The notes: a model not told the origin generated them from the letters alone. Shown: positions 1 through 63,813, counted from the first letter of the stretch. The stretch is 63,813 nucleotides of DNA from an uncultured virus (IMG/VR IMGVR_UViG_3300027743_000022) (IMGVR_UViG_3300027743_000022); one strand, 5' to 3'. Made by a program: numbers and translations.

Positions 1-286
1 GTTTTGTATTATCATCAATGAATTTTAATTTCCTTAATAAGGATATACAAGAGTTTATTAGAAAGAAAGATGTAGAGCAAGAACATTATTCTGTATTAAG
101 TAGAAAAGATGTTTTATACATCTATTTAGATAATGGAGATCGTATTGATGTTCGATTATAGGTTATTTTAAGGGCACACAACAAACAAAAAAAGAAAAGA
201 GAACGAAAGAGATATTTATTCATATAAGTCCTATTTAAAGGGCTTATAATGGATATTTGTTTGATTGTGTTGTTTGGAAATAGTTG

Positions 287-311
287 AGAGAGGAGTAATT
301 AGCCTCTCTTT
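287..311 (+). terminator. Hairpin, possible terminator or regulatory stem-loop
   Basis: AGAGAGG-agtaattag-CCTCTCT followed by a short T tract. Confidence 0.45.
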
Positions 312-380
312 GCTATTTTATTATTGCGTATTATATAGCATAAACAGACAATTACAGTTAAATTTAAAAATTAAATTATT

Positions 381-671
381 ATGGCAGAGTTAGTTATTAG
401 TAGAGGAGAGATGGTTAAGATATTAAATAACCATTTTACAGCAATTGTAGAGAATATATCTTGTGGAGGTGAATTTTCATTTAAACCTGAAGATAGATTT
501 CAGATATTTACAAATTTCAAGGATGGTAAGAATCTTTCTTGTAAATGGGCTACTCTTATGGAGTGTTATCATTTACATGAAACAGAGACAGAACCATCTT
601 GGTTAGTTAAAGCTGAAAGTGATTATCCTGAGTTTTTAGTTATGGCTAATAAGAAGATATTAGGACTATGA
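381..671 (+). CDS. Hypothetical phage protein
   Basis: ORF with AT-rich leader, coupled to next ORF. Confidence 0.7.
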   Translation: MAELVISRGEMVKILNNHFTAIVENISCGGEFSFKPEDRFQIFTNFKDGKNLSCKWATLMECYHLHETETEPSWLVKAESDYPEFLVMANKKILGL

Positions 672-838
672 TTATTAAGATATTTACAGCTATTGTATCC
701 CTATTGCTTATTGTGATAGGGATATTGTGTTATCAGATTAGTATAAATGCATTTTATAATTATTTGATATTTATGGTGCCAATGGCATTATTGAGGTTTA
801 CACGTAGTATATTATTAATTAAAACTCAGAGATTATGA
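668..838 (+). CDS. Small membrane protein (56 aa)
   Basis: Hand-translated MIIKIFTAIVSLLLIVIGILC...; ATGA overlaps at both ends. Confidence 0.55.
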   Translation: MIIKIFTAIVSLLLIVIGILCYQISINAFYNYLIFMVPMALLRFTRSILLIKTQRL

Positions 839-1041
839 TTAAAGAAACTTTGAAAGAATCTTTGTTACAGACATGGTTATTTGTATCTATTATACTATTT
901 CTTGTAGCATTGATTGTTGGTTCTTATTCTTCTATGGAGATAAAACATATAATGATGTATGTTTTGTTAGCTACAGAGTTGAGTTCAATTGCTGCTATGT
1001 TCTTTTTATATAAATATAATAAGAAACGTAATAGAGTATAA
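835..1041 (+). CDS. Small 2-TM membrane protein
   Basis: Two hydrophobic stretches, basic C-terminus. Confidence 0.65.
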   Translation: MIKETLKESLLQTWLFVSIILFLVALIVGSYSSMEIKHIMMYVLLATELSSIAAMFFLYKYNKKRNRV

Positions 1042-1043
1042 TT

Positions 1044-1223
1044 ATGGAGAAGTTATTAAGTGTAATATTTGTAGGTGCATTAGCAATATTTGCTGTATGG
1101 TTCATTATAAATTTAATTCCAGTGGTAATAGCTATTATTGTGAATAGTATTGCTTATGTAGGTATTCTTATAGTATTAGCTTTAGTGTTAATGTTTATTG
1201 GTAGTTTAATAGAGAAAAAATAA
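1044..1223 (+). CDS. Small 2-TM membrane protein (59 aa)
   Basis: Hand-translated MEKLLSVIFVGALAIFAVWF...; fills the gap between neighbours. Confidence 0.6.
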   Translation: MEKLLSVIFVGALAIFAVWFIINLIPVVIAIIVNSIAYVGILIVLALVLMFIGSLIEKK

Positions 1224-1224
1224 T

Positions 1225-1611
1225 ATGGAAGAGTTATTTGTTCCTTATAAAGAATCCCTAGCTCTTAAAGAGTTAGGGTTTAATGAAGAATGTCTTGGCT
1301 ATTATAATGGTAATCCTCATAATCTTCAATATATGTATAATGGTAAACCTGAAAAATTTACTGATAAAAGAATGGGAGTATGTGGTAATCATATAGCAGG
1401 TTGGACTTCAGCACCATTATATCAACAAGCTTTTAAATGGTTTAGAGAGAAACATGAAATGTATTCATTTGTTGAAACTATATATATAGGATATAACTAT
1501 GTTATTGATTATGAAGGTGAGACTATTGAGGGATTAATGCTTTCTACTTATGAAGAAGCAGAATTAGATTGTTTAAGAAAGTTAATAGAAATAGTAAAGA
1601 GTAAAAATTAG
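1225..1611 (+). CDS. Conserved Bacteroidota-phage hypothetical protein
   Basis: Recurrent phage motifs LALKELGF, APLYQQAFKWFREK, TYEEAEL. Confidence 0.8.
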   Translation: MEELFVPYKESLALKELGFNEECLGYYNGNPHNLQYMYNGKPEKFTDKRMGVCGNHIAGWTSAPLYQQAFKWFREKHEMYSFVETIYIGYNYVIDYEGETIEGLMLSTYEEAELDCLRKLIEIVKSKN

Positions 1612-1615
1612 AGTT

Positions 1616-1867
1616 ATGAGAAAGTTTATTTTATTATTGGTTATGATTAGTTGTACAAATTTCTATAGTTATGGACAGAAGGTCTATAACTTAGATGAAC
1701 GTAAGGTTCAGAGTAAGGATAGTGTTTATTACAAACCTACAGGGGATTTCGCCATTCATAATGGTAAACAATATATTGTGTATATGTCTCAAAGAGGTAA
1801 ATACTTTATAATTGTTACTTCAAAGAATGGTAAGACATATAAAAAATATTTTAAAACTACTGCATAA
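1616..1867 (+). CDS. Secreted or lipoprotein hypothetical
   Basis: N-terminal signal-like MRKFILLLVMISC. Confidence 0.7.
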   Translation: MRKFILLLVMISCTNFYSYGQKVYNLDERKVQSKDSVYYKPTGDFAIHNGKQYIVYMSQRGKYFIIVTSKNGKTYKKYFKTTA

Positions 1868-2181
1868 TGAATTGGTTCAATCAAATAGTAAATAAAGATT
1901 CTGTCCCTAAAGAGGGGCAGATCTATGTAGCAATACAAAATGGTAAGGCTATGAGGTATAATGATGCTAATCACTTTGGTCATATACATAAAGTATTATC
2001 ATTTCCATCTGTAGAGTTAGCTAATTATTTCATCTCTAAGTGGGATAGTAATAAAATGAATGATTATAGACAGGCTATGCCTAAAGAATCATTTGTATTT
2101 TATGTTTATGATAAGGTTAGAGATGGATATTATGCTGATGATATTAGAATGTATCCTGAATGGGAATCAACAATAATATAA
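1867..2181 (+). CDS. Hypothetical protein
   Basis: TAATG-coupled ORF. Confidence 0.7.
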   Translation: MNWFNQIVNKDSVPKEGQIYVAIQNGKAMRYNDANHFGHIHKVLSFPSVELANYFISKWDSNKMNDYRQAMPKESFVFYVYDKVRDGYYADDIRMYPEWESTII

Positions 2182-2182
2182 T

Positions 2183-2560
2183 ATGAAAAAAATCACAACA
2201 ATCATATTACTGTTATTATTGGTATCATGTACAGCTGAAGAGAGTAATTATATGCCTCAGGTATATTATACTGATGTTGATGTACATGTAGAATTTGAAA
2301 CAACATATGAAGATGTGAAAATATCTATATATGATGTTGAGAATAACAAATATATCTATCAAGGTAATGATACTAAACTTGATATGATGTTCTCAGGTAA
2401 ATACAGAGGTAAATATGTATTTCTTTTTGAAAGAGAAGCATCTACTATTATTAATCCTTATTTATTTCTACGTATTAAAAACAAAACAACAAACAAAATA
2501 ATTGAAGAGTATGAATTTAAAGAATGTATATTAAGTTATAAACTTTCATTCATTGCTTAA
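2183..2560 (+). CDS. Putative lipoprotein
   Basis: MKK-hydrophobic-LVSC lipobox. Confidence 0.75.
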   Translation: MKKITTIILLLLLVSCTAEESNYMPQVYYTDVDVHVEFETTYEDVKISIYDVENNKYIYQGNDTKLDMMFSGKYRGKYVFLFEREASTIINPYLFLRIKNKTTNKIIEEYEFKECILSYKLSFIA

Positions 2561-2687
2561 TAATACTAAAAAACTTAAATAACTTTCCAAGTTGTTGAGG
2601 ACAGCAAGTTTCTAAATAAGTACCAACTGGGCTGTTTAGTTTTATGCTGTAAAACACAATTTAAATAATTAAATACAAACAAACAAG

Positions 2688-3140
2688 ATGAAAAATTTCA
2701 ACAAACAAATTCAGATTACAGTAGAGTTAGACACAATTGCACAAAATTTATTGTCTACAATTAGAGAAGATGAGAAACATAGAGAGCTAATAGTTGAGGC
2801 TATTATTGGTAAAATGGAATCTACCAATGATACAACAGCAATGACATTACTTTACAATGCTCTCAATGGATTTACCAATTCAGTAAACTTCAAAGAAGGT
2901 GATAAAGTTATTTGTTCTAATGAAGTTTATGCTCATTGGGAAGAAGAACAAAGGGCTTCTATGAGAGCTATTGGAGAGGCTAAAGTAATTGAAATCAATG
3001 AGTATGCTAAGAATAAGGTTAAAATTGAATACTATTTACCTCAAAGTGATGGTAGTTCAACTAAATCTTCTTCTTGGGTATCTCATACACAATGTTCTAA
3101 AGTACCAGTAGAGGTAACAATTGAAGAATTGGCTGACTAA
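2688..3140 (+). CDS. Hypothetical protein
   Basis: 150-aa ORF with CAAA-repeat leader. Confidence 0.8.
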   Translation: MKNFNKQIQITVELDTIAQNLLSTIREDEKHRELIVEAIIGKMESTNDTTAMTLLYNALNGFTNSVNFKEGDKVICSNEVYAHWEEEQRASMRAIGEAKVIEINEYAKNKVKIEYYLPQSDGSSTKSSSWVSHTQCSKVPVEVTIEELAD

Positions 3141-3142
3141 CA

Positions 3143-3364
3143 ATGATATATGTATTTATTTTAATGGCAATAACAGGACTATTAGTCCTGTTTGCTTTTT
3201 TAAAACAGATTATGTATATATTGTGGGAAGAAAGGATGTATAAAAGTATGTTTCCATTACCATATAAGATAATAGTAGTATTGTTTTTATTTCTTTTAAT
3301 AGCATTATTTGTATACGGAGTATTTTATGTATATGATTCTTTAAAGATTTGTTTATGGACATAA
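3143..3364 (+). CDS. Small 2-TM membrane protein
   Basis: Two hydrophobic helices. Confidence 0.65.
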   Translation: MIYVFILMAITGLLVLFAFLKQIMYILWEERMYKSMFPLPYKIIVVLFLFLLIALFVYGVFYVYDSLKICLWT

Positions 3365-3567
3365 GGATTTTTTTAATAATGACCATAATGTCATTTGTTA
3401 TAGTATTATTTGTATTAGAAGCAATATTAAGACAATTAGCAAATATAGGAGGTTTATTTGGTGGTAAATGGTATAACACGGTTTTAAGTATAGTAGCTAT
3501 AATTTTATTAGTAATCCTTGAATTAGTTTTAGCAGGTGTAATGCTTGAATTATTCAATAAACTTTAA
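3349..3567 (+). CDS. Small 2-TM membrane protein (start probably 3355)
   Basis: Two hydrophobic helices. Confidence 0.6.
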   Translation: MFMDIRIFLIMTIMSFVIVLFVLEAILRQLANIGGLFGGKWYNTVLSIVAIILLVILELVLAGVMLELFNKL

Positions 3568-3572
3568 TTATT

Positions 3573-3887
3573 ATGAAAAAATTTGTAATAGGTTCATTGG
3601 CCATTTTTGTTATAAGTGCCATATCTTTTTCTTTTGTAGAGAAAGATCGTCAGAGGTTAGAAGAGAGAATTGTAGAACTTACCAAAGAGAATAAAAGACT
3701 TGAAAGAGGTATTCATTTGATTTGGACAGAAGATGATGAAGCATTACCACCAGATGGTAAATTAGTTAGAATACTAATGACTGTTGAAGATAGTGTATTT
3801 ATTGGTTTACCTAATTATTCTTCTTTTAAAGGAGATGATTACAGAAAAGTGATGTATACTTTAAGCAATAGACCATATGCTGATTAA
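3573..3887 (+). CDS. Membrane-anchored coiled-coil protein
   Basis: N-terminal TM then heptad-like RQRLEERIVELTKENKRLE. Confidence 0.7.
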   Translation: MKKFVIGSLAIFVISAISFSFVEKDRQRLEERIVELTKENKRLERGIHLIWTEDDEALPPDGKLVRILMTVEDSVFIGLPNYSSFKGDDYRKVMYTLSNRPYAD

Positions 3888-4200
3888 GGAGAGAGGATGC
3901 ACTAAGTGCAAAGACATTAAACCATTCTCTGAATTTCATAAGAGTGCTAAGGGTAAATATGGGATTAGTTGTGTATGTAAGCCTTGTTCAAGTGCAATAA
4001 GTAAACAGAAATATATTGATGATCCTGAAAGAATGAGAAGTTATTCTAAGTATGCTGGTTATAGTCATGAGCATTATTTGAAGAATAAAGATAAAATCAG
4101 AGCTGCTCATAAGAAATATTACGAGAATAACAAGGAAGAAATTCTTCAAAAGTATAGAGAAAAATATCAATCTAAAAAAAATAACAATGGATCCATTTAA
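3877..4200 (+). CDS. Zn-binding protein resembling the N-terminal part of phage HNH/EndoVII endonucleases, no catalytic domain visible
   Basis: CTKC...FHK...CKPC followed by YYxxNKE-type repeats. Confidence 0.65.
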   Translation: MLIKERGCTKCKDIKPFSEFHKSAKGKYGISCVCKPCSSAISKQKYIDDPERMRSYSKYAGYSHEHYLKNKDKIRAAHKKYYENNKEEILQKYREKYQSKKNNNGSI

Positions 4201-4432
4201 TTTAGAAGAACGTTATAAATCTTACTTGTATAAAGTAAAGATAAAAGAAGAAGATATGTCTCCAGTACAAAAAGTGGAGACTAAAAGAGCTTTTATGGCA
4301 GGATGTGCAGAAGTACTTGTTCTAATGACTGATGATATAGCTGATATGGAAGAAGATGATGCTGTTCTTAAAATAGATTCATTAGTCGATCAGGTTCAAG
4401 AATTTTGGGATAAGCAAACAAATGAGTATTAA
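4187..4432 (+). CDS. Conserved phage hypothetical protein
   Basis: QxxETKRAFMAG motif. Confidence 0.75.
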   Translation: MDPFNLEERYKSYLYKVKIKEEDMSPVQKVETKRAFMAGCAEVLVLMTDDIADMEEDDAVLKIDSLVDQVQEFWDKQTNEY

Positions 4433-4449
4433 TTTTAATTTTTTATATT

Positions 4450-4719
4450 ATGGACACAACATGTGTAATTCGTAAGGTAAATCCAGACTATGCTGGTAAA
4501 ATTGTAGAATCTATGAACAAATATCCTATTGAGGATATAGATGTATCTGTTATTACTAAAGAGAGTAAAACATATGTATGTATTACTTGTCCTGAAGACA
4601 CAACACCACAAACAATCCTAAATTTAGGTGTATTACTGGGTAATGTAGAATGTGAGGTAGCTAATTCCTTCAGATCTACAAGAGCAGCATCAGTTAAAAC
4701 CGTTCCTGAAACTAAGTAA
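4450..4719 (+). CDS. Hypothetical protein
   Basis: ORF followed by terminator hairpin. Confidence 0.7.
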   Translation: MDTTCVIRKVNPDYAGKIVESMNKYPIEDIDVSVITKESKTYVCITCPEDTTPQTILNLGVLLGNVECEVANSFRSTRAASVKTVPETK

Positions 4720-4731
4720 TTAACCTTCATT

Positions 4732-4759
4732 AGCTGTCCTTGTAATGAGGACAGCTTTT
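4732..4759 (+). terminator. Intrinsic terminator
   Basis: AGCTGTCCT-tgtaatg-AGGACAGCT-TTT. Confidence 0.65.
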
Positions 4760-4779
4760 GTATTAAACACACATCAAAT

Positions 4780-5160
4780 ATGGCTTATGGTATTGTAATA
4801 ACAGTAAAGGATAAAAATTATCTACAAGTAACTGAGACTTTTGCTATTCAAGGTTATAAAGAAATAGAAGAAGCTCTTGCTACATTTAAGGGTTTTAGTC
4901 AAAATTATTTTAGTGAAAGTTATGAATCTCATATCTCTAGTGGTATGGGATTGATAAATTTAAGACCAAGAATTATAGAACTACCTGAAGATCCTTCAGA
5001 TCTTAAAGAATATATGTTACAAGATACTGCAACATATCTTAAAGGGATGGGATTTGGATATGCTGTAAATTCTTCTGGAGTTGAAGTTAGTGAAAGTATT
5101 GAGGAGCTTGTTGTAATAGATGTAGCTAATGAAGTAATAACTAAAAGAGAACCTATATGA
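4780..5160 (+). CDS. Hypothetical protein
   Basis: ORF track; CA-rich leader. Confidence 0.75.
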   Translation: MAYGIVITVKDKNYLQVTETFAIQGYKEIEEALATFKGFSQNYFSESYESHISSGMGLINLRPRIIELPEDPSDLKEYMLQDTATYLKGMGFGYAVNSSGVEVSESIEELVVIDVANEVITKREPI

Positions 5161-5408
5161 CATCAGAGGAAATTATTTTAAAAAAGTACAATGTTGAAAC
5201 ATTAAAAGATATTGCTATTTCTGGTGATAAAGTTTCTGAATTGATGATTGAATTTGCTAAACTCTATGCTAAAGAGGCATTAGAGTATGGATTAGATTAT
5301 GGATATAATCAAGGGTTTGCAAATGCCTCAGAAGATGATCCTGAATATAAAGAATTAGATTATCAAGAGGTTTTTAATGAATGGCTTAATGAAAATAAAA
5401 TCATATGA
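5157..5408 (+). CDS. Hypothetical protein, paralogue of 15774..15980
   Basis: Shared MIEFAKL motif. Confidence 0.75.
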   Translation: MTSEEIILKKYNVETLKDIAISGDKVSELMIEFAKLYAKEALEYGLDYGYNQGFANASEDDPEYKELDYQEVFNEWLNENKII

Positions 5409-5632
5409 AAGTAGAGATTATTAAAGATAAAGACAATCATCCTATTGGTTGGACTATGGAAGGTGATACCAGAGAAGAAATGGATAAGCTTATAGATATA
5501 AGAAATTTACAATTCTTTGGATTTAATTCTACTAATATTGTATATAATGGTAGAAAAGGAGGAAATAATAAAGAATTTAATCCTGGAGTATTAAGTTGGA
5601 TACAAGAACGTTTCACTAAAAAAATTAAATAA
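5405..5632 (+). CDS. Hypothetical protein
   Basis: ATGA-coupled ORF. Confidence 0.7.
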   Translation: MKVEIIKDKDNHPIGWTMEGDTREEMDKLIDIRNLQFFGFNSTNIVYNGRKGGNNKEFNPGVLSWIQERFTKKIK

Positions 5633-5634
5633 TT

Positions 5635-5892
5635 ATGAGTAGTACACTAAAAATTGATACCATTACTGCATTTGTGTCAACAGATGATGAAGGTAATGAA
5701 GGAGTTATGGGATTTAAAGGTTCTGAAGGTTGGGTGCCTATGATAGGTGCTAACGAAGCTAGAATAACATCTTTGTTACCTGTAGCCAAATTAATATCAG
5801 GAATAACAGAGAGGCCATTTAGGATAGTACAATTTAGTACCATGACAGATATTACTGAAGAGGTGACTTCTAAACATGAGCATCATGAGTAG
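5635..5892 (+). CDS. Conserved phage hypothetical protein
   Basis: AFVxxDxxGxEGV...WVPMIGA motif. Confidence 0.7.
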   Translation: MSSTLKIDTITAFVSTDDEGNEGVMGFKGSEGWVPMIGANEARITSLLPVAKLISGITERPFRIVQFSTMTDITEEVTSKHEHHE

Positions 5893-6247
5893 TGAATCAA
5901 CTAAGATAAAGGTAGCTACAGAGGAAATTAAAGAAATTCTTCGTAAGCATGATTTAGCAGGAGCTATAGGTATTCATACACCAGGTCAAGCATATATGTT
6001 TTTACATTTTAATACTTCATATTCTTGTGCATATATTTATGATGAGAAGCATATGCGTATTTATAGTAAATCCAGTGACTATGCTACTGAAGAGGAACAC
6101 TTTCAGAAAGTAAAATCTACTTCTAATATGTTCAAAATGTTATTAGATGCTTCTAGTTTATTGGTTGTGGCACTACAAAAGTATTCTTCAACATTAGATG
6201 GTATTGTGCATGCTACACATGGTAAAGGAACCTTTAAACCAGATTAA
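5876..6247 (+). CDS. Hypothetical protein
   Basis: ORF track. Confidence 0.7.
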   Translation: MSIMSSESTKIKVATEEIKEILRKHDLAGAIGIHTPGQAYMFLHFNTSYSCAYIYDEKHMRIYSKSSDYATEEEHFQKVKSTSNMFKMLLDASSLLVVALQKYSSTLDGIVHATHGKGTFKPD

Positions 6248-6387
6248 GGGTAAACCATTTTAAATTAATTAATTATAATGGACCTAGTTTATTACATAGG
6301 AATAATAGTTATAATAGGACTTATATTAGGATTCTATTTAGCTAAGTTTTATGATGAATAACAACAACAAACAAACAAACACACACA

Positions 6388-6636
6388 ATGAAAACAACAA
6401 ACATAATTATCAAGTTTCATCATAATAGTATGACTTCAGAAACTTTAGATGTCGAACAAAGACAAGCACATACTAATGTATTTATGTGGCTAGTGGACAA
6501 TACGCCTTGTATAGAGGACAAAAAAACTGTTTATGATGACTATGTCCAGCAGTGTGAAAATAATGCTGTAAAAGCCTATTTTACAGAGAATACATTTAAT
6601 AATTATTTTGGCTTAATACCTACTGATAATGAGTAG
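6388..6636 (+). CDS. Hypothetical protein
   Basis: Preceded by CAA/CA-repeat leader. Confidence 0.7.
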   Translation: MKTTNIIIKFHHNSMTSETLDVEQRQAHTNVFMWLVDNTPCIEDKKTVYDDYVQQCENNAVKAYFTENTFNNYFGLIPTDNE

Positions 6637-6922
6637 GTTTTTAAGTAGTAATATCAATACTATTACTAACAATAGCCTTTTGGGATTTGTGACCAATAAA
6701 GGTGAGAGAGGAACTATCCTCGCTGATCTTTATCACGATAAGTTTATACCTGCTGTATTGAATAAAACTACTGGATGTTTGCAAATTAGTTTTGTTCATT
6801 ATGATAGCAAGAAGCAATGGATTGAAAGTATTCACGATGTTAATTATGTTGGTATCGTTAAGACTGTTCATCTCTTTGATGATTACTCAGATATGTATAA
6901 ATGGTTAATAGAGGAAGAATGA
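6629..6922 (+). CDS. Hypothetical protein
   Basis: Coupled ORF. Confidence 0.7.
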   Translation: MSRFLSSNINTITNNSLLGFVTNKGERGTILADLYHDKFIPAVLNKTTGCLQISFVHYDSKKQWIESIHDVNYVGIVKTVHLFDDYSDMYKWLIEEE

Positions 6923-7095
6923 AAAAATTATTCTACATAATTCCAATAATGATGATAATAACTATGTTCCTTATTATAATGGACATAGTTACTCATCATA
7001 CAAATCCTTTCTTTATACCAGCTGCTGTAGTATTATTATTTATAATATCATTCTTATTATTGGTATTAGTCTATGTCATTCTCAGGAATAGGTAA
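6919..7095 (+). CDS. Small 2-TM membrane protein
   Basis: Start moved to the ATGA overlap (MKKLFYII); two hydrophobic helices. Confidence 0.6.
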   Translation: MKKLFYIIPIMMIITMFLIIMDIVTHHTNPFFIPAAVVLLFIISFLLLVLVYVILRNR

Positions 7096-7097
7096 GT

Positions 7098-7316
7098 ATG
7101 TCGAGTCATTTATATTTTATTGTTATAGGTTCCTTCATAATAGGAACCTCAGCTTTCTTAGTATGGCTAACAATGAAAGAGTACAAAATACTCTTGGATC
7201 CGAAGGTATCAGTGATATTAAAAATATCTCTGATAATTGTATGGTTATTTATAATAAAAAATCTAGTAGAAGTATTAGTTTTATATTATTACTTAATCAC
7301 CAATCACTATATCTAA
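7098..7316 (+). CDS. Small 2-TM membrane protein
   Basis: Two hydrophobic helices. Confidence 0.6.
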   Translation: MSSHLYFIVIGSFIIGTSAFLVWLTMKEYKILLDPKVSVILKISLIIVWLFIIKNLVEVLVLYYYLITNHYI

Positions 7317-7363
7317 CAACAAACAACCCATATTTATTTCAAACAAACAACAACGCAAACAAA

Positions 7364-7915
7364 ATGGAAAATATCAGAGAAGCCCAGAGGAGGTTATTGA
7401 CCCTCTCTCTGACAGTTAAAAGTGACGTACATGATAGTAAATCTATGACTGCCCTTAAAGTATTATTAATGCAATTAGCATTAGAAGGAAGTTTAGATGA
7501 AAGAAAATTTAGAGAGGCATTTAATATGACTCTTGCTGCATCAGTAGGATTTTCAACTGATGATGATGTATTTTTTATGGATTTTATAAATGAGATGTAT
7601 GACATTAAGGATAAATTACTACAACCTAATACTGATATGGATCTTGAGGGAGCTCTAAAAGAAATAAACATCCTTCATGATACTGTAAAAGATATGAATG
7701 TTCTTCAACAGGGTAGTAATCCAGAATGTGTATTGCTCGAGGCTAGAATAAACACATTTTTACATGACTGTCCATGTTCAAGAACTGAAAAGACTATTCT
7801 TGTTGATGTACTTATAATGTGTGCAGGAGAAGCCTCTAGCAGAGATAAATCTGGTACTCTTGGCTTTGTATGTGATGAATTAAAAAGAATTAAAACATCA
7901 TATAATATATGCTAA
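7364..7915 (+). CDS. Hypothetical helical protein
   Basis: Start reassigned from 7073 to the ATG after the CAAA leader (MENIREAQ). Confidence 0.7.
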   Translation: MENIREAQRRLLTLSLTVKSDVHDSKSMTALKVLLMQLALEGSLDERKFREAFNMTLAASVGFSTDDDVFFMDFINEMYDIKDKLLQPNTDMDLEGALKEINILHDTVKDMNVLQQGSNPECVLLEARINTFLHDCPCSRTEKTILVDVLIMCAGEASSRDKSGTLGFVCDELKRIKTSYNIC

Positions 7916-8009
7916 AGAAAACATTATTATTCATATGGAGTATTGTTAAACTGATTATAATTATAGCAGTGGCAGTAGTATTACTAACAACACTAGTACA
8001 ACTTGTTAA

Positions 8010-8561
8010 ATGAAGCCAGTATTAATAGAACAATGGAGACCATTAGCTGGATTATCTACTCACCAAATATCCAATTATGGTAGAATACGAAGTGTTGACA
8101 GAATAGTACCAATTAAAAGGGGAGACCAATATTATACTATATTTAGGAAGAGTAAAGTACTTGCCTTAAGACGTGGTAAACAGTTTCCCTATTTATTCAC
8201 TTCTATTTGTTATGTGGACGTAAATACCTATAAGAAATTTAATAGGACAGTACACGTACACAGAGCTGTAGCAGAAGCTTTTGTCAGAAAGTCTAAAAAA
8301 GTTAGAGACTATGAGGCTGCAGGAGGTAAAGTATATGCTACACATATTATCAAAGATTATGAGAATAATCGTTCTGATAATGTAAAATGGATTACCCATT
8401 CTGAGCTAATGAAGTCTGGAGACAGACAAAAAATAGCAGAAAGAGCATGGTTAAAGAGGAAACATGTATATGGTTACTCAGGAACCGAAAAAGGATTATT
8501 AAAACAAACATACAATCAAATAATTAAAAAAGAACATCATGCAGAGAACAATCACGGATAA
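8010..8561 (+). CDS. NUMOD4/HNH homing-endonuclease-like protein, possibly degenerate
   Basis: EQWRP...ISNYGRIRSVDR (NUMOD4); VHRAVAEAF...H...NNRSDNVKW. Confidence 0.8.
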   Translation: MKPVLIEQWRPLAGLSTHQISNYGRIRSVDRIVPIKRGDQYYTIFRKSKVLALRRGKQFPYLFTSICYVDVNTYKKFNRTVHVHRAVAEAFVRKSKKVRDYEAAGGKVYATHIIKDYENNRSDNVKWITHSELMKSGDRQKIAERAWLKRKHVYGYSGTEKGLLKQTYNQIIKKEHHAENNHG

Positions 8562-9033
8562 AGAAATTACAAAAAGAGCAAATTTATTATTTACAGCTCT
8601 TGAATTATTGTGGGCAGAACCTAATAGAGAAATGGTTCGTGAAGATTTTATGGACTTATTAAAAACAGCACCAAGTGCAACTAATATATCTAGTTCTTTA
8701 AGTCACCACAATATTATTAAACTAGTTGCAAGAGGAAGAAATAAAGGAATTATCCAATATGTAGGGATAGCACCAAATCCTGTTGTATGTAAGAAAGTTG
8801 TTGAATATGCAGTAGAGAGAGCAAGAAGTTGGAATACTAAGCATAAAGCTACTCAACGCAATAATAAAACAATGACAGTACAAGAAGCTGCTGCTACTAT
8901 TGTTAAACCTGGACCATTACAGTATACTCAGTTCCTAAAGGAATTGTCTATTCTTAAAGAAAGATATAAGATGACTGTATCTAATGCTGAGATTGAAATC
9001 ACTGTTAAAGTGAGTTCATTAGCTAACGTTTAA
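8539..9033 (+). CDS. Hypothetical protein
   Basis: ORF followed by terminator. Confidence 0.75.
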   Translation: MQRTITDKEITKRANLLFTALELLWAEPNREMVREDFMDLLKTAPSATNISSSLSHHNIIKLVARGRNKGIIQYVGIAPNPVVCKKVVEYAVERARSWNTKHKATQRNNKTMTVQEAAATIVKPGPLQYTQFLKELSILKERYKMTVSNAEIEITVKVSSLANV

Positions 9034-9039
9034 TATTTC

Positions 9040-9066
9040 CAGGGAGGAGCAATTCTCCCTGTTTTT
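9040..9066 (+). terminator. Intrinsic terminator
   Basis: CAGGGAG-gagcaatt-CTCCCTG-TTTTT. Confidence 0.75.
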
Positions 9067-9101
9067 ATACATTTATTTATTAATTTTTAAAACCTATTAT
9101 T

Positions 9102-9470
9102 ATGGGAGACGCAGCAGAAGCATTGTTAAATGGAGAAGTAGATTTCTACACAGGAGAGTTTTTGGATGGAGATAGTCCAGGTTATCCAAGAACATTTGAT
9201 CAAATGGGTGGTATTAAACCCTTTTATCAAAACTTGACACCATCTGAGAAGAGAATCAGAGATGTTAAGATTGAACTTAAGAAGCTTATTAAGTCTAAAC
9301 AAAAGCTTTGTACTACAGACAAGCAGAGAAATCAAGCTCTAGAAACTGCCAGACAGGAAATAAACAAGAAGTATGGCAAGGGATGGAGAGAAAGAGGATT
9401 GGTCTCTAACTCTGACAATCAATGGTCTAAGGAAGAATTAGAAAAGTATTCCAAGCCAAAGAAAAAATAA
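9102..9470 (+). CDS. Conserved phage hypothetical protein
   Basis: MGDAAEALLNGE...TGEFL...GYPRT N-terminus. Confidence 0.75.
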   Translation: MGDAAEALLNGEVDFYTGEFLDGDSPGYPRTFDQMGGIKPFYQNLTPSEKRIRDVKIELKKLIKSKQKLCTTDKQRNQALETARQEINKKYGKGWRERGLVSNSDNQWSKEELEKYSKPKKK

Positions 9471-9531
9471 TACGCATACAACAAACAAACAAACAAAAAG
9501 ATTAACAACAACAACCAACAAACTATTTATT

Positions 9532-9843
9532 ATGGTAATTTCAGACGAAGATTACAAAGCTTTATTTGCAAAAGGGAATTTTGCAGTGACTAAAGGTAAA
9601 ATCATCCTTAATAAAGGAGTAAAGCTGAGCAGTGGGGGCTTCCTCATTGATGATGAATGTGTAGTAGACCATTCTAAAGAAAGAATGGAATTTCTGAACT
9701 CTAACCAGAAAGAGCGTAGCTCCTATATGGATTTCTATGGTATTGACAATTTCTATTTTTATGGTGATGGTCACGATAAAGGAGAAGTGTTGGATACATC
9801 CAGTATTGACGTTTTAGCAGAATGCTTGAAAATTCTTGATTAA
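9532..9843 (+). CDS. Hypothetical protein
   Basis: Long CAA-rich leader. Confidence 0.75.
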   Translation: MVISDEDYKALFAKGNFAVTKGKIILNKGVKLSSGGFLIDDECVVDHSKERMEFLNSNQKERSSYMDFYGIDNFYFYGDGHDKGEVLDTSSIDVLAECLKILD

Positions 9844-9845
9844 CC

Positions 9846-10115
9846 ATGGACAATGATAATGTAGTCAGCACTTTTAAAGTAGTGGGTACAGTATTGTTTT
9901 TTATAGTTTTAGCATATTTTATGGATATGTTTTATCATTCCAAATATGAGAACTATAGAGGCAATGTCTTTAATACTAAAGATAGTATTAGAGCAAAAGA
10001 AGGTGAATTACTTGTAATTAGACATATTGCAAGTGATAGTATCGTAGTTCAATCAGCAACACTCGAAGATGTGAAAGTATTTTTAGAGGAAGAGCAATGC
10101 AAAGAGACAAAATAG
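9846..10115 (+). CDS. Single-TM protein
   Basis: N-terminal hydrophobic helix. Confidence 0.65.
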   Translation: MDNDNVVSTFKVVGTVLFFIVLAYFMDMFYHSKYENYRGNVFNTKDSIRAKEGELLVIRHIASDSIVVQSATLEDVKVFLEEEQCKETK

Positions 10116-10288
10116 ATGAACAATTAGATGATGTTTTTGGTCCAGCACAAAAAATCTTTGCAAGAATAATAATTAAAGATGAAATAGCAAGAAAGAAAAG
10201 GATGATTGTAATTACTACGGTAATTGCAACATCCTTTATTATTTTGCTTTTATCTTTATTTTTAATATGGATATTTAAAACACACTAA
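10097..10288 (+). CDS. C-terminally anchored membrane protein
   Basis: C-terminal TM. Confidence 0.6.
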   Translation: MQRDKIDEQLDDVFGPAQKIFARIIIKDEIARKKRMIVITTVIATSFIILLLSLFLIWIFKTH

Positions 10289-10290
10289 TT

Positions 10291-10599
10291 ATGAAACTAA
10301 CAGTAGAACTGGAAGAACATTTAGAAGCTGAAGGATATCTTAAACTAAGAGAAGTTAATGGTATTATTATAGGAATATACAGGTATATGTTCACTATAGC
10401 TATTGTCGTTGATATTAGCGATGGTGGTTATGATCATAGATATTGTTATCCTTATGAACATACCTTAGATTGTCTTATGGCTTTTGAAGTTTATGATGGT
10501 ACAGGTGATCCTATTGGGAAATGGATTAAGAATAAAGGAGCTAACAGGGACAGATTAAACCCTGAAATTGAAGATCAACACATTAATAAACCAACTTGA
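10291..10599 (+). CDS. Conserved phage hypothetical protein
   Basis: FTIAIV...GYDHRYCY...YDGTGDPIGKWIK pattern. Confidence 0.75.
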   Translation: MKLTVELEEHLEAEGYLKLREVNGIIIGIYRYMFTIAIVVDISDGGYDHRYCYPYEHTLDCLMAFEVYDGTGDPIGKWIKNKGANRDRLNPEIEDQHINKPT

Positions 10600-10602
10600 C
10601 CA

Positions 10603-10875
10603 ATGATTGCAAACATCGAAGACATGTCCATCAAAGATATGGATATTACAGTTAAAGCAAAGAATGTATTAACTGCATTAGGAATAAAAACTAAGAAAGA
10701 CATATATGTATGTTATTCCTTAAAAACTATCCCTAAAATAGGAACTATAGTTAAGCATTATCCTTATGTAGATGTAGATTTAGTTTACACTAATAAGGTT
10801 AATGAAGAGGTTAAAACTATTCTTCATGAAGAATTCCACGTGAAGGAAAGTAAATTACAAATATTGGGATTATAA
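10603..10875 (+). CDS. RNA polymerase alpha-CTD-like (HhH) protein
   Basis: SIKDMDITVKAKNVLTALGIKTKKDI resembles alpha-CTD consensus IEELDLSVRAxNCLxxxGIxTxxDL. Confidence 0.55.
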   Translation: MIANIEDMSIKDMDITVKAKNVLTALGIKTKKDIYVCYSLKTIPKIGTIVKHYPYVDVDLVYTNKVNEEVKTILHEEFHVKESKLQILGL

Positions 10876-10919
10876 ACAAATAACACAAACAAGTAATTTT
10901 AATTTAATTTTTTATACAC

Positions 10920-11687
10920 ATGAAAACAAACACATTATTCCAAGAGCAATCAATTGCAAACGAGAAAGTAGCTAAAAGCGCACTTACAAAAGTAATTACT
11001 GACAATGTTAGTTTACACATTACAACTCAAGAATTGTTAACAAGACTAGTTGTTGCAGGAGACACTAAATGTCTGGAATGTGGAATTGATAGACTTTCAG
11101 CTAAAGCTGCTAAGTATTCTTCTAAAGTAACTGAATTGGTAGCTGCTTGGAGAAATTTATTTGGGGAAGATTTTGATATTGAGTCTTTAACATTATCATT
11201 AGCTTCTAAACATTTTCCTCTTGCTGTAGGAGAACCAGCTTATAATCCTTATGATGAAAGTACTTGGCATTTGAATCCTAGTGCACATCCTAGTACTTCT
11301 TCAGAAAGTTCAACTGATTCTGGTAGTAAACAGCCAATGTCCATGGAACAGTTGATTAAGGAGACTCTTGAAGGTAAATTACCTAAAGGGACAAAAATTG
11401 CTGTTGTGAATGGTATAAGAGCTACTTCAAGAACACAAAAAGTATTTGGATTAGATCCATTGGATTATGATTCTTTTCAAGATTTCTTTGATGCTGTAAA
11501 AGTAGAAATGGAAACTAGAAATAGTGATGGTCGTTCTGCAGAAGTAATTACTGAAATGGAAACATTGATAAAAAATGTTACTCTAGGTGCTTCTAATGTT
11601 ACTTCTATTGGAGAATTTGAAACAGAAACATCTACTCCTGTTATCTCTTTGAAGAAAGATGGTAAAAAAGATACTCTTAATACATAG
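10920..11687 (+). CDS. Hypothetical protein
   Basis: 255-aa ORF followed by terminator. Confidence 0.8.
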   Translation: MKTNTLFQEQSIANEKVAKSALTKVITDNVSLHITTQELLTRLVVAGDTKCLECGIDRLSAKAAKYSSKVTELVAAWRNLFGEDFDIESLTLSLASKHFPLAVGEPAYNPYDESTWHLNPSAHPSTSSESSTDSGSKQPMSMEQLIKETLEGKLPKGTKIAVVNGIRATSRTQKVFGLDPLDYDSFQDFFDAVKVEMETRNSDGRSAEVITEMETLIKNVTLGASNVTSIGEFETETSTPVISLKKDGKKDTLNT

Positions 11688-11696
11688 TATTAAGTG

Positions 11697-11724
11697 GAGC
11701 CTCTGTTAATTCAGAGGCTCTTTT
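11697..11724 (+). terminator. Intrinsic terminator
   Basis: GAGCCTCTG-ttaatt-CAGAGGCTC-TTTT. Confidence 0.8.
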
Positions 11725-11737
11725 ACAAATCAAATTC

Positions 11738-11929
11738 ATGCCTAGAGAGTATTTTAAACAGAATTACTCATTAGTTTCTATTAAGATAGAAATGGATGAA
11801 CTTGAGAAGGATATGAGAGATCTTTTTCATTTACCTGTAGTTAATGATGTTATTGTAAGCATATATATGGGTAAATTAAAAAGATTAGAACAATTAAGTA
11901 AGTTTAAAACTTCCTTCTACAAAAAATAG
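11738..11929 (+). CDS. Hypothetical protein
   Basis: ORF track. Confidence 0.55.
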   Translation: MPREYFKQNYSLVSIKIEMDELEKDMRDLFHLPVVNDVIVSIYMGKLKRLEQLSKFKTSFYKK

Positions 11930-11937
11930 TAAATTTG
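11930..11937 (+). promoter_or_regulatory. Bacteroidota-type -7 promoter element
   Basis: TAAATTTG matches TAnnTTTG, 25 nt before the lipoprotein gene. Confidence 0.4.
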
Positions 11938-11962
11938 TAATTAATCCTTAAAAATTATTACA

Positions 11963-12145
11963 ATGAAAGCACTAATTTTACTTATTTTTTTAATATTAAC
12001 GTCTTGTATAATTGAGAAAGATATAAGTTATAATTCTCATCATGTTAAAAATAAACCTATTAAACACAATAGTAAGTTTAAAGAAAGACAGATAATAAAG
12101 GATAATAAGTGTAGGTATTATTTATTCAACAAGCGTATTAGGTAA
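11963..12145 (+). CDS. Small basic lipoprotein
   Basis: MKALILLIFLILTSC lipobox. Confidence 0.65.
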   Translation: MKALILLIFLILTSCIIEKDISYNSHHVKNKPIKHNSKFKERQIIKDNKCRYYLFNKRIR

Positions 12146-12156
12146 TTAACAAGGAC

Positions 12157-12180
12157 AAAAGAGGTTTTACACCTCTTTTT
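12157..12180 (+). terminator. Intrinsic terminator, possibly bidirectional
   Basis: AAAAGAGGT-tttac-ACCTCTTTT. Confidence 0.65.
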
Positions 12181-12207
12181 ATTTTGTAACATCAAAATTA
12201 ATTAAAG

Positions 12208-13389
12208 ATGATGAGTACATTAGTTGGTAGATGGCTTAGAGCCAATAAAGATAAAACAGATAATATTAATTTTTATAAAGGAGAATTTTATAAGGTAAAA
12301 GCAATTAGTGGTAATGGGTATTTTACATTAACAACTGGTAGTAATATCAAGCCAGATATTCCTAATTGGACAATAATGCCTGAGAATTTTCATCCTGATG
12401 ATCCTAAAGACTTAACAGGAAGATATCTTTTATGTGTTCAAAATAATAATTGGACTTATCCTAAGAATAGACCTTCCATAGGGGAGCATGTTATGATTAC
12501 TCAAGGAGATTTAAGTGATACTACTCATATTATCTCAGTACAAAGCTTGGCGGGAAAAATTGATGAGATGGCTAAAGATAGATTATTTGGTCTTAATCCT
12601 GAATATAAGTTAATGGCTGTAGGTTTTAATCCTAATAAGGTATATCCTCTAACTCTTGATGAATGTTATCCTGCAGGAATGGATTATCCAATAGGGTGTT
12701 CTATTGTTAAAGGTAATAGTAATATTCCTCATAGGGTTATAGGTAAAGATAACAGTGGAGTAGTAATATCAACTGATGGTACAGTAGGGTTTAGAATAAC
12801 AGATAGTCATTGTAATTATTATTCCATCAATCCTTTATGTAAAGGAGAACAGGCAGAATTTCTACCTTATAGTTTTATTAAGCTTTTTACTTCATGGGAT
12901 GTTTCTAATGTTCCTACTATAAGCGATGTTATTCAATCAAAGGGATGTTCTAGTTTACAAGATTTTGAAAATCCTTTACATAGTTCTAAATGGGAATTTC
13001 CTAAAGGTTCTATAGTAGATTATGGTGATAAATCTTATAGGGTCATAGGTAAGAGTGATAACTTCCCTGATAGGTATCTTTTACTATCAAATAGTAGAGG
13101 AACTGAAGGTACTTTAATTAAACCTGACTGGCTAGAAGTCTTTCATATAGATCATGTCTATGTAGGAAAGTATGGTTTATGGGTTTATAAACAAAAACTA
13201 AGTTTTACTAAAGACAGACCTGAAAACAAACATGAACTAGCTAAGGGATTTGAGAATTGTACTAGTTTTCAAGATAATAGTGGTTCTATGTCTTTTAGTT
13301 CTCTACAAGAGAAAACCTCATTGGAAGATGATCCAGTGACAAGGAAAGTAAAACCTCCTAAATTTCAACACAAACGCACAGCATATTAA
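12208..13389 (+). CDS. Hypothetical protein with two pairs of internal repeats
   Basis: LVGRWL..MPENFHP / LTGRYL..MAVGFNP and YPIGCSIV..RVIGK / FPKGSIV..RVIGK. Confidence 0.8.
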   Translation: MMSTLVGRWLRANKDKTDNINFYKGEFYKVKAISGNGYFTLTTGSNIKPDIPNWTIMPENFHPDDPKDLTGRYLLCVQNNNWTYPKNRPSIGEHVMITQGDLSDTTHIISVQSLAGKIDEMAKDRLFGLNPEYKLMAVGFNPNKVYPLTLDECYPAGMDYPIGCSIVKGNSNIPHRVIGKDNSGVVISTDGTVGFRITDSHCNYYSINPLCKGEQAEFLPYSFIKLFTSWDVSNVPTISDVIQSKGCSSLQDFENPLHSSKWEFPKGSIVDYGDKSYRVIGKSDNFPDRYLLLSNSRGTEGTLIKPDWLEVFHIDHVYVGKYGLWVYKQKLSFTKDRPENKHELAKGFENCTSFQDNSGSMSFSSLQEKTSLEDDPVTRKVKPPKFQHKRTAY

Positions 13390-13409
13390 CAATTAAACAC
13401 ACACACATT

Positions 13410-13772
13410 ATGTCAAACGAATTAAAAAAAGCAGGATTATTCTTGGACGAAATTCTTAAACGTCTAAAAGGAGATGATGATGGTGCATTAGCATCTAAAA
13501 TCTCTCGTAAATCTATTAGTGCTCTTGAGAGTCAAATAGCTGGTTTACAATCAAAAATTGTAGATGCTGAGTTGGAAGTAGAAAATGCTGAAGAAGCTCT
13601 TCAGGATGCTATCTTTCCAACCAGATTGTTTAGTAGTAATAAAGACTACTGTCAAGGTATTATTAATGCTCAAGATAAGCTTGATGAAAAGAAAGCTGAA
13701 CTTGAAGCCCTTAATAAGGACTTATTGTATTTCAAAGAGTTGTTAGGAAAAGATCAATCTAAAAATGTGTAA
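13410..13772 (+). CDS. Coiled-coil protein
   Basis: Heptad-rich; CA-repeat leader. Confidence 0.8.
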   Translation: MSNELKKAGLFLDEILKRLKGDDDGALASKISRKSISALESQIAGLQSKIVDAELEVENAEEALQDAIFPTRLFSSNKDYCQGIINAQDKLDEKKAELEALNKDLLYFKELLGKDQSKNV

Positions 13773-13774
13773 TT

Positions 13775-15772
13775 ATGTTTAAATCAGTAAAAGAACAGGT
13801 TCAAAAGACATTTAAAGAAATGTCTGCACAAGGAGTATTATTTGTTACAGACGTTGACAAAGATTTATTATGGGAAACCTATTTAAATGGTTTCAGAACT
13901 CCAGAAGAGAGACAACATCATACTTGTAATTGTTGTAGGCAATTTATTAAAAACTATGGTAGACTTGTTACTGTGGTTAATAATGAATTAAAAACTGTTT
14001 GGGATTTTGTACCTACAGACGAAGAATACAGAACTTCAGTTGAAGCTATGAGATTACTTGTATCTCATTCTCATATTAGAGATAGATTCTTTACTGAAAC
14101 TATAAAGTTAGGTACAAACTCTAACTATGATATGGAGAAAAATGTTACTTGGGAACATTTCTATTGTGAAACTTCTTCTACTAATGTAAGACCAAAGAAA
14201 GATCTTGATACTTTAAGAAGTGAGTGTAGAACTACCAAAGATGTGTTCAAAAGAGCTTTAGATGAAATATCTATTAGTAGTGTTGAAACTGTTCTTGAAT
14301 TGATTGATCAAAATTCTTTATATAAAGGTAAAGAGTTTGAATCAAACCTAAGAACCTTTCTATCCTGTCAACAGGAATATAAAGCTATGGTCAACAAAGA
14401 TAGCTATGCTTGGTATAGAAGTAGTCAATTATCAGGTAGTGTATCAAGGATACGTAATAGTGCTATTGGTACTCTTCTTATTGATGTGTCTGAAGGAAAG
14501 AAATCTCTTGATGATTGTGTAACAGCTTATGAAAGAGTTGTTGCTCCCAGTAATTACAAGAGACCTACTGCCCTTGTTACTAAAGGTATGGTGGAAGAGG
14601 CTGAAAAAGCTATAGAGTCTTTAGGATTGTCTGATTCTCTTGGCAGACGCTTTGCCACTCCTGAGGATATTAGTGTAGATAACATTCTATTTGTTGATAG
14701 GAATGCTAAGAAGACTACTAGTGTAATGGAACAGATCAAAGAGGAAATACAGGTTAATCCTAAAACATTCTCTAAGACTGAAGAAATACACATTGATAAG
14801 TTCATTAGTGACATACTTCCTAATAGTAAAAGTGTTGAGATTCTTGTCGAAAACAGTCACTTGTCTAATCTAGTTAGTCTTATTGCTCCTAAGGAACCTA
14901 CAGCACCTGTTCTATTCAAATGGAATAATCCATTCTCTTGGTCTTATGTAAATGCTCTTACTGATAGCATGAAAGAAAGAGTTAAAGAAGCTGGTGGTAA
15001 TGTAACAGGAGTATTACGTTTCTCTATTCAATGGAATGAAGATGGTCATTCTCATTGTGATTTTGATGCTCATGCTATGGAACCTAATGGTACTAAAATC
15101 TGTTACAATAACTATAGAGCAAGAGAAACTCCTATGAGTGGTATGTTGGATGTAGATAAGATCAGACCTAAGGATGTAGGAGTTGAGAATATTACTTGGT
15201 CAAATATTAATAAGATGGCAGAAGGTGTTTATAAATTCTCTGTTCATAATTATGATGGAGGAAGAAATACTGGATTCTCTGCTCAGATTGAATTTGATGG
15301 ACAAATCTTTGAGTTTAGTAAATCAGGCTTTACTACAGGTACTACCCAAGTAGCTGAAGTTACCTATTCTAAAACTAAAGGATTCTCTATTAAATCTCTA
15401 TTAGATAATACATTATCCAGTTCAGGTAATGTTATCTCTAAAGAGAAATGGGGAATATCTACCAACAAATTCAGAAAGGTGTCTATGATTATGAATAGTC
15501 CTAATCATTGGACTGATAAGGTAGGTAATAGACATGTATTCTTTGTTCTTGATGGAGCTAAATGTGATGAATCTCCTAGAGGATTCTTTAATGAATTCCT
15601 TAAAGAAGATTTAGATAAGAACAGAAAAGTACTTGAAGTATTAGGAAGTAAACTTAAGGTAGAACCTTCAGATATGCAGGTCACTGGATTGGGATTCTCA
15701 GATACACAACGAAACTCTTTCATTTGTAAAGTGGAGGGATCATTCAAAAGAACCTTAAAAGTCACATTTTAG
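13775..15772 (+). CDS. Large conserved phage protein (665 aa) with CxCC motif and YfaP/DUF2135-like domain
   Basis: HTCNCCRQFI; LRFSIQWN...DFDAH...LDVD...VENITW...YKFSVHNY. Confidence 0.8.
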   Translation: MFKSVKEQVQKTFKEMSAQGVLFVTDVDKDLLWETYLNGFRTPEERQHHTCNCCRQFIKNYGRLVTVVNNELKTVWDFVPTDEEYRTSVEAMRLLVSHSHIRDRFFTETIKLGTNSNYDMEKNVTWEHFYCETSSTNVRPKKDLDTLRSECRTTKDVFKRALDEISISSVETVLELIDQNSLYKGKEFESNLRTFLSCQQEYKAMVNKDSYAWYRSSQLSGSVSRIRNSAIGTLLIDVSEGKKSLDDCVTAYERVVAPSNYKRPTALVTKGMVEEAEKAIESLGLSDSLGRRFATPEDISVDNILFVDRNAKKTTSVMEQIKEEIQVNPKTFSKTEEIHIDKFISDILPNSKSVEILVENSHLSNLVSLIAPKEPTAPVLFKWNNPFSWSYVNALTDSMKERVKEAGGNVTGVLRFSIQWNEDGHSHCDFDAHAMEPNGTKICYNNYRARETPMSGMLDVDKIRPKDVGVENITWSNINKMAEGVYKFSVHNYDGGRNTGFSAQIEFDGQIFEFSKSGFTTGTTQVAEVTYSKTKGFSIKSLLDNTLSSSGNVISKEKWGISTNKFRKVSMIMNSPNHWTDKVGNRHVFFVLDGAKCDESPRGFFNEFLKEDLDKNRKVLEVLGSKLKVEPSDMQVTGLGFSDTQRNSFICKVEGSFKRTLKVTF

Positions 15773-15773
15773 T

Positions 15774-15980
15774 ATGATACCATCAGCATTAGAATTCTAT
15801 GATCTTCCAGAAAATTATGAGAAGAATAGTATAGAAATTATGATTGAATTTGCAAAACTTCATTGTGAAGCTCAAAGAGAAGCAATTCTAGAAAATGTAG
15901 AAACACATATTCAAGGAGAATCAATGATTATTGACAAAGAATCAATTAAAAATGCATATCCATTAACTAATATTAAATAA
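15774..15980 (+). CDS. Hypothetical protein, paralogue of 5157..5408
   Basis: MIEFAKLH...IDKESIKNAYPL. Confidence 0.7.
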   Translation: MIPSALEFYDLPENYEKNSIEIMIEFAKLHCEAQREAILENVETHIQGESMIIDKESIKNAYPLTNIK

Positions 15981-15989
15981 TAAAAAATT

Positions 15990-16379
15990 ATGTCTATATT
16001 TGAAAAAGCTTCAAAAGCTAAACTTCGTTTTGCAGTTACTCAAGGAGTGTTGAACACAGAAGATTTGTGGGGTCTAAAATTGGAAGATTTAGATAAAATG
16101 GCTGTTGCTTTACGCAAACAGGTAAAAGAGTCTGAAGAAGAAAGTTTTATTAAAACTACTAGTTCTAAATCTGTAATTGTTGAAGAAACAGAACTTAAGT
16201 TTGAAATTGTAAAACATATTATTGGTGTTAAACTTGCAGAGAAAGATGCAAGAGCTCTCGCTGCAGAGAAAAGAGCTAAACGTGCTCAATTAATTGAGCT
16301 AATTGGTAAAAAAGAGCTAACTAAGCTTGAAAGCAGATCAATTGAAGAACTTAAAAAAGAATTGTCTGAGTTAGATTAA
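15990..16379 (+). CDS. Conserved phage coiled-coil protein, usual neighbour of the 665-aa family
   Basis: MSIFEKASKAKLRF...EDLWGL...ELKFEIVKHII. Confidence 0.8.
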   Translation: MSIFEKASKAKLRFAVTQGVLNTEDLWGLKLEDLDKMAVALRKQVKESEEESFIKTTSSKSVIVEETELKFEIVKHIIGVKLAEKDARALAAEKRAKRAQLIELIGKKELTKLESRSIEELKKELSELD

Positions 16380-16395
16380 CTAATTGCTAAATACT

Positions 16396-16680
16396 AGGTA
16401 TGCACTGTGTCCGATGAGACTATGAGGCTCGTGACCTCGTAAGTGGTAGGGCGTTATCACGTAGTAGATAATTACACCGTTTTTCTCAACATGAAAAGTC
16501 CTGTATATTACAGGGCTTTTCTTTTTTACAACAAACAACAAACAAAAAGGAGTGAGTAATCAAAGGAGCTCTCCTCGTGTAGGGGTGCGTCAAACTTATT
16601 AGGCAAGAAGGGCTGTAAATGCTCAGCAAAGACTTTTTATGATGTTTCTAGTCTTATTATCCCTGCTAGCTTCTTTGATT
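16396..16680 (+). ncRNA. Candidate structured non-coding RNA region (one or two elements)
   Basis: ORF-free, GC-enriched gap with several hairpins. Confidence 0.35.
16494..16527 (+). terminator. Intrinsic terminator
   Basis: AAAAGTCCTGT-atatt-ACAGGGCTTTT-CTTTTTT. Confidence 0.8.
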
Positions 16681-16696
16681 TTAAAAAACAAATAAT

Positions 16697-16981
16697 ATGA
16701 CAAATCAAGATTTAATTGAACTAGGCTTTAAAGAGGTACCTCATTTTACAGTAGGTAATGTTGTTAATTACGATTTAGGAAGAGAAAGAATGCTTTCTGC
16801 TTCTGATGTAGGCAATCCTTGTGAGATGTTATATATAATTCAGTCTACTGATAGTCATATAGAAGATGCTGTAGTTATTCATAATTATGATTACGATGGT
16901 TATCTAACAGTAGAAAAAGTAACAGGTCTAATTAACCTAATAACTAAAGGAAAAACAATTAATAATCAATCAATACATTAA
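16697..16981 (+). CDS. Hypothetical protein
   Basis: ORF track; LIELGF motif. Confidence 0.75.
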   Translation: MTNQDLIELGFKEVPHFTVGNVVNYDLGRERMLSASDVGNPCEMLYIIQSTDSHIEDAVVIHNYDYDGYLTVEKVTGLINLITKGKTINNQSIH

Positions 16982-16985
16982 CATT

Positions 16986-17963
16986 ATGAAAAATCCAAGA
17001 ATTTTAGGAGTTGTTATCTTATTAGCAATCCTCGGTCTAAGTGGGTACAAGTATTATTCTTATAAACACCCAGAAGTTGTTGAAAAAGCTCTTAAAGAAG
17101 CTGAAGTACACACTGCTATTACTGAAAGTACATCATCTCCATCATCATCATCATCTACCAGGTTTACAGTAGAGGTTGATAATCCAGTTAATCCTACTAA
17201 GACAGGGGTTATTGAAGTGGGAGCTTCAGGATTTAACTGTTTTGTAGCTAACATTGATAAGAGTGATAACTGGTCTCTGGATTATAAAGAGTTTGGAGAG
17301 TCTTTAGCTTATGAAGGTTTTATGTCACTTGATGATGTAAAAGCTGGATTAAAGAAATACATTAGTACTATAGCTGAACATGGAGTTAATGGAAAGAACA
17401 TACACTTTGTTATGTCTTCAGGAGCCCTAAAGAATCCTAAAACTATTATGGTAGCTGAAGCTATTAGGAAGATGGGATATGTAGTTAATACAGTTGGGCC
17501 TACTCAAGAAGGACAATTTGCGTTTATGGCTCTAGTTCCTAAGAATTATAGAGATAACTCTTTTACTATTGATATAGGATCAGGTAACACTAAAGTTAGC
17601 TGGTATGAAAATGGTAGAATTAAGTCTCTGGAAGGACCAGGAGCTAAATATACTCAGGATAAATTGTCTAATGAGGAAGCTTATGAACAAATATGTAAGT
17701 TAGTTGACCAGATTCCTTTAGAAAGAAGAGAACAATGTTTTATTATTGGAGGAGCTCCATTTAAGATGGCTAAAGAATCTAGAAAAGGAGAAGAGAGGTT
17801 TACTCTTTTGAAATCTCCTGAAGACTATAATGCTAATGGTGTTGATAAGATGGTTGCAGGTATAAACATCTACAAAGCAATCTTTGATGCTTCTAAAACA
17901 GATAAGTTTATCTTCGACTGGGATAGTAATTTTACAATAGGTTTCCTATTAACACTTAACTAA
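16986..17963 (+). CDS. Membrane-anchored ASKHA-fold (Ppx/GppA-like) protein
   Basis: N-terminal TM; VIEVGASG (phosphate 1), EGQFAF, IDIGSGNT (phosphate 2), IIGG. Confidence 0.7.
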   Translation: MKNPRILGVVILLAILGLSGYKYYSYKHPEVVEKALKEAEVHTAITESTSSPSSSSSTRFTVEVDNPVNPTKTGVIEVGASGFNCFVANIDKSDNWSLDYKEFGESLAYEGFMSLDDVKAGLKKYISTIAEHGVNGKNIHFVMSSGALKNPKTIMVAEAIRKMGYVVNTVGPTQEGQFAFMALVPKNYRDNSFTIDIGSGNTKVSWYENGRIKSLEGPGAKYTQDKLSNEEAYEQICKLVDQIPLERREQCFIIGGAPFKMAKESRKGEERFTLLKSPEDYNANGVDKMVAGINIYKAIFDASKTDKFIFDWDSNFTIGFLLTLN

Positions 17964-17964
17964 G

Positions 17965-18834
17965 ATGGAACCTAAGATAGACCTAACCAATAATACCCAG
18001 AAGTTTATTGCTGCTGGGATTATTGGGCTTATGCTTATTATATTTTACTACTTATTACCTCCTTTTATTGTAATTATGAGTAATCTGTATATAGCAGGAG
18101 CTTTGCTAATTCCAGTTGCTTTTATATGTCTGTATCCTTCATTTGTATGGGATACTTTTAAAGAGCTAAGTTGGAAGTTAACCAAGGGAATGATATCAAC
18201 TAACAAACTTGGTTATATGTATCGTTATCATGACTATCTACTAATGAGAATTGGTAGACTAGAGAAGAATGTTACTAATGTTACAGCTGCTAAGATAGGA
18301 TTACAGAAGATGATTAAGGAAACAGGTAATCGTGTACAGAAGAATAAGTCTGACTATATTTCTTATGAGAATGCAGGAGCAAGTAAATTAGTTTTGTCTT
18401 CCTTATCAAATAAGATAAATGTAGATGAAAACCAGCTTAAGGTATTTCTACCTCAATATACAAGTATTGAGAACAATGAAAAGTATTTATTAGAATTGCT
18501 TGATTTTATGAGAGTTGACACTGAGCAACTAAAATATACTATTGATGCAAAAGCTAGTGAATTCAAAATCCTTGAACAGGTAGCTCAGGCTACAGGTAAT
18601 GCTAAAGAATTCCTGAGAGGTTCTACTCCTGAGTATAAAATATTTCAAGAGTCTCTAACCCAATTGGAAGAATCTGCTAATCTATATACTGCTAAGATTT
18701 CTAATTTTGAAAGAGAGGCTAAACCTCTAATGGAAAGAATGGCATTAGATAAAACTATTTCAGAAGATGAAGGTTTAAGGTTAATTGAAGAATTTAAGGC
18801 TAGTACTAAGCAAATTACCTTTAAATCAGTATAG
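17965..18834 (+). CDS. 2-TM coiled-coil protein (PspA-like architecture)
   Basis: Two N-terminal TM helices, long coiled-coil body. Confidence 0.65.
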   Translation: MEPKIDLTNNTQKFIAAGIIGLMLIIFYYLLPPFIVIMSNLYIAGALLIPVAFICLYPSFVWDTFKELSWKLTKGMISTNKLGYMYRYHDYLLMRIGRLEKNVTNVTAAKIGLQKMIKETGNRVQKNKSDYISYENAGASKLVLSSLSNKINVDENQLKVFLPQYTSIENNEKYLLELLDFMRVDTEQLKYTIDAKASEFKILEQVAQATGNAKEFLRGSTPEYKIFQESLTQLEESANLYTAKISNFEREAKPLMERMALDKTISEDEGLRLIEEFKASTKQITFKSV

Positions 18835-18836
18835 AT

Positions 18837-18992
18837 ATGGAATGGAAAGAAAATATTCTAAAAGCTTATAGACAGGGTAAAACAATTCAAGCTAATCATA
18901 CTGGAAAATGGCATGATTTCGTTCCTCAAAATCAAGTAGATAGTCCTAATCTTGATTATGGTACTAAATATAATTGGAGAATTAAACGGTAA
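18837..18992 (+). CDS. Small phage protein (51 aa)
   Basis: Hand-translated ILKAYRQGKTIQ...W.D...P....WRIK, a recurrent phage pattern. Confidence 0.6.
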   Translation: MEWKENILKAYRQGKTIQANHTGKWHDFVPQNQVDSPNLDYGTKYNWRIKR

Positions 18993-19034
18993 ATAGTTTG
19001 GTTTTTGATAAAGTGTCCGCACATGCGGAGCTTA

Positions 19035-19117
19035 GGAGAGACACAGGAGGAGTAATTATGCATGCAAATCTGTAAGTCCGTATTTACGCTAGAAGGGTTC
19101 GATTCCCTTTCTCTCCA
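19035..19117 (+). tRNA. Degenerate tRNA or tRNA-like RNA, possibly derived from tRNA-Tyr(GTA)
   Basis: Perfect acceptor GGAGAGA/TCTCTCC-A and T arm AAGGG-TTCGATT-CCCTT; CTGTAAG loop remnant; D and anticodon stems do not pair canonically. Confidence 0.55.
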
Positions 19118-19132
19118 CTAATTTAATGAGTT

Positions 19133-19555
19133 ATGAGAAAACACGTTGAAAAGTTAACAGAAAAAGAACTATTACCATATGTACCATATGAGGTATTAGT
19201 TACTAAGGAAGATTGGGACAACTATTTAAAGGTAGTTGTTGTGAAATCAATACCATATAATATTTATGAGATTTCTCCAGGAATAGTTTTAGCACTTCAA
19301 GCTAAGTTAATCTTACGTCCTATGTCAGATTTAGAAAAAAAGATTGAACATAATGGAAAGTCATTGATTTTTAGTAATTTTTTCTTAAGTAAAACAGAAT
19401 TAGTAACTATAAAGAAATGTTTAAACTTCAAACTTAATTTATTAGATTATATATCCGTAAGTGTATTTAATAGATTATGTGAATATCACTTTGATGTCTT
19501 TGGACTTATACCAAGGGGATTAGCTCTTGATTATAATACTCAACCTGAAAATTAA
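19133..19555 (+). CDS. Conserved Bacteroidota-phage hypothetical protein
   Basis: LPYVPY...LILRPMSDL...HFDVFGLIPRGLA. Confidence 0.8.
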   Translation: MRKHVEKLTEKELLPYVPYEVLVTKEDWDNYLKVVVVKSIPYNIYEISPGIVLALQAKLILRPMSDLEKKIEHNGKSLIFSNFFLSKTELVTIKKCLNFKLNLLDYISVSVFNRLCEYHFDVFGLIPRGLALDYNTQPEN

Positions 19556-19560
19556 AAGAT

Positions 19561-19842
19561 ATGAAAAAGTTATTATGCGTTAATGCAAAAATCATAGAGT
19601 ATATTGATCCAGAGACCAAGGAACGATTGAAGTTACATCCAGTAGGATTGGAAGAAGGTAAAGTATATATTACTAGAGGAGCTCCATTTATGGCTGAACA
19701 TAGTTGCTATTGTTATTACATAGAGGGAATAGGACAGAGACTTGCCAGTAGATTTACAGATTTACTGGATGATGATGTCGAAGAAGAACTACAAGCTGAA
19801 AAAGCTATTGTGGATATTAAGAATGAATTGAATTTAAATTAA
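19561..19842 (+). CDS. Hypothetical protein
   Basis: ORF track. Confidence 0.7.
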   Translation: MKKLLCVNAKIIEYIDPETKERLKLHPVGLEEGKVYITRGAPFMAEHSCYCYYIEGIGQRLASRFTDLLDDDVEEELQAEKAIVDIKNELNLN

Positions 19843-19863
19843 TTATTAACCTAAAACAATCGA

Positions 19864-20172
19864 ATGCAACGTGAATTCAAGTTAAGATTTAGAAAAAAAA
19901 GTGTAACCAATTCTTTTGATATGACTAAAGCAGTAATTAGAGAAGGAAGATGGGTGTCAGAGGAGGGAGAACCTTTAGACCCTTATGAACTGAATCAAGT
20001 TCATCAACATTTTAATAGAATACATGATTTTGCAAAAGGACAAGCTAAGCTCACACACAGTAAAATTGAGATATTAACTCATATTTTAGATGCTACTCCT
20101 AAACAAGAACTTGCAATATTAAGTGTTCTTAAAATGAATGGAAAAGAATTAGATGATTTAATAAAACCTTAA
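19864..20172 (+). CDS. Hypothetical protein
   Basis: ORF track. Confidence 0.7.
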   Translation: MQREFKLRFRKKSVTNSFDMTKAVIREGRWVSEEGEPLDPYELNQVHQHFNRIHDFAKGQAKLTHSKIEILTHILDATPKQELAILSVLKMNGKELDDLIKP

Positions 20173-20192
20173 AAACATTCAAACACACACAC

Positions 20193-20327
20193 ATGTCAGA
20201 AACAAACAAAGTAAACGAAGAGGATAAAGACTACTTCCATGATTGGGAAGAAATTTTTGATGAAGAAGAAGATTATCATCAAGATAGTGAACAAGTCTAT
20301 AATCCTTATGAACATTTAATTGATTAA
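20193..20327 (+). CDS. Very acidic 44-aa protein
   Basis: Hand-translated MSETNKVNEEDKDYFHDWEEIFDEEEDYHQDSEQVYNPYEHLID; CA-repeat leader. Confidence 0.6.
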   Translation: MSETNKVNEEDKDYFHDWEEIFDEEEDYHQDSEQVYNPYEHLID

Positions 20328-20342
20328 CAAACAAACACAATT

Positions 20343-20807
20343 ATGAGAACAAACGAAGAAATTTTCCAAAGAATTAATGACAAAGAGTCTATGGACTTAT
20401 TTGGAGTACAAAAAGGTGATTTGTTTAGCTTGCTGACTTTTGAGCAGGCTAAACCTTATCTTCCTCCATCATATGTAACTATGATAGAGAAGGAAAAAGC
20501 TCCTGAAGATGAAAAGTGGATTACTATAATCCCTGCTCAAAGTATTCATGACTTTATGTCTTTTGCTTATGATATAGCAAGAACAGGTAAAGCTTTGATG
20601 TCAGAAAGATGCCTATTGCATTATAGAACTTGGGTATGGTATGATGACCCAAAGTTTTATGATACTATTTCTGAAGAGTTTTTGACTTGTGATGATTATG
20701 GTGTAGAAGTATTTGAAAAAATTATTTCACATTATAATATTAATATTCCTGCTTTTACTCCACCAGCTCTTATTGTGGTAAAACCCTCTCCAGACGAAGA
20801 AATTTAA
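20343..20807 (+). CDS. Conserved phage hypothetical protein
   Basis: MRTNEEI...DLFG...L.FEQAKPYL. Confidence 0.75.
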   Translation: MRTNEEIFQRINDKESMDLFGVQKGDLFSLLTFEQAKPYLPPSYVTMIEKEKAPEDEKWITIIPAQSIHDFMSFAYDIARTGKALMSERCLLHYRTWVWYDDPKFYDTISEEFLTCDDYGVEVFEKIISHYNINIPAFTPPALIVVKPSPDEEI

Positions 20808-20856
20808 TTGATCTATTTAATTTATTTAATTTACTAATAATTAAAATTGAAACATT

Positions 20857-21756
20857 ATGGACACTAAGAAGCCTTCAGAATCCTTGAAAGGATTCAAACA
20901 GTACAATAAAGTTGCAAGAGAAGTTAGAGCTAAAAAATTAGGATATGCAGATGCTGCAACCTATATAGCTTATTTAGAAAGTTTAATAAATTCAGGAGAT
21001 GTTTTTCCTGAATGTTGTTCAAAAAGTCCAGGGAGCAAGAGTAAGTGTACTTCCTCTGAAGATTGTGTAAAATCAAAGAAGAGCACTAAAACCACAAAAA
21101 CCAATCCAAAAGAATATCCTACAATACATATTGTAGATGTACTTGATTCAAGTGGTTCTATGTCAGGAGATAAGCATAATGCTGCATTGAAAGGTATTAA
21201 TGGTGGTATCCAAGATTTAAAAGAAAGTAAGGTTAAGGTAAACTATACCTACACTCTTGTAGATTTCTCTACAGATGTTAGATTTGTCCATACTAAGGAT
21301 AAATTGCTTGCTGTGAGTAAAGTTGCTTGTGGTACAAGATCTAGTACAGCTTTATTTGATGCTATTGGAGAAGCTGTTCAAAAAGTTCTCCCTGGTATAG
21401 GTAAAGATGACAAAGTATTGGTAAACATCTATACTGATGGTCAAGAGAATGCTTCTAAAAGATATACAGCTCATGACATCTCTGGTTTTATTGATCAACT
21501 TTCTACTTCAGGTTGGACATTTACTTTTATTGGTACTCCTCAAGATGTAGCATATGCTAGTAATGTTCTTAGGATTCATGAAAGTAATACCTTGTCTTAT
21601 GATGGAACAGCTAAAGGTCTTGAGAAGAGCTTAACTGCTACTCGTTCATCAAGAACATCATATTCTCTATCTGTATCTAAAGGAGAGGATGTATCTCAAG
21701 GTTTCTATAAAAACATTGAAACACCAGAGGAACCAAAGAAATCAAAAAAAAACTAA
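20857..21756 (+). CDS. von Willebrand factor A domain protein
   Basis: MIDAS DSSGSM, TALFDAIG, YTDGQENAS, WTFTFIG. Confidence 0.88.
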   Translation: MDTKKPSESLKGFKQYNKVAREVRAKKLGYADAATYIAYLESLINSGDVFPECCSKSPGSKSKCTSSEDCVKSKKSTKTTKTNPKEYPTIHIVDVLDSSGSMSGDKHNAALKGINGGIQDLKESKVKVNYTYTLVDFSTDVRFVHTKDKLLAVSKVACGTRSSTALFDAIGEAVQKVLPGIGKDDKVLVNIYTDGQENASKRYTAHDISGFIDQLSTSGWTFTFIGTPQDVAYASNVLRIHESNTLSYDGTAKGLEKSLTATRSSRTSYSLSVSKGEDVSQGFYKNIETPEEPKKSKKN

Positions 21757-21778
21757 GTAATTAATTAAATTTTTTCAT

Positions 21779-22351
21779 ATGAAAACAGATCAAATTAAAA
21801 AGGGTAGTGTTCTATCTGAAACTTCTTTCTATGTAGTAAAAGAAGTTAAACCAAGTGAAATTATTGTCAAAGATGAATTTGACAATGAAATCAAGATTGG
21901 TAAGCCTTACGTAGAGAAGGTATTAAACTGTGCAGATTATTTTGAGACAGAGGAAAAGAAAACTATGACTGAATTGGCAGAGATTTTCATTTCAAGTCCT
22001 AGAATTGCTATGACTGTAGCTTTCTACAAAAAGGATACTCCTAAGACTAAAAAAGCATATGAGGCAGAAAAAGCTTCTAAAGTAACAGAAATTCAAAATG
22101 CTAGCTTGGCTAATGCTGCTAAACTTATTGAGGATTTGATTGAAAATCCAATCAGTAAAGTAATTCCTGGAGAATTAAGAATTATGAGAGGTCGTCACTA
22201 TGGTCATGTTGACGAATTAGGAAGAGTTCACTTCATTGATATGGAGTTATCTAAAGAAAGTGATAAAGACTATGATACTCGTAAAAGAGAAGTAGATCCT
22301 AGAACTATCTCCTGGCTTATTGTCAACAAAGTGAAATACACTTTGAAGTAA
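21779..22351 (+). CDS. Conserved phage hypothetical protein
   Basis: 190-aa ORF; GELRIMRG, VDPRTI motifs. Confidence 0.8.
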   Translation: MKTDQIKKGSVLSETSFYVVKEVKPSEIIVKDEFDNEIKIGKPYVEKVLNCADYFETEEKKTMTELAEIFISSPRIAMTVAFYKKDTPKTKKAYEAEKASKVTEIQNASLANAAKLIEDLIENPISKVIPGELRIMRGRHYGHVDELGRVHFIDMELSKESDKDYDTRKREVDPRTISWLIVNKVKYTLK

Positions 22352-22373
22352 GCCTTTTTTGTCCCCATTAACT

Positions 22374-22407
22374 GAAACCTCTGTTCACCTATAGACAGAG
22401 GTTTCTT
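22374..22407 (+). terminator. Hairpin or terminator
   Basis: GAAACCTCTGT...ACAGAGGTTTC-TT. Confidence 0.6.
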
Positions 22408-22421
22408 ATTCTATCAGGCTT

Positions 22422-22697
22422 ATGATACTATTAGGCTACTGCATGGAAGAACAACCTATTTATCTTAATGAACGGACTGGTAACATCCATTACAAGGCAA
22501 GCTCATTGTCTCTGGAAGAAGCTACTAAAGTTTTTAAAGGTAATTTAGACAAAACCCAAATCAACGAAAAATTAACCTACGAATCTAACAACGGTATCAT
22601 ATCATACGGATGCCTTAATTTAACAAAAGAAAACGCTAACAAATTAATTAAATTATCATGGAAACTATTAAAAGAGTACAACAAGGTTGGGAATTAG
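22422..22697 (+). CDS. Hypothetical protein
   Basis: ORF track. Confidence 0.6.
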   Translation: MILLGYCMEEQPIYLNERTGNIHYKASSLSLEEATKVFKGNLDKTQINEKLTYESNNGIISYGCLNLTKENANKLIKLSWKLLKEYNKVGN

Positions 22698-24070
22698 AGA
22701 AAAAAGCAGAATTGGTAAGACTTGGTCAAGGACCAAAACCATACACAGAAATTGTGTCTTATTTGGAAAATGAGATAGCAAATTCTAATCGAATGTCGAA
22801 TTTCGATTACAGAATTCCTTGTTTCAAAAATGATGGTTATTATCAATTGAGCAGAGCTATTGAGGAAATTGTGGGTGTAACTTCTGTTGCTATCACTAAA
22901 CAGCCTTCAGGAGGAGGACAAACTCCTATGCAGACTATTGATGTGGAACTTAAAGGTGGTGTTCGTAAAAAAGTTCCTATTGGTAACATTGTATTACCAG
23001 AAATGGGTGAAGATGCTCATATTCAAATAGCTTATTCTGAGGAAGAAAAGCGTATGTACGTTAGAGGTAAATGCCAATTCAAGTTTCAAACTTTGATTGA
23101 TTCTGTAGTTGACAGAGCTAAAGAATTGTTGCGTACAGACAGTATCTATAAGGATTTGACTATTGAGATCAACAAAGACATTGATGGTGGTCAACCAAAA
23201 ATCCTTAATTTGGATAGTTATACCAAAGAGACTATGATTTTGTCTCCTAAGACAGATTATGCATTGTCTCCATTGAAAGCTAGAATTTTACATGCTGAAA
23301 AATGTAGAAAATCTGGTATTCCAATGAAATTTGGTGCTATTCTAGAAGGACCTTATGGAACTGGTAAGACTTTACTTGCATTTAAATTAGCTGTAGAAGC
23401 TAATGAGAATGGTTGGGCTTGTATTTACCTAAAATCTCCTGAGTTATTAGCTCCTACTTTACGTATGGCTAAAACTTTAGACCAGAATGGTAATGGTATT
23501 CTTGTCTTCGTGGAAGATATTGACCAAGTAACTCGTGGTGAGCGCACTGCTGCTTTACAGGACATTCTTAATACTCTTGATGGTGGAGACACTAAAGATA
23601 TGAATGTAATTGCATTGTTTACTACAAATCACTTGGAGCTTATTGATCCAACTTTCTTAAGAGGTAAAAGAATTGGTACTATCATTTCTATGCCTTATTT
23701 AGATGCTTTTACAGCTGAAAAATATGTTGCTTCATTCTGTCAAGGAATCACTCTTGAAGGAGACTTTACTCCAGTGTATGCTAAAATTGCAAGCAATAAT
23801 ATTGCTCCAGCATTTATGGCTGAAATCATTGAGAATGTTAAGTCTAACTTAGTATTAAGTGGAGACAGCACTATCCTTGATTACCAATTGGATGCATGTA
23901 TTGATAGTTATTTGAGACAAGTAGAATTGTCTAGAACTAAATCTTCAGCTGTTACTAGTGAAAAAGCTTTAGCTAATTCATTGAAAGAAGTATTGCATGA
24001 TGCAGGCTATTTTGGAGGTGTTAAAGATGTCGTTAAAGATTCTATCGCTGAATGGGACGAGAATAGATAA
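22658..24070 (+). CDS. AAA+ ATPase (classic AAA clade)
   Basis: Walker A GPYGTGKT, Walker B VFVEDID, LNTLDG, TTN...IDPTFLRGKR. Confidence 0.9.
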   Translation: METIKRVQQGWELEKKAELVRLGQGPKPYTEIVSYLENEIANSNRMSNFDYRIPCFKNDGYYQLSRAIEEIVGVTSVAITKQPSGGGQTPMQTIDVELKGGVRKKVPIGNIVLPEMGEDAHIQIAYSEEEKRMYVRGKCQFKFQTLIDSVVDRAKELLRTDSIYKDLTIEINKDIDGGQPKILNLDSYTKETMILSPKTDYALSPLKARILHAEKCRKSGIPMKFGAILEGPYGTGKTLLAFKLAVEANENGWACIYLKSPELLAPTLRMAKTLDQNGNGILVFVEDIDQVTRGERTAALQDILNTLDGGDTKDMNVIALFTTNHLELIDPTFLRGKRIGTIISMPYLDAFTAEKYVASFCQGITLEGDFTPVYAKIASNNIAPAFMAEIIENVKSNLVLSGDSTILDYQLDACIDSYLRQVELSRTKSSAVTSEKALANSLKEVLHDAGYFGGVKDVVKDSIAEWDENR

Positions 24071-24082
24071 TTAAAAAAGCAT

Positions 24083-24105
24083 AGGGGGTGAAAGTCCCCT
24101 TTTTT
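24083..24105 (+). terminator. Intrinsic terminator
   Basis: AGGGGG-tgaaag-TCCCCT-TTTTT. Confidence 0.8.
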
Positions 24106-24113
24106 CAAATTCT

Positions 24114-24194
24114 TTACTTACTTACTTACTTACAATTATTATTATTTTAAACAATTTTTTTTAAACAATTTTTTTAAACATTTAAATTTTTTTA
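24114..24194 (+). repeat. Short tandem repeats (TTAC)n and (TTTTAAACAATT)-type
   Basis: ttacttacttacttacttac, then three ttttaaaca units upstream of 24197. Confidence 0.7.
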
Positions 24195-24196
24195 CT

Positions 24197-24745
24197 ATGA
24201 ACACAAATTCTTCAAACACAGGAACAAATTCTTCAAACGCTGCTGCAACTTCTTCAACTCCAAGCTCAGAAAAAGCTAACTGGGAATTCACACCAGAAAC
24301 TCCAACTTCAGAAACTCCATCTCCTTCTATTAAAGTAGAGCATAATTCTCCAGAATGTTCAACAAGTCCATCAGATGGGTCTTGCTCTTCTTCAAAATTA
24401 AGTTTTAGCTATCCAGGCTTAACTTATGGACAAGCTTTGGAAGCTTTAAAACAAGGAGTGAAAGTATGTAGAGCTTCTTGGACTGGTGATGCTTATTGTT
24501 GGCTTAAACCAGCTTCAATTATTGAAGAAAGCTGGGTTAAAGATCCTTATTTGAAAGAAGCTATTGCAGAGTTTGGTTTTGAAACTCCTATCTCTGGAAG
24601 TTCAGAAGATGGTACTTGTTTAGGTATCGTTGGTTTAAGCAATTTTCGCTTAAAAACTTCTGATAATCATATTAATGATGGATGGGTTCCATCTACAACT
24701 GATATGTTAAGTGATGACTGGTGTATTTGCGAAATCACTAAGTAA
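24197..24745 (+). CDS. DUF2829 / Tad2-like (Thoeris anti-defence) protein with Ser/Thr-rich N-terminal extension
   Basis: LTYGQALEALKQGVKVCRASW and WVPSTTDMLSDDW family signatures. Confidence 0.8.
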   Translation: MNTNSSNTGTNSSNAAATSSTPSSEKANWEFTPETPTSETPSPSIKVEHNSPECSTSPSDGSCSSSKLSFSYPGLTYGQALEALKQGVKVCRASWTGDAYCWLKPASIIEESWVKDPYLKEAIAEFGFETPISGSSEDGTCLGIVGLSNFRLKTSDNHINDGWVPSTTDMLSDDWCICEITK

Positions 24746-24751
24746 TCGGTA

Positions 24752-24797
24752 GGGGTAGCTTAAAGGGCTGTAGGGGGTTCAAATCCCCCCTACCCCA
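24752..24797 (+). ncRNA. Armless tRNA-like element (acceptor + T arm only)
   Basis: GGGGTAG-14nt-GGGGG-TTCAAAT-CCCCC-CTACCCC-A. Confidence 0.6.
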
Positions 24798-24824
24798 CTA
24801 TTGTATAATTTAAAACTTAATATT

Positions 24825-25070
24825 ATGGGAGATAGAGCAGACAAATTTTTTGCATGGTTTTCTAAAATAGGAGGGTATGTAACTCCTGCCTATGAAGAAT
24901 TAATAGATAAGAGATTATATGCAAGGAATAATAGTTCACACAGCTTTAAAGAAAAAGCTGCTGAGGTAAAAGAGAAGTATAATTATAAATTTGAAAAGAA
25001 ACCTCCTGTAGAGGATAATTTCTTAGAAGGTTTTGATAAAGTAAACAACATTAATTTCGATAAAAAGTAA
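24825..25070 (+). CDS. Hypothetical protein
   Basis: Start moved to ATG 24825. Confidence 0.65.
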   Translation: MGDRADKFFAWFSKIGGYVTPAYEELIDKRLYARNNSSHSFKEKAAEVKEKYNYKFEKKPPVEDNFLEGFDKVNNINFDKK

Positions 25071-25089
25071 ACATCTAAAATCAAACAAC

Positions 25090-25593
25090 ATGGAAAAGCA
25101 AAAGATTACAGAAGAAATGGGAGTACACAAAGGGTGGTACGATGAAGCAAAGAAAGAAACATTATTAACTTTGCCATTTTTCTTATCCCATTTAATGGAA
25201 GATTATGAACATGATTATGGTACTATATGTCATGCAATTACTGCAGGAGGTATAGCTACAATGTCAGCTATGAATAATAGTGAACATGGTAGTATTACAG
25301 GCTTTCAGGCAGGATGTATTATGTGGGAATTTATCAGACATTGGAATCATTCTGACAATAAGACAGGATTAAAAATGATTGATTTTGATAATATGCTTTA
25401 CCCTCAATATAATGATAGATTCTCTCAAGTTTTATCTAAAGATGTTTGGGTAAATATTCAGAAACAAGCTAAACTACTGCTGGATACAAAAGAAAAGGAT
25501 CAAGTTCATCCAAATGTAAGATTACATTGGGAGCATATTGTTTCAGGTGAAGTTCCTTTTGGTTATGTGGTGGAACAAGAAGACAACGATTAA
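25090..25593 (+). CDS. Conserved phage hypothetical protein
   Basis: HDYGTICHA...ITGFQAGCIMW...MLYPQY...VPFG. Confidence 0.8.
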   Translation: MEKQKITEEMGVHKGWYDEAKKETLLTLPFFLSHLMEDYEHDYGTICHAITAGGIATMSAMNNSEHGSITGFQAGCIMWEFIRHWNHSDNKTGLKMIDFDNMLYPQYNDRFSQVLSKDVWVNIQKQAKLLLDTKEKDQVHPNVRLHWEHIVSGEVPFGYVVEQEDND

Positions 25594-25597
25594 ACCT

Positions 25598-25849
25598 ATG
25601 AGTGAGTTAGTTAATAGCTCAGAAGAGACCCATGATATAGCATCTATAGTAAATGATCCTTTTAAAAAGGATAAGATTGTTTCTATAAATGCTCACTATA
25701 ATAAACGTGTGTTTAGTACAGGAGAATGGTATGCTTGGGGAACGGTAGAATTTAAAGATGGTGACACTTCTGGTTCACAGAGGTTTGAAGCTGAAAATTT
25801 GGAGGCTCTTATGGTTCAAATGCATAATTTTTTAAAGAATATGAAATAA
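25598..25849 (+). CDS. Hypothetical protein
   Basis: Start moved to ATG 25598. Confidence 0.65.
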   Translation: MSELVNSSEETHDIASIVNDPFKKDKIVSINAHYNKRVFSTGEWYAWGTVEFKDGDTSGSQRFEAENLEALMVQMHNFLKNMK

Positions 25850-25850
25850 T

Positions 25851-26138
25851 ATGCCATTAGTAAAAATAACAACATATGCAGATGGCTCAGAAGCTAGGAT
25901 GCATAACAAAAGAGTTCAATTCAAACAATTGGAGGATGCCAGTTATTTATTAATTTTAGAATCTATTGTTGAAACTCCTGGTGTTTCTCCTATACATTAT
26001 ACTCTAAAAAGAGATAAACTTGCGCAGGTTGTCATGAGGATAAGTGATGAGATGCTAGAGGCTTTAGTTGTTTCTTATGTAAAATATAGGGAAGCTAGAG
26101 GACAAAAAGTAAATTTTAAACCTTTTAATGATATTTAA
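25851..26138 (+). CDS. Hypothetical protein
   Basis: ORF track. Confidence 0.7.
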   Translation: MPLVKITTYADGSEARMHNKRVQFKQLEDASYLLILESIVETPGVSPIHYTLKRDKLAQVVMRISDEMLEALVVSYVKYREARGQKVNFKPFNDI

Positions 26139-26139
26139 T

Positions 26140-26577
26140 ATGGAAAATAACGAAACATACGCAATGGAGGGAGAATTAGTTTTTGTAAGCTATAAACCTG
26201 AACAATTGGAGAAAGGAATGTACTTTGTCCATACAATCACTGTAGGTGTAATAGAGCCTATTACAGAGCTATTTCAGTTAGAAGAGATACCAGAAGACCA
26301 GGAAGTATATATGTCTCAATATGGGGCTCCTGTGAAGCTTATGATAATGAATACCTTCGATAGTGAGGTATTGGCTTATCCTGACCAAATAGGTTGGTAT
26401 GATGATGAAGAAGAAGAAATGAATGATGAAATACCTATATCTCTGGAACATTTGAATACTATCATCAACAAATGCAATGGTATTTGTTGGGTAGATGTTG
26501 AAGAAGATGATACTGTAAGTCTTCATAAAGGGAAAGCAATAATCAGTTTTGAACTTCCTGAGGAAGATAATTCTTAA
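26140..26577 (+). CDS. Acidic hypothetical protein
   Basis: Start moved to ATG 26140. Confidence 0.7.
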   Translation: MENNETYAMEGELVFVSYKPEQLEKGMYFVHTITVGVIEPITELFQLEEIPEDQEVYMSQYGAPVKLMIMNTFDSEVLAYPDQIGWYDDEEEEMNDEIPISLEHLNTIINKCNGICWVDVEEDDTVSLHKGKAIISFELPEEDNS

Positions 26578-26597
26578 TTTTGTAGAAAACCATTATT

Positions 26598-28613
26598 ATG
26601 AACTATATAATCACAAAACACCCAGAATTTTTCTCCAAAGTAGGAAACTATGATTTCTGCGAATTGGAGGACATGATATTACCAGAAAAGATTGCAATAG
26701 ATACGGAAACCACTGGATTAAGAGCAAGAGAAGAAGAAATATTTTGTACACAAATAGGAACGGGGAACAATAATTATATAATTCATATGTATGATGATAA
26801 TTATTCCTTCAAGGATCTTATCCCTTATATAGAAGGTAAGATACTTGTTGGACATAATATATTATTTGATTTAGGATTTTTTTACAAATATGATTTCTGG
26901 CCCAGGGAGGTTAGAGATACTATGTTAGCTACCAAAATCCTTTACAATGGTCAATTAGAGAATTGGGTACCTTTCAAAGCTGACTTTGGATCTGTTATGA
27001 AGAGAGAGCTTAATATTATTTATGATAAAACTGAACAAAAGAACATTCATAAAGTAAAACTCAGCCAACCAACCACGATAGAGTATTCATTCAACGATGT
27101 TGATAAATTACTCGAATTAGAGCGAACTCTTAATGATAAGATTATTAAAGGAGGCTTTGAAGCTACCTATAAACTACATTGTAGATATGTTAGAGCTTTG
27201 GCTTATATGGAACAATGTGGTATGCCTATAAGTCCACAGTCCTGGGAGAACAAGATGATGGATGATTTGGAAAATTCTAACACAATGAGAACTAAAGTGG
27301 AAGAGTACATCTTTGATTATCTACCAGAATTCAGAACAAGACAATTAAGTTTATTTGATGACAGTAAGGAAGTTAGTGTTAACACTGCTTCACCTAAGCA
27401 AATGCTAAGTGTTTTCAAAGGTTTTGATATAAATATTATCAATAAGGAAGGAAAGCCCAGTATTAAGGAAGAAGTAATAACCAGAACACCTCATCAATTT
27501 AATGATATTTGGTTAGCTTATCAAGAAGCTACTCATAGGGTAACTACTTTTGGAGATACTATATATAAAAGGATAGAAAACAACAGAATCTATACCAATT
27601 TTAATCCAATGGTAGATACAGCTAGATTATCTACTCGTAAGGGAGAAATTAATTTTCTAAATTTTCCTTCTGATAAGATAACCAGGTATTGTTTTAAGGC
27701 TAATGAAGGTAATGTCATGATAGTTTGTGACTATTCAGGACAAGAAACTGTAATAGCTGCAGATTTAAGTGGAGATGAGGCTATGACTAAATCAGTTCTT
27801 GATGGTTCTTGTCTGCATTGTGCATTTGCCAGAATATTATTTCCAGAATTAGAAAGTTTAAGTGATGAAGAAATCACTAAGAAACACAAAGATAAAAGAC
27901 AAGCTGCGAAGAGTCCAAGATTTGCATTTCAATATGGAGGTTCAGCTTTTACTATTCATGTAAAAGAGGGTATTCCTATGAAACGTGCACAAGAGATTGA
28001 GGATGGTTTTAAAGCTTTACATGCAGGTTTATATACCTGGGGAGACAAAGTATTTGAACAAGCTGCTAAAAAAGGTTATATAGAGTCTGTAGATGGTTGG
28101 AAGTTAGCTCTTCCATATTATGAAGACTTTAAAGAGCTGAAAACAGAAGTAGATGCTATTTCAAGAGAAGAGTGGACTAAGTACAAAATTGGAAAAACTG
28201 ATTATAAGAAGTTTCTTGAGGAAAAGGAAAAAGGAGTAAAATATGATCTACAATATCCTATCCAAGTTGAATTCTATAAGAGCAAGAAAAAACTTGTATC
28301 AAAGTATGCTAAGCTACGTTCAGAATACATGAGATTATGTCTTAATAACCCAGTTCAAACAAGAGGTGCACACCAAATAAAATTGGCTACAGCTATATTG
28401 TTTGATTGGATTGTAGGTAATGATCTTCAATGGAAAGTATTAATATGTAATTCAATTCATGATGAACTTGTTGTGGAATGTATAGATGCAATTAAGCACA
28501 CTGTAAAAGGTGTAGTAGAACAATCTATGCTAGATGCAGGTAATCATTATTTAAACAATCTAAAAATTAAAGCAGATGCAAACATTGGAGAAAGTTGGGG
28601 AGAAGCTAAATAA
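26598..28613 (+). CDS. polA: DNA polymerase family A with 3'-5' exonuclease
   Basis: ExoI DTETTG, ExoII HNILFD, ExoIII YSFNDV; TARLS; motif A DYSGQE; motif B RQAAK...F...YG; motif C IHDE. Confidence 0.95.
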   Translation: MNYIITKHPEFFSKVGNYDFCELEDMILPEKIAIDTETTGLRAREEEIFCTQIGTGNNNYIIHMYDDNYSFKDLIPYIEGKILVGHNILFDLGFFYKYDFWPREVRDTMLATKILYNGQLENWVPFKADFGSVMKRELNIIYDKTEQKNIHKVKLSQPTTIEYSFNDVDKLLELERTLNDKIIKGGFEATYKLHCRYVRALAYMEQCGMPISPQSWENKMMDDLENSNTMRTKVEEYIFDYLPEFRTRQLSLFDDSKEVSVNTASPKQMLSVFKGFDINIINKEGKPSIKEEVITRTPHQFNDIWLAYQEATHRVTTFGDTIYKRIENNRIYTNFNPMVDTARLSTRKGEINFLNFPSDKITRYCFKANEGNVMIVCDYSGQETVIAADLSGDEAMTKSVLDGSCLHCAFARILFPELESLSDEEITKKHKDKRQAAKSPRFAFQYGGSAFTIHVKEGIPMKRAQEIEDGFKALHAGLYTWGDKVFEQAAKKGYIESVDGWKLALPYYEDFKELKTEVDAISREEWTKYKIGKTDYKKFLEEKEKGVKYDLQYPIQVEFYKSKKKLVSKYAKLRSEYMRLCLNNPVQTRGAHQIKLATAILFDWIVGNDLQWKVLICNSIHDELVVECIDAIKHTVKGVVEQSMLDAGNHYLNNLKIKADANIGESWGEAK

Positions 28614-28621
28614 TTTAAATT

Positions 28622-28768
28622 ATGAAAAAATCACTCATTAAAGTTGTTAAAGAAAACCCATGGATATGGTATCATACTGGAAGAAAAGACTTTAGTCCTG
28701 ATGATAAGTTTACCAATAGAAGTTATTGGAAATGGGAAATCAAACATAACAATCTAAAAGTATTGTAA
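28622..28768 (+). CDS. Small hypothetical protein (48 aa)
   Basis: Hand-translated; TAATG-coupled to next ORF. Confidence 0.5.
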   Translation: MKKSLIKVVKENPWIWYHTGRKDFSPDDKFTNRSYWKWEIKHNNLKVL

Positions 28769-29025
28769 TGAAACCTAAAATCAATCGTGAAAACATCTCT
28801 CATCATTTACTTGAATATCAACTTAATATGATAGGAAAATCACTTGTTGAAGCTGCAGATGAGGAAGATTGGTATTATAACTGGTATATCTCTGCTGAAA
28901 AGCATAAGGAGTTCAAAATCTATGCTATTAGATTGATAAAAAAAGTATTTAAATGTAATACATCCAAAGCTGAGGCAGCTTTCAACTGGTTTGACTTTGG
29001 TGTAGGTTTAAAAGTAAGATTATGA
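28768..29025 (+). CDS. Conserved phage hypothetical protein
   Basis: ORF track; WF...GLK C-terminus. Confidence 0.75.
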   Translation: MKPKINRENISHHLLEYQLNMIGKSLVEAADEEDWYYNWYISAEKHKEFKIYAIRLIKKVFKCNTSKAEAAFNWFDFGVGLKVRL

Positions 29026-29333
29026 AAGTCATATGTGTAATTAGATTAACGACCTGTATTACATCAGGTGGGGTTAGATGCCGTTTAAAAAAAGCAGCTA
29101 CAGATCTGTTAGGTGATGAAATAGTTTTTCAAATGCATAATATGTGCATTAAACGACCAGCTATTGATAGTCACAGAACCTATTCTATTAAGAAGACTAA
29201 AGTGTTTACATTTTTTCCTAAAATAGAAGAAAGAGAAGAGTATATAGGATTTTTTAAATTCTGTCAGAAGGATGAAGATACATTTTATCTAAAAAAAGTA
29301 AAAGATGACAAGCTACTCAATAAATTTCATTGA
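29022..29333 (+). CDS. Hypothetical protein
   Basis: ATGA-coupled ORF. Confidence 0.6.
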   Translation: MKVICVIRLTTCITSGGVRCRLKKAATDLLGDEIVFQMHNMCIKRPAIDSHRTYSIKKTKVFTFFPKIEEREEYIGFFKFCQKDEDTFYLKKVKDDKLLNKFH

Positions 29334-29505
29334 TTTATTTGATTGGGAGAAGGAAAATGATGTTCATTATTATCAACTTCTATATGGACCTGTTGATGTC
29401 GATGAGCTTAAAGAACAAAGAGCTGCAGAGATAAAACTAGTACATGATAAGACTAAATCACAAGAAGAATATGACAACACTCAAGTTGACGAAGGAGCAC
29501 TTTGA
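29305..29505 (+). CDS. Hypothetical acidic protein
   Basis: ORF track. Confidence 0.55.
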   Translation: MTSYSINFIDLFDWEKENDVHYYQLLYGPVDVDELKEQRAAEIKLVHDKTKSQEEYDNTQVDEGAL

Positions 29506-30097
29506 AGAACTAATGAAAAGAGGTTATACATTAGACCAACTTTTCGTTCTAATGTTAGTAAAGGAAGGTCATGATATGGAAGCTCTCTGTACTAACAGTA
29601 TGAAAATGGATGCATTACACCAGAGTCTCATTAGGAAAGGATTATTATCCAGTGAGGGAAAAGTTACACTACAGGGTAATGATTTATTAGATTTTCTAAA
29701 CACAAAGATTGTCTCCTCTATTACTAAGAAGAAACAATCCTCATCAGACTTTGATGAATGGTGGGAATCATTTCCATCTACTGATCATTTTGAGTATAAA
29801 GGGAGAGTCTTTACTGGTAGTAGAGGTATGCGTGTAAAGAAAGAAAACTGCAGACTAAAGTTCAATGCTATTCTTAATGAGGGAAAATATACAGGTAAGC
29901 AGATAATTGAAGCTACTAAGTATGTTGTTACAATGAAAAAAGAACTCTCTCTTACTAAGAAGTCTAATGAACTTACTTATTTGACCAATAGTTATACTTT
30001 TTTAAATGATGGGCAGTTTGAACCCTTTATAGAGTTAATAACTAAAGGAGTTAGAATAGAACCTGAAGCTAAGGCTACTGGGTCTACTGATGTTTAA
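29471..30097 (+). CDS. Putative replication initiator / helicase-loader-like protein
   Basis: wHTH-like N-terminus; FDEWWESFP...YLTNSYTFLN C-terminal domain typical of phage replisome organisers; lies upstream of DnaB. Confidence 0.6.
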   Translation: MTTLKLTKEHFEELMKRGYTLDQLFVLMLVKEGHDMEALCTNSMKMDALHQSLIRKGLLSSEGKVTLQGNDLLDFLNTKIVSSITKKKQSSSDFDEWWESFPSTDHFEYKGRVFTGSRGMRVKKENCRLKFNAILNEGKYTGKQIIEATKYVVTMKKELSLTKKSNELTYLTNSYTFLNDGQFEPFIELITKGVRIEPEAKATGSTDV

Positions 30098-30114
30098 CTA
30101 AAAAAATTAATATC

Positions 30115-30498
30115 ATGCATTTTACATTAGAAGAAGGTAAAAGTTTTGAAGAACATCTATCAGACAAAGGATATAGAAAGTTCAATGAGAACTACAAGAA
30201 GTCTGATTACATTTATTGGAAATCATTTAAATGTGATGTAGATGAGGATGGAGACAGAACAAGTGGTTATAGTGTTGGTTTTGCTTTTTATGATTTTAGC
30301 AAGTTTCCCAATCATACAACAGATAAAAAGATAGGAGTATCTTATGAGTGTATGATTAGTGATCATGCAGGAGTTGATAGAGTTGATATGACTATTACAG
30401 ATAATAATACTACTATAGAAGAATTTGAAAGTATCTGTAAAAATTTCCATGAATTCTTTATCAGCATGCATAGATTAAAAACAGCTAGAAACAATTAA
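30115..30498 (+). CDS. Hypothetical protein
   Basis: ORF track. Confidence 0.7.
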   Translation: MHFTLEEGKSFEEHLSDKGYRKFNENYKKSDYIYWKSFKCDVDEDGDRTSGYSVGFAFYDFSKFPNHTTDKKIGVSYECMISDHAGVDRVDMTITDNNTTIEEFESICKNFHEFFISMHRLKTARNN

Positions 30499-30499
30499 T

Positions 30500-31186
30500 A
30501 TGCTAATCATTCAGCACATCAGTGACACACATACTTGCCATGAACAACTTGTTGTTAATGTTATGTGTAATATGATTATCCATACAGGAGACTGTAGTAA
30601 TCATAAAGACCCTTATAAGAATGAACCAGAGGTTCGTAAGTTTATTGAATGGTTTAAAAATCTTCATGTTAAGTATAAGATATTTATACCAGGTAATCAT
30701 GAAACTTCAATTGAGAAAGGATTAGTAACAAGAAAAGACTTTGAAGATGTTGGTATTATATATCTTGAGAATGAATATATCACTATAGAAAACATTAAGA
30801 TATTTGGTAGTCCTTATCAACCAACATTTGGAACTGGTTGGGCATTCAATAAGGATAGAAGTAAGTTAGATGCTATATGGAAGGAGATAGACGATGATGT
30901 GGATATTGTTGCTGTCCATGGACCACCAAAGACTATACTTGACAAAGCATATGATAGAACTTCTGGTCATCTAATGAGTTTTGGATGTTCATCCCTTAAG
31001 AGACATGTTCTCACTAGGATTAAGCCTAAACTATGTTTGTTTGGACACATGCATAATAATGATGATATTCTTAATGCAGGTGTTCTTAAACTAAGTGGTT
31101 ATGATACTAGATTTAGTAATGGTAGTGTTAGTACAGATGGAAAGTGGGGAAAATTAACTAGTAATGGTAATATTCTAACGATCTAA
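30500..31186 (+). CDS. Calcineurin-like metallophosphoesterase
   Basis: SDTH, HTGD, PGNHE, HGPP, FGHMH. Confidence 0.92.
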   Translation: MLIIQHISDTHTCHEQLVVNVMCNMIIHTGDCSNHKDPYKNEPEVRKFIEWFKNLHVKYKIFIPGNHETSIEKGLVTRKDFEDVGIIYLENEYITIENIKIFGSPYQPTFGTGWAFNKDRSKLDAIWKEIDDDVDIVAVHGPPKTILDKAYDRTSGHLMSFGCSSLKRHVLTRIKPKLCLFGHMHNNDDILNAGVLKLSGYDTRFSNGSVSTDGKWGKLTSNGNILTI

Positions 31187-31197
31187 TAACTCATGTT

Positions 31198-32259
31198 ATG
31201 AGCTTCGATGAATTAAAAAAAGCCGTTGATGATGGTATGGCTGGAAAGAATGGAGGCATACCAATGGGTTTCAATAGACTTAATAGGTATGTAGGTATAA
31301 GAAAGAGTATGTATTATCTAGTTGGAGGATTGACAGGATCTGGCAAAACCTCTTTCGTAGATGATGCTTTCATTCTTAATCCTATAGACTGGTATCTTAA
31401 GAATAAGGACAAAACTGATATTAAACTCAGAATTATTTATCGTTCTATGGAGAGAAATAGAACCTATAAAATAGCTAAGTGGGTGAGTCGAAAGATATTC
31501 CTTGATACAGGTATTATTATCCCTGTAGCTAAGCTTTTAGGTTGGAACGATAAGATGAATGCTGAGGAATATAAACTCTTCAATCAATATAAAGAATATA
31601 TTGAGAGCATGAAAGAGATTATTACTATAATTGATGGTCCAGAGAACCCTGTTGGGATTGCTAAAGATCTTAAAGAGCATGCATTAGCCAATGGCAGAAT
31701 TGAGCAAATTGATCAGTTTAATAAGAGATATATTCCCAATGATGAGAATACCATTACCCTTGTTGTAATTGATCATATAGGACTATTAAAATCAATGAAA
31801 GATTATCCAAATAAGAAATCATTAATAGATAAAATGTCTGATGAACTCAGATACGCTAGAGATTTCTATGGATATAGTCCTGTTGTAGTTAGTCAGTTTA
31901 ATAGAGACATTTCTAATCCTATTAGGATTAAGAATGGAGATGTAGAACCTCAATTGGAAGATTTTAAGGATTCCTCTCAAACACAAGATGATGCTGATGT
32001 AGTAATGGCATTATTTGATCCAATGAGGTATAAGGTACCAGACCCTTCTGGATATGATTTGAACAAGCTTAAGGATGATGTAGGGGCTAAGTATTATAGG
32101 TCCGTAAGACTCATCAAGAATAGCTATGGTGAAGATGATATTAGAATAGGACTAGCTTTCTTTGGACAGATAGGAATGTTCAAAGAATTACCAAGGAAGA
32201 AAGATATTACAGATGCAGATTATGAATCAGTAGTTAATAAAACATTTTTTCTAACATGA
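31198..32259 (+). CDS. DnaB-like replicative helicase
   Basis: GGLTGSGKT, SME, VVIDHIGL, VSQFNR, QDDADVV, IKN. Confidence 0.9.
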   Translation: MSFDELKKAVDDGMAGKNGGIPMGFNRLNRYVGIRKSMYYLVGGLTGSGKTSFVDDAFILNPIDWYLKNKDKTDIKLRIIYRSMERNRTYKIAKWVSRKIFLDTGIIIPVAKLLGWNDKMNAEEYKLFNQYKEYIESMKEIITIIDGPENPVGIAKDLKEHALANGRIEQIDQFNKRYIPNDENTITLVVIDHIGLLKSMKDYPNKKSLIDKMSDELRYARDFYGYSPVVVSQFNRDISNPIRIKNGDVEPQLEDFKDSSQTQDDADVVMALFDPMRYKVPDPSGYDLNKLKDDVGAKYYRSVRLIKNSYGEDDIRIGLAFFGQIGMFKELPRKKDITDADYESVVNKTFFLT

Positions 32260-33353
32260 AAAAAGACGAAGTTCAAAGTAAAATAGGAAATCAGATTATA
32301 GAAGCTGGTTTCAGAGGTATAGTATTAGCCAGTGTTAGAACTGGTAAGACTAGGATAATATTAAATAGTATACTTAAACATACTGGAGATAAATATCCTA
32401 GAATACTGGTATTATATCCTAATATAGATGTGAAGACTTCCTGGACAGATGAGTGTGAGAAATTAGATTATCCATTCTCTTTACATTTCTGTACTTTTAG
32501 GAGTATGGAGAAAGTAAAAGATGAAGAATGGGATTATGTAATATTTGATGAAGCTCATTTAATCCCTGAAGAAACTAAACTACCTATAGCAGGTGAGATG
32601 GTAAGAAAGAATAAACACTGCATTCTTGCCTCTGGGACATATAATCCCACTACTCTAGCTGATATCAAAATACATACTACTCTACCAATGATAGTAGAGT
32701 ATTCCACTGAAGATGCTATTAGAGATGGTTTAGTATTAGACTTTGATGTCTTTATACACTACTATAACCTTAATAAAATAATCCAGAGAAAGATTAGAGT
32801 AGGTAAGGGTAGTTGGTGGAGTACAGACAGAAGAGAGTGTGACAGACTAACTAATAGAATGTTTAAAGCAAGTGGAGAACAACAAAGGGCTTTGGCTGCT
32901 CTAACAAGAATGAGATTTATTAATAGCAATGAATCCCTTGTATCTGCTATTAGAATGTGGATAAAAGATAATCCTAACGAAAGGTTCATTATGTTTACCG
33001 ATAATGAAGCTTTTGGTAATAGGTTTAATCTTCCCATGTTTAATAGTAAGAGTAAGGACGATGTTGTATTAAAACAGTTTCAGTCTGGAGAGATAGACCA
33101 ATTGTGTTTAATTAAAAAAGGCTCTGCAGGAGTAACCTATCCCAATCTAAAAAGTATTCTTATAACATCCATTAATAGTAATGGAGAAACGTTAGAACAG
33201 ATGTTAGGGAGAGCATTGCTTACTGATACAGAGAAGGCTAACTTACATGTGTTTGTTAGTGAAGAAGACTTCCAATCCAAATGGTTAATTTCTGCTCTTG
33301 AAAACATACAAGCGCATAAAATCTTTGGGTTAAAGGAAGCTAAAAGCTTGTAA
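32256..33353 (+). CDS. Superfamily 2 (DEAH) helicase
   Basis: VRTGKT, FDEAH, ASGT, QMLGR. Confidence 0.88.
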   Translation: MKKDEVQSKIGNQIIEAGFRGIVLASVRTGKTRIILNSILKHTGDKYPRILVLYPNIDVKTSWTDECEKLDYPFSLHFCTFRSMEKVKDEEWDYVIFDEAHLIPEETKLPIAGEMVRKNKHCILASGTYNPTTLADIKIHTTLPMIVEYSTEDAIRDGLVLDFDVFIHYYNLNKIIQRKIRVGKGSWWSTDRRECDRLTNRMFKASGEQQRALAALTRMRFINSNESLVSAIRMWIKDNPNERFIMFTDNEAFGNRFNLPMFNSKSKDDVVLKQFQSGEIDQLCLIKKGSAGVTYPNLKSILITSINSNGETLEQMLGRALLTDTEKANLHVFVSEEDFQSKWLISALENIQAHKIFGLKEAKSL

Positions 33354-33406
33354 ATCAGGCATAAAATTCGTATCTTATATGTGTAAATAATTAATTTAAC
33401 TACATC

Positions 33407-34255
33407 ATGAGTGCAGAAAAAGTTTCAGAAAAATTTCAATTACCAGATGAAATTTCTAAAGTTACACAAACATCCCCAAAGGATTTAGTGGTAGTTTCAA
33501 TTCCCAAAATGGGAAAAGGAACTATACTAGGTGCTTTGACCAGAGAAAAGAATGCATTAGTATTAGATCTTGAAAAAGGAGGTTATGATTATATTGAAGC
33601 AAGAAAACTATCGACGTATCCGAATGATCAAACTACGAAATGGGAGAGTTTCCAGAATTATATCAGATTCCGTAACGCCCTGCTTGAGCAGAAAGGCAAG
33701 TATGATTTTCTCATTATTGATGGACTATCGGACCTTGACGATTTGTCAGAACTTGGTGGAACTTTGGCCTATATGAACACAATCATTGGTAAGAAGTTCA
33801 ACAGAGAAGGTGGAATGGAAGGTGGTAGAAAGTTTGAACCAGATGAACCACAATTCAAATCTGTATTAACTCTTCCTGATGGAGGTGGTTATCAGCATAC
33901 AAGAACATGGTTCATGCAACAGATAGAAATCTTTAGACAGATTGCTCCTAATAGAATTTATGCAGCCCATATAGTCGACAAGTACATTAAAGATAATGGA
34001 AAAGAAGAGGTTATGGGTAGTGAAATTGCCTTAACAGGTCAGTTAAAAAGAATTTTTGCCTCTAGGGTAACTTCTATGGCTAAGCTTGTAGCAGATGGAG
34101 AAAAGAGATATCTCAATTTTGAGGTATTGAATGACTCTATTGTTGCAGGTTCTCGAGCTCCCTTTCTGAAAGGGAAGATTTTAATTTCAGAACAAAAGCC
34201 TGATGGAACTCTAACTGTCTATTGGGAAAACATTTACAAAAGTAATAACGACTAA
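33407..34255 (+). CDS. AAA_24/Sak4-like P-loop NTPase
   Basis: Variant Walker A SIPKMGKGT, LDLEKG, IIDGLS, AAH, GSR; followed by SSB. Confidence 0.8.
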   Translation: MSAEKVSEKFQLPDEISKVTQTSPKDLVVVSIPKMGKGTILGALTREKNALVLDLEKGGYDYIEARKLSTYPNDQTTKWESFQNYIRFRNALLEQKGKYDFLIIDGLSDLDDLSELGGTLAYMNTIIGKKFNREGGMEGGRKFEPDEPQFKSVLTLPDGGGYQHTRTWFMQQIEIFRQIAPNRIYAAHIVDKYIKDNGKEEVMGSEIALTGQLKRIFASRVTSMAKLVADGEKRYLNFEVLNDSIVAGSRAPFLKGKILISEQKPDGTLTVYWENIYKSNND

Positions 34256-34266
34256 ATTTAGAAATC

Positions 34267-35136
34267 ATGAGCATCGGTGGAAAACACAGAGAAGAAGGTC
34301 ATTTTTCAAAAAAAGTAGGGCTATTTACAGCTACAGTAATTGCTGTAAATCCAAATGAAAAACAATACAAAGAGGTTCTAGGGATGGAACTTAAGGAAGA
34401 CAGTAAGATGACTACCTATTTAGGAGAAAAAGAAGGTAATACAACTCTTAGAGTAGATTTTTGGTTATTGAATTCTAAGGCAAATGAAGATGGAACGCAT
34501 GACAAATTTAAAGTAAGCTTCTTTTTGGAAGACAAAGTAAGAATAAACAAAGAAGGTACAAAAACTCAATATATAAATAATATTGGTAGTTGTTCTTGGG
34601 CAGCCACTGAGGATGAACTCCCAGAATGGTTTGCTAAGAGAGATTATCGAGAAGCTTATGTAGGAGAAGAAGACCTTTATGAGTTTATCAGAGGTTGGCT
34701 TAACAAACTAAACTATCGTGATGATGGCAGTATCCTTACAATGGATTGGAAAAGATTCATGAAAGGTAATGTCAGTGAAATTACTGGAGAAATTGGAGGA
34801 GAATGGGTAGGAGAAATTGGTTGCTTAGCCACTGTTATAGTTAAACAGGAAGGAGAAGAAATCAAGGAATACCAAGGAGTTTATAATAGAGGATTCTTCC
34901 CCGCTTATACACTTAAAAACTTCAGAGTTGTTGATTATGACAATGATGATGTAATCACTGCACTTAAGACCAAACCTGGAAAAGACTTAAAACCTCACGA
35001 AAGATTTGTGCTTAGAGTGAACAGTGAATATGGTTGTAAAGACTTTTATAAGTTCAAGGACTTAAAAGAATATGACGCTAGCGAAAATGTGGTGAGTACA
35101 AACACTCCACTTACAGACGATAGTGCTAATTATTAA
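34267..35136 (+). CDS. Putative single-stranded DNA-binding protein
   Basis: VIAVNP, RVDFWL, acidic tail ending in aromatic residue; position between AAA and primase. Confidence 0.6.
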   Translation: MSIGGKHREEGHFSKKVGLFTATVIAVNPNEKQYKEVLGMELKEDSKMTTYLGEKEGNTTLRVDFWLLNSKANEDGTHDKFKVSFFLEDKVRINKEGTKTQYINNIGSCSWAATEDELPEWFAKRDYREAYVGEEDLYEFIRGWLNKLNYRDDGSILTMDWKRFMKGNVSEITGEIGGEWVGEIGCLATVIVKQEGEEIKEYQGVYNRGFFPAYTLKNFRVVDYDNDDVITALKTKPGKDLKPHERFVLRVNSEYGCKDFYKFKDLKEYDASENVVSTNTPLTDDSANY

Positions 35137-35151
35137 TAGTATGTAAATAAC

Positions 35152-35200
35152 AGCCTCAGTTATATTTATTTAATATAGCTGAGGCTATATTTTTTTTATT
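35152..35200 (+). terminator. Intrinsic terminator or hairpin
   Basis: AGCCTCAGTTATAT...ATATAGCTGAGGCT then T run. Confidence 0.7.
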
Positions 35201-36208
35201 ATGATATCTGGTAACTATAGAATTTTACTCACACCAGAAGTTGTATTACAGAGGATATCTGAGTATGATATATTCAGGTATTATATGCCTAACAATAATT
35301 GGAGAATAAATCAGATAGCCCATAGTCCATTTAGAAATGATGATCATCCTTCTTTCCTTATAGGTAATAAGATGGGTAGTTTACATTTCATAGACTTTAG
35401 TCATAATGACTATAGAGGAGACTGTTTCCAGTTTGTAAAGATGCTCTTTAATATACCTACTCTAAATGAGGTATTAATTAAAATTGATAAGGATTTTGGA
35501 TTAGGACTTTCTGGAAAAGAGACTAGTACAAATGAGTACAAGAAGATAATTGCTGAGTATACACAACCAGAAGAATTAGGTAAGAGATATTCCCACATCC
35601 AAGTAATAACAAGACCATATACCAAGGAAGAGATAGCTTATTGGGCTCAGTATCATCAAAGTGTTGATGATATGAGAGCTAACAACATCTATGGTATAAA
35701 GAAAGTATATCTGAATAAGAAACTATTTAGCTTATCAGACAATGATCTTAGGTTTGGTTATTATTATGATGGGCATTGGAAAATCTACAGACCTTATGTT
35801 GATAAAAAGCTTAAATGGGTTCCTAGTAATGTTCCTAATTGTTCCATGGATGGAAAAGAGAATATTAAGGACTCAGAATATGCTTTTATCAATAAGAGTA
35901 AGAAAGATTATATGGTGGTTAAGAAACTACTTACCAGTACATGTGCTGTTCAGAATGAGGGTATAGGTTGTTTTACTCCTGAGAATGTAGAATTCTTAAA
36001 GGCTAACAGTAAACGACAAATATTATCATTTGATAGTGATGCACCAGGTGTAGAGAATTCTCAGCAAATCACTAAGCTTTTTGACTTTGACTATATGAAT
36101 GTTCCCAGACAGTATCTTGCTGAGGGAATAAAAGATTGGGCAGAGTTAGCTAGAGTACATGGATTATCTCTATTAGAGAAGTTATTCAAAGAAAAAGGTT
36201 TAATATGA
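35201..36208 (+). CDS. DNA primase (crAss-like TOPRIM type)
   Basis: SPFRNDDHPSF N-terminal domain, KIYRP, KSKKDYM, QNE, FDSDAPG, KDWA. Confidence 0.85.
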   Translation: MISGNYRILLTPEVVLQRISEYDIFRYYMPNNNWRINQIAHSPFRNDDHPSFLIGNKMGSLHFIDFSHNDYRGDCFQFVKMLFNIPTLNEVLIKIDKDFGLGLSGKETSTNEYKKIIAEYTQPEELGKRYSHIQVITRPYTKEEIAYWAQYHQSVDDMRANNIYGIKKVYLNKKLFSLSDNDLRFGYYYDGHWKIYRPYVDKKLKWVPSNVPNCSMDGKENIKDSEYAFINKSKKDYMVVKKLLTSTCAVQNEGIGCFTPENVEFLKANSKRQILSFDSDAPGVENSQQITKLFDFDYMNVPRQYLAEGIKDWAELARVHGLSLLEKLFKEKGLI

Positions 36209-36936
36209 CAGTCATCAATCTCGATTGGAAAAAGTTTGAACCTATGTTTGGTACCTGGGCGTCTAGAATAAAACCATTCTTTGAAAGTGGACAGATGAAT
36301 AAAGTATATGCTTTCCTTAAAGAACAAACTTCTAAAGGAAAGAAAATAGCTCCAGCATCTAGTAATACTTTCAGATGTTTTGTTGAAACCCCTTTTGCAG
36401 AATTAAAATGTGTAATTGTGTGTCAAGATCCATATGCTAAATTCGTAGGTAATGATCCTGTAGCGTCAGGTGTTGCCATGGATTGTAGTGTAACAGCAAG
36501 AACACAACCAACATTACAACAATTCTATAATGGTATTGAAACTGAGTTGTTCAATGGTCTCGAGCTCAACTATATTAATACATATGATTTATCTTATTTG
36601 GCAAATCAGGGAGTCTTATTACTCAACACAGCATTTACTGTTGAAAAAGACAAACCTAATAGTCATATGGTTATATGGAAAGAGTTTACAACATTCCTTC
36701 TTAAGGAAGTAATTGGTCCTACAGGAGTTCCTGTATTGTTTTTAGGTAAGGAAGCTGGTAAAATAGCTTCTCTTGTTGAAAAAACAAATCCTACTTTTAT
36801 AGCTTCACATCCTGTTAGTGCTTCATATTCTGGTAAAAAATGGGATACAGAAGGCGTATTTACTAAAATATCAAAAGTAATTTATGATTCTAATGGAGAG
36901 ACCATATCTTGGCTTTATATTGATCCTCCATTCTAG
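36205..36936 (+). CDS. ung: Uracil-DNA glycosylase family 1
   Basis: CQDPY (GQDPY variant), QGVLLLN, SHP. Confidence 0.9.
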   Translation: MTVINLDWKKFEPMFGTWASRIKPFFESGQMNKVYAFLKEQTSKGKKIAPASSNTFRCFVETPFAELKCVIVCQDPYAKFVGNDPVASGVAMDCSVTARTQPTLQQFYNGIETELFNGLELNYINTYDLSYLANQGVLLLNTAFTVEKDKPNSHMVIWKEFTTFLLKEVIGPTGVPVLFLGKEAGKIASLVEKTNPTFIASHPVSASYSGKKWDTEGVFTKISKVIYDSNGETISWLYIDPPF

Positions 36937-36954
36937 TATTATTTTTATTTTTAC

Positions 36955-36962
36955 TATCTTTG
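36955..36962 (+). promoter_or_regulatory. Bacteroidota-type -7 promoter element
   Basis: TATCTTTG upstream of endonuclease gene. Confidence 0.5.
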
Positions 36963-36988
36963 GGACTATAATGTAATATTTACCTAAG

Positions 36989-37729
36989 ATGGAAAAAGTA
37001 AAAATTTATTCCTTAGTAGATCCTATTACTAAGGAAGTTATGTACATTGGAAGAACAAAGGCAAGATTATCTGCTAGAATGTCTTCTCATTACTATTGTT
37101 CAAGACATTTCTCAAATCCAAGAGATATTTGGATATCCAATCTTAAAACAATAGGTTTAAAACCTATTATTTCTGTAATAGAAGATGTGGATGAAAGTAT
37201 ATGGAGAGAAAGAGAAAAATATTGGATAACTTTTTATAGAAATATTAATCCTAATTTGACTAATCTTGCTGAGGGTGGGGAAGGTCCCACAGGCGTAAAA
37301 AGAGAAGAAGAATTTGTTAAAAGTATGTCTGAATTAAAATCAAAGCCAGTATATCAATTAGATTCTTCTTTTAAATTCATAAAGGAATATCCTTCATGTA
37401 AAACTGCAATTATTGAAACAAAAATACCTCATATAGGTAATTCTGCTAGAAGTAAGGGTAGAAAAAGTGCAGGGGGTTATGTATGGGTTTATAAAGATGA
37501 ATACGAAGATTTTATTATAAGAGAAAAAAGAAAAATTTTCCATAAAGATCTCTCTTATCTAAATAAGAGGATTGGAAAATTTGATAAAAGTAATCACTTA
37601 ATAGAATCATGGGATAGTGTAAAACAAGCTAGTGAAAAAACTGGTTATCACTATCAGAGTATTGCAAAAGCTGCTAGAGGATATAGAAAGACATATAAAA
37701 AGTTTGTATGGAAGTATATTAATAAATAA
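36989..37729 (+). mobile_element. GIY-YIG homing endonuclease with two NUMOD1 domains
   Basis: KIYSL...YIGRT...R...H, E.YWI, NL..GG; two NUMOD1 repeats (SAGGYVW, TYKKFVWKY). Confidence 0.85.
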
Positions 37730-37740
37730 ATACTAAAATT

Positions 37741-37944
37741 ATGGAAGATTTTAATAGATTAGAGACAATTGAACTTTATGCAGGCTTAGCTCTCCCTGGA
37801 TTAATTAGAGATAATAATATATTTTATACTCATCCAAAGGAAATAGCTGAACGAGCTTTCGCTATAGCTGAAGCTATGGCTGATATGCTAGAAACTAAAT
37901 ATAAAGAATGTGAAAAACTAAAAACAGGAAGCAATGTTAACTAA
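37741..37944 (+). CDS. Conserved phage hypothetical protein
   Basis: YAGLALPGL...IAERAFAIAEAM motif. Confidence 0.75.
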   Translation: MEDFNRLETIELYAGLALPGLIRDNNIFYTHPKEIAERAFAIAEAMADMLETKYKECEKLKTGSNVN

Positions 37945-38263
37945 AATAGAAGACTTAAGAAAAGGGGATGTTGTTTTAATAGGAACTAATGGTTCCAGAT
38001 TAGCTGAAGTTAAGATACTAAGACAACCTCAATTAGCTACCACAGGCAAATTAAAAACCTGGTCAGGTGTACCAAGATGGAAAAGTGTAGTATGTGCTGT
38101 TAGAGAGGAAACGTTTACGCAAACATACACTAATCATGGTGGTTCATCCTCTACATATAAATACACAAGGACTGTAATAGCTAATGGTCAAGATTATAAC
38201 AAAGAGATAAGAGTTGACTTCACTGAAAAGGACTGTTGGTTACTAAAACGAGAAGAACCATGA
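37934..38263 (+). CDS. Hypothetical protein (KOW/SH3-like start)
   Basis: IEDLRKGDVVLI. Confidence 0.7.
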   Translation: MLTKIEDLRKGDVVLIGTNGSRLAEVKILRQPQLATTGKLKTWSGVPRWKSVVCAVREETFTQTYTNHGGSSSTYKYTRTVIANGQDYNKEIRVDFTEKDCWLLKREEP

Positions 38264-38646
38264 ATAACATAAAATTAAACTTAGGAGGAGAACTACAGCC
38301 AGGAGATGTTGTAGGAGTTTCATATAATAACTGGAATACATTTGGGTGGTATGTAGGTGTTGGTAAAACAGGTAATATGCACTTCATACGTATTAATGTG
38401 CCTTCCGAAATAAAATTACAATATGATAACTTTATGTCAGGTATTGAAAAGAGTTCATGGGCAATTAAAAGATTTTCTAAAGGTCTTACGTTTAAACATT
38501 TCTCAAAGGACTATGTCCAAACGGTTAATCCCCAAAGAGCTTTTAAAGTACCAAATCCAGAAGAATTCTTCAAAGACTCTAGTCTCGAAGAAGACTACAA
38601 AAAATCTAGAGAAGCATTACAAACACTTAAATTTCCAGCAAAATGA
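38260..38646 (+). CDS. Hypothetical protein, paralogue of 38643..39023
   Basis: GGELQPGDVVGV...FGWY...KGLTFKH...L.TLKF. Confidence 0.75.
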   Translation: MNNIKLNLGGELQPGDVVGVSYNNWNTFGWYVGVGKTGNMHFIRINVPSEIKLQYDNFMSGIEKSSWAIKRFSKGLTFKHFSKDYVQTVNPQRAFKVPNPEEFFKDSSLEEDYKKSREALQTLKFPAK

Positions 38647-39023
38647 AAACAGTAGAAATAAAATATGGAGGGGTTTTGCAGACAGGAGATTTCATAGGAG
38701 TGGGAAGTAATCACTCTATGTATTTTGGTTGGTACATTGAAAAGGATAAACCTCATATTGTTGAGTTTATCACTCCAAAGAGTGTTATTGCAGCTAGAGA
38801 TAGTTATAGACAAAGAATGGAGTTGTGTGAGAATAGAGGTAAAGAACCTCTTGACTCAGATGTTAAAGGATTAACTTTTAACCATATCAAGAAAGATAAT
38901 GTAAGAACACTTAGTTATAGTAGAGTAGTTAGAATCCATGAACCTAATCTTATCTTCCAAGATGAAGATAAGGATGAATACAGACTAGCAAAAAAGATCT
39001 TAGAGACACTTAAATTCTTATAG
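38643..39023 (+). CDS. Hypothetical protein, paralogue of 38260..38646
   Basis: GGVLQTGDFIGV...FGWY...KGLTFNH...LETLKF. Confidence 0.75.
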   Translation: MKTVEIKYGGVLQTGDFIGVGSNHSMYFGWYIEKDKPHIVEFITPKSVIAARDSYRQRMELCENRGKEPLDSDVKGLTFNHIKKDNVRTLSYSRVVRIHEPNLIFQDEDKDEYRLAKKILETLKFL

Positions 39024-39025
39024 TC

Positions 39026-41359
39026 ATGATACAAGATAAAAATCAGAAGCAATCAACGGTAATACAAGAAGGGCAATCACAAGGAAGTATTGGAATGTCA
39101 CTAGACTCAGAATCTGCACAAATGTTAATGCAAATGTTGAGTAAAAATCTGTATTCAGATGCAATTGGTTCTGCTATTAGAGAGTGTGCATCTAATGCAC
39201 TTGATAGCCATAGGAGAGCTGGAGTAACTGATCCAATTATTGTTTCCTTGAAAATTAATAATGAAAACAATTATGAGTTTTCTGTTGAAGATTTTGGGAC
39301 AGGATTAGATGCTGATGATGTGGAGAATATTATCAGTAAGTATGGTAAATCTACTAAAAGAGAAAGTAATATTGAATTAGGTATGATGGGGCTAGGTTTT
39401 AAAGCCCCATTAGCCTATACAAGTAGCTTTTACTTTGTATGTAGAAAGAATGGAAAAGAACGTAAGTATATGATGTATGAAGGGGAAGAACTTAACACCA
39501 TTGATCTGTTGTATGAGACAGATACTCCAGAGAGGAATGGTGTGAAGATTATCATACCTGTTAAGTACAATGATAGGCTTACCTTTTTACAGAAGATTAA
39601 GAATCAATTGGCTTACTTTGAAAGTGTTTTCTTTGATGCGAACGTGAATGGTTCCCCTATAGATAATAACTTCCATATATTAAGAACAGAACATTTTCAA
39701 TCTTCTGAGATTAATACAGACACATATATGCATATTTGTCTTGACAATGTGTATTACCCTATGGATTTTGGTAAACTAGGTATATCACATATTAATGTAC
39801 CTATTGGATTGAGATTTGGGTTAAGTGATGGTCTGTTTCCTACTCCTAATAGAGAACAATTAATCTATAGCCCTACTGCTATTAAAACTATCTTGGATAA
39901 GATAGCTCTTGTAGGAGATGCTCTTATAAATAAGTATAATGAGAATTCTATTGATTGTAAAGACATACATACAATATTTACTTACTATAATTCAAAAAAT
40001 AGATATGTAAACTTTGCAAACATTAAGATAGATGCTGATTTATTTTCTAAATTCTCTAAAATACAATTTAAAAAACCTGAGTATTCTAATTATCAGGCTA
40101 CTAATTTTGAAAAATTGTATTTAAATAGAGATTACTTACTTCATGAGTATGGAAAAAAGTATAACTTTTCCAGAGGTCAATTTAGACATATAACAACTAG
40201 TTGGGATTTAGATGTTCAGTATCGTGATATTTCTAACTCTAACAATGTATTTATCTTTGATGAGCCTTTTGTAGGTAATAAAAAATCATACATCAAAACT
40301 CTTCTTCCTCAAAATACTTATGATAATGTCTATTTTATTAAGAAGATTAGAAAGATGACTTTATATCCTATTTCAAAGGTTCATTCTTATAATAATTATG
40401 TAACTCTATTGGATCTGAGAAAATATCCTAAATCTACATGGAGAAAAAGAATAGTAGAATGTCAACAAATAGTAGAAGAGCTTATTAAAGACTTCAGGAT
40501 TGTTGATGATATTCAAATTTCTCAATTATGGTTGGATAGTAGAAAGAAACAAAGAGTTAAAGCAAGTGGAGGAGGTGGACGAAGAGTTAAGCTCCAAGGA
40601 GAGATTAATTGTAAGAAAGCTGAAGAACTACAAAGATATGTTCATGGTAAGAGTAGTAAACTTACCCCTGAGGTATTGAAAGTAGGTGATATCAGCTCTA
40701 GTCCTTATTTGCTTGTCTATGGAAGACAAAAAGATGAGGCAACTATTGATGGTTTATATGCTGTTTCTCTAAGACAAAAAGTAAAATATTTTGTTCTATC
40801 TGAGAGAGAGTATAAGATTGCTGAAACTATTGAAATTCATAATCTAATGTCAATTGAGAAGTTTATGGAAGGTAAAAGCAAAACCTTTAAAAGGATAGTT
40901 ACAGGATATCTGATTAAAGAGCTCATTAAGAAGTATGAAAGTACTTTTGCAAAAAAGAGTATTATATCTAAAATTAGTGTTTCATTACACGATAAATTGA
41001 CTGCATTACACACATATAAGGATCAAAACTATGTTGCTTATTGTGAGCATGAAATCTATGTAGCCATGGTGAAAGTTGCTGAGGAACACAATCTGTTTGA
41101 TGAATGTATCTATACAGAATACAGACAGATTAAAAATCTTCTGGACAATTACCCATTTATTGAAACCACTATGAAGATGATTCCTAGTTGTGCAATTGAT
41201 GAAGGATATGAGCACTATATCACTGTATTTTGTGAGCTGTTTAAATACCATAAACAGCGTATTGATTTTACCAACTACAATCACTTAGTTCCTCTAAACG
41301 AGGATAAGCCATTGGAGGATGAATTAACAGATGAAACAATTGGTCAGTTAAATAGTTAA
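39026..41359 (+). CDS. rIIA: RIIA-like protein (GHKL ATPase N-terminus)
   Basis: LYSD..SAIRECASNALDSH, VEDFGTG, YGKSTK, GMMGLGFKAPLAY, PNREQL. Confidence 0.88.
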   Translation: MIQDKNQKQSTVIQEGQSQGSIGMSLDSESAQMLMQMLSKNLYSDAIGSAIRECASNALDSHRRAGVTDPIIVSLKINNENNYEFSVEDFGTGLDADDVENIISKYGKSTKRESNIELGMMGLGFKAPLAYTSSFYFVCRKNGKERKYMMYEGEELNTIDLLYETDTPERNGVKIIIPVKYNDRLTFLQKIKNQLAYFESVFFDANVNGSPIDNNFHILRTEHFQSSEINTDTYMHICLDNVYYPMDFGKLGISHINVPIGLRFGLSDGLFPTPNREQLIYSPTAIKTILDKIALVGDALINKYNENSIDCKDIHTIFTYYNSKNRYVNFANIKIDADLFSKFSKIQFKKPEYSNYQATNFEKLYLNRDYLLHEYGKKYNFSRGQFRHITTSWDLDVQYRDISNSNNVFIFDEPFVGNKKSYIKTLLPQNTYDNVYFIKKIRKMTLYPISKVHSYNNYVTLLDLRKYPKSTWRKRIVECQQIVEELIKDFRIVDDIQISQLWLDSRKKQRVKASGGGGRRVKLQGEINCKKAEELQRYVHGKSSKLTPEVLKVGDISSSPYLLVYGRQKDEATIDGLYAVSLRQKVKYFVLSEREYKIAETIEIHNLMSIEKFMEGKSKTFKRIVTGYLIKELIKKYESTFAKKSIISKISVSLHDKLTALHTYKDQNYVAYCEHEIYVAMVKVAEEHNLFDECIYTEYRQIKNLLDNYPFIETTMKMIPSCAIDEGYEHYITVFCELFKYHKQRIDFTNYNHLVPLNEDKPLEDELTDETIGQLNS

Positions 41360-41370
41360 AATTCATTATT

Positions 41371-42798
41371 ATGGAAAAGTTTTTTGATTTAGAATGGTTT
41401 AAACAAAGAGTTGAATCTTCTGTAGACAGAATTCTTGATGAGCGCATTGGTGCCAGAATAGAATCTATGTTAGACAGACTAGATGGTAACATTCCAGTTG
41501 AGGTTGATAAAGACCTTGTTGAGGTTCCTGTTACACAAGTAGAAGGAAAACCTTATTTAACAGTGAAGCTCGTAAATGATGCTCTTACTGTTGTACTAAA
41601 GGATGGTTCTATCTTAAATAAGCCTAATGCTACTGCAGAACACTATCAACGTGCTTTGGTCAGTAAGTCCAGGGAGGAATTGATAAATGTTATAGAAGAC
41701 AGAGTAGTGGTTCAAGAAAAGGTGGATGAAGTTAGAGAGATGCATAGAGTGGAAGGTATCAAGAAAGGATTTGAGTTATTTGGAAAACTTAAAGACTTTA
41801 AGGTAGAAGAACACCATGTTTATCTCTCTGGTACAAGTAGAACTATTCCTCCATTGTTAGTTGATAAATTTCTAGAAGTAATTGGTAAGCATCACTCTGT
41901 AAACACTACCACAGACTTAGAACAACAATTAGCAGATGATGTAGAGTATCAATCTCTCAAAAATTTCTTTATGTGGTGCTGTTTGAATCCAAGAGCTGAA
42001 GTAGCAGATCAGTTATATAGATTTCTAACAGATAACAGCTTTAGAATCACTAAGCAAGGGTTTTTTGTAGCTCTTAGAAATGTTGTTACTGTTACTCCTG
42101 GAGAAGACAACACTCTTGTTCAGTTTGTCAGTAATGCATATAATAAGGTAAAAGCTGTATGGAAAAAGAATCCAGTTGATTTTAATATTGTGAAGAAAGA
42201 TAATGGAGATCTTATACTTGAGTCTCACAGTAATATCACTAAAGCAAAAGGAACTGTTGTAGGTAGTCTATCTGATTTGTATAAATCTCTTCCAGAGATG
42301 AAAGAAAATAGATTTACAGATGCTCACACACGTACTTTTGATATTAGGGTAGGTAGACCAGTTAATATGCCTATGAATGAATGTAATTGGTCAACAGCAG
42401 ATTGTGCTCATGCAGGTTTGCATTTTACAGCAGATCAAATCCATTATGTAGGTTGTGGAGATACTTCTGTTTTGGTACTTATCAATCCAATGAAAGTAGT
42501 TGGTATTGGTGCTCATAAAGGTAGATGTTATGAATATTTGCCTATTATGACTGTTCCAAGACACGAAGCAACCAAAATCTTGCATGATATAAGCTTTGAT
42601 ACTCTAGAATTAGATGAAGATTATGCAATTAGAGAATTAGAGTCTTTAGAAGAAAAAGCTAAAGCAGGATTTACTGCAGAAACAGGTAAATATAACTTTA
42701 ATTTACCTAACATCTCTACTGTGGAGATAAACAATATTGTTAACTCTCTAAATGAGATGAAAGCTTTCATCACTAATAGGGTATCTGTTATTAAGTAA
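41371..42798 (+). CDS. rIIB: RIIB-like protein
   Basis: Follows rIIA; LNP...QLYRFL, ITKQGFFVALR, C..GLH, INPMKVV, KGRCYEY. Confidence 0.85.
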   Translation: MEKFFDLEWFKQRVESSVDRILDERIGARIESMLDRLDGNIPVEVDKDLVEVPVTQVEGKPYLTVKLVNDALTVVLKDGSILNKPNATAEHYQRALVSKSREELINVIEDRVVVQEKVDEVREMHRVEGIKKGFELFGKLKDFKVEEHHVYLSGTSRTIPPLLVDKFLEVIGKHHSVNTTTDLEQQLADDVEYQSLKNFFMWCCLNPRAEVADQLYRFLTDNSFRITKQGFFVALRNVVTVTPGEDNTLVQFVSNAYNKVKAVWKKNPVDFNIVKKDNGDLILESHSNITKAKGTVVGSLSDLYKSLPEMKENRFTDAHTRTFDIRVGRPVNMPMNECNWSTADCAHAGLHFTADQIHYVGCGDTSVLVLINPMKVVGIGAHKGRCYEYLPIMTVPRHEATKILHDISFDTLELDEDYAIRELESLEEKAKAGFTAETGKYNFNLPNISTVEINNIVNSLNEMKAFITNRVSVIK

Positions 42799-42805
42799 TA
42801 AACTA

Positions 42806-42840
42806 AGGAGGAACTGACAATTCCTCCTCCTAATCTTTTT
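42806..42840 (+). terminator. Hairpin or terminator
   Basis: AGGAGGAA-ctgacaa-TTCCTCCT, T tract downstream. Confidence 0.55.
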
Positions 42841-42844
42841 AATT

Positions 42845-43222
42845 ATGAAAATCAGCAAAATAATTAAAAATAGGAATTCAGGGACTTTTTCAGAATCTCA
42901 ATTTTGGCAATTTATAAGAAATTCATTAAGAAGACGCAGTATAGTGTGGAAACCCATATATAGCACAAAAGAAAAAGCAAAGAGAAAATACACTGGTACT
43001 AACAAACGCCAGAAGTATGAATATCAGTGTAATGTGTGTAAAAATTGGTTTCCAGGAAAAGATGTAGCAGTTGACCATATTATAGCTGTAGGATCTCTTA
43101 CTTGTGCAGATGATTTGCCAGGATTTGTTGAAAGACTGTTTTGTGAAGAACACGGATTACAGTGTATTTGCACAGCATGTCATAATTTGAAAACTAAAGA
43201 TGATATTAAAAGTCTTAAATAG
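42845..43222 (+). CDS. HNH endonuclease (small phage Zn-HNH type)
   Basis: YQCNVC...VAVDHI...LFCE..GLQCICTACH..KT. Confidence 0.85.
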   Translation: MKISKIIKNRNSGTFSESQFWQFIRNSLRRRSIVWKPIYSTKEKAKRKYTGTNKRQKYEYQCNVCKNWFPGKDVAVDHIIAVGSLTCADDLPGFVERLFCEEHGLQCICTACHNLKTKDDIKSLK

Positions 43223-43254
43223 TTTGTTATTTTCCCAAATGTGATCTACCTTTA
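43223..43254 (+). promoter_or_regulatory. Bacteroidota-type promoter (near consensus)
   Basis: TTTG-20 nt-TACCTTTA. Confidence 0.4.
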
Positions 43255-43276
43255 TATAAGTGTAATTATTCATGTT

Positions 43277-43555
43277 ATGAAGCGTAGAGGACATTCTTTG
43301 GAGACCAGACAAAAGATGAGTTTGGCTCAACTTGGTAAAAAGGTACCAAAATACGTTGGGAGAAAAATCAGTAAAGCTAAAGAAGGTAAAAAAGTTAGTA
43401 GTGAGCATGACAACAGTCCTATACCAGTACTGCACATCCCTACTAACGAGGTCTATAGATCTATTACACAAGCAGCTGCAGCTTTCAAACTTCGCAGAGG
43501 AACCTTATCTAAAAGAATTAGCAATGGGGAAGAACCAGACTTTAAATTCCTTTAA
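43277..43555 (+). CDS. NUMOD3/NUMOD1 DNA-binding protein (homing-endonuclease remnant)
   Basis: HSLETRQKMSLAQLGK, KISKAKEGK, YRSITQAAAAF; no nuclease domain. Confidence 0.75.
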   Translation: MKRRGHSLETRQKMSLAQLGKKVPKYVGRKISKAKEGKKVSSEHDNSPIPVLHIPTNEVYRSITQAAAAFKLRRGTLSKRISNGEEPDFKFL

Positions 43556-43558
43556 GCT

Positions 43559-43687
43559 ATGGACACATTATTTCAGTATTGTAACACTTGTCAAACCGAA
43601 CGGAACTTCAACCCAGAAACGATTAAATGCCTAATATGTAACGCCAAATGTCATAACTATCAAGAGAGAAAGGAAAGCAAGCAATGA
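43559..43687 (+). CDS. Small zinc-ribbon protein (42 aa)
   Basis: Hand-translated; CNTC...CLIC; ATGA-coupled. Confidence 0.5.
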   Translation: MDTLFQYCNTCQTERNFNPETIKCLICNAKCHNYQERKESKQ

Positions 43688-43923
43688 AACGGATAATTAA
43701 AAAATGTTTCAGAAATTGTGTGGATGTTAGAGATTATGATGTGCTTAATTGCATCAAGCAAGAAGATGATATGCACATTGAACATGATGGTAAAACAATG
43801 ACCCTAAGTCCGCATGATCTAGTTGCTAAGAGAAAATACATCTCTAAGCAATTCTTTAGCACTAATGGTGGTAAAGATTACAGATTATACAGTTATGAAT
43901 GGACACCAAATGAGGAACCATGA
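43684..43923 (+). CDS. Conserved phage hypothetical protein
   Basis: VDVRDY...YRLYSYEWTP. Confidence 0.7.
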   Translation: MKRIIKKCFRNCVDVRDYDVLNCIKQEDDMHIEHDGKTMTLSPHDLVAKRKYISKQFFSTNGGKDYRLYSYEWTPNEEP

Positions 43924-44978
43924 TAAAGGGAAGAAACAAAACATTGGAAGAGCGTAATTATAGGGCTATTGAAAGGGACTCTTCATCTAGTCTTAAGGAC
44001 TTTAGTTTGGATAGAAGAAAGTATTTCAAAAAATATATATTACGCGAGAAGGTGGTTGAGAAAGATAATCAAGCCACCAACATGGGTAAACTGGTTGAGA
44101 CATTGTTGCTGGAACCAGAGGAGTTTGATAATAGATTCTATATGTCATCCACTGTTAGTGCACCTACAGGTTTGATGTTAGAGTTTGTTGAAGCTCTGTA
44201 TAAAGCAACTGTTGACTATACAGATGGTTTTGGAGTGATTACAAGGGACTTTCAAGATATTACTGAAGAGGCTTATGTTGCTTCAGGATTTAAAATCAAG
44301 AAGGAACTGGTACTGACTAAGTTTGTCGGTAGTGATGCTGAGATTTATTACAAAGAGATTAGGGAAGTGAGGAGTAAAAACCTCATTGTAGTGACTGCAC
44401 AGGACATTACCAACGCTGAGAAGATTGTTGATGAGCTACGTACTAATGAATTCACTGAAGCTATTATTAATAGGGAAAGTGATGACAGATATACTGTGCT
44501 TAATCAATTACAGATTGATGGTTATATTGTTGATGAACATGAGTTCAAATCTATGATAGACAAAGTAATAATTGATCATGAAGAAAAAAGAGTACACATA
44601 TATGATTTGAAATGTGTATGGTCTGTTGAGGGATTCTATAATGACTATTATTTGTTTCGCAGAGCTTATATACAAGCACTTCTATATTATGAAGCTATGT
44701 TATGGTTAAGCAGGCAAGAAGATAGTCCCTGTTATGGGTACCAAATAGAACATCCACAGTTTATAGTGTGTGACAGTATCAATTATTATAGTCCTCTTAT
44801 ATATTATGTGAATGAATATGAGATGGCTAAAGCTTACAATGGATTTTTACATGAAGGCAAATATTATCCTGGTGTCAAAGAGTTAATTAAAGACTTAAAG
44901 TTTGCACAAGATAATGATGTTTGGTCTATCAGCAGGAAGAACCATGAGAACAAAGGGTTTGTAAATATACAGTCATGA
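43920..44978 (+). CDS. PD-(D/E)xK exonuclease (RecE/DUF3799-like)
   Basis: SSSSLK, G.LVE.LL, KSMID, YDLK, Y.Q..LY. Confidence 0.82.
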   Translation: MIKGRNKTLEERNYRAIERDSSSSLKDFSLDRRKYFKKYILREKVVEKDNQATNMGKLVETLLLEPEEFDNRFYMSSTVSAPTGLMLEFVEALYKATVDYTDGFGVITRDFQDITEEAYVASGFKIKKELVLTKFVGSDAEIYYKEIREVRSKNLIVVTAQDITNAEKIVDELRTNEFTEAIINRESDDRYTVLNQLQIDGYIVDEHEFKSMIDKVIIDHEEKRVHIYDLKCVWSVEGFYNDYYLFRRAYIQALLYYEAMLWLSRQEDSPCYGYQIEHPQFIVCDSINYYSPLIYYVNEYEMAKAYNGFLHEGKYYPGVKELIKDLKFAQDNDVWSISRKNHENKGFVNIQS

Positions 44979-45529
44979 TCGAAGGTAAAAAAACTGTGAC
45001 ATCCATTTTTATGTCTCCCCTCTTAAAGATTAAGAGGGAGACATTAAAAAAATTAGGCTTTATAAATGCCTATGTCAAAGATGGTGAAAGAGATGTTCAA
45101 TATGATAACTCCATTTATATGGTGTTTAAACCATTAGATTTGGAAGAGTTTAGAGAATTTCTTGATGAAGAGTATGAAAGAACAAAGAATATAATCGAGG
45201 ATTATGATTATGTTGGAGGGTTTGTTGTGGTTGTTTATAAACTTGATGGTACCCTAAGAGATGATATTAGTCTTATCAGAGCTGGAAGATATTCTAAAAC
45301 CTCTACAAGATTTCAACAGGAATTTCCTAAAAACGTAAAGATAAATACTAACAATGGTGTTAAAGAAGAAGTTTCTCTTCAGTACAGAGTCTTTAATAAG
45401 ACACCTGATATGATAAAATATTGGGAAGAAAAACTGGGAGTACAATTTGATAAAGACCAGGAGGTTTGGTATATGTTTGATGAAGATCAAGAAACGTTGA
45501 GTATAAGTAAATTATTAGAACATGTTTAA
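44975..45529 (+). CDS. Conserved phage hypothetical protein
   Basis: FINAY, G.YSK.S motifs; follows exonuclease. Confidence 0.75.
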   Translation: MIEGKKTVTSIFMSPLLKIKRETLKKLGFINAYVKDGERDVQYDNSIYMVFKPLDLEEFREFLDEEYERTKNIIEDYDYVGGFVVVVYKLDGTLRDDISLIRAGRYSKTSTRFQQEFPKNVKINTNNGVKEEVSLQYRVFNKTPDMIKYWEEKLGVQFDKDQEVWYMFDEDQETLSISKLLEHV

Positions 45530-45743
45530 TCAGGATATTTTAGATAAGATATTAGAAAACTATGGTACTCACAAATCAATCGAAATTTGTGAAGCTATTA
45601 GTTTAATGTATGATATTAAGCATTTAAATTGTTGTCCAGATGATTCTGGATGTGTTTCTGAAAATGATTATCAACGTGATTGGTGGGCTGAAGCGTCTGT
45701 CAATCTAAAAAATCAATATTTATGTTTACAAAAGAATTCCTAG
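45522..45743 (+). CDS. Hypothetical protein
   Basis: ORF track. Confidence 0.6.
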   Translation: MFNQDILDKILENYGTHKSIEICEAISLMYDIKHLNCCPDDSGCVSENDYQRDWWAEASVNLKNQYLCLQKNS

Positions 45744-46126
45744 AGAAATATCCTATGACACATTCACACTTGTGTCAAGGGTTAAAAGCAAGAGCTCTAA
45801 AAGCAATGGATGGTATGGAAATATCAGATAAGTTTAAAGAGTCTTTAGCTGAAATAGTTATGGAGGATGATCACTTTCTTCAAGTCTTAGAAGAGAATCC
45901 TAATACCTTGTATAGATTTTTTGATGAAATAGGTGTACACTTTTACATTTATCCAGTGAGAACCAATGGTATTGTAGAATTCACATATGCTAACATCAAT
46001 GATGGTAAGCCAGGTAGAAGAAAAGCAGTAGTTATGTTTCCTTCTCGTACTGAAGCAGAGAAGTGGGCTATAATTGAGTCCTTTGAAATGGCTGAAGAGC
46101 TTCTTAGTAAAGAAGTAACTAATTAA
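45722..46126 (+). CDS. Hypothetical protein
   Basis: ORF track. Confidence 0.7.
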   Translation: MFTKEFLEKYPMTHSHLCQGLKARALKAMDGMEISDKFKESLAEIVMEDDHFLQVLEENPNTLYRFFDEIGVHFYIYPVRTNGIVEFTYANINDGKPGRRKAVVMFPSRTEAEKWAIIESFEMAEELLSKEVTN

Positions 46127-46129
46127 GTC

Positions 46130-46423
46130 ATGGAAAGGATATTCAACCTATACAAAGGATTTGTTGTTAAGCATCCAAAGTATTCAGGTGTCGTGTGTGG
46201 ATACACAGAAGCTCATTTTATATTAGCTGTTAAAACTAAAGACACTGATTTCTTTAGAGTACTTAAAGGAGGATTCTATGTAATGGATAAGTATAAACAT
46301 AAGAGATATAGATATATCTTTGAGGATGAAAATGTGGTTGAACAACAATTTAAATTTGGTCCACAATGGCTGCTAAAAAAACAGAAGACAACGATAAAGG
46401 AACAAAACTCCAAGAAACCATAG
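46130..46423 (+). CDS. Hypothetical protein
   Basis: ORF track. Confidence 0.65.
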   Translation: MERIFNLYKGFVVKHPKYSGVVCGYTEAHFILAVKTKDTDFFRVLKGGFYVMDKYKHKRYRYIFEDENVVEQQFKFGPQWLLKKQKTTIKEQNSKKP

Positions 46424-47421
46424 ACAAACTTAATAAGGCTTATGGTGTTGGAACAATCCTGTCCCTGGATAGTAAGTCTATAGGAGATTATGAGGTTATC
46501 AGTACAGGCTCTATAGGATTTGATTATATAGCTTTGGGAACTGGTGGATTTATTTATGGTAAAGTCTATGAACTTATGGGTTGGGAAGGTACAGGTAAGT
46601 CAACTATATGTGGTCATGTTGCTGCTGAATGTCAAAAGATAGGTGGTACTGTAGCATATATAGATGGTGAGCATGCTGTAGACAGACATTACTTTGAAGC
46701 TCTTGGAGTAGATACAAGTAAGATGCTATTCGCTCAGCCCAGCTGTGGTGAAGAAGGTTTTCAAATAGCACTAGATTTAGCAAAAACTGGAGAGGTGAAT
46801 CTAATAATAATAGATTCAGACTCTTCTCTTATGCCTAAGAAAGTAGTAGATGGTGATGTTGGTGACTCAGCCATTGGTAAAAAGGCTGTACTCAATAATA
46901 ATTCCTATCCTAAATTGAAAACTACCTGCTCTGAGAACAAGGTTTGCCTAATAGTAATCAGCCAGTTTAGAGAAAAGATTGGTGTTATGTTTGGTAATCC
47001 TACCACAACTCAGGGTGGACATGCTCTTAAGTTTTATTCAGATTGTAGAATAGAAGTGAGTAAATCCCAATTAAAAGATGGTGATGATATGATAGGTAAT
47101 CTAACCAAGATTAAAGTTATCAAGAATAAAATGGCACCACCATTCAAGCTTTGTTCTTTTAATATACTCTATGGTGTAGGTATTGATAAGGGAACAGAAA
47201 TACTTGAGCTTATGAATAAATATTCCATAGGCAGGAAGTATGGTGGTTTTATGACATATGAGGGTAATAAAATGTCTCTTGATGTTTTTTTAGATTTGCT
47301 ATCTGAAGAAACTTTCTATAATAAAATCAGGAGTGATATTATTACTAAGATTAATGAGGACGATGATAAACCTAAAATGATTGTAGAAGATGGTAATTCC
47401 GATCAAGAAACTGCACCCTGA
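46366..47421 (+). CDS. recA: RecA recombinase
   Basis: ISTGS, GWEGTGKST, IDGEHA, IIIDS, SQFREKIGVMFGNPTTTQGGHALKFYS, KNK. Confidence 0.95.
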   Translation: MAAKKTEDNDKGTKLQETIDKLNKAYGVGTILSLDSKSIGDYEVISTGSIGFDYIALGTGGFIYGKVYELMGWEGTGKSTICGHVAAECQKIGGTVAYIDGEHAVDRHYFEALGVDTSKMLFAQPSCGEEGFQIALDLAKTGEVNLIIIDSDSSLMPKKVVDGDVGDSAIGKKAVLNNNSYPKLKTTCSENKVCLIVISQFREKIGVMFGNPTTTQGGHALKFYSDCRIEVSKSQLKDGDDMIGNLTKIKVIKNKMAPPFKLCSFNILYGVGIDKGTEILELMNKYSIGRKYGGFMTYEGNKMSLDVFLDLLSEETFYNKIRSDIITKINEDDDKPKMIVEDGNSDQETAP

Positions 47422-47893
47422 AGCACACCTTCCTGAATATACTAAGAGTAATGCTGCTATGGATTTAGTAGCTATTACTAAGGTATTTGATGAGTATGGA
47501 TGTGTTGAATTTGGTACTGGGATATCAATAGAGATTCCTAGTGGCTATATAGGACTAATATTTCCAAGGAGTATTAATGGTAAGAAGGATCTGTTATTAG
47601 CTGATAGTGTTATGGTTATTAATCCTAATGACCATAGTGAGATTAAACTAAAGTTCAGACCTTCAGCTTTCTTTGCTGATGATTGTCCTACAGTTTCCAT
47701 ATTATCTGGAAAAAGATCAGACACATTTGATTATGTCTGCTTTGGTAAAGAGTGTGTGGAAGATGAAAACAATATGGATATTTATAATGTTGGAGATAAA
47801 GTTGGACAGTTACTAATTATCCCCAGACCATACATACAATGGTCAGAGGTGGTTGATTATGTTCCTAATGCTAATTCATCAACAACAACATGA
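47390..47893 (+). CDS. dUTPase-fold protein, probably catalytically degenerate
   Basis: AAMDL, GTGI, FPRS and GDKVGQL present; motif 3 altered and motif 5 absent. Confidence 0.8.
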   Translation: MVIPIKKLHPEAHLPEYTKSNAAMDLVAITKVFDEYGCVEFGTGISIEIPSGYIGLIFPRSINGKKDLLLADSVMVINPNDHSEIKLKFRPSAFFADDCPTVSILSGKRSDTFDYVCFGKECVEDENNMDIYNVGDKVGQLLIIPRPYIQWSEVVDYVPNANSSTTT

Positions 47894-48264
47894 AAACCTG
47901 TAGTGTAACAGGATGTAACAATCCTGTATGGGGAAAGGGAGTATGTCAGATACATGCTCCCAGGACCCCACTAAAGAAATCTATAAAGGAAACTACTTCT
48001 GATAATAGAAATGCTTTCTTTATGGAGATATGGAAAGAGAGACCACATGTTTGTGAACATTGTGGTAAATCTCTTGGAAGGGAACCTTTAAGTTATATGT
48101 TTGATCACATTCTTGAGAAGAGTAAACATCAAGACTTATCCTTTGAGAAGGATAACATATGGTTAGTCTGCTTAGAATGTCATGATAATAAAACTAGAGG
48201 TATCCTAACAGACAAGTACAAGGAAAAGATTAACTTTGTCAAAACTAAATTCGATAGGTCATGA
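47890..48264 (+). CDS. HNH endonuclease
   Basis: CEHCG...FDHILEK...NIWLVCLECH. Confidence 0.82.
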   Translation: MKTCSVTGCNNPVWGKGVCQIHAPRTPLKKSIKETTSDNRNAFFMEIWKERPHVCEHCGKSLGREPLSYMFDHILEKSKHQDLSFEKDNIWLVCLECHDNKTRGILTDKYKEKINFVKTKFDRS

Positions 48265-48929
48265 GAGAACAGAACAGACCTCGCAAGGGTGACATTAACT
48301 ACAATGTTACTCTTAATGAAGAACAAAAACAAGCTAAACAATTGATAATTGACAATCAAATTGTCATTGTCACAGGAAGAGCTGGTAGTGGTAAGAGTTT
48401 ATTGTGTGCTCAGACAGCACTGGGCTTTCTAATGACTAAGCAATGTGATAAGATACTTGTCACAAGAGCTGCTATCGAAGTGGGTAATTCTCTGGGGTTT
48501 TTACCTGGAGATTTAAAAGAAAAGTTTGATCCTTACCTTGAGGCTTTTCAAGAAAACCTTGTCATGTGCTATGACAAGATGAAAATCATGGAATATATTA
48601 AAGAAGACAAGATCACAGCACTACCTGTGCAGTTTATTAGAGGTAAAACTATCAATGATGTTCTTGTTATTGAAGAAGCTCAGAATCTTACTAAGCATGA
48701 GATGCTTGCTTTATTAACCAGACTAGGTAAGACAGGTAAGATAATCATTAATGGAGATTTAGAGCAACAAGATATTAGAGACAGTTTTAATGGTCTTAGC
48801 TATGCTATAGAACTATCTAAAAAGATAGAAGGTATAGAGTGGATTAAACTAAAACACAATCACAGAAGTGATTTGGTTGGTCAAATTCTTGAACTTGAAT
48901 ATGATAAGAAATTTTCTAAAACAAACTAA
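48261..48929 (+). CDS. phoH: PhoH-like ATPase
   Basis: GRAGSGKS, LGFLPGDLKEK, FIRG, EEAQN, LTRLG, GDLEQ. Confidence 0.93.
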   Translation: MREQNRPRKGDINYNVTLNEEQKQAKQLIIDNQIVIVTGRAGSGKSLLCAQTALGFLMTKQCDKILVTRAAIEVGNSLGFLPGDLKEKFDPYLEAFQENLVMCYDKMKIMEYIKEDKITALPVQFIRGKTINDVLVIEEAQNLTKHEMLALLTRLGKTGKIIINGDLEQQDIRDSFNGLSYAIELSKKIEGIEWIKLKHNHRSDLVGQILELEYDKKFSKTN

Positions 48930-48930
48930 T

Positions 48931-49224
48931 ATGACACAGAAATCAATTAAGCTCTTAGGTAACAGAGTTTACCTGGAAATACCTGAGGAAATAAAGACCA
49001 GTATTCATTTAGATAAAGCTACTAAAGCAGCTTTAGAAGAGGAAAGAATGAGAACCTGGGGCAGACTTAAAGTCTTTGCTGTTGGTTCTGCAATTGAAGG
49101 TTTAAAAGAAGGTGATGAGGTGATGATAGACCCTACAGCAGTAGAGAAAGTTCGTCAGATACCTATTAGTCCTACTCATTATGTTTTATTAGTATCTTAT
49201 CACGACATCTCACATATTTGGTAA
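48931..49224 (+). CDS. groES: GroES-like co-chaperonin
   Basis: IKLLGNRVYL...KVFAVG...LKEGDEV...LVSYHDI; start moved to 48931. Confidence 0.75.
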   Translation: MTQKSIKLLGNRVYLEIPEEIKTSIHLDKATKAALEEERMRTWGRLKVFAVGSAIEGLKEGDEVMIDPTAVEKVRQIPISPTHYVLLVSYHDISHIW

Positions 49225-50018
49225 TGAAACTTCCATTTATTTCCGCAAAATGCGTTACATATGGAAGGGTAAATTTGCTTGAGGAAGCTTTCTACAGCTT
49301 CCTTAAGCAAGATTATCCTAAAGACAGATGTGAACTCATTATAGTGAATGACTATCCATTACAGAGGCTAAAATTACCTAAAGAATTAGAGTCATCTAAT
49401 ATAAGGATATTCAATTTGGGTGCAACCTTTCCAACCATAGGTGCTAAAGAGAACTTTGCTACAGCTAAATGTAGAGGAGATATAATATGTCAATGGGATG
49501 ATGATGATGTGGCTCTTCCTAATCATTTCAATAATGTAGTAAAATACTTTGATAAAGATGCTAATATATTACACTGGGGAAGAGGAGCTTACTGGGAAGA
49601 ACCTAATATAGTATCTCTCACAGGCTTAGGTAACTCTGGTATAGTATTTAGAAAATCAGCTTGGGAAGCTATAGGAGGACATCCTTTAGAGAATGCTGGT
49701 TATGATATGACTTTTGTCAATAGACTTCATAGGTTAGGAATTACAACAGCTGTTCCAGCTAAAGAAGAAGTAAGTTGGTTCTATAGATGGGGATTTGTTA
49801 ACTATGATTGTTATCATCAGTCAGGAAGAGGTACAGATGATGGAACTTTTCCTAATATTATAGAAAGACATACACAGCACATAGAAGATCTAAGAAAACA
49901 AGGTAAAATACCTATAGGAGATATAATACTAAACCCTCACTGGAATTACGATTATGAACAACAACTTAAAGACTATAACAGCTATAGTAATAAACAGGAA
50001 TCTTCTAACTACCCTTAA
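49224..50018 (+). CDS. Glycosyltransferase family 2
   Basis: TYGR...QDYP...IIVND, GAKEN, WDDDD. Confidence 0.88.
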   Translation: MKLPFISAKCVTYGRVNLLEEAFYSFLKQDYPKDRCELIIVNDYPLQRLKLPKELESSNIRIFNLGATFPTIGAKENFATAKCRGDIICQWDDDDVALPNHFNNVVKYFDKDANILHWGRGAYWEEPNIVSLTGLGNSGIVFRKSAWEAIGGHPLENAGYDMTFVNRLHRLGITTAVPAKEEVSWFYRWGFVNYDCYHQSGRGTDDGTFPNIIERHTQHIEDLRKQGKIPIGDIILNPHWNYDYEQQLKDYNSYSNKQESSNYP

Positions 50019-50601
50019 AGCAACAGTAGATTTCTTATTAAAGGAACCTAGAGTAAGAGTAGTTATATATGATCAACAATCAACTTATCCACCTTTATTG
50101 GAATATTATGAATCATGTCCTGTTGACGTGATATATGCTAATAACAATAGAGGACCTACCAGTGCTTGGGATGGTGTCTTAGATGTATATAGAACTAATT
50201 ACTTTATTGTAACAGATCCTGATTGTCTATATGATGATGTACCAGATGATTGGTTAGACAAGATGTTATATGCTTTAGACGTATATAATGTACCTAAGGT
50301 AGGATTCTCACTAAGTCTAGATGACTTACCAGAAACTAACTTTAGACAAGAGATTATAGATTGGGAAAAGAAATATTATATATATAAGAATGAAGTAGGA
50401 TGGTTTGCTGATGTTGATACAACCTTTGCTTTGTATAGACCTAACCATTCATTCTCTTATCAAGCTATTAGACTTGACTTACCTTATTGTATTAAACATG
50501 TACCTTGGTATCTTACTAAACTAAATGATGAGTGGAATTATTATCTTGATAATGCTTCATCAGTTAGTACATGGGGAACTAGACTAAAAAACTTATTATG
50601 A
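49954..50601 (+). CDS. GT-A fold glycosyltransferase
   Basis: IYDQQSTYPPLL, VTDPD (DxD), DTTFALY, H.PWY. Confidence 0.78.
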   Translation: MNNNLKTITAIVINRNLLTTLKATVDFLLKEPRVRVVIYDQQSTYPPLLEYYESCPVDVIYANNNRGPTSAWDGVLDVYRTNYFIVTDPDCLYDDVPDDWLDKMLYALDVYNVPKVGFSLSLDDLPETNFRQEIIDWEKKYYIYKNEVGWFADVDTTFALYRPNHSFSYQAIRLDLPYCIKHVPWYLTKLNDEWNYYLDNASSVSTWGTRLKNLL

Positions 50602-51137
50602 AAATAGAAACTATTTACGAGACACTTTGTACTACACCTTCAGATATAAATGAACATCTTCCTACTCTAAAGAAATATGCTTTAGAATGTGATCATATTA
50701 CAGAATTTGGTGTTAGATATGTTGTATCTACTTATGCTTTACTAGCAGGAAAACCTAAGAATATGATATCTTATGATATAAATCCAGTTAATTGGATTCC
50801 TATAGCAATTGAATGTGTAAACCATACAGATTTTACTTTTATTCAAGGTAATACTTTGGAAATAGAAATTGAACCTACTGAATTATTATTCATTGATACT
50901 CTTCACAATTATAATCAACTCTCTCAGGAATTAAAGTTACATGGAAATAAGGTAAGTAAATATTTGATATTCCATGATACTACTTCCTATGAATTAAATG
51001 GAGAATCTTATGATGGAGTCCCACAGGAAGGAATCTGGAAGGCTATAGAAGAATTCATGGAGAGTAATCCTCATTGGAAATTAAAGGAAAGATTCTTTTA
51101 TAATAATGGTTTGACTATTCTTAAGAGAACATCCTAA
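50598..51137 (+). CDS. Class I SAM-dependent methyltransferase (Methyltransf_24-like)
   Basis: EFGVR..VST, SYDI, LFIDTLH, IFHDT. Confidence 0.85.
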   Translation: MKIETIYETLCTTPSDINEHLPTLKKYALECDHITEFGVRYVVSTYALLAGKPKNMISYDINPVNWIPIAIECVNHTDFTFIQGNTLEIEIEPTELLFIDTLHNYNQLSQELKLHGNKVSKYLIFHDTTSYELNGESYDGVPQEGIWKAIEEFMESNPHWKLKERFFYNNGLTILKRTS

Positions 51138-51146
51138 TAGACCAAC

Positions 51147-51182
51147 AAAAAACCCCTCAGAAATGAGGGGCTATTTTTTTTT
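51147..51182. terminator. Bidirectional terminator at the convergence of the two transcription blocks
   Basis: AAAAAA-CCCCTCA-GAAA-TGAGGGG-cta-TTTTTTTTT. Confidence 0.85.
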
Positions 51183-51193
51183 AAACTAAAAGT

Positions 51194-51751
51194 TTATTTT
51201 AGACGATAGGTTACACCAAATTCCAAGTTATGAGTATCAATACCTCCATTGACAGGTCTAATGTTAGCATTGGAAAGATGTCTAAGACCATAGGTCATAT
51301 TAAGACTCACATCTTCTATCTTATATGTTGCACCTAAAGCAAGGTTACTACTAAATGCCACTCCTTTTGATAATCTTGGAGTAGATTTACTTAAGTAGTC
51401 AGGACCTACACTTAGTAATACAAGTCCACTAAACTGTTTACTAAAACTTCTTCTAGCAATACCACCAATGTTTAAGGAGTATTCTTTCAGATCAATTACA
51501 TTACCATATTGTATATGTTCTGCAAAGTTAATCTCAGGTGCTAATAGCACTTGATATTGGAGGTAATGATTTTTTTGTTTAGGAGTAAATAACCAGTTAG
51601 CTCTGAAGTAATGATTATTGTGTTCATAGTTCTTAGCTGTGTATGCTTTACCAGCACCATAACTTAAACCAATATCAATACCTTCTTTTTGTTCTTGTCC
51701 ATATATATTTAAAGCACAAAAACATAATACAATTAACAGCAATTTTTTCAT
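51194..51751 (-). CDS. PagL-like lipid A 3-O-deacylase / acyloxyacyl hydrolase outer-membrane barrel
   Basis: Signal peptide, alternating beta strands, RHLSNA...NGG.D catalytic motif. Confidence 0.8.
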   Translation of the reverse strand: MKKLLLIVLCFCALNIYGQEQKEGIDIGLSYGAGKAYTAKNYEHNNHYFRANWLFTPKQKNHYLQYQVLLAPEINFAEHIQYGNVIDLKEYSLNIGGIARRSFSKQFSGLVLLSVGPDYLSKSTPRLSKGVAFSSNLALGATYKIEDVSLNMTYGLRHLSNANIRPVNGGIDTHNLEFGVTYRLK

Positions 51752-51798
51752 CTCAATATTATTTAAAAGCCCCTGTTTATCAGAGGCTCAGGTTATAC

Positions 51799-51939
51799 TT
51801 ACTTAGATAGTCTCTTCTTTGTCATAGGAGCCTGAGGATTCTTTCTATCAGGAGTCTTGTCAGACTCTCTCATATAATTAGGTTTATCCTTAGGTGGTGG
51901 AGCTACCTTAGGAGCCTTTCTAGGTTTATCTTTTTTCAT
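51799..51939 (-). CDS. Small Lys/Pro-rich basic protein (46 aa)
   Basis: Hand-translated MKKDKPRKAPKVAPPPKDKPNYM... Confidence 0.55.
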   Translation of the reverse strand: MKKDKPRKAPKVAPPPKDKPNYMRESDKTPDRKNPQAPMTKKRLSK

Positions 51940-52025
51940 ATCTTATTACATAACCAGGTCACAACTAGCATTACTAATCCCACTATTATAGTAATAATTA
52001 TATTAGACCTTTTCATTGTTTAACA

Positions 52026-52256
52026 TCAACAGCCTCCTTTACATGATTTCATAGAGCCACCAGACTTATAAGACATCTTTTTAATCTTACCACCTTTTTT
52101 AAATGGTGCTCTGGTACCTTCTCCTCCACCTATAGTGGGTACTCCTTGCTTATCTTTATTAGCAGGATAACTATCTGCTGGATTAGGGGATTTTTTAGGA
52201 GCTTGTTTCTTAGCTTTCATCTTAGCTCCTTTCTGAGCTACACTAATCTTTTTCAT
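52026..52256 (-). CDS. Small Lys-rich basic protein
   Basis: AQKG, FKKGGK, YKSGG motifs. Confidence 0.7.
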   Translation of the reverse strand: MKKISVAQKGAKMKAKKQAPKKSPNPADSYPANKDKQGVPTIGGGEGTRAPFKKGGKIKKMSYKSGGSMKSCKGGC

Positions 52257-52869
52257 GATTTATTTTATTAAATATAAGTCTAAATGATCTAGGGTCATCT
52301 ATGTGTTGTAATGAATGACACCTTAAACAAAGAGTGATACCATTATTATAATCAAATTCTAATTCTGGATGTTTACTTCTGTGTTTTATATGATGAGCTT
52401 CTAAAATAGTTCTATCATTCTCACCACACAATTGACAAATATAATTATCTCTTTGTTTTATAAATCTCCCCCATTGTTTCAAAGCTAACTTATGATGTTT
52501 ATCGTGTAAACTCTCTTTGTACTCGTAATGATTACTTCCTTTATTAAATTCATTAGCACATAAATGAGAACAAAAACTATGCTTACCCCTAATCAAATGC
52601 TCTTTTCTTTCAAAAGAACATTTACAATTTTCACAAGTTAAATTGATAATATCTGAGGAGTTAGATTTGTATTTACATTCATAACTACAATACTTAGCCT
52701 CATTATTCCACTCTTGTACTTCAAATTCCTTAGAACACTCTTTACAACAAAGAACTATTCTCTTCTTTCTAGATTCTTTAGCACAAGTATAACCACAATA
52801 TTTAGAATGTTTGGTACCTAAATAAGTAGTGTTACATTGTAAGCAAGATTTTTCTATTTGCTTATACAT
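52243..52869 (-). mobile_element. HNH homing endonuclease with three Zn-ribbon repeats
   Basis: CxxC...YC/FC...C repeats; RDNYICQLCG...AHHI...NGITLCLRCH. Confidence 0.85.
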
Positions 52870-53027
52870 TACTTACTCTTTCTTTTACGCCCCATGGCCT
52901 TAAAAGTTTTAGCTAAAGCATATCTTTTAGTACCTGCGGGACAAGAAGGACCACCAAACTTAGAACCTGTGCAAGGTTTATCCTTACGCATAGTCTTTAC
53001 AGCTTTTTGTATCCATTTCTTAGCCAT
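52869..53027 (-). CDS. Small basic protein (52 aa)
   Basis: Hand-translated MAKKWIQKAV...CTGSKFGGPSCPAGTKRYALAKTFK; TAATG-coupled. Confidence 0.65.
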   Translation of the reverse strand: MAKKWIQKAVKTMRKDKPCTGSKFGGPSCPAGTKRYALAKTFKAMGRKRKSK

Positions 53028-53095
53028 TTTATTCTACTTTATTTTAAATAACTATGTGGACAAGTTAAACTCATCCACATAATTACTAATTTTTG

Positions 53096-54169
53096 TTAGC
53101 ATTGTCTAACTAGTTGACCTCTGATTTCTCCATCAGGATAAGCAGCAGTATGGATGTTTACATAGTAAAAACCATTATCCAAATCTACTTGCTGAGCAGC
53201 ATTCAAAGGAGGGCTTACAAAATGCATTGGATTAGTTGCATGACTAATAAGGAATAGAACAGGACCAGCTACACCTTCAGCACCTCTATGTATATGAGCT
53301 GAAATAGGATCTAAGCCTTCAAAGTTCACTGTTAGTTTAGCAACTCTAGTTACAGGATTGAATTCAATAAATGCTTCACCAGTTGCATCTGAAGGATTAG
53401 GAGGAACCTCTTTATTACCTCTTAGAACTGCTCTAAAAGATACTACACCTTGTGCAGTTGTAGAACTAGTAGTAGAATTAGCACTAGTAGAACTAGTAGT
53501 AGTGCTAGGGTTAATACTAGTGGTACTGGTAGTAGAACTATTGGGATTCATACTGGTAGAACTGGAAGTAGTAGAGTTAGGATTGAAACTAGTTGTACTC
53601 GTAGTAGAATTAGGATTCATACTAGTTGTACTAGTAGTACTGGAACCATTCACAGTAGTTGAACTTGTAGTAGAACTAGGATTTACACTAGTAGTACTAG
53701 TTGTTGAACTAGTGTTCATAGTAGTTGAACTAGTTGTACTGGGATTCATACTAGTGGAACTGGTAGTAGAGCTAGGATTAATAGTTGTGGAACTAGTAGT
53801 AGTAGTATTAGGATTAAATGTTGTAGAAGTAGTGGTAGTACTACCATTATCTTCTACTCCAAAATATTCTTTGTACAATGCTCTAGCAACAACAAGATCT
53901 TGATTAACTTTTTTAAGACTTAATTCAAGTTTAAAAATTTTATCAACCCAAACTTTTGGTACATATCTTCTTCCTAATAGGTAGTCATCAAGATCTTCAG
54001 AGTCTTGAATTTTACGCTGAATAGCTTCTCTTTTTCTAACTAGATCAGCTATAAGGTTTTCAAAAGCATCTTTTGTTGTTCTAAACATTAGAAGTGCTTT
54101 AGGACTTAAGTCTCCTCCATTAGGAGCTAGTAAGCGTTGAAATTTCGTAATTTCTACATCGTTTGCCAT
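53096..54169 (-). CDS. Coiled-coil + Ser/Thr repeat linker + CHRD domain protein
   Basis: C-terminal L.G..EVPP...A.G.A...AHIH.G..G..GP...YVNIHT..YP.GEIRGQ. Confidence 0.88.
   Translation of the reverse strand: MANDVEITKFQRLLAPNGGDLSPKALLMFRTTKDAFENLIADLVRKREAIQRKIQDSEDLDDYLLGRRYVPKVWVDKIFKLELSLKKVNQDLVVARALYKEYFGVEDNGSTTTTSTTFNPNTTTTSSTTINPSSTTSSTSMNPSTTSSTTMNTSSTTSTTSVNPSSTTSSTTVNGSSTTSTTSMNPNSTTSTTSFNPNSTTSSSTSMNPNSSTTSTTSINPSTTTSSTSANSTTSSTTAQGVVSFRAVLRGNKEVPPNPSDATGEAFIEFNPVTRVAKLTVNFEGLDPISAHIHRGAEGVAGPVLFLISHATNPMHFVSPPLNAAQQVDLDNGFYYVNIHTAAYPDGEIRGQLVRQC
53455..53845 (-). repeat. Tandem repeat encoding about 12 copies of ~11-aa STTSTT-x-NP[SN]
   Basis: Visible in the translation and as actagt/gtagta periodicity. 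Confidence 0.85.
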
Positions 54170-54187
54170 GGCATTTTTTAATTTAAA

Positions 54188-54481
54188 TTATTTTACTTTT
54201 TTCAATCTCTTGTTAGTACTTTCAGGTACTGCTTGTATAGGCAGTGAAGCATCTTGTTCCTCACTGGATCTAACTTCATAAATGGAACCATCTTCTACCG
54301 ATTTAGCTACAAGACTTTCAATTCTTTTATTAGCTTCATAGGCCATAATAGCATTGGTTGCTTCTTGTGTTGCTAAGATACCTCTTAAGGTATTTAAGAT
54401 TAATCCTAGATCTTGTCCTGATATAACAAACTTAGTGTCAGGATTCCAGGTGTAATTCTTAGTTGGATCATAAGTTGCCAT
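54188..54481 (-). CDS. Hypothetical protein
   Basis: ORF track; TAACTTTG element upstream. Confidence 0.75.
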   Translation of the reverse strand: MATYDPTKNYTWNPDTKFVISGQDLGLILNTLRGILATQEATNAIMAYEANKRIESLVAKSVEDGSIYEVRSSEEQDASLPIQAVPESTNKRLKKVK

Positions 54482-54509
54482 AATATAATTATTTAATTGG
54501 TTTGAATAA

Positions 54510-54517
54510 CAAAGTTA
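54510..54517 (-). promoter_or_regulatory. Bacteroidota-type -7 promoter element
   Basis: Reverse complement TAACTTTG. Confidence 0.45.
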
Positions 54518-54527
54518 AAAAATATTT

Positions 54528-54812
54528 TCAATTTAGTGTAACATTAAATGTTATAACTGCGCTAGTTTTTATTGATTTTCCCATGTCTAATCTTAGCCCT
54601 AACAAATTATGGAATTTTAGTATCTCTTCTATAAGTAAGTTAGTATACATAGGTAGGCTTGGAGCTAATCTAAACCTATAACTTGTGGGAGTCTTTACAA
54701 TTTCTAAACTGGAAAGTTCATCCACAGATTCAATTATACCTTTCAAACTTGCGAAGTAAACAGCTTCATTGTCAGGCAGAACAGAAGGAAAAAATTTCTT
54801 TACTAGTTCCAT
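54528..54812 (-). CDS. Hypothetical protein
   Basis: TAATG-coupled. Confidence 0.7.
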   Translation of the reverse strand: MELVKKFFPSVLPDNEAVYFASLKGIIESVDELSSLEIVKTPTSYRFRLAPSLPMYTNLLIEEILKFHNLLGLRLDMGKSIKTSAVITFNVTLN

Positions 54813-55216
54813 TAACTTAGGGTTAATCTATAAAGGGTTTTAGCAGCATCACCTGATAGGGTTTGTGCCATATTCTCTATGTCACAAAAATGATTCTTAT
54901 TTCCATAGAGCTCCAGTTGATATGCAAATTCATGTAATTCCTTTACACATCTCCTAGTGAATTCTGGAGTGTAGTTTTGTATAGGATCTACAGGCATAGC
55001 TTTAGTGCGTACACCTGTGTATCCCATAATTTTTTCTACAAAATCATCCTTAGCAGTAAATACTATACCATATAGATCCCCAAGAGCTTCATGTTCAGCA
55101 AAAGATTTAGTTTGCCAATGCAATTCATGTATCTGTAGCTCAAAATAATTAAACTTAGCCTTGATAACATCAAGAGTAAGATTATTGTCAGTCATCTCTT
55201 TGGGAAAAATAGCCAT
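54812..55216 (-). CDS. Ferritin/Dps-like protein (DUF5856-type)
   Basis: HELHWQT.SFAEH.ALGDLY...D.FVEK.MG, KTLYRLTL. Confidence 0.8.
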   Translation of the reverse strand: MAIFPKEMTDNNLTLDVIKAKFNYFELQIHELHWQTKSFAEHEALGDLYGIVFTAKDDFVEKIMGYTGVRTKAMPVDPIQNYTPEFTRRCVKELHEFAYQLELYGNKNHFCDIENMAQTLSGDAAKTLYRLTLS

Positions 55217-55227
55217 AGTATTTAGTA

Positions 55228-55473
55228 TTAAGGTATTGTTGTAGTAGTGGTAGTACTAGGAGCTACTGTAGTTGTACTAGTAGTTGATGCATCAGGTGCA
55301 TAGGGTACTACGTCATATGGTGATGGGTTAGGGCCACAGCATAGATGTGCTGAGACTTCTTTCCAATTACCAACCTTAGGCTTAGATCTTCTTAAGATCA
55401 AGCTACCAGGAATAATTCTGCCTCTACCATCGTATCTAACGTATGCTCTGAGGTCTCGCTTATTCGGATCCAT
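55228..55473 (-). CDS. Small protein with Thr-rich tail
   Basis: AYVRYDG.GRIIPGSLIL...CC...STTSTTTVAPSTTTTT. Confidence 0.75.
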   Translation of the reverse strand: MDPNKRDLRAYVRYDGRGRIIPGSLILRRSKPKVGNWKEVSAHLCCGPNPSPYDVVPYAPDASTTSTTTVAPSTTTTTTIP

Positions 55474-55491
55474 AATAAAAATTATTTAAGG

Positions 55492-56508
55492 TTAATATTC
55501 AAGTTTATATTTTTCATGTAATTCTTTGAGCTTCTTGGCGTACATCCAGGTACAGAACCCTTTAGATGTTTCATCATTAAGCACAACATCTATCTGACTA
55601 TCTTTAAAAGGATCACTACCTGTATGGTATTTACCTTTATAGAATGCTGGATATCCATTTCCAGTTTCAGATACTATTCCTGCATTGTGTAATATAGTAT
55701 TAGAATTCATCTTATCTATTACATCACTACTCCATGCAAAATTTAATTCAGGAACAATCTTAGTCTCTTTATCTCTTAACCAGAGATTCCATAAGACTGC
55801 CCACATATCAGCACACCAACTTTGAAATCCTTTATCTTCTGATTCAAAGAAGTTCTTATTAATGTGTTGAAGATATCTTCTTATTATTATACAGTCTCCA
55901 ATTACTTTCATCCAGAATTTACTATCTGTATCTTTAAGAAGATATTGTGCACCACCAGAATCATTATTATGTTCTTCACATATCTCTCTATTGATACCTA
56001 TAAAGCTTGTAAGCTCACTTAGTATGTCTCTTGCTTTATATTCTTCCAGCTTATCAGGGAGAACATCTTTTACTTTACTATCAAAATAGCTAGCATTAAT
56101 GTAACTGTTTGTATCTGATAGATAGTTAACATCATCTTCAATAAGATTGTCTATATTAAAGTTCTTTGTAAATACAATATCACTATCACAATAGAAGATT
56201 GCTTTATTAGAATATGAAGGTTCATCTTTTAAGAATCTCCACATAGTATAAGGTCTTAATATAGGAATATATGTTCCTAGTAAAGGTGATATTTCATCCT
56301 CGTCCCTGTAAAATTTAAATAGGGCCTCAGGATATAGGTCTGTAATCTGTTTCCACTTAGGGTTTTGTTCCCTAAAATTAGGTGTAAAGATCAGCACTAC
56401 TGCTTTACTACTCATACCTAATTCTCTTAAACTTTCTAACCAGAGATTCACTTGCCATGTGTAGTAAGTATCGTCTGGTTGGATACAAAGGAAAACTAAA
56501 TCTTTCAT
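55492..56508 (-). CDS. GT-A glycosyltransferase resembling plant HPAT/SGT peptide O-glycosyltransferases
   Basis: YYTWQ, Y.PILRP, YCDSDIVF (DxD), GGAQY, WCADMWA, ILH; start moved to 56508. Confidence 0.7.
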   Translation of the reverse strand: MKDLVFLCIQPDDTYYTWQVNLWLESLRELGMSSKAVVLIFTPNFREQNPKWKQITDLYPEALFKFYRDEDEISPLLGTYIPILRPYTMWRFLKDEPSYSNKAIFYCDSDIVFTKNFNIDNLIEDDVNYLSDTNSYINASYFDSKVKDVLPDKLEEYKARDILSELTSFIGINREICEEHNNDSGGAQYLLKDTDSKFWMKVIGDCIIIRRYLQHINKNFFESEDKGFQSWCADMWAVLWNLWLRDKETKIVPELNFAWSSDVIDKMNSNTILHNAGIVSETGNGYPAFYKGKYHTGSDPFKDSQIDVVLNDETSKGFCTWMYAKKLKELHEKYKLEY

Positions 56509-56509
56509 A

Positions 56510-57106
56510 TTAACATTGGTTTTTTGGTTTAGATCTTTCATCTCTCTTAAGAATCTTCATGGTATGTGTCTTCCAAGTTCTACCATAAATTATATTTCTA
56601 AAGATTTCTATAGGTATACCCATATCTACAGATATACTTTTAATAGAACGCCCTGAGTTGTACTCAGTTTTAAACTTAGTTACTATAATATTAGTGACTT
56701 TAGCTTTAATATTATTCTCACCTGCTCTACTAGGCTGTAAACCCAGTCTGTATGCATGTAGTTGATTCTCACTATTAGTAGTCCATTCTAAATTCACAGC
56801 TCTACAATCAGTCTTAATACCATTAATGTGATTAACCTGAGGTTTATTCTCAGGATTTGGTATAAAAGCTTCTGCAACTAATCTATGAGGATTTCTTTCA
56901 AGAGCTTTCCCATTAATATGAAAAACAACACTAGGATATCCTTTTTTATTTAGTTTAGGAACTAAGATTTTACCCTTTACAGGAGTAAGACCCTTTCTCA
57001 TAATATATCTATCAATACTTCTAACCCTACCAAGATCACTTACTTCATAGAGATCATTACCTACACAAGGTAGCCAAGTCTCTGTAAGGAATGTTAACTC
57101 TCTCAT
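56510..57106 (-). mobile_element. NUMOD4-HNH homing endonuclease
   Basis: YEVSDLGRVRS; HRLVAEAFIPNPENKPQVNHING.K......NLEW...EN..HA. Confidence 0.92.
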
Positions 57107-57118
57107 ATGTAATTGGTT

Positions 57119-57289
57119 TTAATGTTTATGATGACCTTTATGTTTACCAGGATTATTACAATGATAATGTTTATCATAATATTCTCTGGTACATACACGC
57201 TTTTTATGATTATGTACTCTAGGAGTACTTGTATGGATTGTACAAGATGTAACTACCAATGCTAATAATAAAACTGCTAGTATTTTCAT
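57119..57289 (-). CDS. Small His-rich lipoprotein (56 aa)
   Basis: Hand-translated MKILAVLLLALVVTSC...HYHCNNPGKHKGHHKH. Confidence 0.65.
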   Translation of the reverse strand: MKILAVLLLALVVTSCTIHTSTPRVHNHKKRVCTREYYDKHYHCNNPGKHKGHHKH

Positions 57290-57312
57290 AGTTTTTTTGT
57301 TTATATAACTAT

Positions 57313-57320
57313 CAAATATA
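57313..57320 (-). promoter_or_regulatory. Bacteroidota-type -7 promoter element
   Basis: Reverse complement TATATTTG. Confidence 0.5.
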
Positions 57321-57328
57321 CAAAATAA

Positions 57329-57354
57329 AAAAGCCCTATCAAAGTAGGGCTTTT
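57329..57354 (-). terminator. Intrinsic terminator
   Basis: AAAAGCCCTA-tcaaag-TAGGGCTTTT. Confidence 0.75.
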
Positions 57355-57370
57355 AAATTTAAATTAATAA

Positions 57371-59251
57371 TTATTTTTCCTTAACCACTCTCAAAGTTTT
57401 CACTTCTGTAGCTTGTTTAAGGATTACATTATATACACCTATAGGATAACCTTCTCCTAGTTGGATATTTTTACTTTCACTAGCTCTAAGGCTTTTATTC
57501 TCTATTCTTCTACCTAACATATCATATACATTTACATCTAATGGAGAATCACTATCAGTAGTAATATCTAAATTAAAGTTTGTTGTATAAGGATTAGGAG
57601 AAGCAATAAATCTAGAAATTCCTATGTTTTTAGTTGGAGTAAAATTATTAGTTGGAGTAGTACTATTCAATAGATTAATACCTTGTTTAATTGCTACACA
57701 ACTTTCTGAAGGGGCTGATGTATTAGGAGATTTCTCAACGTTACAGTGATTAACACCACCTTCATTGTTAAATCCATCTAACTTAGCTCCAAGAGCATTA
57801 CATGTACCACCTGCAAAAGCAGCATTAACCTGAGCAACTAAACCATTTACTCCATCAATAGTAGGAATTCCAAAAGGTAATCCTTCACAGATGTTTAATA
57901 GAGCAGCTACAGATTGTCTTGCCAAGTTTTCACAACCAGTGTTTCCTTTTAAGTTCAGTGCTTGAAGCAATGTTAAATCAGCAGCAAGTGTTGAACCAGA
58001 GAATACATCTTTGTACAATGTACATGTTGTATAAGCATCACACCAAGCTTTAGTATGATTTTTCCAGTATCCTAAAGTACATCCATTAAGTTCACAAACT
58101 TCTCTTGTAACTACTTGACTACATTGTACTGAATGAATACCACAAAGGTTAGACACATCCCAAGTACGTGTAGATGATAGTCCATCAGGGCTTACTACAG
58201 TACTAATAATATTAACTACCAGAGGACCACAAATACCACTTGGTGTAGGTGCATCAAATTCAAACTGAGCATTACAAGCAATTAGCTTAGCAGCAACACA
58301 TTGAATATTAGGTGCTGTAGCAGCTAACACTTCAAATATAGCTGTACACTCATCTCTTTGTCCACAAGCATCTGTTACAACAAATCTAACTGTTCTAATA
58401 CCACCACATTTATCAGGGGCACCAGCAGCATCAGGAATCACTTCTACAGGATTTCTATTAATACCACCACTTGTTTGAACTGTATTTAACCATGCAATAA
58501 ATGCAGCATCAAGAGATGCTTGGTCTGCATAAGTACAAGCAGCATCATGTCTGTCTACAGGACAGGTAACATCTAGAGCAACTGCCACAGGATTAATAAT
58601 ATTAATCACTTGGGAGAACCCATGACAATGGGTTGAACCATCTAAAGGAGTATCTTCAATTTCAATAACATAGGCTCCAGGAGCTATATTAGCAAAGACA
58701 TTACTAGCTTGAGGACCTGCAACTATTGGACCTGCAGCAGTACCTTGATGTAATGTGAATAAATAACCACCAGGGAATTGAGCAGGATCACCACCTGCTG
58801 TTATAACAGTACCAAAGTCAGTAGCTGTAATAGTAGTAAGCTCATTAGGACATAGAACAGCAGGTGCATTACCTTCTACAACTACTACCTTAGAAACACC
58901 AGAAGAAGAACATGAAGTTCCTGCAGGATTACCAGGGAAAGTCATTAATACTGTTACACTACCAGGATTATCTCCCATTGTAACTAATATACTATTTATG
59001 TTACCAGCAGAAACAGAAGTAATTGATTGTAAACCATTAGAAAACTTAGCACCACCTGAAGTATCAGCTGTAATTGTCCAAGTTAATATTGTACCATCTG
59101 CTATACCAAAACTAGTGGAAGTCCACAATAAATTATCACCAGCACAAGCAAAGCTTCCTGGATTAGTATTCGAGTTGAAACATGTTTGTGCAGATGTATT
59201 AGTAACGAAAGCTACAAACATTAGCAATAATAGGATAATCTTTTTCATCAT
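57371..59251 (-). CDS. Cys-rich secreted protein with T9SS type-A C-terminal sorting domain
   Basis: Signal peptide then Gln+1; SprB/HYR-like repeats; TLGYWKNH domain; SPNPY...VYDMLGR...GVYNV...KTLRVVK CTD. Confidence 0.88.
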   Translation of the reverse strand: MMKKIILLLLMFVAFVTNTSAQTCFNSNTNPGSFACAGDNLLWTSTSFGIADGTILTWTITADTSGGAKFSNGLQSITSVSAGNINSILVTMGDNPGSVTVLMTFPGNPAGTSCSSSGVSKVVVVEGNAPAVLCPNELTTITATDFGTVITAGGDPAQFPGGYLFTLHQGTAAGPIVAGPQASNVFANIAPGAYVIEIEDTPLDGSTHCHGFSQVINIINPVAVALDVTCPVDRHDAACTYADQASLDAAFIAWLNTVQTSGGINRNPVEVIPDAAGAPDKCGGIRTVRFVVTDACGQRDECTAIFEVLAATAPNIQCVAAKLIACNAQFEFDAPTPSGICGPLVVNIISTVVSPDGLSSTRTWDVSNLCGIHSVQCSQVVTREVCELNGCTLGYWKNHTKAWCDAYTTCTLYKDVFSGSTLAADLTLLQALNLKGNTGCENLARQSVAALLNICEGLPFGIPTIDGVNGLVAQVNAAFAGGTCNALGAKLDGFNNEGGVNHCNVEKSPNTSAPSESCVAIKQGINLLNSTTPTNNFTPTKNIGISRFIASPNPYTTNFNLDITTDSDSPLDVNVYDMLGRRIENKSLRASESKNIQLGEGYPIGVYNVILKQATEVKTLRVVKEK

Positions 59252-59268
59252 AATAAAATTTAAAGGTT

Positions 59269-59314
59269 AAAAAAAAAATAAGAGACCCCCACAGTAAGTG
59301 GGGACTCTCTTATT
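59269..59314 (-). terminator. Intrinsic terminator
   Basis: AATAAGAGA-CCCCCAC/GTGGGG-A-CTCTCTTATT inverted repeat with A run on + strand. Confidence 0.7.
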
Positions 59315-59324
59315 AGATTATTAA

Positions 59325-61883
59325 TTAATCATTATGTTTTCCACAGTGGTGTTTACCTCCTTTGTGATGTTTACATTTGTCTTTACATCCATAATGTTGA
59401 CATTTGTGTTCACAAGGTTTTACAACATCATCACAACATTTCAATGTTATACATTGAGTAGCATAACCAATGTTACCACAATCGTCAGCAGCTTGCCATT
59501 TTTTACAGTAAGTAACAGTACCATCAGCATTTTTAGTGATTGTTAAATCAATACCAACAGCAATCAAACATTTAGAATCACAAGCATCAAACACTTTAGG
59601 AGTGTCAAATTCAGGTGCTACATAAAGGTCACATAGTTTATCACATACTGCATGTAAGTCTTTTGACTTAGCAAACGGTGCACAGATAGTTTTATCAGGC
59701 AAACAAGTTAATACAGGGGCTGTTTTATCTTCTGTCCATGTAAAGATCTCTAACCATGGTAAGCTACGTTTTCCACAAGGAGAAACAGCTACGTATGTTC
59801 TGATTTGAGTTCTTTTACATTTAAATAAGTCTTTAACATCACCTACTTTAACTTCTACAGTGTATCCACAAGGAGCTTTTACAAGAACCTCACCAGCTAC
59901 TGGTAGATCTCCTATTGGGTTACAACCTAGGTCACGACCTATAGGTCCTTTCAAAATAATAGGGGCGTATGGTTCCTCTGTCCATGTAAACACTTGTTCA
60001 CATTTAAAACCTAGAGGATTACATTCAGTAGTCACAGTGTAAGTACGAATTCTTTGTTTTTTACATCCTTCAAGGTTAGTTACTGCACCTAATGCACTAA
60101 CAACTTTATAAGGACAAGTAGTACCTACTTCAACTACTCCAGGAGCAGGAATATCAATATCACCACATTTATTCAAACATCCAAGGTCTTTACCTTCAGG
60201 ACATTTAATTGTAAATGGTAAATCTACTTTCCATGTAAACACTTGTTCAGCTGTTACACCATTAGGGTAACAATCAGTAACTACTTTGAAGGTACGAACC
60301 AATCTATAGTTACAACCATCTATTACAGGAGCACCATCTAAATGGGTTACAGTAGTAGGACAGTTTGATGTTACTTGAGCAACTTCAACAGCAGGAGGAA
60401 GAACAGGGTTACAGCCTAAATCTCTGTTAGCAGGGGCTTTGATTATAGGTACTGCAGCTGCATTTACAATTATTTTTTTCTTGAACACAAGTTCAGGAAG
60501 ACATCTTTGTAATGCTCTGAAAGTAACTTCTACTTCTCCACCACATTTGTCAGGTCTAACAAAAGGATCAACTATAACAGGTAGGATTCCACAATCATTG
60601 TTTGCTTTAACAATGTCAATGAACGCTTGGATTTTAGCATCTAAGTCTAATTGATTAGCACAAGCGTCTACAATTAGATTTCCTCCACCACCAAGAACAC
60701 CAGCTCTAGGACGTTCAACTTCAAATCTAGCAGAGATTTCTTGATCAACATAACATCTGTCTTTAATAACAAATCTTACTACTAATCCATCACCACCACA
60801 GAAATTAGGTACTCCATTATCTAGTCTTGTTAATGTAGGAGCACATCCACCAGCCACTTTAAAGCCTTCTAAGAACACTTTAAATGCATCAGCTAGGTTT
60901 TGTTCATTAGTAAGCTCACAGAACTTAATAAGCTTATCTGCAGGCTTCTCAAAGGTTACTGCAGGGGCAGCACCCACTTTAAATATAGCAGAACATTCTG
61001 CTCTTTGTAGACATTCATCAGTAACAGTCCACTTAACTACCACCTCACCACCACATACAGGGGGTGCTTGAGGATTAATAGGATCAGTAACTACTGTTAG
61101 ATTACCTGTACCACCACTTTTTTGAATGTTAGCTAACCATGCTGCGAATTCAACATTAACAGCATTCTGATCTGCATAGAGACAAGCACTCTTGTCTACG
61201 TTCCCTGGACAGGTTACAAAGACAGGTTTTACTTCAGGGTTAATCAAGGTCACTGCTTGAGAAGAGTCCTTACAACCACTACCATCAGTAATATCAATGG
61301 TATAAACACCAGGAGCTACACCTTCAAACACACCAGTGTTGTTTGAAATACCTCCAGGGTTTAATGTAAATGTATAATTTCCTAAGTCAATAGGAGCATT
61401 TCCATCTACGATGATAGTACCAAAATTAACAGCAGTAATAGTTCCCTTGTCATCATGACATTTGAGCGTAGAAGCAATAGCTTCCACTTGAAGGAGTTTA
61501 GAAATTCCAGATGAAGAACAAGAACCTACAGAAGGAGTAGCATCAAAGGTCATTACAACAGTAACAGTACCAGCTTTAGCACCTACATTAACTAACACAG
61601 TGTTGATGTTTCCAACAGCAGTTGTGCTATAGGTTTGTAATCCATTGGCAACAAAAAAGGCTCCACTAGAACCTTCAGTAATTTTCCAAGTAATAGCCTG
61701 TCCTGCTGTAACAGCGAAAGACGTGGTTTTCCAGGTTAAGGTTTCTCCAGCACAAACAATACTTCCAGGGGAAGTTTCTGAATTAAAACAGGTTTGACCA
61801 GAAACAGACGAAGTGACAAAGAATGTCACTAGAAACAAAAGCGATAAGAGCATCTTGAATCTACAGGGTACATCTTTTTTCAT
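59325..61883 (-). CDS. Cys-rich secreted HYR-like repeat protein with His/Cys-rich tail, paralogue of 57371..59251
   Basis: Signal peptide + QTCFNS; repeated DLGC...RT[FY].V...C...EQVFTW units. Confidence 0.85.
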   Translation of the reverse strand: MKKDVPCRFKMLLSLLFLVTFFVTSSVSGQTCFNSETSPGSIVCAGETLTWKTTSFAVTAGQAITWKITEGSSGAFFVANGLQTYSTTAVGNINTVLVNVGAKAGTVTVVMTFDATPSVGSCSSSGISKLLQVEAIASTLKCHDDKGTITAVNFGTIIVDGNAPIDLGNYTFTLNPGGISNNTGVFEGVAPGVYTIDITDGSGCKDSSQAVTLINPEVKPVFVTCPGNVDKSACLYADQNAVNVEFAAWLANIQKSGGTGNLTVVTDPINPQAPPVCGGEVVVKWTVTDECLQRAECSAIFKVGAAPAVTFEKPADKLIKFCELTNEQNLADAFKVFLEGFKVAGGCAPTLTRLDNGVPNFCGGDGLVVRFVIKDRCYVDQEISARFEVERPRAGVLGGGGNLIVDACANQLDLDAKIQAFIDIVKANNDCGILPVIVDPFVRPDKCGGEVEVTFRALQRCLPELVFKKKIIVNAAAVPIIKAPANRDLGCNPVLPPAVEVAQVTSNCPTTVTHLDGAPVIDGCNYRLVRTFKVVTDCYPNGVTAEQVFTWKVDLPFTIKCPEGKDLGCLNKCGDIDIPAPGVVEVGTTCPYKVVSALGAVTNLEGCKKQRIRTYTVTTECNPLGFKCEQVFTWTEEPYAPIILKGPIGRDLGCNPIGDLPVAGEVLVKAPCGYTVEVKVGDVKDLFKCKRTQIRTYVAVSPCGKRSLPWLEIFTWTEDKTAPVLTCLPDKTICAPFAKSKDLHAVCDKLCDLYVAPEFDTPKVFDACDSKCLIAVGIDLTITKNADGTVTYCKKWQAADDCGNIGYATQCITLKCCDDVVKPCEHKCQHYGCKDKCKHHKGGKHHCGKHND

Positions 61884-61913
61884 GAGTATATATAAAAATT
61901 AAGGGTTACGAGA

Positions 61914-62069
61914 TTAAACAACAGTAGTAGTTTCTGTTGTGGTTTCAACGCTTAAAGTAGATGGTGTAGCTGTACGACCCGTAATTTGGGTAAGTCGCTC
62001 AAGCTGTTTCAAGATTCTTCGTAGTAGTATAGCCTCTTGGCTCCAACCTATCTGCTGATTAATTGCCAT
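61914..62069 (-). CDS. Small protein (51 aa) with QQxGWS motif and Thr-rich tail
   Basis: Hand-translated MAINQQIGWSQEAILLRRILKQLERLTQITG...TTTETTTVV. Confidence 0.7.
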   Translation of the reverse strand: MAINQQIGWSQEAILLRRILKQLERLTQITGRTATPSTLSVETTTETTTVV

Positions 62070-62090
62070 GACATATTAGGTTATTGGTTA

Positions 62091-62100
62091 TGCAAATATA
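62091..62100 (-). promoter_or_regulatory. Bacteroidota-type -7 promoter element
   Basis: Reverse complement TATATTTGCA. Confidence 0.55.
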
Positions 62101-62165
62101 ATAATTATTTTTTACTTCCTTATTTTTATTTATGGTAGTAGAAAAAGAATAGTTAGTAGTATTAA

Positions 62166-63164
62166 TTAAATTCCACCATCAGTTATTATCCAGTTGTTTG
62201 GTGCACCTGTTAAAATTGCCCTTGCGGCTGTTGAAGCAGCTGTTCTTTTTGCTGCTCCAAAAGTTATAGTTATATTAGGTTTTACTGGTCTTGATGCCCA
62301 ACCAATATAAAGCGCATCTAAGTTTGCAGGGGAATAAGGAGCGAAACCTGTAGATATTGTTTTTGCAGTCATAAAACCTGCAAAACTAAGCACGTTACTT
62401 ACGTTCCAATTACCAATGTTTTGGTCAAACGCCCATTCTGTATAAAACATATTGGTCATATCTGTAACATTTGCTAATGTAGAACCTACCCTTTCCCAAT
62501 TTCCTATAGGTTGGTTAAAGCTTTTATTGTACTGAAACATACTATTCAACTTAGTTGCACTTGACATGTTCCAACCGCTAATGTCATTATTAAAAGAAGT
62601 GGTTGATGACGATTGCGCGAACATACCTGTGAAATCCTGTACTTGCGACACATCCCATTCCCCTATTCTGTTAATTCCTAAAGGAAGCGGAACTCTGTAA
62701 AATGTTTGCGCTAAACTTGTCGTGCCTGTTAAGTCCAAAACGTCCGTAACCTCATTAAGTTTTAAGTTACCACATAAATAGAAGTAACTGCCTTGTGTTG
62801 TCCCAAGCCTTAAACAACCCCAAGTCTTGATACTTAATATTTTACTCCTTTCTACACCTCCGTTAAAAAGAAGTCCTGTAATAATTCCCGTTAGACTTGT
62901 TATTTTTATAGTGTAAACGCCCGTAACTGCATAAGTATGTATCATTGCGCCTGTGCTTGTTACATTCTGTATGGGAGTGCTGTCACCCCAATCTACCGTA
63001 ACGTCAAATCCTCCTATTCCTAAAAAAGGAATCCTTATTTGGTTGGCTGCTGAACTTCCTGCTAAGGTATTTCTTGTATCCCAAGTTGACTCAAACACTC
63101 TACCTCCATACATCTGAAGAGTAGCTCTACGTTTTCCGTATTCATAAAATAATATAGGATTCAT
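62166..63164 (-). CDS. DUF285/BspA-like repeat protein with PKD-like N-terminal domain (possible virion or receptor-binding accessory)
   Basis: VDWGD...HTY...G.Y; WDVSQV..F.GMF, FN..I..W repeats. Confidence 0.85.
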   Translation of the reverse strand: MNPILFYEYGKRRATLQMYGGRVFESTWDTRNTLAGSSAANQIRIPFLGIGGFDVTVDWGDSTPIQNVTSTGAMIHTYAVTGVYTIKITSLTGIITGLLFNGGVERSKILSIKTWGCLRLGTTQGSYFYLCGNLKLNEVTDVLDLTGTTSLAQTFYRVPLPLGINRIGEWDVSQVQDFTGMFAQSSSTTSFNNDISGWNMSSATKLNSMFQYNKSFNQPIGNWERVGSTLANVTDMTNMFYTEWAFDQNIGNWNVSNVLSFAGFMTAKTISTGFAPYSPANLDALYIGWASRPVKPNITITFGAAKRTAASTAARAILTGAPNNWIITDGGI

Positions 63165-63167
63165 ATC

Positions 63168-63587
63168 TTAAGCATTAGAGATTCGTAAATAATCTATTGT
63201 ACCAACACTAGTTATAGTAGCAGTACTACCTACAATACCTGTTAAAGCAGCAGTCCCATCTACCATAACCAATGTTCTTCCTGCTCCTGCTAAAAAGGTA
63301 ATAGCACCTGTTCCACCTTTCATAAAAGAAGTAGTTAGTGGGGCATTAATGGTAAAGTTAATAGGAGTAGCACCATTATTAAGAATTACATTTTTACCAT
63401 TTTGACTCACTCCATTTGCATCAAGAGTAGCAGCTGTAATACTTGTAGAAGTAGTAATAGTAATTTGAGATGGTGTGGAACTTGCTGCTCTTAATTTAGA
63501 CAGTGCTCCAGCCAGTTTCTCTAATTCTTTAGCGATTAATTGAAGGAGTTTAGATTCTACACTCCATCCTACTTGTTGATTGTTCAT
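63168..63587 (-). CDS. Protein with QQxGWS N-terminal motif and tail-fibre-like beta C-terminus
   Basis: MNNQQVGWSVESKLL...; GTGAITF.AG.G.TL. Confidence 0.75.
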   Translation of the reverse strand: MNNQQVGWSVESKLLQLIAKELEKLAGALSKLRAASSTPSQITITTSTSITAATLDANGVSQNGKNVILNNGATPINFTINAPLTTSFMKGGTGAITFLAGAGRTLVMVDGTAALTGIVGSTATITSVGTIDYLRISNA

Positions 63588-63602
63588 AATATTATATTTT
63601 AT

Positions 63603-63812
63603 CTAGTTAATAGTAGTAATAGTAGTGGTAGTAGTTGGTTCTACTATTGTAGTGCTAGTAGTAGTAGTTAGTTCCTCTGTTGTAGAACTAGTTGTTGTGG
63701 TTGGTTCTCCCTCAGTTAATCCTAGCAAACCCAGAATTATATCTATAACTATTTTACTATTCACACCCCAATTTAAAAATTGTTCTGATGTAAGAATTAA
63801 ATTTCCCTCTTC
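63603..63812 (-). CDS. Partial ORF (runs off window) with Thr-rich tail
   Basis: Hand-translated ...GNLILTSEQFLNWG...EPTTTTSSTTEELTTTTSTTIVEPTTTTTITTIN*. Confidence 0.7.
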   Translation of the reverse strand, partial: EEGNLILTSEQFLNWGVNSKIVIDIILGLLGLTEGEPTTTTSSTTEELTTTTSTTIVEPTTTTTITTIN

Positions 63813-63813
63813 C

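Follow-up and report, generated by a model that had tools for sequence, protein, structure and literature searches.

The stretch of DNA analysed here (the window, 63,813 nucleotides) comes from a crAss-like phage with a whole genome of 125.8 kb. Its minus strand carries, at positions 55492 to 56508, the gene of a 338-residue glycosyltransferase (GT) of PHROG 4417, the 'prophage pi2 protein 34' family, with a predicted GT-A fold and a DxD motif at residues 108 to 110; we predict that it is a priming enzyme. The gene caller placed the start at a more upstream ATG (55492 to 56541, 349 residues), but two points favour the shorter reading: the longer one would overlap the HNH gene, and the nearest relatives have 337 to 353 residues, mostly 338. 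Translation therefore likely begins at 56508. The five motifs that a sequence-only reading had listed for this open reading frame (ORF) were present in the order given there, YYTWQ at residue 15, YIPILRP at 80, YCDSDIVF at 106, GGAQY at 185 and WCADMWA at 231 (338-residue numbering), together with HNAG at 274 and FYKG at 289. Y80, D108, D110, Q229, H274 and K291 are invariant in all 99 aligned family members, the invariance of the DxD, His and Lys residues holding down to 29% identity, and D108 and D110 directly follow a predicted core strand (residues 103 to 107).

The GT aligned with the PHROG 4417 profile over residues 6 to 329 (profile positions 3 to 290 of 293; E value, 1.1e-57), and its relatives are annotated 'prophage pi2 protein 34.' Pfam and PDB sequence searches gave no meaningful match, and a profile search against 5.8 billion proteins had only close relatives among its best 120 matches. 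Among 45 long homologs, the fusion partners were GT2 (3), GT6 (2), GT7C (2), GT25, GT60 with an O-fucosyltransferase, and methyltransferases.

The AF2 model of the GT was of high quality (pLDDT 97.6, pTM 0.94). Glycogenin and UGGT were the top Foldseek matches in the PDB (E about 1e-5), and the VIA Z scores were 14.5 for glycogenin, 14.2 for both LgtC and UGGT and 14.1 for the Skp1 galactosyltransferase, with lower values for WbbM (13.5, 1.0 below glycogenin) and the PBCV-1 capsid GT (11.2). The model is confidently predicted to be a GT-A fold nearest to the GT8/GT24 group. Enzymes of this group (glycogenin, LgtC, UGGT, Skp1 galactosyltransferase and GlyE) matched over the whole domain, with Z of 13 to 14.5 and rmsd of 3.6 to 4.0 over 218 to 245 residues, and have the DxD plus a downstream His in common with the phage GT. 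Nevertheless, identity is only 7 to 14%, and neither the GT nor the family matches of the 99 members (E up to 0.05) included GT8 Pfam, so that the likeness is one of fold only. The acceptors of the group range from protein to LPS. A best structural match to an LPS- or DNA-modifying GT had been named in advance as evidence against protein glycosylation; LgtC, an LPS enzyme, ties with glycogenin, and no DNA-modifying GT was among the listed top matches. The predicted fold does not, then, separate protein from LPS acceptors.

The same fold matches bear on the chemistry, about which the co-occurrence data presented below are uninformative. With glycogenin at the top, and with phosphotransferases and pyrophosphorylases sharing the fold (Z about 9.5 to 10), the GT might modify the phage's Ser/Thr tracts, described below, with a group that is not a plain O-linked sugar, such as a sugar-phosphate or a long polymer built on the tail in the manner of glycogenin-primed glycogen. 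We regard this as improbable, since the closest fold group consists entirely of GT8/GT24-type sugar transferases, which outscore the phosphotransferases by about 4 Z units, and the fusion partners of the family are chain-building GTs.

The motif order had been likened to that of plant hydroxyproline O-arabinosyltransferases (HPAT; GT95, PF23452) and peptidyl-serine galactosyltransferases (GT96), which are peptide-hydroxyl O-glycosyltransferases. This kinship was not established. The GT had no match at the PF23452 cut-off (23.9 bits); sub-threshold matches came from 3 of the 99 family members (best E 0.012) and from none of 15 further members from cultured phages and prophages, and no HPAT entry was among the fold matches listed for the model. 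The HPAT and DUF7164 models matched nothing in the phage genome, nor in any control genome, a blank that shows little. The rest is a language-model neighbourhood: HPAT occurs in 22 of the 30 named Atlas clusters closest to the GT, on 10 to 58% of their members, with scores of 0.96 to 0.97 that involve no alignment (0.96 for the cluster with 58%), and DUF7164 is likewise among the Atlas feature neighbours (0.96). We therefore treat the HPAT link as only a lead. The plant enzymes are held in the secretory pathway by a membrane anchor, whereas the hydropathy profile of the phage GT shows neither a signal-like nor a transmembrane stretch, and the enzyme is likely cytoplasmic.

Five minus-strand genes in the window had been described as carrying Ser/Thr tracts. 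This holds for four of them, the fifth being weak. The gene at 53096 to 54169 encodes a 357-residue protein with a unique 105-residue N-domain, 12 S/T runs of 7 to 9 residues (51 Thr, 43 Ser) with spacers that are mostly x-N-P, and, at the C terminus, a CHRD domain (E 1.6e-26) that the earlier description lacked; the repeats have a tandem period of 33 bp. It had no relative in 80 related loci and its N-domain none among viral contigs, although one shorter near-copy was found, making it a possible, lineage-specific acceptor. The gene at 55228 to 55473, directly after the GT gene, encodes 81 residues, with a conserved domain of about 48 residues that ends in Cys-Cys and has no solved relative by sequence, followed by a Thr tail of two Thr-rich runs at the C-terminal end. 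Its relatives (151 matches in 76 of the 80 loci, 111 of them bearing S/T runs at least 5 long) make it a likely acceptor. So is the 51-residue product of 61914 to 62069, which joins a conserved QIGWS-type N-terminal domain to a terminal TTTETTT and has 91 matches, spread over 57 of the 80 loci (55 of the matches bear such a run). The weak case, a 139-residue paralog of the latter (63168 to 63587), shares that N-terminal domain, its tract being a short S/T linker with a single 5-residue run. Last, a Thr-rich tail belongs to the 3' part of an ORF at 63603 to 63812 that is 5'-open where the contig stops; since a 15-base word is common to both ends of the contig, the gene probably continues at the genome start.

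Neither the GT nor the four complete tract proteins have an N-terminal hydrophobic stretch (12-residue hydropathy maximum of 0.5 to 1.8, against 2.9 to 3.5 in three evident secreted proteins), which agrees with the reported lack of signal peptides, hydropathy being a crude test and not a signal-peptide predictor. Apart from a weak match of the 63168 product to the PHROG 18179 virion structural protein (E 1.2e-4), none of the five window proteins has a virion relative that is solved or annotated. The 55228 and 61914 products likely use their small conserved domains to dock the tracts on the particle.

Across the whole genome, S/T runs of 5 or more number 29 in the minus arm, which holds the virion and late genes, and fall in 11 of its 67 ORFs; 200 shuffles gave a mean of 0.9 and never more than 4. 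Among the 110 ORFs of the plus arm there are 2 such runs. The tracts mix their Thr codons (of 79 adjacent pairs, 32 are identical, against a fraction of 0.45 expected at random), and recent DNA slippage was therefore rejected as their source. An antisense artefact was rejected as well: Val/Leu-rich plus-strand ORFs at 53358 and 63625 mirror the repeats, and the tracts of relatives lie on the GT strand only.

The phage showed weak sequence matches to crAss001 gp32, gp33, gp34, gp40 and gp43, in that order, and both the MCP-gp33-gp34-auxiliary capsid gene order and the gp36 fold were found. A 388-residue protein encoded outside the window matched 7qof_a (E 1.4e-8, Z 13.4), a 333-residue chain equal in length to crAss001 gp36, and is predicted from its model to be the crAss auxiliary capsid protein; by sequence, this protein, a 1486-residue protein and the MCP had no solved relative. 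The phage also carries genes related to the host surface, for a PagL-like barrel and a T9SS-tailed protein.

The auxiliary capsid ortholog is Thr-tailed in all 80 relatives, and the GT was found in four of four near-complete records. In the phage's own clade, a same-strand tract ORF accompanies the GT in 79 of 80 loci, and an opposite-strand one in 0 of 80. No GT was found in crAss001, FpV4 or Lbo-JY46, and tails of this kind are absent from their virion modules, which have 1, 0 and 1 S/T runs, respectively, per about 10,000 residues, compared with 11 in 6,457 residues here. A search for GT-negative members of the clade found none, the crAss-related controls all being distant; gene and tails both appear fixed, and the clade thus counts as one event.

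Independent events were found elsewhere. The GT gene was present in 77 tblastn records, from phages of Bacillota and Bacteroidota, and in all 11 cultured-phage regions that were read, Thr tracts lay on capsid, tail-tube or neighbouring proteins. The gene is usually inside head/tail modules; in two herelleviruses it adjoins tract-bearing genes outside the main module. We then compared 112 loci of a siphophage tail-tube family, gathered by alignment scans (a single-sequence scan found only 2): 32 had both GT and tail, none GT only, 1 tail only and 79 neither, GT absence being judged in flanks of 10 to 20 kb, not whole genomes. Another 17 of 129 loci were left out for short flanks or an open gene, 2 of them with a tail and no GT in view. 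On the tree, starred branches forced 7 changes, and in 7 independent pairs the tail followed the GT in 6.8 and never went the other way (sign test, p about 0.016). In L212 there is a weak tail but no GT, and the phiFL2A record keeps its tails with a frameshifted GT, several other genes of that record being split too. The proposed co-occurrence of the GT with Thr-tailed ORFs was thus borne out strongly, enzyme and tracts being jointly present or absent in phages that are not related to one another.

This pattern weighs on three other accounts. The GT might alter host LPS, capsule or wall polysaccharide, for serotype conversion or superinfection exclusion, with the tracts as unrelated flexible linkers, as the LgtC tie, the nearby WbbM score and the PagL-like and T9SS-tailed genes would allow. 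Such a role is very unlikely: it leaves unexplained why terminal capsid and tail-tube tails come and go with the gene in 7 independent pairs, the family occurs in phages of both Bacillota and Bacteroidota, two groups of hosts with differing surface glycans, and the gene usually keeps to head/tail modules or, in the two herelleviruses, to the side of tract genes. A non-catalytic role, in which the protein would bind Thr tails in assembly as a structural factor or a chaperone, as its place within morphogenesis operons could suggest, is extremely improbable in view of the DxD, His and Lys conserved throughout the 99 members, and of close relatives of GT-positive phages that have neither gene nor tail. 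Finally, Bacteroidota possess a general protein O-glycosylation system, which acts on exported proteins, and some phage GTs modify DNA. We give very little credence to a host system modifying the tracts, as the tract proteins show no signal peptide and the tails track the phage gene, or to the GT glycosylating phage DNA, given the fold matches listed and the lack of a TET/JBP match in the genome, the latter a weak point as no control genome passed the cut-off either.

Glycosylation of the tracts by the phage's own GT is the reading we favour, and we hold it to be likely, judging from sequence comparison, that the enzyme glycosylates Thr/Ser tracts of the phage's own virion proteins to give a mucin-like coat. 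This interpretation is largely supported on comparative grounds, through sequences and models. The earlier claim stood for co-occurrence; virion location is supported for the auxiliary capsid protein but not for the five window proteins. The GT would transfer sugar from a host nucleotide-sugar to tract hydroxyls on capsid, tail and fibre-type proteins, presumably in the cytoplasm late in infection. GT8 enzymes use a Mn-dependent retaining mechanism, and the phage GT may do the same.

Genes at 49.2 to 51.1 kb had been proposed to extend and cap the sugars. Extension fared well for the GT2 glycosyltransferase at 49218 to 50018 on the plus strand (Pfam GT2, E 4e-11), which, of 15 relatives with a completeness of 90% or more, was matched in 14; in 6 of the 45 long homologs the GT family is joined to a similar domain in one protein, and the sequence evidence makes it a plausible candidate extender of the first sugar. 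A second GT2 (49954 to 50601, plus strand) is accessory, found in 10 of 80 related loci. The methyltransferase-like gene at 50598 to 51137 (plus strand; weak CmcI/rhamnosyl O-methyltransferase match for this SAM-dependent type, E 0.016) was rejected as a core part, being sporadic (2 of 80 loci; 0 of 28 records in a search without positive control), and a capping role is speculative.

The outcome would be a sugar coat that may shield the particle from antibodies, proteases or host defences, reduce aggregation or adsorption, or serve adhesion. A bolder version, to which we give slightly better than even chances, sees in PHROG 4417 a not yet described family of O-glycosyltransferases that act on peptides in the cytoplasm and are remotely related to plant HPAT/SGT; with portable Thr tracts, the family would form a two-part module gained and lost as a unit by unrelated phages. 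In the present clade of crAss-like phages, an abundant one, its targets would be the auxiliary capsid subunits, several hundred of them, tail proteins and very small proteins dedicated to carrying a tract on an anchor, and the GT2 would extend the chains into a full mucin-like virion glycocalyx. If so, sugar-coated virions are no mycobacteriophage oddity but common in environmental crAss-like, dairy, gut and staphylococcal phages, and virion glycosylation becomes predictable from an enzyme plus Thr tails. It would also give a widespread unannotated phage family a function, bear on how virion proteomes, antigenicity and adsorption are read, therapeutic phages included, and add a soluble O-glycosyltransferase of the bacterial cytoplasm with a simple peptide acceptor.

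Virion glycosylation by phage GTs is already known in mycobacteriophages: Che8, Corndog and Myrna encode GTs that O-glycosylate their own capsid and tail-tube proteins (Freeman et al. 2023, via the available portions of PMC12363180 and PMC13445384), and the same portions report that this shields particles from antibodies. In both systems a phage GT is linked to capsid or tail-tube acceptor sites, here by genomic linkage only; glycosylation is demonstrated there, whereas we infer it for the present phage. The present system, which occurs in phages of Bacteroidota and Bacillota, differs in that its presumed acceptor is a Thr/Ser tract with multiple sites, carried by many proteins, and no mycobacteriophage was among the 77 tblastn records. 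A literature search, mostly outside subscription journals, found no paper on the PHROG 4417 family or on Thr-tailed virion proteins; PMC6821194, in its available part, surveys low-complexity regions without linking a GT to tracts, and the parts available of PMC7824862 and PMC7886860 do not mention such a link. Another parallel is the chlorovirus PBCV-1, a eukaryotic virus with, by the title of PDB entry 2p6w, a cytoplasmic virus-encoded GT-A for its own capsid. Its capsid glycans are N-linked, and we know of no Thr tracts in it; its GT, the one with Z of 11.2 above, is 10% identical to the phage enzyme.

The co-occurrence of the predicted glycosyltransferase (GT; window 55492-56508, minus strand) with Thr-tailed proteins, proposed by the sequence-only reading, was checked at loci gathered via the phiFL tail-tube family, blind to the GT. 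We scored the presence of a GT in the flanks and of a tail, defined as a Ser/Thr run of at least 5 within the last 45 residues. Among 112 loci, 32 had both GT and tail, none had the GT without a tail, 1 had a tail without the GT, and 79 had neither, absence of the GT meaning absence within the 10- to 20-kb flanks only. The proposed association was thus borne out, and the sole discordant locus, L212, has a weak tract. Of the 129 loci collected, 17 others were left out since their flanks were short or the gene was open; 3 of them had both features, 12 had neither, and 2 had a tail without a GT in less than 700 bases of upstream DNA. After removal of the partial gene L215 and of identical cores, the 87 remaining rows were distributed in the same order as 24, 0, 1 and 62. 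When the tails were left out of tree building, seven changes of GT state were counted, each forced by starred branches. Across seven independent pairs, tail presence went with GT presence in a mean of 6.8, and the reverse was never seen (sign test, median p 0.016). The Ser/Thr tracts are genetically coupled to the GT, and capsid proteins followed the same pattern in the six cultured phages examined.

The GT gene was detected by tblastn in 77 phage records, mostly phages of Lactobacillus, Enterococcus, Staphylococcus, Lactococcus and Clostridium, with one Chryseobacterium phage. All 11 cultured-phage regions inspected among them had Thr tracts on proteins neighboring the GT. The tracts are carried by the major capsid protein (MCP) and tail tube in phiFL1A; by the MCP, the product of the gene preceding the GT and the tail tube in iLp84; by a head protein and the tail tube in phiCTP1; by the tail tubes of RQ1, VFW and bIL285, the MCP of the latter having none; and by three genes in MA9V-3. 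LP65 has TETQ-type tracts in a gene labeled structural protein by MS. In the phiFL2A record, the GT is frameshifted and the tails are retained, several other genes of that record also being split. In the Enterococcus phage VFW, an unannotated Thr-rich frame (L087:5690-5830) lies after the capsid gene and directly before the GT, and is perhaps an extension of the capsid protein by frameshift or readthrough. The terminal Thr run of the tail tube of the Staphylococcus phage RQ1 overlaps a long Thr-rich frame (L086:5244-5946), suggesting a programmed frameshift that yields a longer tailed form. Different proteins of Lactococcus phages (L301:7123-7731 and L303:2474-5969) share an identical terminal Thr run followed by RHD, which suggests that the tail is mobile as a DNA cassette.

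The window spans positions 62001-125813 of a virus record of 125,813 bases with a completeness rating of 100%. Replication genes occupy the plus arm of the record; on the minus arm are genes sized like those for terminase, portal and MCP, along with giant ORFs (2058 and 4638 aa) and the GT/tract region. The GT motifs and Ser/Thr tracts reported earlier were all found, although that of gene 63168 is weak, with one 5-residue run only. Ser/Thr runs of at least 5 number 29 in 11 of the 67 minus-arm ORFs, compared with 0.9 expected from shuffling, and 2 in the 110 plus-arm ORFs; the feature is real in this genome. One of the two plus-arm runs, possibly a chance occurrence, is the C-terminal SSTTT of a dUTPase-like protein (47390-47893, plus strand). 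Outside the window, the structural block (34667-48356 of the full record) holds six of the tract genes. The tracts mix their Thr codons in a seemingly random manner (identical adjacent pairs 32/79; expected 0.45), which fits selection at the protein level and not slippage. A different chemistry acting upon the same tracts is unlikely. Gene 53096 is atypical, with Ser almost as frequent as Thr and a C-terminal CHRD domain, and had no relatives in related loci or viral contigs; the odds that it is a GT substrate or a virion part are about even.

A tract ORF was present on the GT strand in 79 of 80 clade loci and on the opposite strand in none. Genes 55228 and 61914 represent two small conserved families (76/80 and 57/80 loci), whose members consist of a domain with a Thr tail or are fused to variable domains (laminin G, Fib_succ_major, Lcl_C), which suggests that they are docking domains of decoration or fiber proteins. 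The model of a 388-aa protein (47190-48356 of the full record; pLDDT 70) matched crAss001 capsid chain a (Foldseek E 1.4e-8; VIA Z 13.4, rmsd 8.3, 262 aligned; next match 9.0), which at 333 residues has the same length as the auxiliary capsid protein gp36. We therefore predict a gp36-like auxiliary capsid protein, which on this model ties the Thr tails firmly to the virus particle. Each asymmetric unit of the crAss001 capsid contains gp36 nine times, and this protein and the insertion domain of the MCP together account for a large share of the surface that the capsid exposes (PMC10172136). The alignment stops at the final residue of gp36, which has no Thr tail, so the tail is an added extension; it was found in 80/80 relatives. 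The GT was present in 4 of 18 records holding such relatives, that is, in 4/4 of those at least 90% complete. The whole records of crAss001, FpV4 and Lbo-JY46 yielded no GT (positive control MA9V-3, E 2.7e-100), and their virion modules have 1, 0 and 1 Ser/Thr runs per ~10,000 residues, compared with 11 in 6,457 here. As GT and tails are seemingly fixed in this clade, it counts as one contrast, not eighty.

The likely start of the GT is 56508, giving 338 aa. It belongs to PHROG 4417, labeled unknown function, and has 2385 homologs at E ≤1e-3 in a 90%-clustered set (754 representatives at 50%). Its confident model (pLDDT 97.6) had glycogenin and UGGT as top Foldseek matches in the PDB. An unbiased fold search with VIA gave glycogenin (Z 14.5, rmsd 3.7, 232 aligned) in a tie with LgtC (14.2), UGGT (14.2) and Skp1 galactosyltransferase (14.1), with WbbM (13.5) and GlyE (13.0) next. 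The predicted fold places the GT among the GT-A enzymes, in the GT8/GT24 neighborhood. An LPS enzyme as best match would have spoken against the original proposal; LgtC ties with glycogenin, and such near-equal matches with differing enzymes leave the acceptor unnamed. We consider it very improbable that the GT modifies the host surface, and give equally little credence to tract glycosylation made by the host or to DNA as the acceptor. Y80, D108, D110, Y136, Q229, F257, H274 and K291 are invariant across a 99-member alignment, and a noncatalytic role is the least probable of all. The suggested relationship to HPAT is no more than a lead, favored by Atlas neighbors (22/30 named clusters) and not by Pfam, where matches were below threshold (3/99, best E 0.012; 0/15). 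GT-family matches also occur on a 30-kb Rhizosphaericola plasmid record (NZ_CP044017.1:3032-3922, annotated galactosyltransferase-related) and on seven Enterococcus plasmid records of 20-40 kb, perhaps phage-plasmids.

Among 45 longer homologs, Pfam identified fused GT2, GT6, GT7C, GT25, GT60, O-fucosyltransferase and methyltransferase domains, as expected if the GT initiates a glycan pathway. The GT2 gene at 49218-50018 (plus strand) was matched in 24/28 GT-bearing records and in 14/15 near-complete ones, some at ~30% identity only, and 6 of the 45 homologs carry a domain resembling it in fusion with the GT (profile E 1e-18 to 4e-8), which supports, without proving, a common pathway. Of the proposed extension and capping, this GT2 is thus retained, while the second GT2 (49954-50601; 10/80 loci) and the methyltransferase (50598-51137; 2/80 loci, 0/28 records) are, from their distribution, apparently accessory. 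No second GT was annotated beside the GT gene in the small siphophage regions inspected, so extension may be optional. The likely scheme is that, late in infection, the soluble GT would bind Mn and a host nucleotide-sugar via its DxD and His274 and transfer the sugar to the hydroxyl groups of Thr and Ser in the tracts, prior to or during assembly, the GT2 possibly lengthening the chains. Both this chemistry and a benefit to the phage are what we infer. O-glycosylation of virions by phage enzymes is established in mycobacteriophages (Freeman et al. 2023, as cited in PMC12363180 and PMC13445384). The present system would work in a like manner, but none of the 77 records of its GT family is from a mycobacteriophage, and a multisite tract is used. 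Literature searches outside subscription journals and supplements listed no description of this GT family/tract system.

Five genes weakly match crAss001 gp32, gp33, gp34, gp40 and gp43 in conserved order, and the phage is accordingly named crAss-like; its MCP matches PHROG 11589 and shows weak similarity to Flavobacterium Fpv phages and Lbo-JY46. A Bacteroidota host is pointed to by two genes. One encodes a 626-aa protein (57371-59251, minus strand) with a signal peptide and a type IX secretion system (T9SS) C-terminal sorting domain (PF18962), apparently routed via the host T9SS. The other encodes a PagL-like outer membrane beta-barrel of the lipid A deacylase family (51194-51751, minus strand; E 4e-12), a possible modifier of the host surface. 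An 852-aa secreted-type Cys-rich repeat protein with a His/Lys/Cys-rich end (59325-61883, minus strand) resembles the T9SS-tailed protein in its N-terminal region and has no Pfam match; neither has a counterpart in 80 related loci. Three small tract-free genes adjoin the GT (54188-55216, minus strand) and are kept in 63, 70 and 73 of 80 loci; one of them, 54812, belongs to DUF5856/PHROG 858, labeled starvation-inducible regulator. A DUF285 repeat protein with one Ser-rich run (62166-63164, minus strand) lies amid the tract genes. Both contig ends share a 15-base word (window 63795-63809), which fits a circularly permuted assembly cut inside gene 63603.
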